64,000 nt of DNA, from positions 1,121,518 to 1,185,517 of the forward strand of contig JAAOMT010000664.1 of the NCBI GenBank assembly GCA_016748015.1, in the 5' to 3' direction. The notes under the pieces were generated by a model. The model saw nothing but the letters and a program-made list of their open reading frames with translations. It was not told the origin of the DNA and did not search any database. This DNA comes from Geosiphon pyriformis uo1 (Eukaryota > Fungi > Glomeromycota). Of the stretch, positions 1 to 64,000 are shown one piece after another (the stretch's first letter is position 1; each line of letters begins with the position of its first letter). A program made the position numbers and the translations under genes.

Positions 1-3000
1 TATTGCCAATTAAATATTATTACTATAAGAGATATATACTTACTCCTCAAAATTAATACAATGTTAAACAAATTCAATGGTGTTGCCTTTTTTTCAATTA
101 TTAACTTAACTGTTGGATTTTGGCAAATAAAGATGAATTCAGAAAGCAGAAAGAAAACTGTCTTTATTATCAAGTATAGTATCTATAAATTTACAGTTAT
201 GTTTTTTGGTTTTACTAATGCCTTTTTCATTTTTTAATACTTAATAGACAAAGTGTTTAAATCAGTAAAAGAAAACTTTGTTCTAGTCTATTTGAACAAC
301 ATAATAGTATACTCAAAAACTTGAAATAAACATTTAGAATATTTACAAAAAGTTTTTGACTTTCTTAGAAATACTGGCCTTAAGATAAATCCAATTAAAT
401 CTTTCTTTGAACAACAATCTACCTAGTTTTTTGGTCATTTTATTACAAAGATGAAATCTTTCTTGATCCAGCTAAAGTTAAAAAAGTTCAGAACATTAGA
501 CAACTAATAAATATTCTTAAACTATATTCTTTCCTTGGTTTGGCTTTTTACTATTATAAATTTATTAAAGATTTTTCTAAAATTGTTTTTTTTCTTAATC
601 AACTACTCAGAAAAAATGTCAATTAATATTGAAACACTTATCAACAAAAAGCCTTTGAAACTTTGAAGAAAAAACTTGTTACTAAACCAATTCTTAAACA
701 ACCTGATCTGGACCAACTTTTTATTTTATACATTAATACATCTGGCTATGAATTTGGCACTGTCTTCTTATAAAAAAATGAAAATAACAGGAAACATATT
801 ATAGTATATGTCAGTAAAACCCTCACACTAACAGAAAAAAATTATTCAAGAATGCTTAACAGTAATTTGAATTACTAGTTATTAGAATTAATATCTTCTT
901 GGTGTAAAATTCTTAGTGATAACAAATTATTAAGCTTTGGTTTGACTGCACAATAAAAAAAGCTGAAACACAAACAAATAACTTACTAGATACTCCACCT
1001 AGATGAATTTGACTATAACATTCAATATTACAAAGAAGCTAATCATTAAAATGCCAATGCTTTCTTTAGACTTATCATCCAATGACAATACAATTTTTTC
1101 AAACCAAACTAACTTAATTATTAGTAAACAAACACAATAATGAACTTGGATAACTACTTTGCATTAATGAAATTTTTGAATAAAAAACAATACTTATCAA
1201 ACTACATTTAACAGCAAAAAAAACATTTGTGCAAACAATTAAATTTCCACCAAAACCAACTTTACAAAAAAAACAGAAAAGATTCTAACTACTTCTAAAG
1301 AGTTATAAGATTTGAAAAAAAAAAATTGTGATCTACAACATACATATTAATCTATTAACTAGACACTTTGAAAAAACAAAAATAATTCAGAAAACTTTAG
1401 CTCACTATTATTAGCCTACTTTAGAAAAAAACATTGCTGAGTACATTAAAACCTGTGATATCTGCCAAATAAAAACCCTCCAATCACAAAGAAGATATCC
1501 ATCCAATTTCTGTTAGTCAACCATTTGATAGAATTGGTATAGATATTGTTGGATCTTTAACAATAATTTCTGATGACAATAGATATATTATTATAGCTAC
1601 CAACTATTTTATAAAGTGGGTAGAAACAAAAACCACTTCAAACCAAATAGTAGTCTCAATAACCAATTTCATTTATGAAAATATCATTTATCATCATAAT
1701 TGTCTCAAAGAATTTTTATCTGATAGAGAAAAAGCTTTTCTCAATACACTTGTTAAAAAACTTTGTAGAAAAATAGAAATATATCATAAACTTTTTTTTC
1801 TTACTACTTCTAAACAAATAGTCTAATAGAATATTTTAATAGAACACTATGTGAAATTTTAACCAAAACCAGTGAAGAAACAAACTTATGAAACAAAGTA
1901 CTGCCTTCAGCTTTGTTTGCTTATAAAATTGTAAATTATAACATAACAAATTATGAATCTTTTTATTTGTTCTATGAATACATGGCAACACTATTAATAG
2001 AAACTGACATTGAAACAATACTCTTTAAAGAAATTACAATAAGAAATTATAAAAACATTTTGCAAAAAAAACTTGGTACCATTTTTAATTTATTGGTAAA
2101 AGCATGAATAATTGCCTTTAAAAAGATAAAACAGTTTCAAGAAAAGCTTAAGAAAAAGAAAACTTATAAAACATTTTCCTTAAGTATTAGTGACTTAGTA
2201 TTGAAATACTGCTCAAACAGAGACAATATCTATGGTAATAAATTTTCTAGCTGGTGGAAAGAATTTTTTTTAGTCAACAAAGTTTTGAACAATAGTTTTT
2301 ATATTCTACAAGATTAATATAAAACAATCTTTAATGATCATTCTGTTTATAATACACGATTCAAGAAATATCACAAATGATCTAATTAGTTGTCTGTTAT
2401 AGTAATACTAACCCAAATAATTAGCAAAAATCAAGTATAAATAAATGCATTATTTCTAAAACAGAGGTATTTTCAATCAACATAAACAATTATTTTCTGA
2501 ATCAAAACATTTAAAACATTTTCTATACTCTTTATAAATATTAGATCAAAAATTATCCAAATGCTATTTTGACCATTGAAAAACAGACCACTATAACTGA
2601 TAACTATAGAACACATACTATTATTAGACCAAAAAAAACAATTACTAAAAGAGAAAGAATTGGTAGCAAAATAAATAAATATCTGTTGAAAAGTATAACA
2701 GCAGCAATACTTTTACCTTCCAGCACAATTGAAAAAACAATCTAAAAAATCTTATCTATAGACAAAAACTTGTCATATAGAAAATAATTAAAACTCTATG
2801 ATTACCTTTGTTAAATCATAAAAGATATAAAACTCATAAAGAAAACAACTTTAAAGATCCAAGTAAAAATTTTGGATATTATACAGTTAGATATTTCAAG
2901 AGTTTTGACTATTGCTAAAAGAGCCAAAACTTTTATACAAAGATTTAGTTTCTTAAATACAAAACTCATTTTGTTTCAAGTATTATATACTTTATTCATA

Positions 3001-3794
3001 AAAGACTTTAATAAACTAGTTAGTTTTGAGTTAGACAAAACTTTTCAAATAGATTATTCTATAAATAGCTTAATTTTGCTGAAGCTTAATCTTTTTGGAG
3101 AAGATAATATTATGATTGAAACTCATACTTTTTATTAGTTATCACATGTATTAACTATTGATGTTATATAATTAGCCACCCTATTTTTAAATAGTGATCA
3201 TTGACTTAATTAATGATCTAACTATTAACCTAATTAATAACCTGGTCATTGATCATTTTCAATAGCTATATAAGTAATAAGTTTCTTAACTGTAGAAAAA
3301 TATGATCAAAGTAACAAAATAAAACTTATTATCAATTACTTCTTCTCATATTGCTTATTCTCTTTTCCTTATCTTCAAGTATTTGAATATTTTGAAATAA
3401 AAAATTACTTGTTGGTATTTACATATCTTATTTTTTTTTCTTCTTGATTTGTATTATTAGAATTAGTCTGAGAAGCAATTACTTGCTCTTGTAATTCATT
3501 AAATAAACAAATAATTAAAAAGCACAACAATACCTGTTATTGATTCTAAAAATTGCCAAGTTGAGGCATAGAATAATAGCAGTGGTGTTATCTTATGACA
3601 ATTACAAACTATTCCTTTATTTTCAGATTTCCAGGAAAAATTTGTGACTGTAATTTTTATAAGACTAATTATGCATATTGAATTTTTACTCATTCAATTC
3701 ACTCTTTTATTGTAATTTTCTTTTTGATTATTCTATTATCTTACAATTTTGTTCTTTCTTGCTATCTATTAACTTGTTACTCTAACTTATAACA
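1..3794 (+). mobile_element. Ty3/Gypsy LTR retrotransposon C, decayed, 5' part outside the window (RT-RNase H, integrase, ORF3, 3' LTR)
   Basis: Decayed RT motifs (FSIINLTVGFWQI; YLNN for YLDD near 288), RNase H, integrase (PFDRIGIDIVG near 1521), purine tract near 3097-3107, then an LTR ending TAACA at 3794. Confidence 0.9.
3108..3794 (+). repeat. 3' LTR of Gypsy C
   Basis: Starts T(G>A)TTATG after the PPT and ends TAACA; both ends match the reverse complement of 4500-5165. Confidence 0.85.
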
Positions 3795-6700
3795 ATATTA
3801 TAACATTAAAAAAAAATTTTAATATAATATTAACATTATTACATAAATAAAATAAAACTTATAAGAGACTAATTATAATTAAAATAGAATATTAACATTT
3901 AATATACCAAAAAAACCAATTTATAATACTATTACTAAAGCAATATTTTATAAAATATTACTTAAAAAAACATATAAGTTAATAAAAATTTTAAAAAACA
4001 AAAAAAAACCAATTTAAAATATTAAACAATTACAAAAACAATAAAAAATAAGATATAATAACCAGTTATCAAATAATATAGTTAACTATAAAATTAAAAA
4101 CAAAGTATTATTATATTATATTAAAATCAAAAAACAATGAAATAAAAAGTTTAATTACAAGTAAAATAAATTATTTTTATTTATAAAATACTTAAAAATA
4201 GATTATAGAAGTTAAAATTAAATAAAAAAAATATTAAAAAAACCAGTACATGATAATTAACTAAAATTATATCATAATAAATTAATAATAATAACACAAA
4301 TACTTAGAATTAAAACATAATTATAATTAATATTATCAGATCAAATTTTATAAAATAGTTTTAATTAAACATTATTTAAAAAATAATTAATCTTAGATTA
4401 CATTAAAACAATTTTACAAATATATAAACTTATATAAAAAAATCTAAAACAATTAAAAATTAAAATAATAACATATATTTTAAAAAAAATTAACAATATT
4501 GTTACAGGTTGAAATAACAAACTAACAAATAACAAGAAAGAATAAAATTGTAAAATGATAAAAAGAATCAAAGAGAATTTAACTTCAAAGAGCAAATTAA
4601 ATAAGTATAGATTCAATATATGAGATTAGTCTCATAAAATATCTCAGTCATTATACTTTTTAAAAGATAACTAAAGAATCTGAAGATAGAAAAATAGTCT
4701 GTACTGTCAACAAATAATCACATCTGGTATAATTCTATGCCTCATGTCAGTACTCTTAAAATTCAATATCAAGTATTAAATGTACTTTTCAGTCATATTT
4801 TATTTAATAATTTTAAAATACTACAATTATATATTTCAGAAAAAAGGTAGAAAATAACTAACAAGTAATTTTTTATTTCAAAATATTCAAATACTTGAAG
4901 ATAGAGAAAAAAAATTAGCAATAAGAGAAGAATTAAGATGAAAGTTGTTATTTTATTTATTTTATTTTCTTGATTTTTGACATGCTTTTCTACAATTAAG
5001 AGATTTATTGCTTATAAAGCTATTAAAAATAGTTAATAATTAGATCAATAATTAGGTCAACAGTCAGGTTATTAATCATTATCTAAAAATAGAGTGGCTA
5101 ATTATGTAATATCAGTGGCTAATACATATGATAATTAATAAAAAGTATGAGTTTTAATCATAACAATATAATTTAATAATTAATTAAAAGTTTGTAATAA
5201 TTAAATTCAAATTTAGAAATTATAATTAATAATTTCAAAATAATATACATAAAAATCATAGTTTTAAATTATATATTATTACTTTTAAAAAATTTAGAAA
5301 TATAATTAAACAATATATTAATAATAATAATAATAATAATAAAATTAATGCTAAGTATATTTCAAAGCTTAAAAACAAAATTTCCAATTAATTATTGTTA
5401 TTACTAATTAGAAAAACACTTAAATATACAAATTTATATTCAAAAAACTTAATTAAAATATTTAACAAAACAATAATACAATAGTTAAAAAGTTTTATTA
5501 AAAAAATACTTTAAATGATTATAAAAATAATTTTAGAAAAAATTTCAATAGTACCAAATAGAATTTAGATTAATTTTTAAGAAAAAATACATAATATATA
5601 CAAAAATTAAAATTTAAGAAATTATTTATATTATAATATTAACAAAAAAGTTTTTAATATAATATTATTATTATTATATAAATAAAATTAAAAACTTATG
5701 AGAAATTAATAATAAATAAATTAAAAATATTAATAATTAATATACTAAGTAAATATTTTTGTAATAATATACAATTATAATTTTTAAATTTTCAAAACTA
5801 TTTAAATTTTTTTCTTACAACTAAAAATCAATATACTAATAATAATTTAAGATTAAATAACAATAATATTGTTTTACTTGTTATTATTATTTAAGATAAT
5901 ATTTTTGTTATTGTTTTTTTTAATTTAAAAAACAAAACAAGCAAATTACTATTTAATAAGATTATTTTAAATTTTACAAACCAATTATTATTAAATTAAT
6001 ATCAAAATTAATGGCCAAATTATTAAACTTATTTTTAACAGTAATTTAACAAACAGTATTATTAAACAGTTTATAAACCAATTAAATTACCAAGTTAATT
6101 AAGCTATTAATATATGTATTACTATTGTTAATAAAGTCATTAAAATTTTAATTAGTAAAATTAACAACTTTTCTTTTAAAATATTAATAATAAAAATTCC
6201 ATAATATTAAGCATTTATTAATAATAATTGGTTGTTTAAAATTAATATTATATATAACTAAAATACACAAAAACTTTAATTAAATTACAATAAATATTAT
6301 ATATATATATTAACAATTTGTAAATATTTTAAAATCATTATTACCAAAATATTTTTTATTAAATTAAAAGAAAAAAAAACTTTATAATTAAAAATTATTA
6401 ATTAATAATTACAATATTAATTTGTTATAACTATTAACTTAGAAAAATAAAAATAAAAAAAACTACAAATTAATACTTTTATTTATATTTTATTAAACTA
6501 AAAAAACATATTAATAATTTTTTATCAATATAGAATTCCAAAAAATCCAAATTATTAATGTTTAAATTTTATCTATATTAATTATAAAAATATAAAACAA
6601 TATTTTTAACCAAAATAATATGTAATAAATTGTGTTAATATATAATTCTTATCAATAATTAAGTAAGAAAAAATTTTTTTTATAGTTATTTATAATTGTG

Positions 6701-7150
6701 ATTTTTTTGTTTAAATAATTGTTTATATAATAAAAACAAAATTTAATAAATAGTTATAATCAAAGTAAATAATACTATATCAACACAAATTTTTATGATT
6801 AAAATATTTTTGTTAACAATTTAAATAAAGTTTTATCTTTTATAAATAATTTAGATAACTTTTATAAATATTATTAGACATTAATACTAACAAAAAAAAC
6901 AAAAACAAAAACTTATTAATTTAAATTTCTAATTATGTAAATATTATTTAATTTCTTATTAATTTTAATATTATAATAAATATAATTTTGTTCATAAATT
7001 ATTATGTGTTTTTGTTATTTAATTAAATATTATATTTTTATTAAATATAACTAAATAAAATTTACAGCCATTTATATTTTTTTATAATTATTTACTAATA
7101 AACTAAAAATAAATAAATATGTAATTTATAATAAGATATAAAAAAAACAA
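3795..7150 (+). mobile_element. Ancient, extremely AT-eroded Gypsy relic (gag/protease/Cys-rich region), interrupted by a solo LTR
   Basis: 6005-6300 is a C>T/G>A-eroded version of the protease block KVNGHSIKLILDSGSAGSII seen in A, B and D; 6890-7000 matches the Cys-rich domain of A (13120-13220). Boundaries are uncertain. Confidence 0.7.
4500..5165 (-). repeat. Solo LTR of family C, inverted orientation
   Basis: TGTTA...TAACA termini, 4-bp TSD atat (4496-4499 and 5166-5169), reverse-complement similarity to 3108-3794. Confidence 0.85.
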
Positions 7151-7151
7151 G

Positions 7152-8527
7152 TTTTTTTTTTTTTTTTTATTAATTAATGAGTGCAGCTCAACTACTACCT
7201 AAGTATATAAGATTAAATAGAATTCTAAATTAAGTGTGGCTCATGTTTTTTTTACACGTAACCAGCCATTTAGGCCAGTCAAGGCAATACTACACATCTA
7301 AACTACTTATCACAAAGAAGTTACACAGAAAACTGAAATACATACTTGTCAATCCAGAATGTAAGCCAAAACACACATAAATACCTAATCTAATACCAAA
7401 ATCACAAATCTTCTTACAAGACTACCAAGAGGCCAATCCAGAAATGGCTGATGCCACAGATCCATTCTTTGGCAAAAGACTATGCTTTTTATAATATGCT
7501 TTCAGCCTGGTATTTGGAATTCAGATAATAGATCTGTGGCTTTCAGCAAAGTTACAGATTATATTGATAACCAATGACCTCCTATTAGACCCAGGATTTA
7601 ACATATTTATAGTGTCATTTACCCAATTTTTTACCACAAAACTCTTGGCTAAAGCCATATACAAGTGATTAGACAATTCAGCCATATGCAGGGATTGAAC
7701 CACAGTACATTCAGTATAGCCAATGCCTAGCACAGCAGTCTAAGTGCTGACTATATTAGATATTAACTTCCTCTTGGCATTAGAGTTCTTTTCACATAAA
7801 AACACATGATTAGAATCATCAGTCAGACTACAGTAGATGCACAAAATGCTAGGATAATTTGACTTGTACAATCTTTTCTTTTTAGCAGTAGACAGCTAAT
7901 GGTATAAGGTCTTTATAAAATAAGACCTGAGCACTACAGAGGCAAAGCTAGAAAAGCCTAAGCAAATGCTACTATCTAGATGTCAAACTTTGAATGTTTG
8001 GTGCATATCAAAATACATATTGAGATTAAGATCCACAGCATTTCTTACACACCTAGATTCCTATTCAACAAAATTAACTGCATCAAACAGATGCCTTACA
8101 AAGTGATGAGCATTACCAGAGACAGGTCTGCCTTTGACAGCAAGAAAGTGATACATTATACTGACAGACAGCACAAACTTTGAATTGGTGGCAGCATCTG
8201 CAAAAAAGTCAGCATGCTCATTACCAATAATCCCAGAGTGACTTTTAATCTTGACTCAAGCAACTGACAGATTCTTTGAAGCAACAGTAGAATGGATGTG
8301 TTTTTTCTCAATCCAGCACTTTGTGTGAAAGTCAGAGTCAACAGAATGGTCTAAAGAAGCACACATATCCAAAGAAGCCTGGCTATCCATGTATAAAACC
8401 ACAGAACTCGAAGCAGAAACACAGTCTAAAGTGAGAGCAATAGTCCGCAGTTCTGCAAAAGTTGAAGACAGCAGACTATAAACTCTAATACCTACATCTA
8501 AGTTGACACATGGGAAGTAAGTAGCAG
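7152..8527 (-). mobile_element. LINE copy 1, 3' segment (RNase H, C-terminal CCHC finger, 3' UTR, poly-A)
   Basis: Poly-T at 7152-7168; AELRTIALTL...YMDSQASL RNase H motifs in ORF 8256-8588; colinear with the 3' end of LINE copy 2. Confidence 0.9.
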
Positions 8528-9406
8528 TATTACTCATAGAATATAGGAAATATATATTAGCATAAATTAGCCAATCAGAAACAGCCATAGTAAATGTAAA
8601 ATTCCAGGATTTCTCTTAGGAGAAATCGCAGAATTCCAGGAATTTCAGAATTCTCATACAAGGAATCGCAGGATTCTAGAATTTCAGAATTTCTCTCAAG
8701 AGAAATTGCAGGATTTCAAGAATTTCAGGATTTTTGGTGTGAAAAATTAAGGAATTGAAAAATCTCAATTATATATATATAGCAGTAGTACTAGAAGTAA
8801 AAAAGACAGAATCCGAGAGTTAGAGACCTCCCAGTTTAGATTTAAATCTAAGCAAAACTTCCACATTATCAATAAATAATTATTCCATATCTTTAATCCA
8901 CTTTTCACTATCAACATTTCATGTTAATAACAATTGATACTTAATCACACTGGAACAATAGCTCTTGATTATGGCTATTAACAGAATACTAACTTGCAAA
9001 ATCACCTTGGCTTATTTCTTTTTTTTTCTTTTTTTTCTTTTTTTTTGTTATTTCTTTTGTTATTTACTAAATTGATTAGGAAGTAAGTGCTAAAGTATTG
9101 ATGTCACAGATAGTCTGGTAAAAAACCCAGATATAAAAGTAAGATTATATATATATTAACAGATAGCTTACCAAAAGGGCATGACTGCTAGATTAAACCA
9201 GCCACCACGCTGAAGACAGAAATTGGGAAAACCACTGGAGGAAGTAACCAAAAACAACTATAGTAAATCTCTGTCTATTATACAAAGAACTTTGCAACAA
9301 ACCTTCAGATCTACCAAACTTTCAGACATCAACATTAGAATACCAAACCAGCACCAAGTTACAGATTTGTTATTTGCTTTGAGACTCCAAATAATCATCT
9401 GTAATA
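8528..9406 (+). repeat. 5' LTR of Gypsy A (~880 bp)
   Basis: Direct repeat of 17822-18700; termini mutated from TGTTA to TATTA and TAACA to TAATA. Confidence 0.95.
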
Positions 9407-9408
9407 TT

Positions 9409-9425
9409 TGGTGCTCCTTGTGAGG
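9409..9425 (+). promoter_or_regulatory. Primer binding site of Gypsy A (TGGTGCTCCTTGTGAGG)
   Basis: TGG-initiated, 2 nt after the LTR end, complementary to a tRNA 3' CCA end; similar sequence at 23936 in B. Primer tRNA not assigned. Confidence 0.85.
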
Positions 9426-9468
9426 TATAATTTTACAGAGAACCAGCACCAACAGCAATCATCTAAAA

Positions 9469-12400
9469 GTGGCAGAATCAGAAATCATAGGGACAAACCA
9501 TTTAGAATTCGCCAAATTCTTGTTTCAACAGTACAGTCAACAATTAGGATTAAACAATAATCATTTCCCAGTGGAATCAGCCTTTAACTTCTACATTAAT
9601 GATAAAATCACAGACTGCTTAGGAGGAACAGTTGACATTGAATTCACAAGAAAAAACTTCTATACAGAATTGTTTCAACATACCAGCTTACCAAGAAACT
9701 ACAGTTTTGTATCAATTATCAGAGAAATCAATCAAACTATTAAAAAGTACACACAACAACATTTCTTATCACCTATGCAGACAAAAGCAAAGAAAGGTTG
9801 CAAACATCAGCAGTAATACCAAAACAAATACAACCACCCACTTAGAAAAAAACCAAAGTTAAATCACCAACAAATCCATCATACTATTATACACCTGGAA
9901 GTGCCATTAACATCACATCAACAGACACATTCACATCAACTATGACATCAACATTTAGACAATTTCCATTTCAAAGTAAACAAAGGAAAGAAAATCTTCT
10001 AGGACCATATGGTGCATATTTTAAAGGATTCAAGTTATGATCGCCAATACCATTAGGACTTTGATCTTTGCCACCCCAATCCGATTTCAGAACCACAAGT
10101 TCTTGGAAAATAACGGAATCAGAAAGAGAACAGGAAGAAGAAAAAGAAAAATCTAAAGATCAAGAATTTACTTACCAGAACCCGATTCTAGAAAACCTGG
10201 AAATTAAAACCCCAAATCTACAAATTCAGCAAAATCTAAACTTAGAAAATCTGAAAATCAGAACTCCAAATATTTAAACACTGCCAAATCAAAACAATCC
10301 AAACTCCAAGTTAATTAATTAGCAAAACTTACCTCCAATAATTGTTATTGATTAGCCACCAGCTAAACCAATCCAACCACAACAAATATTACTACAGAAA
10401 CCACAACAGCTGTTTCAACAGTCACAACAACAACTTCAACAACCAAACTTGGATCCAATGGTCTATGCTCCAATAGCAAAACTTGAGAAATTTACCAGCA
10501 AAAAAGATGATGCCCAAATATGGCTTAATGCCATTGAAAAAGCCATTGCGGTCAACAGATGGAACAATAAGAGAGCACTCCAAGCCATCCCTTATTTCTT
10601 ACAGGATACCACCAACTTATGATATTAAAGCTTAGTTACCAAACCCCAAACATTCCAGGAATTTAAAATCACATTCTTGAGATACTTCAGTAATAATAAT
10701 AGCATTAACTGATTGACAAACACTTTTACTACCATCAAGCAAGAAGAAAATGAAACAGTCACTACTTACTTAGGATGCTTCCACAGAAATTTGCGCCAAA
10801 TCCAGATTATACAGACTGATTATTTCACAGTGCCACAAATTTTGAATCAATTTATTAGAGGCTTGTGCAGCAACATCCTTTAACACATACGCCAAATGCA
10901 TTCAGCAGACCTTTAAACCACAGTTACAAACACCAGAGATTTTGAAGCAGCTGAACTCAAAGCCAACCATGTCCAAGCCATAAACCTAGTGATGAATGAA
11001 TTATCTGACTTGGATTTCAAACTGAAGCAATTAAGCAACTCACTCAATCAGAAATTAGAAGGGTACTTAGCTAACAACAATCAAGCCATTTATCAACCTT
11101 CCCAATGATGCAACAATCAGGAAAATGGAAATCAATTTCAAAATCAGTCACATCTAGCATCTTTTGCAACTAATCAACAGTGGCAGCAGGAAACACATGC
11201 TTGTCACTATTGTGGTAAACAAGGCTATTTACAAATTGATTGCCATCAATGTTTAAATAACCAATGATCAGGAAATTAATATCAAAATTCCAATCACCAG
11301 ATTCAAATTCCAAATTATTAATCAAATCCAGCTCTATATCAACCAAATTATCTACTGATGACACAGTCGTTGTATCAAACCCCAATGACGCAGCAATTAT
11401 ACTTACCTCCAGTCTATCAGCCTATAGCATTAATTTATCAACCACAGTCCCAACCCATTTATTAGCTGCAGCCTCAAATAATTTATCAGTCCCAACAAAA
11501 TCAAATACTGCCCCAAAACTTATCTCAAAATAGAACCCAAAGGCCGAGACTGACACAACAAAGCTGGAGATTGTTGATGGTAGTTCATCAACCAATCTCC
11601 AGTTCCTCGAACCAGCCATCAGGATCTAAACAATAGAATTCAGGCACTAAATACACCCAAAACCCAAATTTCCAACACTATTTAAGTCTTTTGGTTATTC
11701 CAAAAGACGTCCAACCCAATAATCCAAAAACCAACCAACAACTAACACTTACTAGCAACATTCTACCAGCTACCATTACTGAAAATAAATCACTAGACAC
11801 CATCTTCCTGTTCGAACTTGAAAAACTGTCAGCCACACCATTGTTTAGTAGAGCCACCCTTGAAAAAAAACCTATTACTGCCATGTACACTAATGTCAAA
11901 GTCAATGGTCACTCCATCAAACTAATTTTAGACAGTAGATTAGCTGGCAGCATTATCACAAGACAACTCATGAACCAATTAAGTCACTGAGTTGATTGAG
12001 CTGCCAGTGCCAGAATCATAACAGCCAATAAAGTGACCAAAACTCCAATCGGCAAGATTGACAATCTACTCATTGAAATCAATGACAACATAGTATTCAT
12101 TAAAGTCCTAGTAATGGAAGCAACACAATATCAAGCACTAGTTAGAAATAACTGGCTACTCAAAACAAATGCTGTGCTAGACTGGAACACATAAGAGCTT
12201 CAACTTAGCCAGAACAGTCGACACACCCATGTACCAGTCATGTGTGGTTATTTCAAGACTACCAAAACACCAACACCACTTATTGAGTTTGAGGAAGAAG
12301 AAAAAAAACCTACCTGGGAAGCTTATCAAGTGTCATGGGCTGAAGGAGACCACAACAAATTATGATCAATACTCTCTTAGAATGACAACAGAAAAAGAAA

Positions 12401-15400
12401 ACAGAAGGAAGAACTTATTTAGAATTCCAACCAAGCCTGAGAAACTGACAACAACCAGGAAGAGATAATAAATTGGGAGTAGAAAAAAAATACAAAAGGA
12501 AAGAGAAAGGGGAAAGAAAAAAAACCAATATTACACACCACTACTACTTATAATTACTATACCTATACTGCATCACAATGATCTGCCTATTGCTGACCTA
12601 AGCTTATATGTACTGATTGTGACAAGAAATTGTTATTAATGGGTGCATGCTGTAGTGATAATGAGGAATACCTAATGGCAACAAAATTTTATTGCTGTCC
12701 ATGTGTCATTGAATGCTTTGGAAGACCAAAACGAGTTGGAAAATGGGATAATGAGCCATGCTTGGCTTGTGGTAAAACTTTCCTTGACAAAGGAATGTAG
12801 AATAACATTCCTGGGAGAGGAGGAACCTGCAATGAATCGTGTTAGTACACAATTCTCATAAGTGACTGAGTGCAAAAGGAAACACTCATAGATGCTGCCT
12901 GAAGATGAACAGTTAAACATCTGGATGACTGTCTACACAATAATGACAAAATTTGGCAAATAACACTTGCCAAAATCAAAAGAGCATCACCAAAAGAAAT
13001 AAGAATAATCAAAAATAACCTACCAGAAACCATAGAACTCGACTGGGATCCAGAACCAGTTATAAATCTCTTGGACTCAGAACAATTCTATAAACACTAT
13101 CAAGAGCTAGCACTTACAAGAGAAGAACAGGAACAACACTTAGAAGAAATTAACACTTGATTATGTGACCACTGTTTGATTCTATGTGACTTTTAATATT
13201 GTAATGAGTGTGATCTTATTTACAATCTATCACCACACATGATCTACACAATCCCAGAAGAGGAAGAACCAATCAGCAGATGTGCATTGGAATTAGAATC
13301 AAATTTTAATTCCAATTCAAACTCTGATAATGACAATAATAAAAACAATGGTTCCAGTTCCACTCAATACCACCACAAAAATAACAATAATTCAGACTTA
13401 GATTCAAACTCCGAAACTTACATTATGCTCCCTAATCTCACTAAAGAACAAAAACTTAAATGGTTTAGTAATAATGATGAAGGTATTATGCCAGAATGTG
13501 TACATGATACTGATACAGGATTTGATCTGAGATATTTGAGAAAAAATTCCATCAAATTGGAACCACACTTGTGCACCTGCATTGATCTCAAAATAGCACT
13601 GGAAATTTCAGCAACAACAATAGTTCAGTTAGCATCTAGGAGTAGCTTAGCAAAAAAGGGAATCAACATCAGAGGAGGAATAATTGATGCAGGATATGTA
13701 GGAAATATCATTGCTATGCTACAAAATGACTTAGAAAAGACATACACCATAGATCCAAATGAAAAGATAACACAGGCAATATTTCTACCTCTGGTTAAAA
13801 TAGCTAAATTAGTATCAGTAGGAAACAGAGAAAAATTAGGGATAACAGCAAGAGAAATATAGGGATTTGGATCAACGAGTAGAATAGATGTACTAGTTAA
13901 TATGGCAAAGAAAGAGGTTATTGACAAAAGAAAAATTATTTCAACCCATCAATCAATTTCCATTCTACCATGTGATCAGTATATATTAGCTATAAGAAAA
14001 AAAGTAAAAAATTAAGCTCAGTTGTTTGAAGCAGAAGCCACTATTTGCAAATCAGGAGAGATTGAACTCACTAATTTCTATATATCAGTCAAAAGCCCCA
14101 AAAACATCAAAATTTTCATTTACAACACAATGAAAAGTGTCATTAAAATACCAAAGGGAACCATTATTAGATATTTAACCACTGAAGTTGAGGATCAACC
14201 ACCAAACCACATTTCAGATTTTCCACAGCTTTGCAGATATGTAGACATTACATCACAAATTATCTATAGACAAAGTGAATGTTATCTGCTCCAACTAAAA
14301 CAATTGGAACACATAAACATAGAAAATCTAGACCCACTCTAACAGATACAACTAAAGATATTACTCAGCAATTTCAATGACATCTTTGCTAGTGAAAATG
14401 AATTTGGTCATATCAATATCATCTAGCATTAGATCAAAACTAGAGATATAATGCTAATTAAACAAAGAGCATACAAAATACCACCAGCTAACCATAAAAT
14501 CATTCATTAAGAAATCAATCAGATGCTTGACAATGAATTAATTCAGCCATTAATGAGTCTATGATTATTACCAATAGTACTAGTCTAGAAGAAAAATGGA
14601 AAAATCTATTTTTGTGTGGATTATTGAAAACTGAATGGAGTAACTAAAGGTGATAGTTATCCAACTTCAAAGATTTAAGAACTATTCGATGCTTTTGGAG
14701 GAAATAAATGATTCTCGATACTGAATTTAGATAGTGGTTACTGGCAAATAGCCATAAATTCAGCCAACAAAGAGAAAACAGCATTTACTACAAGAGAAAA
14801 AAATTTTGAATTTGAAGTCATGCCATTTGGTTTGATGAATGCTCCAGCAATATTCCAATGGCTCATGAAAATTGTCTACACTGGATTACTATAGAAATCA
14901 GTAGTTATATACTTAAATAACACTAATGTGTTCTCAAAAACATTCAATGATCATTTACATTATCTCCAACAAGTGTTCGAAAGATTAAGAAAAGCTGGAT
15001 TGAAACTAAATGCAACCAAATGTTTCTTTGGAAAAACTGAACTCAAGTTTTTGAGACATGTTGTGAGCAAAAATGGAATAAAAACGGATTCAAACAAGAT
15101 TAAGATTGTCAAGAACTTTCCAGTACCAAATAATCTTACAGAATTAAGAGCATTCTTGAGATTTGCTGGATACTACCACCACTTTATCAAAAACTTTTCT
15201 AAGATAGCTCAATCATTACACCAACTCCAAACAAAAAACACCAAATATAAATGAACAGAAACTCAACAAAACACATTTAACATGCTGAGAAGAAAGCTTA
15301 TTCAAGCTCTAGTATTAATGTATTCAGATTACAGCAAACCATTTATCATTACCACTGATGCATCTGGTCAAGCATTGGAAGCAGTATTGTCACAAAAAGG

Positions 15401-15712
15401 ACTGGATGGACTAGAACATTCAATAGCTTATGCCAGTAGAAGCTTAAGTCCAGCAGAAAAGAACTACAGAATTTCAGCACTGGAACACTTAGCCATCTAC
15501 TAAGCTGTTACAAAATAAAAAGAATACTTGAGTCAAAAGTTTGATGTGTACACTGATCATAAAGGATTGACTTCAATCCAAAAACAAAAATTTGCAAATG
15601 ATTCTCATGTCAGATGAAAAATAGAACTTTCACCATTCAATTATACAGTACATTATAAAAAGAGAAAAGACAATAGAAATGCCAATATCTGTTAAGAATG
15701 AGACAAATTTAA
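9469..15712 (+). pseudogene. Gypsy A gag-pol pseudogene (N-terminal helical domain, capsid, CCHC, protease, Cys-rich domain, dUTPase, RT, RNase H)
   Basis: ORF fragments 9469-9816, 11691-11990, 13239-13862, 14022-14342, 14928-15254, 15282-15503 (TTDASG...YASRSL). Confidence 0.9.
13480..13885 (+). pseudogene. dUTPase domain in Gypsy A pol
   Basis: Trimeric dUTPase motifs: TGFDL, SRSSLAKKG, GIIDAGYVG, EKITQAIFLP, R..GFGST. Confidence 0.92.
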
Positions 15713-15742
15713 AAACATTTCAACTGAAAAATATAGCAAAAG

Positions 15743-17110
15743 ATGAATATACAAAAATACCAACAAATCCAAAATTATATAAATACTCAATTGTTTAAAG
15801 AGAAATTATCTTAAAAGAAACAAAAGAACATAAAACAACAATAAAAATATTTTATCAACCATCAAAATATACTTTACCAGAAGAACAGAAGAAATTCAGA
15901 TCAACTAACCAAAGTAATCACAGAACCAGAGAAAGAGACAATATTGTTTAACATGCACTCAGATCCAACAGTAAAACATTTTCATAAAGAAACAACAATA
16001 AAAAGAACCAAGAAAAGATACTATTGGCCATCTATGTATCCAGACATTATCCAATATGTTCAAAATTATGATGCTTGTCAGAGAAAAGGAGGAACAAAAT
16101 CCAGTAAATCATTAAAACCAATCAAAGTAGGACAACCATTTGATCATATCAGAATTGACTTAGTCAGACCATTAACAATCACCAGCAGAGGCAACAGATA
16201 TATTGTAGTAGCCATAGATTATCTCACAAAATGGCTGGAAACAAAAGCCATTCAAAGAACAGATGCAGAATCCATTGCTGAATTCATCCACCAAAATTTG
16301 ATATGTTGATATAGATGTCCAAAAAAACTACTATCAAATCAAAGAACTCACTTTGTGAATAGAACATTAGCAGAATTAAGTCAAAGATTTGGGATAAAAA
16401 GACCATTATTATCACAATATTATCCACAAACAAATAGGTTAGTTGAAAAGTTTAACAAAACACTGTGTAAAGTAATAGCCAAAATCAGCCAAAAAAACCA
16501 GGACGAATGAGATTTGATTATATCATCAGTATTATTTGCTTATTGGACAATAAAGCAAGACACTACACAAACAATACTATTCAAATTAGTATATGGTAGA
16601 ACAGCAACATTACCAGTTGAAATAGAAGTCAAGACATATTTAACAGAACCAATAACAGAAGAGAATTTTCAAAAAACATTGCTAAGAAAAACATATGACT
16701 TAATAGAAACATTAAAAAACAAATAACAAAAAGCAGCTGATAACATTCAACAGTCATAAGAAAAACAAAAAGAAAAACATAATAACCAACTATTAGAGAA
16801 ACCAGTTGAATTCAAGATTAAAGACAAAGTACTTTTACATCGTACCAAAGTAGAAAAACAATAGAGTGGAAAATTTGACCCCAAATAGAACAGACCATTT
16901 CACATAGAAGAAATTCTTGGAAATAGAGCTTATAAATTAAGGTTGAATAACAAAATCTTAACCAAAGCAGCACATGGTGATCGACTAAAACAATATCACC
17001 AGATAGCATCATCATCCACCAGTAATATTCCACAATTAGAAGTACAGAAAATACTAGTTCAACTAGATGAGATTCCATGAGATTTGGAATCAATCATAAT
17101 CATTGGACAA
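15743..17110 (+). pseudogene. Gypsy A integrase (own ATG)
   Basis: H...HF...RYYWP zinc-binding region, PFDHIRIDLV, IDYLTKW, GPY/F-like C-terminus. Confidence 0.85.
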
Positions 17111-17179
17111 ACCATGTAAAATTGAACAATAAAAAGAGCATATAAAAACATAATAGATGTGACAAAAGACTTCAGAAAA

Positions 17180-17808
17180 ATGGAAATTATAGACAATATC
17201 TACTTACTAGCACAACAACTTTTTTAACTGATTCAACAACAGAATATGGAAATCACTATCAATCAATAACCATTCGATACCAAGATACCAGAAAAATACC
17301 CAAATACAAAAGTCAAAAGAAAACAGAAAACACTATTGACAAAATGGTTCTGAAAATAAAATTAGCAATAGAAGAACCAACAAGTGTTACCACATATCAA
17401 GAGTTAACCAAAGAAACTTGAAAATGGTAAATACACGAATTTTCAAAGAATTTTTGTTACTTCCACTTGGAACAGCACTTGAACATTCAAAACCTATACA
17501 CAGATAAAACAAAATGATTATTCGACACAACAATACTACAACAACTGGAACAATTTGTGAGAAAAAACAATTTGGATACCCAAGCAAGAGTCATTTATTG
17601 GCTACATACTATATTTCAAGACAGACTGGAAATCTTATTTAATCTGGAAATAGACTCTATTATAGTTAACCAAATAGAAAAAATAACCAATACTCAATTT
17701 AAAGAATTACAGAACAAGATAACACAACTAATTCTTAAAAAAGAAGTTCAAAAAATACTTAACAACAGAGAAATAAAATTAGGAGATCTTGATAGTGCTC
17801 AATATTAA
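17180..17808 (+). pseudogene. Gypsy A ORF3 (unknown function, between integrase and PPT)
   Basis: MEIIDNIYLLAQQLF start and ARVIYWLHTIF...IVNQIEKITNTQFKEL end are homologous to B ORF3. Confidence 0.7.
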
Positions 17809-17821
17809 AAGAAGGGAATAA

Positions 17822-18700
17822 TGTTACTTATAGAATATAGGAAATATATATTAGCATAAATTAGCCAATCAGAGACAGCCATAGTAAATGTGAAATTTTA
17901 GGATTCTATTCAGGAGAAATTGCAGGATTCTAGGAATTTTAGGATTCTCATATAAGGAATCACAGGATTCTAGAATTCCAGGATTCCTCTCAAGAGGAAT
18001 TGCAGGATTCCAGGAATTCCAAAATTCCTGGTATAAAGAATTGAAGAATTGAGGAATCTCAATTATGTATATATAACAGTAGTGCTAGAAGTAGAAAAAA
18101 CAAAATCCAAGAGTTAGAGACCTCTCAGTTTAGATTTAAATCTAAGCAAAACTTTCATATTATCAATAAATAATTATTCTATATCTTCAATCCACTCTTC
18201 ACTATCAACATTTTATGTTGATAACAATTGATATTTAACCATATTGGAACAATAGCTTTTAATTATGGCTATTGATAAAATACTAACTTGCAAAATCACC
18301 TTGGCTTATTTTATTTTTTTTATTTTTTTTATTTTTTTTTGTTATTTCTTTTGTTATTTACTAAATTAATTAGGAAGTAAGTGCTAAAGTATTGACATTA
18401 TAGATAGTCTGATAAAAGACCCAAATATAAGAGTAGAATTATATATATATTAATAGATAGCTTACTAGAAGAGCATGACTGTCAGATTAAACCAGCCACT
18501 ACACTAAAGACAGAAATTGGGAAAACCATCAGAGAAAGTAACCAAAAACAACCATAGTAAATCTCTGTCTATTATACAAAGAACTCTGCAACAAATCTTC
18601 AGATCCACTAAATTTTCAGACATCAACACTAGAATACTAAACCAGCACCAAGTTATGGATTTGTTATTTGCTTTGAGAACCCAAATAATCATCTGTAACA
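17822..18700 (+). repeat. 3' LTR of Gypsy A
   Basis: TGTTA...TAACA, preceded by PPT aaaagaagggaataa, followed by TSD gcag. Confidence 0.95.
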
Positions 18701-21700
18701 GCAGCACTACCATAAGCACCCACAAACCCCAAATCCTTGACTGAGCCATCAGTATAAACATCTATAAAACAAGATCTAAACTGCACAAAACAATCATTAG
18801 CAAACCCAAAATCATACAAGAACCCACTTGGAATGGAACAATAATCTACAGTACTACTACCAACCAAACCACTGTCCTCAATAAATTTAACTGTAGAAAC
18901 AAACCAATAAGAAATGTGGCCTCTGGAATGCAATCTCTTCTATCTGCAAAATGTGCACCACTTGAAGCACATACTGCAATGGTTCAGAAGCTGGTTTGCA
19001 AAGACAATGCCAAAATTTTGTAAAGACTTAACTACACTTAAGTAGCCTTTAACACCTAATACATCTGCAATAAGAACACTGATACCAGATCAAAAAACAT
19101 TAGGAACATCATTGATTAAGGAAGATCCACATGACACTAATGTGTTAGTCATGCCAGCCAGAAAGCAGTTTGTGGGATTGATTGACAATATGACTAAAAA
19201 ACTAAGGAGTTGTTAGAGCATCCAGCTAACAGCCTGTAGATCCATAGTCCTGTGTTCGAACAATCTGCTGAGAACACCCTTCAAGTTGGCAAAATTAACC
19301 AAATTAGCTAGCAAGCATTCTGTCTGCAATTGACCAAATAACTTTAAATCATAGAACTTAGGATGATACAAAGCCTCACTGAGAAAATCTTTGGGTAAGT
19401 TAGCTTTGAGCTTTAAACCTTTTCTCAACAATTTGTTCCATCTTTCACACACACTTGACAACACATAAGTAAACTAAATTTTGTAGCAAACTATGAGCTG
19501 AAATACCACAGACACTAGATACAAAAATTGTTTATCTGAAACAGCTTTTTTCAGAACCATATTCATAAAAAATCTAATGTTTGAATGGGCCTTGCTCAGA
19601 CTGGGTTTAAAAAGACCATTTATAGATAAAAAAATTCCCAAATATCTGTGAGATTCATTTTTCTTAGCAATCAAAATATTGGACTCACTAATCTGCAGCT
19701 AAGGGCACTCCACTTTCTAGTTGATTGGTATGACTACTGTCTTATCTGTGTTGATTGAAATGTTATTGACCTGAAAGAACTTGCTAGTTATATTCAGAAT
19801 ATTCTGAGTAGCAGTTCTGCTATTACCAATTCAAATAGTGTTATCTACAAAGACCCCAGCTGCCAGAAATAAAGTCCACTCACCCTTGGAATTCTACTTG
19901 CCAAATCTAGTAAAAAACTTCAAGTCCAATCTGTATTCATATAATTCTTCATGTTTTTTGACTTTGCAGAACAAAGAATCATAAAAAATCCTTTACAATA
20001 ATGATGAAAAGACTTCCTTTTAATCAAGACTATTATGGACAACATAACTTCGCATTAGCCCAAAATCTGTTATTACTTGATTGGTATAGCCATTGTGTAT
20101 ACTACCAAAGAACTTAATAAAATGGGAACACATCTTAATCCTGGTTAGACTGTTCAACATATGAAACTATTCAACAGAGTCATATGCTTTTCGCATATCC
20201 TGAAGAACCAGCCACAACTCCTTATCTTTTTCCAGTGTATCTTCAACAATTGAACCAACAGTGAAAATTGGAGTCTAAGTGGATGTTCCTTTTAAGACTG
20301 AGAAATATTATCATGCAACACATTGAACCTACTGCATACTGAAAAGATTCTGTCAGATAAAATTTTGGAGAGTATCTTCTGGGCTGTCTCAATCAAAGCA
20401 ATTGGTCTGGTGTTGATAAGAGTTCCTTCTCAATCATATGGTTTTGGTATTATGGAGACCTAAGCTCACTTCCATTGTGCAGGTACAGCACCAGAGACCA
20501 AACAAGCATTAATAATATTTAGCAAACCACCCAGAATTAGTTCATCACCATGTTTCTAAAGCTCATTAGGAATGCCAGAAAGACCAGCAGCTTTCTTGTC
20601 AAGCAAACTTTTGATCACCCAAAAAAACTCATTAGAACTAATATTACTTATAACATCACAAAAAGTATTGTTATCAACATAATCCAAAGGAGCATACTAA
20701 TTAGACCATCAAATAGATATGAAGTTGAGGATTGCACACTTTTTTGTCTATCCTTCCATAATATTATCAACTGTGAACTTAACCTCATCAGGCAACAGTA
20801 TCAGATCATTATTTATAATTAGATGGTCAAGCACTATCTTGTGAAATAGACACTCCAAAACACTTCTGATTATTTGCTCTTTATTGGAACAAAAGTTCTT
20901 TATACATTTCTCAATCACTTTTTTAATAAGTATATCTTTTACAACTCTAAACTCAAAGTATTTGGATCTGTGGTACTTTTTTTTGATATTTAATAAGTGA
21001 CATAAAATAGAGTCCAAATTCACACCATTATTAATCATGTTATGCAAACTAAAAGCCTTTTTTTTATCAATACTGGACCAAGCTCTGAATAAGCGATCAG
21101 TCTCAGAACTACCAGGTAATCTTAAACACTTCACCAACTTAACTCCCAACAATTCCAGTTTGAAAAATTTTGATGAATGTTTATTTCTTGAGCAATCAAA
21201 CTCACTAAACCAGTATCTAGAGAACATTTTATCAGTGGTCCCAACTATTATGTTCTTAAAAATTATTCACATAATATCCAAATCCCAATCAACTTTTGCA
21301 CTGTTAAACTCAACAAATTTAACCAAAAATCTGTTTAGTAAGCATTCCCTAAAATGTAACCACTTTTCAACACCAACATCCTTGATTTTGAATTTCTATC
21401 TATCTCTATTAGCTTGCTTACATTCACTATTAAGGCTAGTATCTAGTAGACTACCCAAGTCAATCAAGACCAAAACAGCATTGTGATCAGTATTAAAGAA
21501 ATTAGAAGTGAGTTCAATCTGATGACCAGTCACCACAGAAGACAGACTTTTATTCACAAAAATAAAATCAATAAACCTTTTAACATCCCTTGAATTGTTC
21601 CAGGTAGAAGCATTGACAAGTAGATGCCTAGTAAATAAATTAACCAAATCAAGATCTGAGCAAAACTTGAAGCTCACACTTTTCCTAGAGCTATTTTCAT

Positions 21701-22895
21701 TGAAATCCCCATCAAGAACCACAAATGTGCTAGAATTAACAGCCTTAGCAATAAAAGAGTTGATTTCTGAAGCCTGACCAAACCTATTTACAGCAGAAGC
21801 ACTAGCATACAAGCCCAAAACTGCAACAGAAAGCTTGTCTTTAAAGAGAAGCCATACTGAAATAACCTGACCAGAAATGTTCTCAATCTTAGAAACATAA
21901 CAAGCCAAAGAACTGTTCATGATAATAGCCACCCCAGCACCAAAAAACTTTTTATCCAAACCAGATAAAAAGACATGTATTTTCTCAAACTTGTTTATAA
22001 TCTAAGATCTGATGCCAGGTCTCAACTTTGTTTCTGTAATAAAAGAGATCATATTTTCAGACTCTTTATGCCAACAAACAACATCCACTTGCTTGGTAGG
22101 GACGTTAATACCTTGAACATTACATGTAGCAAACCTCCACACTAGCTCTATTATTGAGAGAAAGAAGCAGCAAGAACCAAACCAGTATTATCCATTTTGG
22201 CTGAAAGACCTATAACCATAATTGCAAGATTTTTTAAAGTGTCCTTTATTTTCCCAATAACAGAATTATCAAAAACTACTGCCCCTGCAACAGTTTTACC
22301 AGTAGTGGCCACACTTAAATTTTCACTTATCACTATATCTACCCCTTGATTCTGTGATGAAGGGATCACCAATGGCTGACATCCAGAGCTAAGCTGGGAA
22401 ACCATTAGCACAGGTGTTTTCAACCTCTTAGCCAGCTTATTAACATGCTCTACAAGGCTGGCAAGACTGCACTCAAAAGTGGCAAATCTATTATTGATTT
22501 TTATTGCAACTGGTAAAAACAGCTTTATTTCTGAAGAGGAGCCAACATTTACTAAAACAATTCAGCCAGAAAAAGGGGAAGAAGAAAACTTACCTGCAAT
22601 TTTTGTCCAAGAAAGGCCACCAAAAAAAATAGAACAAGCAACCAGAACAGATTGTTTAGAGTATATTACAGTCAGCCTGTTTTTATCTGCATCTAAAAGC
22701 ACTCTACGCAATAAACTACCAGGAGAAACCTTCTTACCTACAGCACAGCTTAATGATATATGACCCAACTTCTCACACTTGGCACATCTGGTAGAAACAA
22801 GACTAAACCAATGTAAATTAGTGCTCTTGAGCACAGGTGTAGTTTCTATGACAGCATTCAAAAACTCAGCAGAATCAAAACAAACAACAGTACAC
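18701..22895 (-). mobile_element. LINE copy 1, middle segment (end of ORF1, APE endonuclease, RT, start of RNase H)
   Basis: FATCNVQG, GDFNE, TDH endonuclease motifs; LQDMRKAYDS and FVDN RT motifs; DVYTDGS RNase H; ORF1 CCHC (CAKCEKLGHISLSC). Confidence 0.93.
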
Positions 22896-23933
22896 TGTTA
22901 CCTGAATAGAAAAACCAATCCAAAGTTATGAAGAAACGTGACCAAAACATGACATAATACAGAATAATGCGCAATAATGTTGGATAACGCATTATAATGT
23001 AGAATAACATGTTATAATGCAGGATAACACAGAATAACATGTAATAATGTCAGATAATGTGTTATAACATAGGATAACTACCAATAACATAGAAAAACAA
23101 AGCAATAACAAAAACAACAAAGCAATAGCTAGCAATAGTGAGACAATTAAAAACAATCCTGTAAAACCAAAAGAATGTATAAAAGCAAGTAGTTGTAGAA
23201 GTGAGAAAAGACAGAGAAGAAAAAAATAGATACAAATCTCTAGACCAGAAATTAAAATATCCATACCCCTTCATCCTTTATTATCTTCCCTATTTCATTT
23301 CCTGAAATAAACCAATTATTAAAAAAAATCAGAATCATGAATTCATGTTTTCAAACTTCGTGAAATTTACGTAAATTAACCCTTGTCTTATACCTCCGTT
23401 CTAGAACAGATGCTCTTAGCATAACCACCTCGAACCTATTAACGATTTGGACCAATTGCTCTTGATTATGGCAATTGATGATATTAATTTATTTTTTCTC
23501 TCTTTTCTTTTCTTTTCTTTTTCTTTTTCTTTCTGTTTTAATTTTTTGTGGAGCGGCAACATAGTAAAATCGACTGTCTGGGAATAGACTTCATAATAGC
23601 CTGGTAAAAGAGGGAAGCTCCCCCTAAGTTTTGGATATTAACATTATCTTGTTAGCTTACCAGAAGGGTGAAAAGACAATGCCAGACCCTAACAACTGCA
23701 CTTATTAGCTCAGAGAAGAAAGCTCACATTTATGAAAAACATTGCAATCGACAAAAAACAAACTCTGTGCCTTATAACCAAAGAACTCAATGGGTAAAAT
23801 TCACATCCAGGAATAGACTTTCAGAGACTGATAATTAAGACTAAGCCAACAGAATTACGCAGAAGACACATCATCAATAATTGAGAACACTAAACATTAC
23901 TATTTCCCATATCCACCAAGTTTACCCATAACA
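22896..23933 (+). repeat. 5' LTR of Gypsy B (~1040 bp)
   Basis: TGTTA...TAACA; direct repeat of 31990-32164 joined to 40026-40948. Confidence 0.95.
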
Positions 23934-23935
23934 TT

Positions 23936-23952
23936 TGGTGCTTCCTGTAAGG
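23936..23952 (+). promoter_or_regulatory. Primer binding site of Gypsy B (TGGTGCTTCCTGTAAGG)
   Basis: 2 nt after the LTR end; similar to the PBS of A. Confidence 0.8.
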
Positions 23953-23989
23953 TTATAAATCCACAGAGACAGAGCACCCCCAAAAATAC

Positions 23990-26900
23990 ATAAAAGTGGT
24001 GATTATTGGAACAATAGAAAAGGACCACTCCTCATACAGAAAAGCACTATTTCAATACTTTTGAAAAGACCTAGTAATACCAGTAGGAACCACTTATGCA
24101 GAAAGTGATTTTTGTAACTATATCAACACAAAAATTGACTGCTTGTTAGGCCATATAACTGATACAAGAAGACTTGGAGAACAAATCTATCAAAGCTTAC
24201 TAGGGTACTCAACAGCCACGACTACCCGAGCAATCGCTGAAACTTTGCACATAATCGATACAGACATTAAATATTACGTGGCACAACAATTTTCTCAAGT
24301 ACAACAACCAATGGAATTCGACCCTGAGGAATACAAAAACAAATCTAACACCCCTGTAACTGTCCAAGCCAAGTTTACGGTCAACAAAAAACCAAGCGTC
24401 CTCTCCCTAACAACTCCATTATATTATCAGACATTCCAAAGCAGAATTGTATTCAACCTACCCCTGGAAACCCAGTCGGAAACACCACAAACTCCTGGAA
24501 ATCCACACCCTTGGAATCAACACAGTTGAACCAAATCACTAGGAAAATACGAATTGCTGTTTGGAAATCTTACCCCAGCAGCCGGTCAAACAGAAGAAAA
24601 CCCGTCAACTTGGGAACAGCCACCAGCACAAAACCTAGTAGAATCAGCATCTCCTCTGACAGAAGAAACAGCTATCTTACAACTTATTGGTTCAAGCAAC
24701 AAAGGAAAGCAACCAGCATTAGCACCCAGAGAACACTCGAATACGCAGACACCAATCCCTTTAAACATAACCAGTAACACCCCACCCATTAACCGGATCA
24801 TGGCTTACCGAGATATTGCTAAATTGGAAAAATTCTCTGGTGAAGAAGATAATGCATATTCTTAGATTGCAGATGCCGAGAAAGCAATTACTGCTAATGG
24901 TTGAAACAAAGACTGCACAGTTCAGGCACTGCCATTCTTTCTGACTAGAACCACCAATTCGTGGTACCAGAGCCTGGCAGAGAAGCCTACCTCTTTTACC
25001 GAGTTTAAACTCGCATTTCTGCAATACTTCTGTGACCCCAATATGTTAATCTGATTGCAAAATCAATTCACCATAATTAAACAAAAAGATCATGAAGCAG
25101 TAACTACTTATCTCAGATGATTCAATCAAATCCTGTGTCAAATATTAGCTATCAAAAGAAACTACTACATCGTGGCACAAGTTTTTATTCAATTCATTAA
25201 AAGATTGCAGAGTAGTATTCTAAGATCCGTAAGACTCTGCCATCCGACCAGTTTACAAGATGTCGTCACTCTCACTTGCAATTTTGAGTCTGCAGAACAA
25301 GAAGTGAACCATACCCAAGCCGTTAATTTAGCCATTAACGGAACCTCTGACATCAATGTAAAGATAACCCAATTGAATGAAAAACTAACTCAGAAAATTA
25401 AGGGATTCTTAGCCGGAACTACAGGAACTTACCAACCACCCCAATGGAAAGAAAATAACAACAACAGCAGATACTCACAGCAACAGAACTGTCAGCAACA
25501 GCAACAACCTTAGAGATCCAATCCCCACAACTGCTACTACTGCCAGAAACCTAGACACATTGCTCATGACTGCAGAAGGAAGATCATGGACCAAAATCAA
25601 AGAAACCCATACCAGAAACCCAGATATCAGCAAAACATGGTACCCCAATATTCTATACCTCAGAATCAACCACCTCTATATGCACAACAAGTCCCGTACA
25701 CTCAACCACCACCCCAGAATTATTATCAACCACCACCAATGACACAAGCAATCCCTCACTATCAAACTTTCCCTTACAGCCTGTCCAGACCTTGAGCTAT
25801 AGACTATAATCAGAGATGGAGGAATTCCAATAACAATCAGGTACAAACCAACAGTAGACCATCTCGACCAATCCCTCGCGGTCCTGCCCAATTTCGACCA
25901 ACACCAACTGAATACCCAAATCAAGCTTCCTATCTCGGTCTTATGGAAGACCAGGGTTTTGATAAATCTATGCCTGTGGAAGGGGGAGATATAGAACAAA
26001 TTTCCCAACCTTCCAAGCAAACAAAAAGCAATATCCCACTAGCCACTATTACCAAAGACACCACCTTAGCCGCCATATTTCCTTTTGACATTAATAATTT
26101 GAACACACATAGCCTTTTTAGTGGAGCAGCCATCAATTAGGATAAACCAATAACGGCCCTATACACCAATGCCAGAGTCAGAGGAATAGACATTAAATTA
26201 ATCCTGGATAGCAGATCAGCCAGTAGCATAATCACAAAGCAGCTCATGGACCAACTAGGTCACCGAGTAGACCATGTTGCTACTGCCTGGATCATTACAG
26301 CAAATGGGAACACAAAAACCCCAATAAGAGAAATTGACAACTTCCCCTTCGAGATTAATAGAATCTAAATCTCTACCAAAGTACTCATCATGAAAGCTAC
26401 TCAATATCAAGCTCTAGTAGGAAACAACTGGTTGTCAAAAGCCAATGCTACTTTCAACTGGAACACCCAAGAACTTCAACTCATGTTCAATGGACAGCAT
26501 GCCTAAGTCCCAGCTATGTGCAGACACTTTAAAAACCAACGTACTGAGGAACCCCTTATTGAATTCAAAGACACATCAATGCCACCAACCATCGAGACCT
26601 ATCAGGTTTCATGGGCAGATGATTATTGAACTGAACTACCCCCACCACCAACCTGAGAAGAAAAAAGAAAAGGCAGAGCCGAAGAAGAACCCCAATTGTC
26701 ATCACTAGAATACGTAACCTCGGACCAAAAAAACTTATTTTACCAACTCCCAAAATTAATATGTGTCGATTGTGGAAAAAAACTATCCACTATGGGCACA
26801 TATATCAGAGACAACAAAGAATGGCCCACTGCCACCAAATACTATTGCAGGCCTTGTTTACTGGAAAGATTTGGATGACCAAAACGACAAGGCAAGTGGA

Positions 26901-29783
26901 ACCACACGCCGTGCCTTGCATGTGGTGAAATCCTGCCAGATGAAGGACTCTGGAATAATGTGCCTGGCAGAAGAGGAACATGCAATGAGGCTTGTCAATA
27001 CATCATATTAATCAACAATTGGGTACAAAAGGGAACCCCCATCGAGAATGCTTGGAAATAAGCACTCAACAGGCTAGACAGTTATCCACACAATGACCAC
27101 GAAATCTGGAGAATGGCAAGCGCCAAGGCCAAAGGCACCATGCCTGAAAAAATATGAGAAATTAAGGACAACCCTTGGACGTCTGAATATACTGGACCCA
27201 ACTATTCTGAGGATGATTTCTTCACAGATGACCCAGATGCATTTCAGAACCAATATCAGGAATTGGCCCCAACTTGCGAGGAACAGGAGCAAAGGTTGGC
27301 TAATTTGAATACCAAACTATGCAATCACTGTTTGATCTCCTGTCACTTTCAATACTGCAATGAATGTGATCTCATGTTCAATCCGTCTCCAAGAATACTG
27401 TTTCCAATCACCAAATTACCTGAACCCGAAGAAGAGGTATTGATCACCAAGAACATGTTGTTTTAAGATCCAACTGAGGATACCAAAACAGAACAGTATC
27501 TCACATATTCTAACCTATCCAAAAAACTAGAGCTAAAATGGTACAGTGACAACAAGAAAAAAATCTGCCCCAAAAGAGCACATGACACCGATGCTGGTTT
27601 CGACCTATGATACCCCAGACAATTACCCATCATTATAGTCCCACATTTCATTGTAAAAATAGATCTTAAGATAGCATTAGAAATTCCTGTTAGTACAATG
27701 GTACAAGTTGCCTCTCAATCTAGTCTAGCCAAGAAAGGAATTGACATAAAAAGAGGAATTATCGATGCCAGTTACATGGGAAACATTATCATGATGCTAC
27801 AGAACAATTTGGACAGATCTTACAAAATAGAATTACAAGAAAAGATTGCCCAAGCTATCTTTCTACCTTAGTCAAAATACCCCAATTAACCCCAGTAACA
27901 ACCCGAGAAGAGTTAGGCCTCACTGCCCAAGAAATCAACGGATTTGGATCAAGTGGAAGAGGAAATGTATCAGTTAATTTCACGGAGGAAGACAGTGACC
28001 AGGTAGAATTTATCCACACCAACACCATCATCTCTATTCCCTCATACCGACAATATATCTTCAAGGTAAATTGAAAGATCCAAGATCAAGCCCTATTATT
28101 CGAAGCCAGTTCCGAAATCTGTTCCCTAACCAATGTTGCTAATCTATACTTACTGGTCAAAGCCCATAAACATTTCAAAATTCCCATCCACAACCTGACA
28201 GAAGAGGTCATTGAAATCCCCGAAGAGACCCTCGTTAGTTCCATATTCGCAGATAGTCAGAATCCTAAAAAACCCCAGTCCATTCCAGATTTCACACAAT
28301 TATTCTTATTCTGTGACATTACCTCACAAGTATGGAATTTGCCAAAAAAAAGTTACTTGTTCACACCAGAAGAGATCAATAAATTGAATTTAGAAAATTT
28401 AAGTACTCTGCAACAAATGCAACTCAAAGTCCTTCTGAATTAGTATGCCGATGTTTTTGCCAGTGAAAATGAGTTCGGATGCACTGACATCATGAAGCAT
28501 CAGATTAATACAGAAAACGCTTGACCAATTAAGCAACAAGCTTACTGTGTACTCCTATCTGGCGATAACCTAATTAAGCAAGAAGTGCAATGGATGCTTA
28601 ATAATGGCCTAATCAAAAAATTGTTAAGCCTTTGGTCCTCACCAGTAGTCTTGGTTACCAAGAAAAACAGAAAGTGCAATTCTGCATAAATTATCAAAAA
28701 CTAAATAGCATCACGCGAAGAGATAGTTATTCTACTCTCCTCATCCAAGAAATTCTGGACAATCTAGGGAAAAAAAAATGGTTCTCGTTATTAGATTTAG
28801 CAAGTAGTTACTGGCAAGTTGAAATAGACCCCAAAGACAAAGGAAAAACAGTGTTTACCACTCAAGATGGAAACTTTGAGTTTAACGTAATGTCTTTTGA
28901 ACTTTGTAATGCTTCTGCCACATTTCAATGTCTGATGGATATAGTATACAAAGAAATTTTTTGAAAATCAGTAGTAGTCTACCTAGACGACACAAATATG
29001 TTCTCCGAAACATTCGAAGACCATCTGCTCCACCTGCAACAAGTCTTCAAATGCCTTCATAGTGCTGAATTGAAACTCAATCTCGAGAAATGCTTCTTTA
29101 GAAAAACCGAGTTAAAATTCTTAGGACATGTAATCGGCAAAGACAGAGTTAAACCTGATTCAGATAAAGTACAAAAAGTCAAGGATTTTCTAGCCCCAAT
29201 CAACTTCAGAGAATTACGAGGATTTCTAGAATTAGCAGAATATTATCGTCAATTTGTCAAAGGTTTCTCAAACATCACAAAACCACTTCATCAATTGTTG
29301 TCCAAATATGTACCATACTTGTGGAAAAAAGATCAACAGAAAGCATTTGACTATCTCAAGCAGCAATTGATCACATCCCCAATTCTGATTTACCCAGATT
29401 TCACTAAACGGTTCATTGTCACTACAAACACCTCGAAAAATGCTCTAGGAGCAGTCTTATCACAGATAAAACCAGACAATAGAGAACACCCAGTTGCCTA
29501 TGCTAGTCGCAGCACTAGCCCAGCAGAAAAGAATTACAGCACAACAGATCTGGAATGTCTTGCCATTTATTGGGCCATACAGACTTGAAAACATTACCTC
29601 AGTTAACCATTTGACCTATATACCAACCACAAAGGACTTATTTGGTTACTTAACAATCCACAACTAGAAGGAAAATATGCGAGATGGAGTACTTATCTGC
29701 AACAATTCCCACTCAAAGTTCATTACAAGGAAGAATCCAAGAACACCAATGCTGACAGTTTGTCGAGGATGCTACAAACCTAA
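23990..29783 (+). pseudogene. Gypsy B gag-pol pseudogene (capsid, CCHC, protease, Cys-rich domain, dUTPase, RT, RNase H)
   Basis: CYYCQKPRHIAHDC knuckle, LILDS protease, dUTPase motifs, YLDD near 28980, YASRS RNase H; ends ADSLSRMLQT*. Confidence 0.9.
27570..27960 (+). pseudogene. dUTPase domain in Gypsy B pol
   Basis: AHDTDAGFDL, SSLAKKGI, GIIDASYMG, EKIAQAIFL, GFGSSG. Confidence 0.92.
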
Positions 29784-29793
29784 TCCCAGACCC

Positions 29794-31161
29794 ATGGACA
29801 CACTCACTTATCAATGACTACATCAGTACCTATCAACACTATATTTCAAGGAGATATTATCTCAACAGGAACAGAGTACCATATAAAAACAAGCCCAAAA
29901 TTATTTTATTCAAGACAACCAACTATATCAACAAGAATGCCAAAACCACCCCAACCCACAACAACTAATCACAAACAGTGAAAGAGAAACTATACTATAT
30001 AGTGTGCACTCAGATCCGACTGCAGAACACTTTAACAAAGATGCTATCCTCGAAAGAACACTAAACTTATACTATTGGCCAACAATGCACAAAGACATTT
30101 TCGAATACATGCTCAATTGTGACGCATGCCAGTGAAAAGGAGGAGCAAGATCAACAGAACCACTTCGACCCATTCCAGTTGGAAATTTATTTGATAGAAT
30201 CAGAATCAATTTGGTTGGACCTCTTTCAATTACATCCCAAGGAAATCGCTATATTGCTGTAGCCGTAGACTATCTTACAAAATGGCCAGAAGCCAGAGTA
30301 ATCCAAGTGGTTGATGCCAAAACAGTTGCCAAATTTGTGCATCAAGACCTAATTTGCCAACATGGATGTCTGAAAGAATTATTATCTGATCAGAGAACAC
30401 ACTTCATTAATAATATGCTAACTGAACTAAGCCAATGGTTTGGAATAAAGAGACCCTTATTATTACCATACCACCCACAAACAAACGGACTGGTAGAATG
30501 GTTTAACAGAACACTGTGCAAAGCACTAGCAAAAATAAGTCATGAAAACAGACAAGAATGAGACTTATTCATACCTTCTGTACTCTTTGCATACTGAACA
30601 TTGAAACAAAATATGACTCAGTTCACACCGTTCAAACTAGTCTATAGAAGAAAAGCTACATTACCAATTGAACGAGTGATACCATCATACCCAACAGAAA
30701 CAATCAATGAAGAAAATTTTGAGGCTACCTTACACCAAAGAACGTACCAGCTAATAGAAATGTTGGAAAACAATCGAAGAACAGCAGCTGACAATATTAA
30801 TCACGCTCAAAAACAACAAAAAGAAAGACATAATAAACACCTGCCAGAACAACCAATGGAATTCAAGATTGGAGACCAAGTACTGTTACATTGTACAAAA
30901 GCTGAAAAACAGTGAAGTGGAAAGTTCAACCCAAAGTGGGACAGTTCATTCCACATACACGAAGCATTAGGAAATGGAGCTTACAAATTATGATTGGAAG
31001 ACAGAATTTTAAAGAAAGTAGCGCATAGAAATTGGTTAAAAATTTATCATGTAAAACAAAAATCATTGTCATCAGTATCTCAACTAGGAACACAAATTTC
31101 ATTAATCAGACCAGAAGATATACCATGAGATCTGGAACCAATCATTATCATCGAAATGTAG
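29794..31161 (+). pseudogene. Gypsy B integrase (own ATG)
   Basis: HHCC region, VDYLTKW...LSDQ...YHPQTNGLVE DDE core, FKIGDQVLL/GPY-F C-terminus; no chromodomain seen. Confidence 0.9.
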
Positions 31162-31241
31162 ACAATAGACAGCAAATTAAATTGGAGAATTCAAATATAT
31201 ATAGCATCTGAAAAGCAGCAAAAAACGATAAAAATTTCAAC

Positions 31242-31989
31242 ATGGACCTTTCAGATCAAATTTTAAAATTATCTAAACAATTATTTGAAACAATTCAAAA
31301 ATCGACATCTCAAATAGAAATAACAGTTGATAAAAAAGAGATATGGTACAAAGATAAGAGCAGGAGAGGGGAGAACAAGAGTTCAATTAGAACTAAACGT
31401 TTTCTCCCCTACCCACCACCCAAAAGACAATGTGGGAGGAAAAATTGCCTTCAGGTGGGGGGTGGAAAAGAAGGAGGCAAAGAACGAGAAAAAGGTTACA
31501 AAAGAAGATACTTGGTCTCCAAGCTCGAAGAAATAAAAAAGCTTTAGCTCGTGGGACCAAACTCCCCGAAACAGGGGAGTGGACACTTGACAACACCCAG
31601 AAATAGAAAAAAAGACTTTCTCTAGCTTATTGGTTCTACAAAATTGGAGAACAGCTTGACTTGAAAACATCATATAAAGACCTCAGCCAGAAAATGTTCA
31701 ACAAAAAAGCAATACAACAAGTAGAAAAATTCGTAGGGAAAAACAACCTGACCCTACATTACAAAGCAGCATACTGACTATACGCCGCCTTCCAACATTG
31801 CCCAAACGTACTACTAAACGGATCTATGAAAACCATAACTGTTAACAGCATAGGACGAATAACCAATCAACAGTTTGAAGACCTACAAAAGGCAATACTC
31901 AAGGCAACAATCAAACATTACACAAATAAAGCCATGATAACAGATACATATGGTTTTGCAGGAGCTCAATTTTAAAAAGAGAGGAATAA
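31242..31989 (+). pseudogene. Gypsy B ORF3 (unknown function)
   Basis: MDLSDQILKLSKQLF start; C-terminal YKAAY*LYAAF...ITVNSIGRITNQQFEDL is homologous to A ORF3. Confidence 0.7.
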
Positions 31990-32164
31990 TGTTACCCAAG
32001 TAGAAAAGCCGATCCAAAGTTATAAAGAAACGTAACCAAAACATGACATAACACAGAATAATGTGCAATAATATTAGATAATGCATTATAACATTGGATA
32101 ACATGTTATAATGCAGGATAACACAGAATAACATGCAATAATGTAGGATAATGTGTTATAACGC
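31990..32164 (+). repeat. 3' LTR of Gypsy B, 5' part
   Basis: Matches 22896 to ~23070; ends at TSD acgc of element D. Confidence 0.92.
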
Positions 32165-33869
32165 TGTTACAGTTTAAGAATTTAGCAAAAAGAATCATAA
32201 AAATAATACAAACTATTCAATCATAATATAGCACAGTAATAATCTTAGAAAGGTAATGATTAACATAGTAGCAAACACCATCTCGCAATAGTGGCAAGCA
32301 CCAGTTCACAATAGCAGCCAACACCAACTGGTAATAGCAGCAAGCACCAGGTTGAAATATCAAAAAGAAAGTATTTTCTCGTAGAACTACAAACATGTAT
32401 ATATACAGTAGTTTTAATATTGGGAAAGGATCAATCAAGTAATAAAAATCATAACTTATCAAGCAATAGATCCAATTTTATCCAACAAACNNNNNNNNNN
32501 NNNNNNNNNNNNNNNNNNNNNNNNNNNNNNNNNNNNNNNNNNNNNNNNNNNNNNNNNNNNNNNNNNNNNNNNNNNNNNNNNNNNNNNNNNNNNNNNNNNN
32601 NNNNNNNNNNNNNNNNNNNNNNNNNNNNNNNNNNNNNNNATCAATAAAGAAACAACATATTTATTCACCAGAAGATAAATCATACCATTTTTCACCAGAA
32701 AATAAGATACAAATTCCATTAGGAGCTGCATCATCATCAACATCAACTCCACAAACGCCAAGAACTTCTAGTTATATTGATAAAATTAAACAACGTAACT
32801 GGGGAGACATACCAATTACAGGAGGATATTCATCACTATTCCAAAATCCTCTTTTTCAGCCAAAATTTAGAACAGGGTTTGAAAACCGTGAAGAGGAGTC
32901 TGAATCAGAATCCGAAAAAGAGACCAGTGAAAAAACAATCACAAGACCAGTCACTGGAACAAGCAGCCAGTCCAGAAACCAAGAAACTCATGATCAAGAA
33001 GAAGAACCAGATATAAGGGAAGCCACCTTTAGGAACGCTCAAGGAAATATCATCCCACCTCCTCTTAGACCAATAAACCCACCAGCAGAAAACGGCAACA
33101 AAATGACCACACCATACATTGCAAGACTAACAGATTTCTCAGGAGAGGAAGAAGAAACAGACGTGCATACATGGCTCAGAGAAGCACAAAAAGCCATCCA
33201 GGCAAATAACTGGAACGACCAAAGAGCAATTCAAACATTATCTTTCTTCCTGAAAGGCACAGCCAACTCGTGATATCAAAGCCTAGAAACAAAACCCACG
33301 AGCTTCGCCGAATTTAAAAATGCACTCCTGGAGTATTTTAGCGACCCAAACGCCGTAATCCAATTACAGAACGAATTCAATACTATCAAGCAAAATACCG
33401 GTGAAACTATTACCCAATACCTTGCTCGATTCAATCGAATTCGCCGTCAGATTGAAGCGATTGAACAAGGATACTACACTGATCCTCAGGTTTTAAATCA
33501 GTTTATTAGAGGATTAAAAAGCAGCATTTTAGGAAGAGTATGCCCTGCCCACCCTAATTCCTTACCAGAAGCCGTTACGCTCGCCAGAGCCCTTGAATTG
33601 GCTGAGAAAGAAGCTAACCATAGTCAAATGGTTAACATGGTAATGGAGGAAAATAAGACAGAAANNNNNNNNNNNNNNNNNNNNGTGACATTATCACACA
33701 AATAGAATTAAGGAACTCACAAAAGACTGATTGCAATTAAAGTGGGATATCAGCAATTAAATATAACAAGAAAACCATCCCGTAATATTTGGTGAACTCT
33801 ACGAGGAAAGAAAATCAAAAAGGAAATAATAATTAGCAATAATTCATTGCTAAAAAGGAAAAGACAAAA

Positions 33870-36800
33870 GTGGCAACAAAAACCCCTAATCTTACTGTTC
33901 TTGAATTCTGCTGTGCTATTTACACACAAAATCAAAGTGATCTTGGATTACCAGAAGGGTGTTGTCCAGCAGAATCTGCCCTCACTTATTATATCAACGC
34001 CAGAATAAATTATCATATAGGAAAGGAAGAAGAACCACACGACGCAAAACTTGGATTATATAGAGAATTATCACAATACACTACAAAAGAAGTAGCAGTA
34101 ATAGCCGCAACTATTGTCAAAATCCATCGAGAAATTGAGCAATACGCCAACAAAAATTTTCCAATATCCACAGGAAACACTAGGGAACGCACCAACAAAA
34201 CCAAAGAAAATTTAGAAACTAATCAGGAAAGTAACCAGCAAAAACTAGAAACACCAGCTCAAATACCAAAAAAAACTGTCACTCAATCAATAAAGAAACA
34301 ACATATTTATTCACCAGAAGATAAATCATACCATTTTTCACCAGAAAATAAGATACAAATTCCATTANNNNNNNNNNNNNNNNNNNNGATTCAATCGAAT
34401 TCGCCGTCAGATTGAAGCGATTGAACAAGGATACTACACTGATCCTCAGGTTTTAAATCAGTTTATTAGAGGATTAAAAAGCAGCATTTTAGGAAGAGTA
34501 TGCCCTGCCCACCCTAATTCCTTACCAGAAGCCGTTACGCTCGCCAGAGCCCTTGAATTGGCTGAGAAAGAAGCTAACCATAGTCAAATGGTTAACATGG
34601 TAATGGAGGAAAATAAGACAGAAACATTAGAGAAAAGAGTAATGCGATTAGGGGAGGAACTCTCTAAGAAAATAGAAAGTTATCTCATCCCGGATCCGAG
34701 AAAAAATACATACCAACCACTCCAAAAACGCAGCCAGGAAGTCAGCGACAGTCGAAATAATCGCTCGTCACGCCAGGAATTCAGAACAGAAACACACGCC
34801 TGCCATTTTTGCAAATGCGTAGAACATTTGATTAGTCAATGTCGAACGCGAATGATGCAAGAAGCACGTGAAAATAATTACTACGCGCCACCCCAAATGC
34901 CCAGAAACCAGTACATGCCAATACCACGCCAATATCCCACCACATATCAAAATCAAGGAGCTTACCAGCAACAGCCCATGATAGCCAACCCGAATTGGCG
35001 TCCCGAGGCCCGAAATCAGCCCATGTGGAACCAGAACGCGTTGGTCCAGAGGAATCCAAACCGCGCCAGAACCAATCAGCAAACCAATTCAAACTACCAA
35101 AATTATCAACAAACTTACCTTAATATACCAGAAAACCTGATCATCGGAAACAATGACGGTAGAAACATAAACAGAACCAAGAATTTCTCCAAATTGAGCC
35201 AGACAATACCACCAGCAGTTGCCACCGAAGATAGCAGCCTCGCAGCTATTTTTCCTTTTGAATTAGAGGAAAACGAGGCTATGTTCAGTGGAGCAGCATT
35301 GGACGAAAAACGCCCAATCACTGCTATGTATACAGAAGCCACTGTAAACAATACCCTAATCAAACTTATCTTAGACAGCGGATCCGCTGGAAGCATCGTA
35401 ACGCTTCAATTAGTAAACCAACTGGGTTTCAAAGTTGATCGTGCTGCGACGTCCCAAATCATAACAGCCGATGGAAGTACAAAGCTGCCTTATGGCAAAA
35501 TCGACTCATTTCCTTTCGAAATTAATGGCATAGTAATACCTACAAAAGTATTAGTAATGGACGCTACACAATATCAAGTGTTAGTAGGGAATGACTGGCT
35601 AACAAAAGCCAACGCCACCCTAGACTGGACCACCCAAGAGCTTCTGATCAATTATAATGGCCACCAGGCCAAAATTCCAGCCACCTGTGGCCACTTCCAA
35701 AAACCCAGTGCCAACCAAAGACCTATCTTCGAATTTGAGGAAAATCCAGCACTACCAGCCATCAAAACCTATCAGCTCTCTTGGGCTGATGACCAAAGAA
35801 CAGGACTACCAGCCGTACCAACGTGGACTAGTGAAGAAAGATCCGAATGGAACCAGGTAAGTTCATGAAGAAACCACCAGCGACGCAGACCAAAGCTAGA
35901 ATGCTCGGTTTGTAAGAAGAAACTCTTGTCTATGACTGTGTGCAGCGCACCAGACGAAGACCCAAGAAACCCCACCCACTACTATTGTAACTGTTGTAAC
36001 AAAGAAAAATACGGTTACCCAAAAAGACACGGAAAATGGGACGAGAAACCGTGCCTCGCTTGTGGAGAACCGTTACCAAGAGGGTGCGACTGGAACGACT
36101 TACCAGGCAGAGAAGAAACGTGTGACGCAACTTGCCAATACACGATCCTCATCTGTGACTGGGTAAGAGGAGGAATGCCATTCGAAGCAGCGTTCAACAG
36201 AGCGTTAAAAAGACTACAGCACTACCCACACGACGAGAACGAGTTGTACAACACCGCACAAGCCAAAGTAAGAGGAGGAACCGCCGAAGAAATACGACGT
36301 TGGAAAGAGTCAGCCGAAGTAGCCGACAAAGTCGCTAGCTACAACATGTTCGACCCAGTGGACGAATTCCAGGACTACTACCAACAACTATGCCCTATTC
36401 GACAAGAGCAAGAACAATACCTCGCCCAAATCAACACTTACCTCTGCGAAAACTGTCTCATCCCGTGCCAAAGTCAGTGCTGTGAAGAGTGTCAAGACGA
36501 AAGGGACTTAGAAAGAAAAATGGAAATTGAGAATCAGCAGTCTCAAAATCAATCAATAAATCAATAAGACTCACCTGACGGTCCCGAGTCAGAAAAATTT
36601 GTAGTCTATACTAACCTAGAACAGGTGACCAACATCCGATACTTCGACAACGGGCACTTAGGAATAATACCCGAAAGAGCCCATCTAACCAACGCCGAAT
36701 TCAATCTACATTATCCGGAAGACCAATCCACAACGTTACCACCCAGGAGCATCACCAAAATCGACCTAAAATTAGCGGTTGAAATTCCGCCAGGAATAAT

Positions 36801-38890
36801 GGTTCAAATGGCGTCACAATCAAGCCTCGCGAAAAAAGGAATAAGCGTTCAAGGAGAAGTAATTGACTCCGGATACACTGGAAATTTGATGGTTTTGCTA
36901 CAGAACAATTCAGAAAAGCCTTATACCATTGAATCTAAGGAAAAGATTGCACAAGCAATTTTCCTACCATTGGTAAAAATTGGGAAATTCGTGCCAGTGG
37001 AAAATCGTGAGGAATTGTCACAAACAACGAGAGGAACTTTTGGTTTTGGATCGACAGGAAAAGGAATTGAAGTGAATTTCACTGAAACAATAGAGAAAAA
37101 AGGTGAAGTAATTAAAAATGAGCGGTCCATCACGCTCCTACCATATGGAAAATCAGAAATAAGAATAAAAAGGACAATTAAAGAAAAAGACCTAATATTT
37201 GAGCCCTACCCAGAAACTTGCCAACAGTTTCTCATAGGACTTACTAACTTTTTTATTCCAGCTGATAAAGCTCAATGGATAAAAATTCCTATTGCAAACA
37301 CCACAGAAGAACCCGTCTACATTCCGGAAGATACCATCATTGGATACCTCGGAACGAAGCTAAAAAACGCGTCAACACCACAAGAAATTCTAAATTTCCC
37401 AGAAATCGCCCTCTACTGTGAACTCAATTCAATAAATTGGCAATAACCAGTAGAATGCTATCAATTTACGCCAGAAGAATTGGCCAAATTAAACATTGGA
37501 ACAATGGATCCCGACCAACAGCGACAATTAAAAGCATTAATTTTAAAATACTCTGATATATTTTCAAGAAATGGCGAATTTGGAAGAACCAACTTGGTTT
37601 AACACCAAATCCCCACTGGAGACACCAGACCTGAAAAACAACGCGCTTACTATGTTCCACCAATGGAGCATAATTTTATCAGAGAAGAAGTTCAAAGCAT
37701 GTTGAAAAAAGGAATAATACAACCATCAATGAGCCCATGGTCCTCACCAGTTGTTTTAGTAAGGAAAAAAAACGGAAAAATTAGATTTTGCGTCGACTAT
37801 CACAAACTAAACAGCAAAACAACCAAAGACTCATACCCAATACCATTAATTGACAAAATCTTCGACGTTTTTGGAGGAACAAAATGGTTTTCTACACTGG
37901 ACTTGACCAGTGAGTACTGGCAAGTGGAAATGGACCCAAAAAACAGACATAAAACAGCATCCACAACACAAAATGGCAATTATGAGTTCAATGTAATGCC
38001 ATTTGGATTAACAAATGCTCCCGCGACATTCCAAAGACTAATGGACGTAATTTACTCCGGAATCTTGTGGCAATCCATTGTTGTCTACTTGGATGATACA
38101 AATGTTTTCTCGTCAAAATTCACAGATCATCTCCAACATTTACAACAAGTTTTTGAGAGATTGAGACATGCTGGACTTAAACTAAATCTAGAAAAATGTT
38201 TCTTTGGGAAAAATGAGCTAGTATTTTTAGGACACGTAGTTGGAAAAGATGGAATAAAACCAGATCCATCAAAAATAGACAGTGAAAAATTTTCCAGTAC
38301 CTCGAAACGTTTCAGAAGTTAGAAGCTTTTTAGGACTCGCATCTTACTACCGCCGCTTTGTAGAAAACTTTTCAAACATCGCCAAACCCCTTAATTACCT
38401 ACTATCTAAAAATGTGAAGTTTGAATGGACTGAAGCACAACAAAAAGCTTTTGAGTACCTTAGACAAAAGCTCATTGAATCACCAATAATGATCTATCCG
38501 AATTTCAACAAGAAATTCATTTTGGCCACAGATGCCTCTGAAACTGGACTTGGAGCCATTCTGTCACAAAAAGATGATAATGGAAGAGAACGTGTAATCG
38601 CTTATGCCAGCAGAAGTCTCAGTACAGCAGAACAAAACTATGCAGCACATGAACTTGAATGCTTAGCAGTAGTCTGGAGTTGTGTTCACTTTGACACATA
38701 TTTACGGTACCAACCCTTTGAGATTACGACAGATCATAGAGGTCTGGTCTGGTTAAATAACAAGAAAGCACTAAAAGGAAAATACGCCAGATGGTCACAA
38801 ACGTTAGCACCATACAATTATATTATCAAATACAAAGAAGGTACCAAAAATGCTAATGCCGACTGTTTGTCAAGAATGAGACACACATAA
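33870..38890 (+). pseudogene. Gypsy D gag-pol, a single reading frame with few lesions (Gag, protease, Cys-rich domain, dUTPase, RT, RNase H)
   Basis: ORFs 34558, 35926, 36625 and 37663 share one frame; LILDSGSAGS, GEVIDSGYTG/RGTFGFGSTG, YLDD, LATDAS...NANADCLSR; one frameshift near 38282. Confidence 0.93.
36665..37065 (+). pseudogene. dUTPase domain in Gypsy D pol
   Basis: IDLKLAVEIPPG, SSLAKKGI, VIDSGYTGNL, EKIAQAIFLP, RGTFGFGSTG. Confidence 0.93.
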
Positions 38891-38919
38891 AAATCACCAA
38901 CCCACCCACCACAACAACA

Positions 38920-39240
38920 ATGAACAACCACCTTTACAAAAACCTCAGCCAATACTTGGAAACACTACAAATAGACGAAGAAATACCAGTAAAAGAGCTA
39001 ATTAAGCTCCAAAAATTAGCAAAACACTATTTCATCTAAAATCACATACTTTATTACTGGAATTGACAAAATTCAGATAATCCATTAAGAGTTATAACCA
39101 CGGATGAAAAAGAAACTATCTTATTTAACATGTACTCAGATATTCATTCAGGCCACTTTGGAAAAACAGCAACCATCCAACATGCAACTAGCCATTACTA
39201 TTGGCCAAAAATGAGCTCAGACATAATCCAATACATAAGA
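38920..39240 (+). pseudogene. Truncated integrase N-terminus of Gypsy D
   Basis: MNNHLYKNLSQYL...HSGHFG...HYYWPKM, then an abrupt junction to the PPT-proximal sequence. Confidence 0.85.
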
Positions 39241-39287
39241 AATTAACTTCGATTTCGATGGAGCTCAATCTTGAAAAGAGGGGATAA

Positions 39288-40025
39288 TGTTACAGTTTAA
39301 GAATTTAGCAAAAAGAATCATAAAAATAATACAAACTATTCAATCATAATATAGCACAGTAATAATCTTAGAANNNNNNNNNNNNNNNNNNNNNNNNNNN
39401 NNNNNNNNNNNNNNNNNNNNNNNNNNNNNNNNNNNNNNNNNNNNNNNNNNNNNNNNNNNNNNNNNNNNNNNNNNNNNNNNNNNNNNNNNNNNNNNNNNNN
39501 NNNNNNNNNNNNNNNNNNNNNNNNNNNNNNNNNNNNNNNNNNNNNNNNNNNNNNNNNNNNNNNNNNNNNNNNNNNNNNNNNNNNNNNNNNNNNNNNNNNN
39601 NNNNNNNNNNNNNNNNNNNNNNNNNNNNNNNNNNNNNNNNNNNNNNNNNNNNNNNNNNNNNNNNNNNNNNNNNNNNNNNNNNNNNNNNNNNNNNNNNNNN
39701 NNNNNNNNNNNNNNNNNNNNNNNNNNNNNNNNNNNNNNNNNNNNNNNNNNNNNNNNNNNNNNNNNNNNNNNNNNNNNNNNNNNNNNNNNNNNNNNNNNNN
39801 NNNNCAGACAGTGGGTAGATTTCAGTTCAGCCTCTGAGAAGGAGTACATAAACACACACAACAATCAAGAATTAAAGAATAACTTACATCACAACAGTAA
39901 AAAGAAAGCCTTCAGTGTAACAGTGACATTATCACACAAATAGAATTGAGAAACTCACAAAAGACTGATTGCAATTAAAGCGGGATATCAGCAATTAAAT
40001 ATAACAAGAAAACCATCCCGTAACA
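39288..40025 (+). repeat. 3' LTR of Gypsy D (partly N)
   Basis: TGTTACAG...CCCGTAACA; start matches 32165, end matches 33685-33787. Confidence 0.9.
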
Positions 40026-40948
40026 ACGCAGGATAACACAGAATAACATGTAATAATATCAGATAATGTGTTATAACATAGGATAACTAGCGATAACGTA
40101 GAAAAATGAAGCAATAACAGAAACAACAAAGCAATAGCTAGCAATAGCGAGACAATTGAAAGCAATCCTGTAAAACCAAAAGAATGTATAAAAGCAAGTA
40201 GTTGTAGAAGTGAGAAAAGACAGAGAAGAAAAAAATAGATATGAACCTCTAGACCAGAAATTAAAATATTCATACTCCTTCATTCTTTATTATCTTCCCT
40301 ATTTCATTTCCTAAAATAAACCAATTATTAAAAGAAATCAGAATCACAAATTCATGTTCTCAAACTTCGTGGAATTTATGTGAATTAATCCTTGTCTCGT
40401 ACCTCCATTCTAGAACAGATACTCTTAGCATAACCACCTCGAACCTATTAACAATTTGAACCAATTGCTTTTGATTATGGCGATTAACAATACTAATTTA
40501 TCTTTTTTCTCTTTTCTTTTCTTTTCTTTTTTTTTTTCTTTCTTTTTCTGTCTTAATTTTTTGTGAAGCAGCAACATAGTAAAATTGACTGTCTGGGAAT
40601 AGACTTTGTGATAGCCTGGTAAAAGAGGGAAGCTCCCCCTAAGTTTTGGATATTAACATTATCTTGTTAGCTTACCAGAAGGGCGAAAAGACAATGCCAA
40701 ACCCTAACAACTGTGCTCGTTAGCTCAGAGAAGAAAGCTCACATTTACGAAAAATGTTGCAATCAACAAAAGACAAACTCTGTGTCTTATAACCAAAGAA
40801 CTTAATGGGTAAAATTCACATCCAGGAATAGACCTTCAGAAACTGATAATCAAGACTAAGCCAACAGAATTACGCAGAAGATGCATTATCAATAATTAAG
40901 AGCACCAAATGTTACCATTTCCCATACCTACCAAGTTTACCTGTAACA
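40026..40948 (+). repeat. 3' LTR of Gypsy B, remainder
   Basis: Colinear with ~23015-23933; ends TGTAACA followed by TSD gcac. Confidence 0.93.
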
Positions 40949-42155
40949 GCACTTAACCTGAGCATATATAACTAGATGACAATTGATAATGCAAGTTTTC
41001 TCATTCACAAATTAAACAAAGTCCCAGATATTATAAGCATTAGTCCTCATTGGCAATGTATAAAGCAGCATTCTATAATGATCTCTTTTATTTCATGTTT
41101 CTTTGTCTAAATCAGCCCTGGCAATACACACAGCATCCTTTCCAATCAGGATAGACCACTCAGCTGCGACCAAATCAGCATGATTTGATTGCTCAAATTC
41201 CACCATTGTTTTTTGTCACAGCTCCACCAATTGCATCTTGATCGACTTAATTATTCCAAACTCGGATAGTGCAGCATGCACAGCCTTAGCTGAAGTTCCA
41301 ACTGGAATTTTTTTTACTACTACAGCCCAATCTGAACAACCAGTTGATTTTTTGAGATCAGTATTAACCAAAATCTTTGCATCTTTAGCCCTTTTGGAAG
41401 CTTGCATTAAGCTTAATTTGGAAGTAAATAATGTTCTGATGATCCCAGCAAATTTTAAGAGGATAAAGGCCCCCCCAAAACCATTGATTTTTGAAAATAA
41501 CTTTCTGACCACCACAAGCTTTTCTTGAGCAGATTTTCCAACAACATTGTCCAAACTGATATCCAGAATGAAAAATTTCCTAACAGAAACATTAACCAAG
41601 TTTTTTAAAGGGAGAGAGAATATTACAGAACTATTTAATAGAATATTATTATCATCATTATTATCCAGGAAGTTGATTTTGCCCAAGAGCTTGCTCAAAG
41701 CTTGCTTAGTAACCAATCTAAGACTTTTTGGCATTTGGTTAATATCTTTACTCTCTAAAAGATCTCTTTCACCATAATTCACATTTGTTCCTTAATTAAG
41801 AACTTCTCTTCCATATTCACACTATTAAATTCAGTGGTATTACCAGTTTTAGACCCCCAACAACCACCAACAGCTCTTTTAGACAAGACCAGTTCATTAG
41901 GAGCACTATTCTTCAAAACACTACCCTTTTTTTTCTTTTTAGAAACAACATTCTTTTCAATATCTATCTTATTATTAACAGGACCAGAATCTTTAACAGA
42001 CTTTTTTATTACAGCAATACTACAGCCAACAGTGGCCTTATAATCTAACAAAAAAGTTTGGATTTATTATACTGAATTGTAAAAAAAACTTCTTTCAGAA
42101 AAAAACTTTTGACTTTTTTTGGAAATTTTGGACGAAGGAAAGAAAGAAGTTTTTA
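40949..42155 (-). mobile_element. LINE copy 1, 5' segment (5' UTR and ORF1 N-terminal part)
   Basis: ORFs 41216-41782 and 41779-42051 are homologous to LINE copy 2 ORF1 (FSKINGFGGA, AVVVKKIPVG RRM-like); possible TSD acaagttt at both element ends. Confidence 0.88.
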
Positions 42156-42540
42156 CAAGTTTAAATAATTAATAAATTATAAAATATTAAGTAAATAAAA
42201 AAAAATAATAACAATTTAAATAATAATATCTAATACAAAAAATACCTAAATATATAAATACTAAAAAAAATATTATTATTATTAAAGTATATATAAATAT
42301 TCTAAAAAATTTTATTAAATTCATTATTTAACTTATATATTAATTTTAGTTATTGTTTATTATTTATTTAAAGCTAATTAAAAATCTATCAAAAAACATG
42401 ATAATTAAAATTCAAATATTATTTAAAATAACTAAATTATTTGTACTTTGACAATATAAAAAATTTACTAATTAATTAATTATATTATAATTTATTAACA
42501 GATTTTTATTTATAATTATTTTTTTAATTTTGTGTTTTTT

Positions 42541-42584
<44 letters not shown>

Positions 42585-42694
42585 AGTAAGATCCAAACAC
42601 TATCTAGTACTATACATTATACAAATGATCTAAACTAGGTGTGAATAATGCACTTTCTACACATGACCAGTCACTTGGGCCAGTCAGGACAACA

Positions 42695-45600
42695 CTACAC
42701 ACCTATATGCACAGAGACTGTGTCTTCAATACCCGAAAAGAACAAACAAAGCTTGCGAAACCTGAAATTAACCCCAAAAGCTTCAGCAATACCCAACAGC
42801 CTAATCACACCAGTCGAAAATACCATAGGCAAACCAGAAATTGACACAGGAATGGACCCATCTTATGAGATCAAACCACACCTCTCCATAAATGCCCAGT
42901 GTTTGGTGTGGACCAACCAGATGTCATCCCTAAATACAAGACAAAACTCACGCACAAAGCCCACAATCCTTTTAGTACCTTCCTTAGAATCTTTAAAAAC
43001 TAAGACAGACTCCCGAAACCAGTTATCAAAAGCAAAGCTCTTATACAGAGCAACACCAACTCCAACCTCAGAAATACAAGAAGCCAGCACCTGTAAAACA
43101 CATGAAAAAGAGTGAGATAGACCAGAAAGAGCCTTCCAAGCTGAAGCATGAGTGTCTAACAAAGGAGCATGGTCTGCAGCATCCTAAGAACATGAAAAGA
43201 CATGATCTGAGATCTCAACATTACTACAGAACAAACAGACCACACTAGGGTATCTTCTATCATATAAACGCTTGCACACAGCAACAGGAAGCTGATGATG
43301 GAGAGCCTTCATAAAGTAAGTGCGACAGCTTGCCATGCACATGCTGATGAAACTGGAGGCCAAGTGAGAATTGGTGTGCCATACCATAAAAGACTTAAAC
43401 CAATTGACATTAGCATGCAAACTATCAGCCACAACACAAAAACCAACTCCAACCTCCCAACGAGCATGATGAACTGATCAGAAAATATTGTGAACAAAGT
43501 GTTTAGAGTTACCAAAAACTGCCGTACCACCAGCACACAAAAAATATTCACTAACTAAATGAGGCAGACACCAAGCAGAAAGAGTAGTACTTTTGGCAAA
43601 TGCATCAACATGCTCATTGCTTGAGACACCTGAATAACATTTCACCTTAATCCAATTTACATCCAAATTCTTTTGACGAATAATGGTAGCAATGTGGCGA
43701 TGCTCGATCCAACAGCAGTTCCTGAAATCCAGATGAACCAGCAAAGACTCTGACCTACATGCATCCAAAGCAGCTTGGCTATCTGAAAACAAGTCAATTG
43801 AATGAGAAGAAGGAACACACTCAAGAGCCAAAGCTATGGCTTGCAGCTTCATTAGAGTAGAAGAAACCAAACCAGACACCTCCACCCCCAAACCCAAGTT
43901 AATGTCCTCAAAATAAACAGCAGCACCTGCTTTCACATCAACAGTGCCCAGACCAGACAGAGACCCATCCATATACACAGAAAGGTGGGCAGCATTAGCA
44001 GTCAGCAGAGTGTTACAAACCATACCAAAATCATGAGAGAGACAAATATCTGATACAGCATGACCATCCATCAAAGAAGAACCTGAGGAGAGGGGACCAA
44101 CACCACCAAAAAAGTAAACAAAGAGATCAAACCAGAAAGGGATTGGGCCACAAAGGTCTAGCCTTTTCCAACACTTAAAGGCTTTCCAATTAAAAACATC
44201 ACCATTATGGTCATGAAGCTGTTCTACAAAAGCAATTCCATAACGTCTAAATAAAAAAACACACCTGAAAAAACAGGGTTCACCAAGGACCAAAGACATA
44301 AGAATACTACACCAACAGCAAAAAGCACAAGCCAGAGAGCCACCCAAAGACAAATCACATCTGGAAAAAATGCAAACCACACCAGCCAAAAAATTGTTTG
44401 AGGGGTTGACACCAATATGAAATGAAAACAACAAAGGATGACATGGGTGCCAGCTAAAAACTTAAAGATCATAAGACCTATAAGAAAACAGGTGACCCAA
44501 AATGCCAGCAGAATTTGTGAAAGTAACAGCGGATACCAATTTACTCTCAGCCTGAATCTGTTCAAAAGTCTTTAAACCATACAATGAGGGGTGGTGCAGT
44601 GCATTATTGGAGAAATTATGAGGCAGTCCAAACTTAGATTTCAAGATCATGTATACCAAAGCATCCCATTTGTTACAAACACCCACAGAAACAAAACTGA
44701 ACTGAGTCCTATAGCTGATGATAGGAAAAAGAACCGCGAACACCAAATACACATACTGCTTATTAGAAACTGCCTTTCTTAAAACTAAATTCACAAAAAA
44801 CCACACATCTGCCTGGGCTTTAGTTAAGCTGGACTTCGAAAGACCCTCAGAAGATAAAAAAATGCCCAGATAACAATGAGATTCCCCTTTCTTGGCAATA
44901 GAAATAGGCACACCACTGATAGTTAAATGAGGGTCCAACACCCGGCAATTGATGAAGATGGCCACCATTTTGTCATTATTTACAAAAATATTGTTAAATT
45001 TGAAAAACTCACTAGCAATATCAAGGATATATTGTGTAGCAGCCTGGCTGCTACCAACCCAAATAGTATCATCAACAAAAGTGCTGGCAGCAAAAAATGA
45101 AGACAGCCCAGCTTGAGAATTCACCTGGCCAGTTTTGGATATAAAATGAGAATTCAACCTGTAGCCATACACACTATTTAGTCTTTTGACTTCACACAAG
45201 AGTGAATCATAAAATATATACCAGAGAAGAAGAGAGAAAACTTCCCTTTGGTCCAGTCTGTCATAAACACAATACCCATCAGTTAGGCCAAAGTCAGTCA
45301 TCACTCTGTTAACACGACCATTGTGAATGCTGCCAAAAAATCTAATAAACTTCTCACACATCTTAATTCTGACCAGACTTCTCCTGAGAGGTTCCCAACT
45401 AACTGAGTTATAAGCCTTACGCATGTCTTGTAAAACCAACCAGAGTTCTCGGTTTTTTTTCAGGGCATCTTCAATCACTGAACCAACAGCAAAAATGGGA
45501 GACTGAGTTGTTGTACTTTTTAAAACTGAAAAATTGTTTCTGCAAAGAACATCAAAAGTGCTACAAGCCGAAAAAATCCTATCCAAGAGGATCTTGGAAA

Positions 45601-47383
45601 GAATTTTGCGAGCCATTTCAATCAAAGCAATAGGGTGAGTGTTTGTGAGAACTCTCTCCTATTCATATGGTTTAGGGATCATAGAAACCCAAGCTTCTTT
45701 CTAAGGTCCAGGAACTGATTCACTAGCTAAACACAAGTTCAAGAGCACCAAAAGCATATCCAAAACTGATCTGTCACAACACTTCCACAATTTATTAGAG
45801 ATATCAGAGAGACCAGCCGCCTTCCCATCAGGAAAATTTTTAATGACTGCCAACATTTTATCAAAACTAATCGGACACATGACACTAGAAAAAGCATCAT
45901 CAAAAACATACTCTAGAGGCCAATATTGGTGAGCCCAATTTTTGGAGATATTAGAAACCACTCTACGTTTCCTGGTTCACCTCTCCATAATTTCGTCCAC
46001 CTTCGATTTGACAGAATCAGGCTCCAAAATCAACTCATCTTCCATAACCAGATGATCCAAGACCATCTTGCAAAAAGGACACTCCAAAACACCCCTAATG
46101 GTGTGACCCTTGTCTAGTTCAAAACTTTCCATCCTCTTACTAATAGCCTGTTTGATCGAAGAATCCTCAGCATGTTTGGATTCCAACAACTTAGAAACAT
46201 GGTACAACTTCCTCACTTTGGCCAGTACAAAATGAATAAGATCAAAACCAGAACCTAAAAGAAACAGAGACCTCACCACCAATGCACTAGAAGAATCAAG
46301 CCTGTGCCACACCTCCAACAAAGCAGCAAACTCTTTACCAGAAACTGAATGTAAAGCCTTAACCAACTTTGAAACCAGCAATTCTAGCCTATAGAACCTA
46401 GAAGACACCTTGGTGAAAATGCCATCAAAATTTTTAAACCACTTCCTTTTAAAAGTACCATCCACAGAAAGAATCATGATCTTGCAAACAATATCTCACA
46501 TAGCATTCATATCAGAAAATTTCACAGCAGCACCAAACGCACCTAAAAACATAGAGGCATTAGCAGCCGAAGTGTTCTTGAACTCCAACCACTTAGCTCC
46601 ATTGGCATTCTTGATGTCAAATTTCCAATAATCCCTGGTGGCCTGTTTGTGCAACAAAGAAAGCTGCACATCCAACAATCCACCTATACTCACAGACACA
46701 GAAACAGCCCTATGATCAGTATCAAAAAAGTCATCAACACCAGCCACACTACGATCCACAACCACATTAATTAAATTAGAAGAGACAAAAACATAGTCAA
46801 TTGTTTTGACAACACCACAAAAATTGCACCAAGTCAGAGACTTCACAAACGAACTCTCACTCAAAGAGTTGACTAGACCCAAATCGAAACACTTTTTGAA
46901 ACTGGCACATTTGTGAAAACCATCCTCATTGAAATCACCACCAAGAATGACAAAGGAAGATTCATTCACCGCTTTAGCAATGAAAGAGTTAATATCACCA
47001 GCTTGAGAGAAATGAACCACTGAGAAAGTGCCAGCATACAGCCCCAGAATCAATACAGAAAGCTTGTTCTTAAAAAGCAGCCTTACCAACAAAAGCCAAC
47101 CAGACACCTCCAAGACCTTGCACACATGTCTTGCCAAAGAAGAGTTCAAAATAATAGCAACACCAGATTCCATGTGACAAGAATTCAGACCAGAAGTAAA
47201 AACATAAACACTATTAAACCTATCAGCAATCCAAGAGTAAACCTTTCTCTGCAACTTTGTTTCAGTGACAATAGAGACCAGATTGTTCATATCCTTATGC
47301 CAATAAACAATGTCTGCCTGCTTTGCACAATTGTTCATACCTCTGACATTGCATGTTGCAATTTTCCAAATTAAATGAGTCAT
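42695..47383 (-). pseudogene. LINE copy 2 ORF2 (APE endonuclease, RT, RNase H, zinc finger)
   Basis: IATCNVRG, GGDFNE, DTDH; LQDMRKAY, FVDD; VYMDGS, DSQAAL, WIKVK; CLFC...HVFSC. Confidence 0.93.
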
Positions 47384-49326
47384 TGAGAAACTGTGGGAGC
47401 TGACAAACCCAAACCAGAGCACAGAAAATTCAATTTATCTAAAACTGAACCAACTGAAGCCTCCAAAGTGACCAATTTTGTCTTCAAACTGCCCACCTTG
47501 GTAGTAAGAACCTTGGAACTACTAGCACTGAGATCAACAACAGCATCATCAGTAATAGGGGAGGTAACATCAGAAAAACCCAAAGCATTGTCCACAATTA
47601 TATTTGAATTCACCCCAGAACCCAAAGCTGCAGAAGCAACAGGAGAGGAGGCCAGAAAAGAAGAAACTGCAGGAACCATACCAAAGGAATCCAACCTAAC
47701 CAGGATGCCAGAAACACGGTTAGCCAAAAGCTCCAAAGAGCACTCCAAAACTGCCAAATGATCATCCAAATGGGAAACAACAAGAGGATCAGAGACAGCT
47801 AAAGGAGGAACCAGACCAGAATGCAAACCAGAACCAGAAGAACCAGAAGGAAATGCACAAGAGGGGGTGCCACTAGCAACTTGAGCCCATGTCTTGCCAC
47901 CAAACAAAACCAGACAGACAATAGGAGCCGATTTTTTCTTATATATACCAGCCAAATGAACCCGATCATGATCAGAAACCACTCTCTTCTTATGAATACC
48001 AGAACTTTCATCCACAGAACAGTTGACAGTGATATGACCAAATTGTTCACATTTGGTACAACTAGCCAAAACAAGACTAGCCCAATGCAAACTAACACCC
48101 TTGAAAATTGGAATGATATAAACAGCAGCCAATCTGGCAGCTTCATTTTTAAAACTAATAATTGCACACCAATCATGAACATATGAACTAGGATTGCGGC
48201 CAATGAAACAAGTCTTCCCACCATATGATATCAACAAATCAGACAAATCATAAGCAGAAGTACTCACAGACAAAGTATAAAGCATAGCCCGATGTCAATC
48301 CCTAGATACCCACATTTGTTTATCACAAACAGCCAGTGCTACGCAAACTGAATTCTTTCCCACAAGAACAGACCACTTAGAAGCGACCAAACTGGTAACT
48401 TCTGATGACTCAAATTCAATCTGGGCCTTTTGTCAAAGACCAATCAATTGCATCCTGATGGAAACAATCTTGCCAAATTTAGAAAAAACTGATTCCACAG
48501 TCACTTTTGGAAGATCTACTGGGATTTCCTTAATGACCACTTCCCAATTTAAACGAATGTTTGTTTTTTTGAAATTACTATTAACAACAATTTTCTCACG
48601 GACTGCTATTTCCCTGGCCTTAATCAAACTAGACTCATTTGTGAAAGTTGAACAAATAACACCAAGAAATTTTGAGAGAGTTGAAGCTCCTTCAAAACCA
48701 TCAATTTTGTAAAAAATCTTTTTGATTGAAATGAGCTTATTATTATTAGTTCTGTCAGGAACAGCTGACAAATTCACATCCAAAGCAAACGATTTCACTG
48801 GCCTGAAACTACGACTCTCGAGAACACATAATTTAGAAGAAGGCAGCTGATTGGATTCATTGACTTTAGAAAATGACAACACGGAATTGTCGTTGTCTTT
48901 GTTCATAGTAGCAAATAGAAACGCCTTAAGAGGTTGTTCCAATACATACATCCGAGTGTGAGTTCTATGCAGTGTAGTCTCGTCCATTTTGTCATCCCCA
49001 TCTGAATCAATGTAGCTTGTCTCCTTGGCAACTAAGTTCTCCAAATTCTCAACATCTAAAAGACCACTTACACTGCCAGAAATGCTACCCACTCTGCTTC
49101 CCCAGGACACTGCCGGCTTACCATTATTACCACCCAAGTTTTTTAAACATAGAAGACCAGCAGACAACTCAACTGAAATGCCAGCTGTAGGCTTTTTAGG
49201 CTTTTTGTAGAATACACCACGGGCGTAGACCATATCAACATGCTTGTTTTTAGCACTCTGGCGGGTCCCCAAACCAGCCAAACCTGAACCAGAACCACCA
49301 GCAGACAAGCCCACCAGTTCCATCAC
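47380..49326 (-). pseudogene. LINE copy 2 ORF1 (RRM-like repeats, CCHC knuckle, C-terminal coiled coil)
   Basis: EVVIKEIPVDL...FSKFGKIVSI RRM-like segment; CTKCEQFGHITVNC; TGA stop overlaps the ORF2 ATG. Confidence 0.9.
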
Positions 49327-49599
49327 AACAAATAAAGGTAAGTTAGAAGAAATAGTTAACAGAGACTAAGGTAAGAGAGAAAAAGAAAAAGCAATTTCTT
49401 CAAAATTATCTTTTGCTTTTATTGTGGTTAGGAGATTGACGAAAGAAAAGATTTTTTTTTGTTTTTTAATTTAATACTTATTTTTATATTTAGATTTGTA
49501 ATATGTAATTTTAAATTAGTATATTTTAATAATTATTTTATTGTTTATAAAAATTTTATATAGTTTTTTCTAAATAAAATTTATTTAATAATATTTAAT

Positions 49600-51900
49600 T
49601 AATTAATATTAATAATATTAAATCTGTTATTTAAAAAAATTATTCTTTGTTTCTTTAATTTTATAACCATAACCAAAACAAAAAATAAAAAAACTATAAT
49701 TAATAATTTTTTTTGGTATTTCATAAAGTTTTAATTAAAAAAATTTTCTCTGTTATAAAAACAGCTAAACAAAATATTTTGGAAGCTTTTTTCTTAACTA
49801 ATAATAATAAAAAACTGCTTTTGATAATTGTTAAAACATTTTTCTTATTTTTGTCTGGTTTTTTACTGGTCAAAGTTCTTTTAAAAAACACATTTAAGTT
49901 AATTTTAATATTGTTTTTACTTTTTTTAAAAGCCTAAAAGTTTTCAATAACAAATTAGTTAACAAGCTGGTTTTTTTATTATAGTTTCTATATCTGGTGC
50001 TTTTAGTATTATCTCTTTAAAAATAATAATTAAAAAAACCAAAGTTTTAAAAAAGCAAAAATAGCTGTTTATTTCTGTTATTATTACACTAAACTTCTTT
50101 GTAATTTTAAATAAAATTTCTATTATATTATCTAATTTATTACTCAAGATAAGCCAAGATTAATTACTGGCTGTATTATTAAATATGATGCTTTTTGGCA
50201 GATTATCACCAGTTTTAAAAACAAAACAATAGTCTTCTGTTAAATTATTTGTTCTTGAAAATTGGGCTAATCAAATAGAAACTGAATTATTCTTTTTGTT
50301 GGTTTTTAATACTGCTGTTGATAATATTTAAAAAATTATTTCTAGTTGTTAAAAATTTATTGGATAAGTGGTATTTATTCTGGTACTTAATACTACTTTT
50401 AAGATTAAATTGGCTTATATTAAGACTGTTTTTTAGTCTGTACATGATTTTTTAGATGTAAAATCAGTATTAAAAAACAATATAAAGCTTTTTTATATGG
50501 AGTTTACTTTTCAAAAGTTTTTAAAAACTGGTTTTTTGGTTGAGCTTACAAGTTTTGTTTGTCTGGCCACTTTTAAATTGCCAAATATTTGGTGGCTTTT
50601 GAATTTGGTTCTTTTTTTGCTATTATTGTTTTGTATAATATGCTGTTGAATATATTTGCTGCCAATATTAAAATATTATTTAGTGTTTTTAGTAAGATTG
50701 TCTGTGTTGTAGTGAAATTTACTGGTGTTTAACAATATGTTGTTGTTTATTTTAAAAAGCTAAATGCTGTTGTATTTACTTTGAATTATTAGTTAGTATT
50801 AATAAGCAAGAATAGTATTAAAATTTTCTTTTTAATTAATCAAAATAAGACTATTTTGTCTTATAATAAATTTAAACTTAAGTTGATTAATTTTTTTTTT
50901 AATTGTACTGTTGTTGAGATTAATAATATAATCTCTTAAGTTGGTGATCAAACTTGTTTTATTTTCTGCTTTTTTGATTTTGGTCAATATTTTTGGTTTG
51001 TACTAATTATGTTTAAATCTTAAAGTGATTTAAATACTACAGTAATTAAGACTAGTACACTAAAAAAATGCTATATTTGATAGAAAACTTTTAATTGTAA
51101 ATGCTATTTTAGATATTAAAAAGTAAGCCATCTAGTTATAAACTGTAAAATGTTTTTACCTTTTTCTTCTAAAAGTCTCAAAATACTCAAGATGTTTACA
51201 CTATGTTTTATGAATATTAAGTTTTATGTTAAAGCTTCTGGTTTTTTGAGTTCTCTTGAATTTTCATCTTTGATAACTTTATCTTTTTTTTGTAATTGTT
51301 GGTAACTCTTTAGTGTTTTTTTGATTAACTTCTTTAAAATCTGATTTGGCCAAACTATTTGTATTGGTTAAGTTAATTGTTAAGTCTGTTGGCTTTTTAG
51401 TTATTATATTTGAACAATTTATTAAGAATAATTTGGTTTTAAGCAGTATTTTTAATCTCAAAATTAATAAACTTATAATTTATTTGGATTTTTTTAGCAA
51501 AATTGTTGGTAAGTTGGAAAAAAAAGTGCTGTATAGATAATATTAATATATCTGTAATTTAAATTTTTTAGTTGGTATTGATAATAACATATTTTTTAAC
51601 TTGATGTTCTTTTGAGAACATAAATTTAATAGTATTAAAATTAATCTTTTAAAAATGACTAAATGACTGATTTAATTAGTCTCTTATAGTATTAAATTAT
51701 TTGATGTAGTTCAAAAAATATTAACTTTGAATAAGTTTATTTTTGTTGTATTATTATAATATAATCTAAACTGGTTTAAATAGCTAGTTATATATAGAAA
51801 ATTTATAAACTACATTTAGTTTTGGAATATTTAGTTTGTTTTTAATTTCTAGATAATAATTACACTATACTTGTTAAATCTTAATAATAATAAAAAAGTT
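49600..51900 (+). mobile_element. Eroded ORF1-only LINE derivative, copy 1
   Basis: Decayed ORF1-like frame (VGDQTCFI resembles LINE ORF1 YGGKTCFI) running directly into a LINE-type 3' UTR and A-rich tail; colinear with 52230-55310. Confidence 0.7.
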
Positions 51901-52229
51901 AAAAAAATACAATAATATTATCAAAACCAATTTTAAATTAATACTTTTATTTTAAATTAAATTTTTTAAAATTTAAAAGTTTTTATTTTTTAAAAATATT
52001 TAAACTATTATTTTTATTTTTTTTGTTAAAAATTGTTTTATATAATATATATTTAAGTTTTTAATATATATATATATTAAAATATTTGGTTTTATTTGGT
52101 ATTTTTATATTAAAATATTAATTTTAAACTTAAAAAGCATATTAATAATAATTATTTTTATTTTAACTTGAAATTTTTTTTAATTTATATTAATTAAATA
52201 ATAATTTTTAAATTGTTTTTTATTTTTAT

Positions 52230-55200
52230 AAAATTAATTAACAGATTTTTGAAAAAAATAAATATTTAAAAATTTTAAATTACTTTTTTTTTAATTTTAT
52301 AATAATTAGAACAAAAAGTAAAAAAGTTTTAAATATTACTTTTTTTATAGTAACTAATAAAATTTTAACAAAAAAAAGTTTTTTTGTTATTAAAGCAATT
52401 AAATAAAATATTTTAATAATATTTAAAAAAAATATTAATTATAATAAACTGTTTTTAACAGTATTACAGTTCAAAAATTTAGCAAAAAAAATATAAATTA
52501 TCTAATCATAATATAACATAGTAATAATCTTAAAAAAATAACAATTAATATAATAACAAGTACTAGCTTATAATAGTGATCAATACCAACTGATAATAAT
52601 AACAAACACCAGATTAAAATATCAAAAAAATATTACAATGTGTTTTTTTGTAAAACTACAAATATATATATATATAGTAATTTTAATATTAAAAAAAATA
52701 ACAAGTTATCAAACAATTTATTTAACAATTTTACTTTAATTATCTTTTTAGTCTTTATTTTTAAAATAAATATCCACAAAGATTTTTAAATAAAAACAAA
52801 TCAAAAAGAATATTAAAAATTAAATTATTATAACTTAAAGTATTAAGAAATTTACTTATATTATTTATTAAATAAAACTATTATTTATTAGCTAAATCTC
52901 TTGAAAAAATAATTTTTAATCAAAATTATTTATATTTTTATTAATTCATAAAAGCTTTATTATAAAAATTAAAAAAAAGACTAAAGACTATTAATATTTT
53001 ATGTTTTTAAATTAAAAAAACACATTAGACAATTACAAAAATAGTCTTAAAAAGAATCTTAAATAGTAAGTAGATTTTACTTTAGTTTCTAAAAAAAGTG
53101 TATAAACATATACAACAATTAAAATTGAGAAATAATTTACATTACAACATCAAAAAAAAGCTTTTAGTATAAATATTAATATTATTACACAAATAGAAAT
53201 AAGAAATTCACAAAAGATTAATTGTAATTAAAACAAAATATTTGCAATTAAAATAACAAAAAAAACCATTTTATAATAATAATTTTTAAAGTATTTTTTT
53301 TACTTTTGGCTAATGGTTTTTTTTTAATAAAAATTTTTTTTAAGAAATATATTTAAATTAATTTTAATGTTATTTCTACTCTTTCTAAGAATCTTAAAAT
53401 TTTAATAATAAATTAATTAACAAACTAATTTTTTGTTTTTATTACTATTACTACTATTTTATAAATAACTAAAAAAACCAAAAACTCAAAAAAACAGCAA
53501 TAGTTACTTATATTTATTATTGTTATATTAAATTTTTTTGTGGTTTTAAATAAAATCTTAAAAAAAATCTTTTTAATAGCAACTAATTTTCTTTTTAATA
53601 TAAACAGCAACAATAATAACACATTTTTCAAGATAAATTAAGATTAATTATTAATTGTGTTGTCAAATATGATGTTTTTTAGCAAATTATTATTAGTTTT
53701 AAAAACAAAGCAACTTATTAAGTTATTTGATTTTAAAAATTGAATTAATTAAATAAAAATTAAATCAACATTTTTTTTTTGTTTTCTAATACTGTTTTTA
53801 GTAATATCTGAAAAATAATTTTCAGTTATTAAAGATTTTTTAGATAAGTGGTTTTTATTCTAATATTTATATTATTTTTAAAATCAAATTAACTTTTATT
53901 AATTTTTTGTTTTATTTGTTATTTGGTTTTATTAAATTTAAATCTGTTTTAAAAGATAATATTAAGCTATTTTGTATAGATTTTGCTTTTAAAGCTTTTT
54001 TGATTACTATTCTTAAAATTTTTATTAATGAATTTATTTTAATTACACTTAAAATTACAAAATATTCAATAGTAGCTTTTGGTTTTTTTTTTATCTTTGT
54101 TGTATTTCATAATATTTTGCTTGACATATCTTTTAATAATATTAAAAATGTTTTTAATATTTTAATATTATTATTTTAATAAAATTAAAGTTTGTTGACT
54201 TGTGACAATATATTATTATTAATTTTAAAAACTTTTTTTTTGCTGTTACTGCTTTTAATAACTGGTTTGTATTAGTTAAAAAAGATAATATTAGAATTTT
54301 TATTTTATTTAATTAAAGAAAAATTATTACTTTAAAAGATATTTTTAAGATCAAATTAGTTAATTTTTTTTTAGTTGCATTGTTTTTGAAATTAGTAATT
54401 TGATTTTTTAAGTTAATAATTATATTTGCTTTTTTTTTTGCTCTTTTGATTCTTATTATTGTTAATATTTTGTTATTATTATATTTAATTTTTATAAATT
54501 TTTGAATTTTATTTTTGTTAAAATTAATACTTTGTACAATATTATATCTGATAGAAAATCTTTAAGTATTATTGTTGCTATAATTATTAAAGTTTGAATT
54601 ATTTATTTACTAATTATAAAGTATTATTATCTCTTCTTTTTAAGTTATTTATTAAGTTTATTGTTAATTTTAAGTCTTTTATTTTGGTTTTTGTTGGTAA
54701 AAAATTCTATATTAAGACTTTTATTTCTTTGGTTTTTTTTTGGTTATTTCTGTAACTGTTTTTGTTGTTGATTTTGTAATTAAATTAAGATTGAATTTTT
54801 TAAAATTTCAGATTTTAGATTTGGCTTTTTAATTAAGTTTGTTGTTATACTAATTAATATTTTGATAATATTAATTACTATTTTTTTAAATGCTTTTTTT
54901 GTTTTTGGTAATATTATAGATTAGTTTTTTATAAATATAATATTAGTTAAAACTAAATATAATTTTAATATTAATTTTATAGAAAAATGTAATATTAATC
55001 TACTTAATAATAATTTTTATACTAAGTTAATTATTTTTTAAGAATATTAATCTAATTTTATCAAATTTGATATTAATACAATTATTGTATAATTAAGTAG
55101 TTTTGTTAAAAATAATAATATACTAATTAGTATTATAAGTAAGATATTTTTTTAAAATAAATTTTTTTTTATAATAATATTTTAATTAGCTTAAATAATT

Positions 55201-55310
55201 GATTATATATAGAAAGTACATGATTTATATATAGTTTAAATTACTTAATTTAATATATTGTATTAGATTGTGTTTGAGTCTTACTTATTAAATAAATAAA
55301 TAAAAAAAGT
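52230..55310 (+). mobile_element. Eroded ORF1-only LINE derivative, copy 2, interrupted by a solo LTR
   Basis: Colinear with 49640-51900; 55181-55290 matches the reverse complement of the LINE copy 2 3' UTR (42582-42690); A-rich tail. Confidence 0.7.
52462..53278 (+). repeat. Old solo LTR of family D
   Basis: Start tattacagttcaaaaatttagcaaaaa and end aaaaccattttataata match the D LTR ends with transitions; TSD acag/ataa. Confidence 0.82.
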
Positions 55311-56767
55311 TTGAATTTTATTTTAATATATATAAATAATAAACTTTTATTTAAAAATTTATCCAATAAATTTTTTGTATTTATAAATGGTATTATTATA
55401 ATTATTTTATTTTTTATTTATATTTATATAAATATTTTAATAATATAAAAAAACAAATAATAAATAATCTTTTTTGAAAAATTTTTAAACAAATTTATTT
55501 TGAATTTTTTTTATTATTCTGTTTTAAAATTTACATTTTTTATTAATAAAATAAAATTAAATATAATATTTAATAATAAATTACAAAATTATATATATAT
55601 TATTTATTTAATATTGTTTTTTTGAATGTTATATTATCAAAAAACAAATATTATATTAGTTTTTTATATTTGGTTTATTTAATTTGTTAAAAACATAATT
55701 TAAATATTAATAAAATTTACTTAATTTAATTATATTAATAATTTAATTATATTTTTTATTTTAGCATTTTTTATTTTTTAATTAATAAAAATAGCAATAG
55801 TTTTTATTATTAATAGTAATATTATTGATAAAAAAAACCAATTAATTAAGTTTAAAATATTTTATATAATAATATAACTATTATTTATTAAATAATATTA
55901 TGTATAAAAATATATATATTATTATTTATGTTTTAATATTAATTATTTAATTATTATTTAACAAACTTTTATTTTATTAATAATTTATATAATTTACAAA
56001 TATAATTAAATTATATATAAGAATTTAAAATTAAGAATATATAAATATTTTTAAACTTTTAACTTAAATTAAAACTTTTTTTAAAAAAGCAAACAAATTA
56101 AGTTACCAAAAAAGTTACAATGTATAATTACAATAAAAATTACAATAGATATTTAATTATTTTTTAATACTTAAAACATTTTTAATAACAATATATGTAT
56201 ATATATTGTATTTATAACAAAGTTTTCAATTTAATTAATATTTACAAATTAAAACTTGATTAATTATTTTTAATAAATTTTATAAAAAACTATTAAAATT
56301 TATATTTAAATCTAAATTAATTGTAATTATTAAATATATTAATATTAATATAAAAGCTTTTATTTTTATTTTTCAGTTAAATATTAACATATTAAATTAA
56401 GAAATTAACAATTAGCAGAAAACAAATCATTTGTAATTTGAAAAAATAAAATAAAACTTTACAATAAAAATATTTTCAATTCATGTAATAAAAGCAAACT
56501 TTTCATTCAGACATCAATTGGTTCCAATTTTATATCAATTCAAAACTTCCAGATTCCTAAGTCAGATTTATTTCATGTAGCTTTTCTACATAGGACGAGA
56601 TTTTCGTCGAACAAAGATAGTCTTGGAAAATTATATGAATCGTATTTTTAACAAATATCGAATCATTCCAGTAATCCGAGAGCACAAAAATGAAAGATAC
56701 CGTTGTTGGAATTTATGCAAATTTTAAGAAATTAGGATCCGTTCTTTCGTGGATTCAATCTATAGCT

Positions 56768-59700
56768 TCATCGAAGTTTCATAAATATGAGGTAACAAGC
56801 CTATTTTCGCAAAACAAAATTCAAATTTAGTATTAATTGACTTTTAAATAGATAATCGAATATATAAAAAAACCTACGTGAACAATTGGTAAATGATCTA
56901 CATTTCCTCCATCGGCTATAGCTTTTTCATCGACGTATTCTTCATATGAACAGATTTTTCTTTTATCTTTAGCGTGTCCTTCGGGAACAGTGATAACTAG
57001 CTCCTTTAACGGCATCACATCTCCACCCACCGCACGATTAATATCTTCCATAAATATCATGCTCAAAGGCCATAGTTTACCTTCTGGGCTCCTAAAATCT
57101 TGGGCACCGACTATTAAGAAGCCAGAGGGAGGAAGATTATTGTGTGCTTCACGGGCTAAATGGGTAATTGCGGTTCGATAGGCTGGGATGTTTTCGACAT
57201 TAAGTGTTCCATTTGGAATATGGGGTACCACAATAAGTGCTGTAGGTGTAGGTGGAGGCAATGGTTTACTAGCAAGAAGTTTCTCAACATGTGAAATATC
57301 ATCCGATGATTCACTTAGATCAGAGATGAGACCCTAAGAGTAATTAATTCAGGAATTGGGCTTATTAAGAGAATATTCATGAAATAGGCAGAATAGAAAT
57401 AAAAAAAAACTTGCCAAAGAAAGAAGCATTTTCTGATTTTCTTGTATTCTTTTCTGCCTTATTTTCTCATACTCTGACAATCCATCCAATTCACTATCTA
57501 GTGTCTCTGAGTTAAAGCAATAAAAAAGAGATTATCTCAAGTGCATATATAAAGAATACTGAAGGTAATCACAACAAACCTTCATCTTCTTTTAATTTAA
57601 CATCCTGTTTATGATTGGTTTTCTAAAAGAAAAAACAGATTAAGAGCCGTGAGAAGAAATGATTTGATGAAAAGAGTTGTTTAAATAAAATTTTTACCAA
57701 TAGAGCATTGAAATTTAATTTAATTTCTTCCCAATTGGCCAAGTCTCTACCAAAACGTTCAACCTGCACAAAATTCAAATGAGCGAATTATAGATGGTTA
57801 TTCATTGTTAAGTCGTTAATGTCGTACCATTCTTGATGTACATAACAGCACAAAATCATGACGTGGGGAAGGCTTAAAAGTCCAAGTAGTTCCCATGACA
57901 ACACTCTTTCGTGCAATGGGAACTGTGGGTATTTCACGCCAGGTGCGAGAAAAAGTCACATTTTCTTGAATGGTTGAATGATCTGAGGAAGAGAAATATT
58001 GTTGAGTAATAACAAGATTTGTCTATATCTTAGAAAAACGAAAATTTAAAATACCAGGTGTCAACATCATTGAGTCATTATTTCTCAAATCTACTTTTTT
58101 CAATGTGGCAATAAACTCATGCGTAAACATTAAAAAGTCGTATTGTACACATAAATACGTCCCTAAACCAAAGGCCTGGCAGTATCTTTGCCTTTTCACT
58201 ATCTGAACACAGAAAGGTTGACTTAGATTATTAAACTATTCCATCTTCAATATAAAACATAGCCTGGAGAATTACTTACTAGTTCCTCAAGTTCGAAACC
58301 ACGATCCATGTATTGACGAATCAACTGAAAGCTGACTGGAACATAGAAACATTGTTCGCGATTGTCACCAATCCCTAGTGTGACTCTCTTTCCAGGTTTT
58401 AGTAGCCTTTAGAGTTTATAAATGAAATGATTTTCGTTATTGATTGAGCAAAGGCTCAAAGGCTAAAAATATAATACCTCCAAGATTCATCAACCACTTT
58501 GGACATTTCCATATTAAATTCCGCCGAGTTTGCAAACCGCGATAAATCTCCGTCGATGTGGGTTGAATACTCAACACTGATTTAATAAAGAGGAGTAATA
58601 GGTCAAAAACGAGAAACAACGAACAGACCTATCTATTCTACTAACCAATTTTTATATGGGGGATGGCTCAAAATGTGATCAAAGGACTCATCTTCGAATA
58701 GCCTTCCACTCAGTTGCCGGGAATCAGCTTGTAAAATGATGGGCCGATGTTCAGCTGTGGTACCACGACCAGGTGGAATTGCGAAAGAACAATTACGTTG
58801 TGATAAAGCGACAGCTGCCTATATTCGGATGAAAATTTTACATTTTGCCTCTAATTAATTCACCCCATGCTATTATAAACATACCGGATTTATATCTACT
58901 CCAACGCCTCTGTTAAACAGTCCAAAGGATATATTATCAGATGAAAAATCGAAAGAATATAGCAAGCTAAATGAAGTTTACCTTCGAGAGAGCAAAAAAC
59001 ATTCAATCGCGTCGGTTCCTGATAATTATAAATTTAAGTTCTTTTATATCTACACCTACTACAGTTAACATGTGAGCTAACGAACCTCTGCCAAGAAAAT
59101 TGGAAAGAATCCTTTCATTCTTTTTGGTATAACGAAGTAATGCTCTAAAATAAAAAATTAATTTTCGTAATTAATATAGTAAATGATTCGAATTTTTCCT
59201 TTAAAAAATCATACCTGCGGACAGTTTGTGGTAACCATGTGCCATGATAATCCGTACCGCTATGAGTAGCCCCTTATTTCCAAGGTAAAGTTGAAATTAG
59301 CAAGTAGAAATAAATTTATCAAAAATAATTGCAACTAACATCGAGGTGCTCGCCCCGGAATATCAAAATATGAACTGTCAAATGGCAATGAAAATAATTG
59401 ATTCTCAGCAGGTTCATAGCTGTCTAAATAGAGCGCTTGGGATTGTGAATAGTCAAATTTCACACCAGAGACCGAAGTTCTTGTCAGATATGGTGTATGA
59501 GTATAATCCTCGATGGAAGCGACGTATTTTTCTTTTCCGAATTGCGACTCATCTGTAGGATTGTTTACAAGTGCAAGTTCAAAGCAGTCTTCACACATTA
59601 AAACACCATTGTAACCTGTCGAAAAGTAAAATTCCGCTTTTTGTTATTGATGTGAAAGGTATTTTAAGAAACCTAATCTTTGATCCGTAGCTAAAAAGGG

Positions 59701-62700
59701 AGTCGATTAGATACCTTTTCTCCATCGAGATGACTCTTCTGACCAACAGTAAGAACACTGAACTTGTGACCCATTTTCTCGCTTCTTGAATGTGCTTTTC
59801 GGTTTTCTTCGGGATGCTTGAAACGAGGAGTTGTTGAAAAAACATTATAACAGCAATTGCACTTCGTTAATATGATCTTAAGATATTTGATCATGCATAC
59901 CATTCTCAGATTTGGCCTTCTCTTTATTTAAAGTGATAGCGGCTCTTTTTGAAGATTCCTCTTCCTGAATTTTGCGTAAAGCTATAACATATACCAAAGG
60001 GATGAGATACTTAAGTTTTTTTTTGAAAAAGTGAATCATTGGGAAAATACGGACATGTTTCCCGAAACTCATCTTTAGAATGTTCATGTTCATCTGGAAA
60101 ACATTCTGGAAAGCACTTTGGATAGGATACAAATTGAAAGTCAATTAAATAGGTCAGTTCATCGTAATCCATGAATACAGCTGGATTTTTACCTTGGAAC
60201 ACAAATCAAAGGTAGTGAAGAATTTTTCAGCACAAGGAGAGCAGGACCACCATGCTTCTTCCTCCTGCAACTCAGCAGAACAAACATCACATCTAAAACA
60301 TTCATTATATTCTTCTGAAAAGAAGTTTGATATGAGATTCATGGTAATACTTAAAGATAAACGAGGAATATGAATTTAAGAAATAGCCGTACCTATTTTA
60401 TTGTGAATCGCCTCATGACTAGGACAATAGAAAATAACCCCAATTTCAAAATGGGAAAGAGGTTTACCAGTACATGCCAGATGGAAGCTGCGGTTACATT
60501 TAGGTTCAAAACAACCAATCGTTGCCCCCCGCTCTTTACATTTTCCACATTTCTTGAATGATTAATTGTATTTCAATTAGCCTTATACGTTTTTGATAAA
60601 TGGAATAATCAATAACCTACCATACTTCTGCCTCGTCTCCAAGCAATTGTCACATTGTACCATTCGTTATTTTTAGTTTGGACAACTTCTGGGGAATATT
60701 TCGCGCACGCATAATGGGCCCAGAATATTTTTTTTCTTTCACCGTGACGTGAAGCGGCAGACGAAGCAAAAGGGTGAGGCCCGATAAAGCCACCAAGACG
60801 TTCATTTTCATCGTCATTGCAAAACCCACAAATTTTTCGTGCGCTCCACGCTTTTAAATACAAATATCCCATATCACTTTCTGGAGGTACTAATTCATTC
60901 AATAATTTGCTGTTTTTATCCTTGAATGTTGTGTCAAATTCATCTTTCTCAAAGGTCGAAATAAGTTCGCCTTTAGAAGATAAATTGGGTACCCCATCAC
61001 CAAGAACAGATTGCACAGCGAATGAGCAACGTGGATGTTGATGATCTTCAGGAAAGTTATGAGCAAAACACCTTACAAAAAAATTAATGTATGAGAGCTA
61101 AGAAATTCATTTTTTTAAATAATAAATAACAAAATAGTGCATGTCGCAGACTTTACCAGATACATAACTCAAAACTCTTATAATCATTTCCTTCTGAAGG
61201 AGATTCACAATATGTACAATAATATCTAAGTTAATAAATAAGAGAAGTTAATCATTTTTGTACAGAAGGTTTTAGTTTGGGCAAAATTATATTTATGATT
61301 GAAAAATCATTGGAGTAATTGAGATCTACCTATATTGCTTGATAATAACGTTACATTGGTTACAATATATAAACCAATTGCCCCTGTCTATACAATTTTA
61401 AAAGGTAGAAATATTGATAAATATAATGATACTTGTGTCAAAATTCAAGTGTATGATTAAACTCGTAAATTTATACCTGAGTCATTTCCATAAACTTTAC
61501 CGTCTATAACGTATTCAATATTACTGGCGATTTCATCGAATTTAGAATTCTTCTTGGTTTTTTTTGTCCTATTAGCTGCGGATAACAAGGATTCTAATTC
61601 ATCACTTTCAGCACTGGTAGCACCCTCAACGTATCCACCCCGCAAGCGCTGACTATTCATGTCAATCCATTCATCGTAAACAGAGGAGGAATTGTCATAA
61701 TGGATCAAAACTCGATAGCCTTTAGCTTCCACGACTCTAGCTGAATGCCATTCTTTAAATGCATCACGTGCCTCTACTTTGGCTCCTGCTCTAAAACGAG
61801 CCTTCAACTCGTGTAGGTCTGTCGAAGTATCTTCATCAAACCGATTTTTGGATTTACCTTCACGTACAGCTTGACGAGAACTACGCCTGACATATAATTC
61901 TCGCCAATCAAAGGTACTGGAATACTCTAACGTAGATTGTCGACTCTTAGTATCCGAATCATCAGAAGAACCTTCGACTGGCTCATAATTTTGAAGACTG
62001 AATCTCGGTTTTGTTCTTGGGGGGTTTCTACCTTTATGATGCAAAGGTGATTTTATTTTTTCACGTAAAGCTTTACCTCGGCTTTTGGGAGCGATTATTA
62101 AATAGTCATCTTCAACCATTTCAGAATCGCTTGAATCGGTTTGATATTGAGGCTCTTCAATATCTAGCTGCGCGCCTCTTTGAGAATCTAATATTTCTTC
62201 CAAAGTCATTTCACGCAATCTAGAACTTTCGGCTGGTATCCATTCATCAAATTTAGCGTCCCATCCATCATAGTGAACACGAATCCTGCTGTTTTGAATA
62301 TCCATCATCATTCCAGTATACCAATTCCCATCAAGGCACAAGACTTTGACTCGTTTATAAAGTTCAAAGCCGTATTGGCCACCTCTTCGAGACCGGCTTC
62401 CTAAATCATCTCCGAAAAGGCTTCGACAATAAGAGCAGAGTTCAAGGCTTCCCACTCGTTGAACATTCAAGTGCAATACATTGCAAGATTCACAAACTTT
62501 CTGAACAAGTTTCGGGTGCTTTTTTGAAAAATATAAGGATTCATCATCCTCTATATTTGAAGTTTTTCTCCTAACTTTAAGAACTCCTTTATTACGGCGT
62601 TGAGGCTCAGTTTCACTAAGGCTTGTTGATTGCTTACTAATACTGAGAGTATCAAATTGAATATTCTCTACACTATTGGATAAAGAATTGTTGATATTGT

Positions 62701-63997
62701 GTTTATTGGAACTGCTGGATTTTTTGCTAATTTGTTTTCTTTTTGATTTGCCTTTGTCAACCTCTTTATTAGCCTCTTTATCCATCCCAACATCATAGAC
62801 TTCAGCATTTGTTTCTAGCTGACTCCTAGAATTTTCCTGATTATTATACATTTTCTGAATATTATTGTCATGAATAGACATTCTTAACCTCTGGCTATCG
62901 ACCCGTAACCATTCATCATATTCTTGCCCCCATCCATCATAATGAACTTTCACTTTAGTTTTCTCAACTTTGACAATTTTCCCAGGGTACCACAACTTGT
63001 CAAAACTAAGAACTTCAACCTTATGGTTTAATTCATAGCTGTGAGACATTGATTTAACTCTGGTCAATTCGGGGGCAAAGAGAGGTATACATTTAGGGCA
63101 TAACTGAAATGCACCTATTTTTTCAATATTTTCGTGAGCCTTATTGCAAGATTCGCAATTCTTCGTAGTGGGGACCCTTTGTTGTTCGTTTGACTTTTTT
63201 CGAATACTTAAGGTGTTTACCGCAAGTTGTGAGTTTTTTATCTGGTTATTTCTCGGATTTGAGGATTCTTTCTTTTTAATTTGCGAAGCCTTTTCGACAA
63301 CTTCGATCCCTCTGTCTAAATTTGACGTTGAATCTGTATTTTCAGAAGCTGAAGAATCCAAGTCTGAAAGTGAAGTTAAATCACTACCGTCACTATCCAT
63401 AAAATCGAAAACTGAGGATGAAATTATTTTTGAAGTAATAATCTCTGGCTGATCAGGCTTCTTTATTTCTGGCTTTAAGGAGATTTCTAATATATCCAAC
63501 TCTGGAGGCGTTTGTGGTTTTTCATCAAGTTCTTTTGGCTTGAAATTCTCGCTAAGGCCAAGTTTAAAAACCTTTCCACTATCCTCCTTAGAAATAAATA
63601 GGGTGCTCTTTGAACATTTAAGATTATCAATGGGATATGATTCATTATGATTGCCCTCTATATCACCTATTTGCTGACTTCCTTCATCTGAACATACAGC
63701 CTTAATCCTATCATCTTCGATGCCCATTGATATGTTAATTTTCCTCAATTTAAATTCTCCCGCCTCAAATGAATCTTCGACTGAAATTTGACTTATTTCC
63801 ACTTTGTCATCTTCTCCAGAGACAGAAGTTTCATCATGCAAAAAATGAAAAGATGGACGGATATTTATATTTTGTTGTATACTAGTCGAGGGATTTGTTA
63901 CAATATCCTCAACACTCGGTGTTTTCATAAGGACATCCAAAGGCTTGCTTGGAAGATCTGGATAATCAGGAGCAAAATTTTGTTGAGGATTTTCCAA
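56768..63997 (-). CDS. Multi-exon (~24 exons) chromatin-reader-fused amino-(N4C/N6A) DNA methyltransferase: 3x Tudor/chromo-barrel, 2x C4 finger, ZZ, extended PHD, ZZ, GATA finger, MTase, degenerate MTase-like domain; 5' end probably outside the window
   Basis: Hand-spliced exons stay in frame where checked (59615-59340, 59272-59215, 59144-59086, 59018-58982, 58909-58885, 58818-58646, 58576-58478, 58406-58280, 58202-58055, 57333-56878, 56800-56768) and give RWATHSGTDYHGTWLPQ, ILSNFLGRGTD, GVDINP, ADSR, FDHILSHPPY, RLLKPG, IGD, FTHEF. Normal CpG content and no disabling stops seen. Some upstream exon boundaries are approximate. Confidence 0.88.
58055..59350 (-). other. Amino-methyltransferase catalytic domain (Rossmann fold; motif I before motif IV)
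   Basis: SAM-binding NFLGRGT (59105-59013 across an intron), acidic motif II GVDIN, catalytic SHPPY at ~58654-58668. Confidence 0.88.
59584..59760 (-). other. GATA-type zinc finger (C-x2-C-x17-C-x2-C) split by an intron
   Basis: Spliced sequence CSYCWSEESSRWRKG|YNGVLMCEDC. Confidence 0.8.
60055..61388 (-). other. ZZ finger, extended PHD (zf-HC5HC2H-like), second ZZ finger
   Basis: CNQC...YYCTYC...FELCIWCF...HQH; CGFC...WAHYACAKYSPEV...CGKCKERGATIGC...CNRSFHLAC...FYCPSH; CDVC...WSCSPC...FDLC..CF...HEH. Confidence 0.85.
61640..63160 (-). other. Three Tudor-knot/chromo-barrel (Royal family) domains, the first two each preceded by a C4 finger
   Basis: Repeats of the type V...W(Y/H).(G/A).(I/V).....V.(V/I)HYD.W...(Y/F)DEW....S.RLR at ~62885-63025, ~62215-62355 and ~61640-61785; CESC...CPKC and CESC...CSYC. 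Confidence 0.88.
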
Positions 63998-64000
63998 TCT

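What the first reader, a model, noticed from the sequence alone, without database searches (positions are those of the whole stretch)
56768..63997. Domesticated prokaryotic-type amino-DNA methyltransferase fused to a large chromatin-reader array: candidate 4mC/6mA epigenetic writer
Seen: the ORF track shows only fragments, but splicing ~24 exons gives one intact protein. Its MTase domain reads PRWATHSGTDYHGTWLPQTVRRALLRYT..ERILSNFLGRGTD..GVDINP..ADSR..FDHILSHPPY..YS..DLS..RLLKPG..IGD..GFELEELIVKRQRYC..THEF. Established: F-x-G-x-G followed by an xPPY motif defines amino-methyltransferases, not C5 DNMTs or MT-A70, and the WATH/HPPY pattern resembles bacterial and archaeal restriction-modification-type methylases. 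Tudor/chromo-barrel, ZZ and PHD domains read histone tails, and GATA fingers bind DNA. Inference: this is a horizontally acquired, intron-populated enzyme that is guided by histone marks and writes 4mC or 6mA, analogous to the chromodomain-fused N4CMT of bdelloid rotifers. I recall similar architectures being predicted computationally in basal fungi, but I know of no biochemical characterisation.
Basis: partly seen in the sequence, partly recalled or inferred. Interest (0 to 1): 0.92.

Follow-up and report, generated by a model that had tools for sequence, protein, structure and literature searches.

The report
Known fungal chromatin-guided DNA methylase family
This is an intact fungal gene for a bacteria-derived DNA methylase carrying chromatin-binding modules; the family was predicted in 2016 but, as far as I could find, never tested, and its working-plus-dead enzyme pair appears to have come ready-made from bacteria.

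Summary
The gene is real. My 24-exon minus-strand model has no internal stop and matches the public NCBI model exactly (P0001, 2246 aa; the 5' end lies outside the window). An intronless Coemansia ortholog carries readers and methylase in one ORF. The host looks like an arbuscular mycorrhizal fungus. The architecture is not new: it is the basal-fungal group-1 Clade 4 N6A-methylase of Iyer, Zhang and Aravind 2016. HPPY is invariant in 62 eukaryotic sequences. I found no knockout or assay; MetB and N4CMT are other families. Two things are added here. (1) The active-plus-dead pair exists in bacteria, and the dead domains of fungi and bacteria group together (100/100; a fungal duplication is rejected, p-AU 0.021). 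(2) The bacterial kin sit in restriction-modification cassettes but are distant from the classic permuted DpnA-slot enzyme, which weakens the published ssDNA inference. Best reading: a low-abundance, chromatin-targeted DNA 6mA writer (0.6); 4mC and RNA remain open. Mucor lusitanicus has an ortholog that was not among the published deletions. RNA-seq could not be checked.

The parts
56768..63997 (-). In-window part of the gene: 24 exons, 1823 aa (= P0001 residues 424-2246); the gene begins about 1.5 kb past the window end
63080..63157 (-). Four-cysteine zinc finger before barrel 1 (approximate limits; possibly the 'DNMT3-like Zn finger' of the 2016 paper)
   Evidence: seen in translation; identity is inference
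62876..63037 (-). Chromo-barrel/Tudor repeat 1, with WY, HY-x-G-W and Y-D-E-W aromatic residues
62425..62494 (-). Second four-cysteine zinc finger (approximate limits)
   Evidence: seen in translation
62207..62344 (-). Chromo-barrel/Tudor repeat 2
61631..61789 (-). Chromo-barrel/Tudor repeat 3; lacks the G-W tryptophan of repeats 1-2
61029..61370 (-). ZZ-like zinc finger 1 (three exons); by cysteine pattern only
   Evidence: (no ZZ hit)
60415..60839 (-). Extended PHD finger (zf-HC5HC2H)
   Evidence: 39.7 bits against a cut-off of 29.1
60071..60309 (-). ZZ-like zinc finger 2
   Evidence: E 0.01, below cut-off
59575..59766 (-). GATA-type finger C-x2-C-x17-C-x2-C, split by an intron
58089..59361 (-). 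Methylase domain 1, unpermuted, predicted active (P0001 1717-1954)
59014..59104 (-). Motif I (SAM-binding F-x-G-x-G), split by intron 59019-59085
58654..58668 (-). Motif IV, S-H-P-P-Y
56771..57956 (-). Methylase domain 2, degenerate: no motif I and no xPPY; related to the second domain of bacterial tandem enzymes
57316..57495 (-). KRI helix inside domain 2, crossing the GC-AG intron
   Evidence: pattern in 18 of 20 orthologs
57334..57414 (-). GC-AG intron
   Evidence: agrees with P0001

Best explanation
A single-copy nuclear DNA amino-methyltransferase of an arbuscular-mycorrhizal-type fungus, most likely writing N6-methyladenine at few, chromatin-selected sites. Shown here: the gene, its domains, the invariant motifs, its spread across early-diverging fungi, and the bacterial origin of the two-domain core. 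Inferred: domain 1 binds SAM and holds the target base with HPPY; the dead domain 2 packs on it as a built-in partner, replacing the second subunit that dimeric methylases of this fold class use to grip DNA; barrels, ZZ, extended PHD and GATA finger, all added in fungi, bring it to chosen nucleosomes or DNA; the KRI helix recruits a protein partner. Whether it prefers single- or double-stranded DNA is open.
For: Best PADLOC match is a Type II R-M methylase profile over the full domain, E 1.2e-42. Fusobacterium homolog: 35% identical over 96% of the domain, HHalign probability 99.9, downstream of a D12 Dam and a DpnII nuclease. 46 of 48 related loci with full flanks hold both. Tandem bacterial kin: 43% identical in domain 1, TM 0.70 to the whole two-domain model; 7 of 17 are directly followed by a recognisable nuclease or by Dam plus a nuclease; 13 of 17 have an N-terminal C2H2-type finger before a helix-turn-helix-like segment. 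HPPY in 62 of 62 eukaryotic sequences; domain 1 is 57-87% identical across fungal phyla. His is an accepted first residue, and Ser marks N4C enzymes (PMC4738411). Single copy in this genome.
Against: No activity has been measured for this family in any paper I found. Most known fungal 6mA is already assigned: MetB accounts for 70-75% in Mucor and Mta1 for the symmetric sites (PMC11258239); robust 6mA tracks AMT1 (PMC12695648); Glomeromycota have under 0.3% 6mA. This genome also encodes MT-A70 and PF02384 candidates. Fold searches rank Trm11/TrmN and generic methylases first. Histone reading is untested.
Confidence: 0.6

Rival explanations
1. Sub-case of the best reading, as published in 2016: it methylates adenine only in single-stranded DNA (transcription or replication bubbles), like DpnA.
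For: Single-domain kin are the second methylase of DpnII-type operons, and no permuted methylase occurs in those 80 loci, so they fill the DpnA slot.
Against: The second methylase of the Lactococcus pSRQ700 DpnII-type operon (the DpnA counterpart, from my own knowledge) is permuted, with DPPY at 48 and motif I at 225, and scores 26 bits against the fungal profile versus 188-206 for HPPY enzymes. The fungal pair derives from the tandem family, which often appears to be the only methylase beside its nuclease and would then have to protect duplex DNA (inference).
Confidence: 0.2
2. It was repurposed to methylate RNA (m6A, m4C or m2G), for example nascent RNA on chromatin.
For: Best solved-structure matches include Trm11, TrmN and Trm14. 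NCBI names the bacterial kin 'TRM11 family'. Some tandem kin lie between archease and rtcB, or before rtcA. Shifts to RNA are common in this clade.
Against: The Trm11 match is weak (E 1.8e-5, about 20% identity, not above generic methylases) and no THUMP or other RNA-binding domain was found. None of 17 further tandem loci has rtcB, rtcA or archease within about 5 kb. A GATA finger is fused.
Confidence: 0.15
3. It writes N4-methylcytosine in DNA, like rotifer N4CMT.
For: PF01555 covers both chemistries; the first motif residue is not a strict predictor (own knowledge).
Against: No SPPY. N4CMT is permuted, beta-type and SPPY-dependent. Neighbours of the bacterial kin are DpnII, D12 Dam and DpnI-type modules, which belong to GATC 6mA systems. 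The 2026 fungal methylation review never mentions 4mC.
Confidence: 0.12
4. It is mainly a chromatin scaffold or reader with little or no catalysis.
For: His at the catalytic position is unusual; motif I reads SNFLGRG where bacterial kin have an acidic residue; bulk 6mA is explained by other enzymes.
Against: Domain 1 motifs are invariant across fungal phyla while domain 2 has lost them. All 120 bacterial kin checked also have HPPY.
Confidence: 0.1

Closest known systems
Group-1 Clade 4 N6A-MTases of basal fungi (Iyer, Zhang, Aravind 2016, PMC4738411)
   Same: Unpermuted active domain; chromo, ZZ, PHD, GATA and KRI fusions; second inactive domain with KRI inside; restricted to basal fungi; kin in DpnII systems.
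   Different: No AT-hook in this copy (present in several orthologs). The paper's text does not mention bacterial tandem forms; its figures and supplement were not readable. Its DpnA/ssDNA inference rests on operon position.
Bacterial HPPY methylases: single-domain in DpnII operons, and tandem forms (P0239 and kin)
   Same: WATH, F-x-G-x-G, HPPY, GDL and HE motifs in the same order; 35-43% identity; tandem forms share the dead second domain.
   Different: No chromatin readers or KRI; tandem forms have their own zinc finger and helix-turn-helix-like start, and a nuclease partner.
DpnA / second methylase of pSRQ700
   Same: Same fold class (PF01555); analogous operon slot of the bacterial kin.
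   Different: Circularly permuted, DPPY, only a motif-I stretch aligns (27% over 73 aa).
Rotifer N4CMT (PMC8885841)
   Same: Bacterial amino-methylase fused to a chromatin reader after horizontal transfer.
   Different: Permuted beta type, SPPY, single chromodomain, proven 4mC; independent acquisition.
Mucor MetB (PMC11258239)
   Same: Horizontally acquired bacterial-type 6mA methylase of early-diverging fungi.
   Different: PF02384 with an MmeI-like recognition domain; a different gene (a PF02384 locus lies elsewhere in this genome).
METTL3-METTL14 and Mta1-Mta9
   Same: Works-like parallel only: active plus dead methylase partners.
   Different: MT-A70 family, permuted, DPPW, separate chains.

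Membership tests
Group-1 Clade 4 fungal N6A-MTase | Unpermuted catalytic domain with [DNSH]PP[YFW] after strand 4 | tested here: met
   motif I at 43, HPPY at 119 of the domain; model
Group-1 Clade 4 fungal N6A-MTase | Chromo, ZZ, PHD and GATA fusions | tested here: met
   barrels and extended PHD over cut-off; ZZ and GATA by weak hits and pattern
Group-1 Clade 4 fungal N6A-MTase | Second C-terminal inactive methylase with KRI inserted | tested here: met
Group-1 Clade 4 fungal N6A-MTase | AT-hook and DNMT3-like zinc finger (listed among fusions, variable) | tested here: inconclusive
   no AT-hook pattern here, present in four orthologs; two four-Cys fingers seen but not classified
Group-1 Clade 4 fungal N6A-MTase | Found only in basal fungi | tested here: met
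   all named eukaryotic hits are Glomero-, Mortierello-, Mucoro-, Kickxello-, Zoopago-, Basidiobolo-, Entomophthoro- or Chytridiomycota; unnamed metagenome hits unassigned
Group-1 Clade 4 fungal N6A-MTase | Prokaryotic versions in DpnII systems | tested here: met
   46 of 48 full-flank loci
Group-1 Clade 4 fungal N6A-MTase | Identity with the accessions the authors listed | not testable with these tools
   supplement not held
DpnA-type permuted beta methylases | Motif IV before motif I; DPPY | tested here: not met
DpnA-type permuted beta methylases | Single-strand DNA specificity | not testable with these tools
   needs an assay
N4CMT / N4C methylases | SPPY motif, permuted order | tested here: not met
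   HPPY in 62 of 62; paper
MetB | PF02384 plus MmeI-like recognition domain | tested here: not met
   no such hit in P0001
Trm11/TrmN tRNA m2G methylases | THUMP domain and close sequence match | tested here: not met
   no THUMP hit; TIGR01177 15 bits against a cut-off of 317
MT-A70 or C5 DNMT | DPPW permuted core, or C5 catalytic motifs | tested here: not met
   no PF05063 or PF00145 hit in P0001; those families map elsewhere in the genome

The most novel reading that the evidence does not exclude
It is a third, overlooked fungal DNA-marking system, and either writes 4mC (which would be the first in fungi to my knowledge) or a locus-specific 6mA set by histone marks, through a fused active-dead enzyme pair taken whole from a bacterial restriction cassette, with the KRI helix recruiting a remodeler.
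Probability: 0.2. Interest if true: 0.8.

Novelty: new member of a known kind. Interest (0 to 1): 0.5.

Why it matters
Early-diverging fungi are the main eukaryotic home of DNA 6mA. Two writers are known (Mta1 complex, MetB), yet 25-30% of the 6mA signal remains in Mucor metB mutants. This strongly conserved third candidate was not among the 2024 deletions and does not surface in my term searches of the 2026 review. It has the richest set of chromatin-binding modules, so it is the obvious candidate link from histone marks to a DNA mark. Mucor lusitanicus has an ortholog (MUCCIDRAFT_114945), which makes the question directly testable. The bacterial tandem ancestor gives a 500-aa proxy for biochemistry and suggests that active-dead pairing predates the move into fungi.

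Tried and rejected
It did not call the region human-like. Single small exons found no prokaryotic kin, nor did the fungal profile in genome contigs. RNA-repair link: suggested by five or six contigs from two close groups, absent from 17 further tandem loci; read as cassettes inserted into rtc operons. MetB identity: rejected. Domain-1 tree: cannot choose between tandem and DpnII-linked kin as sister group (p-AU 0.395 and 0.219). Fold searches did not discriminate substrates. Multi-repeat hits to exon 23 are probably chance; P0049 shows FG-GAP-like repeats, and the others were not identified. A viral search found nothing. Paper searches for HPPY, for DpnA with fungi, for Cthe_1513, and for PF01555 with early-diverging fungi found no characterisation. 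The RNA-repair review I recalled is not held. A resemblance of the KRI helix to the HELLS-binding helix of CDCA7 is from memory; the paper read gave no sequence to test it.
Full report
Observation. The region holds a minus-strand gene. Splicing 23 short introns (64-104 nt, 22 GT-AG and one GC-AG) gives 24 exons and 1823 codons without a stop, ending at 56768. A search with exon 23 alone returned a public NCBI protein, P0001, of 2246 aa. My model equals its residues 424-2246 exactly. The start lies about 1.5 kb beyond the window. The genome is 128 Mb in 792 contigs. The nearest named proteins are from Funneliformis, Gigaspora and Entrophospora, and the query pairs with Funneliformis at 98/91, so the host is probably a Glomeromycota fungus.

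Handling of the spliced model. My own joined model was never sent to a search tool. It was translated in a script and compared locally with P0001. Searches went exon by exon by reference, then by the stored id P0001.

One transcript. The Coemansia aciculifera ortholog is a single 5217-base ORF with barrel, extended-PHD and methylase hits. A second intronless ortholog joins the extended PHD to both methylase domains. The 'separate transcripts' refutation therefore fails.

Anatomy. The protein has three chromo-barrel/Tudor repeats, two four-cysteine fingers, two ZZ-like fingers, an extended PHD, a GATA-type finger, methylase domain 1, and a degenerate methylase domain 2 with a KRI helix. Barrels, PHD and N6_N4_Mtase pass Pfam cut-offs; GATA and ZZ do not. 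Domain 1 is unpermuted, 57-87% identical across fungal phyla, with HPPY in all 62 eukaryotic sequences that cover it. Domain 2 lacks both catalytic motifs in all 20 aligned fungi. The gene is single copy. The finding did not mention domain 2.

Already described. [quoted passage not shown] Every core feature I could test is met; the AT-hook is absent from this copy. I found no experimental work on the family. The Mucor deletions covered metA, metB, metC, mta1 and p1; MetB is a PF02384 enzyme. The 2026 review's figure of 6mA writers shows Mta1, Mta9 and MetB. Orthologs exist in Mucor lusitanicus, Phycomyces, Rhizopus, Mortierella, Kickxellales, Basidiobolus, Neoconidiobolus and chytrids.

Bacterial kin, single domain. 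A Fusobacterium protein aligns over the whole of domain 1 at 35%. It follows a D12 Dam, a DpnII nuclease and an Mrr-like gene. Among 48 related metagenome loci with full flanks, 46 carry both Dam and DpnII; these loci are close relatives of one another, so they are not independent. None of the 80 has a permuted methylase. The HPPY enzyme thus fills the DpnA slot, but it is not close to the classic occupant: the second methylase of the pSRQ700 operon is permuted, has DPPY, and scores 26 bits against 188-206. That this protein is the DpnA counterpart is my own knowledge. The single-strand inference is therefore positional.

Bacterial kin, tandem. The two-domain model matches about 500-aa bacterial clusters over its whole length, TM 0.70. 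Such proteins were retrieved. The fungal domain-2 profile scores their second domains at a median 38 bits, against at most 15 for any first or single domain. The reverse test gives fungal domain 2 a median 54 and fungal domain 1 a median 5, though single-domain bacterial enzymes score 49. Both second domains have lost the WATH loop and motif I, and the insert after motif IV. In a tree of C-terminal halves all second domains form one side of a branch at 100/100, and a clade of fungal domains 1 and 2 is rejected at p-AU 0.021. Caveats: 122 columns and long branches. The domain-1 tree leaves fungi, tandem and DpnII-linked groups unresolved. On balance the active-dead pair came from a bacterial tandem gene, and KRI and the readers were added in fungi. 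I did not see this in the text of the 2016 paper.

What the tandem enzymes sit beside. The first contexts were RNA-repair operons, which raised an RNA substrate. In 17 further full-length tandem loci none had rtcB, rtcA or archease within about 5 kb, though some contigs were short. Directly downstream were PDDEXK_11 nucleases (5), a DpnII-family nuclease (1), Dam plus a Type II nuclease (1), or members of unnamed families. This is the pattern of a mobile restriction-modification cassette and favours DNA. Fold searches give only generic Rossmann methylases, with Trm11 and TrmN tied among many. The best profile match is a Type II R-M methylase, E 1.2e-42.

Mechanism. Most likely domain 1 methylates adenine N6 in DNA, domain 2 serves as a fused partner for DNA binding, and the N-terminal array restricts it to chosen chromatin. 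Catalysis, base, strand preference and histone reading are all inferred. Extended PHD fingers and chromo barrels can bind nucleic acid rather than histone tails (own knowledge). The mark is probably scarce: known writers explain most fungal 6mA, Glomeromycota have under 0.3%, and this genome has MT-A70, PF02384 and C5 methylase loci too. 4mC is less likely because Ser is absent and the neighbours are GATC 6mA systems; N4CMT is permuted with SPPY.

Verdict. A real, intact new member of a family predicted ten years ago and, as far as I could find, still untested, with two modest refinements: tandem bacterial ancestry and no close tie to DpnA. Interest 0.5 rather than 0.92, carried by testability in Mucor. 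The scan's own index held nothing on this gene.

Noticed in passing
window 33870-38890 (+), also 13239-13862 and 28998-29588: Ty3/gypsy-type retroelement pieces with a dUTPase between protease and reverse transcriptase; frames are broken into several ORFs.
   Followed up: no
window 43478-49326 (-), and 21396-21959 (-): LINE-like pieces: endonuclease and reverse transcriptase in separate fragments.
   Followed up: no
window 52000-56400: Very AT-rich stretch (GC 0.11-0.12) just downstream of the gene, possibly decayed repeats.
   Followed up: no
L161, L164, L176, L178, L181, L189 (downstream of HPPY methylases): A recurring family of up to about 185 aa; the members scanned had no Pfam or PADLOC hit. 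It sits in the slot elsewhere taken by restriction nucleases. A second unnamed family of up to about 450 aa occurs in L165, L179, L180. Candidate unknown nucleases.
   Followed up: partly
L091:1-3941, L098, L099, L092:439-4388, L095: Tandem methylase cassettes lying between archease and rtcB, before rtcB, or before rtcA.
   Followed up: partly
L005:5926-6660 and P0105-P0224: Several of these bacterial enzymes are named 'TRM11 family' by NCBI although their close kin sit in DpnII operons; probably a misleading name.
   Followed up: partly
L005 (NZ_CP084075.1): Filed as a plasmid but 2.1 Mb and carrying a DNA polymerase III alpha-like ORF; probably the chromosome.
   Followed up: no
L100:6001-8736 (P0244): Intronless, long-branch 911-aa ortholog in a gene-dense eukaryotic contig of unknown identity; may extend the family's range.
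   Followed up: no
window 57316-57495: The KRI helix recalls the HELLS/DDM1-binding helix of CDCA7 (from memory; not tested).
   Followed up: partly
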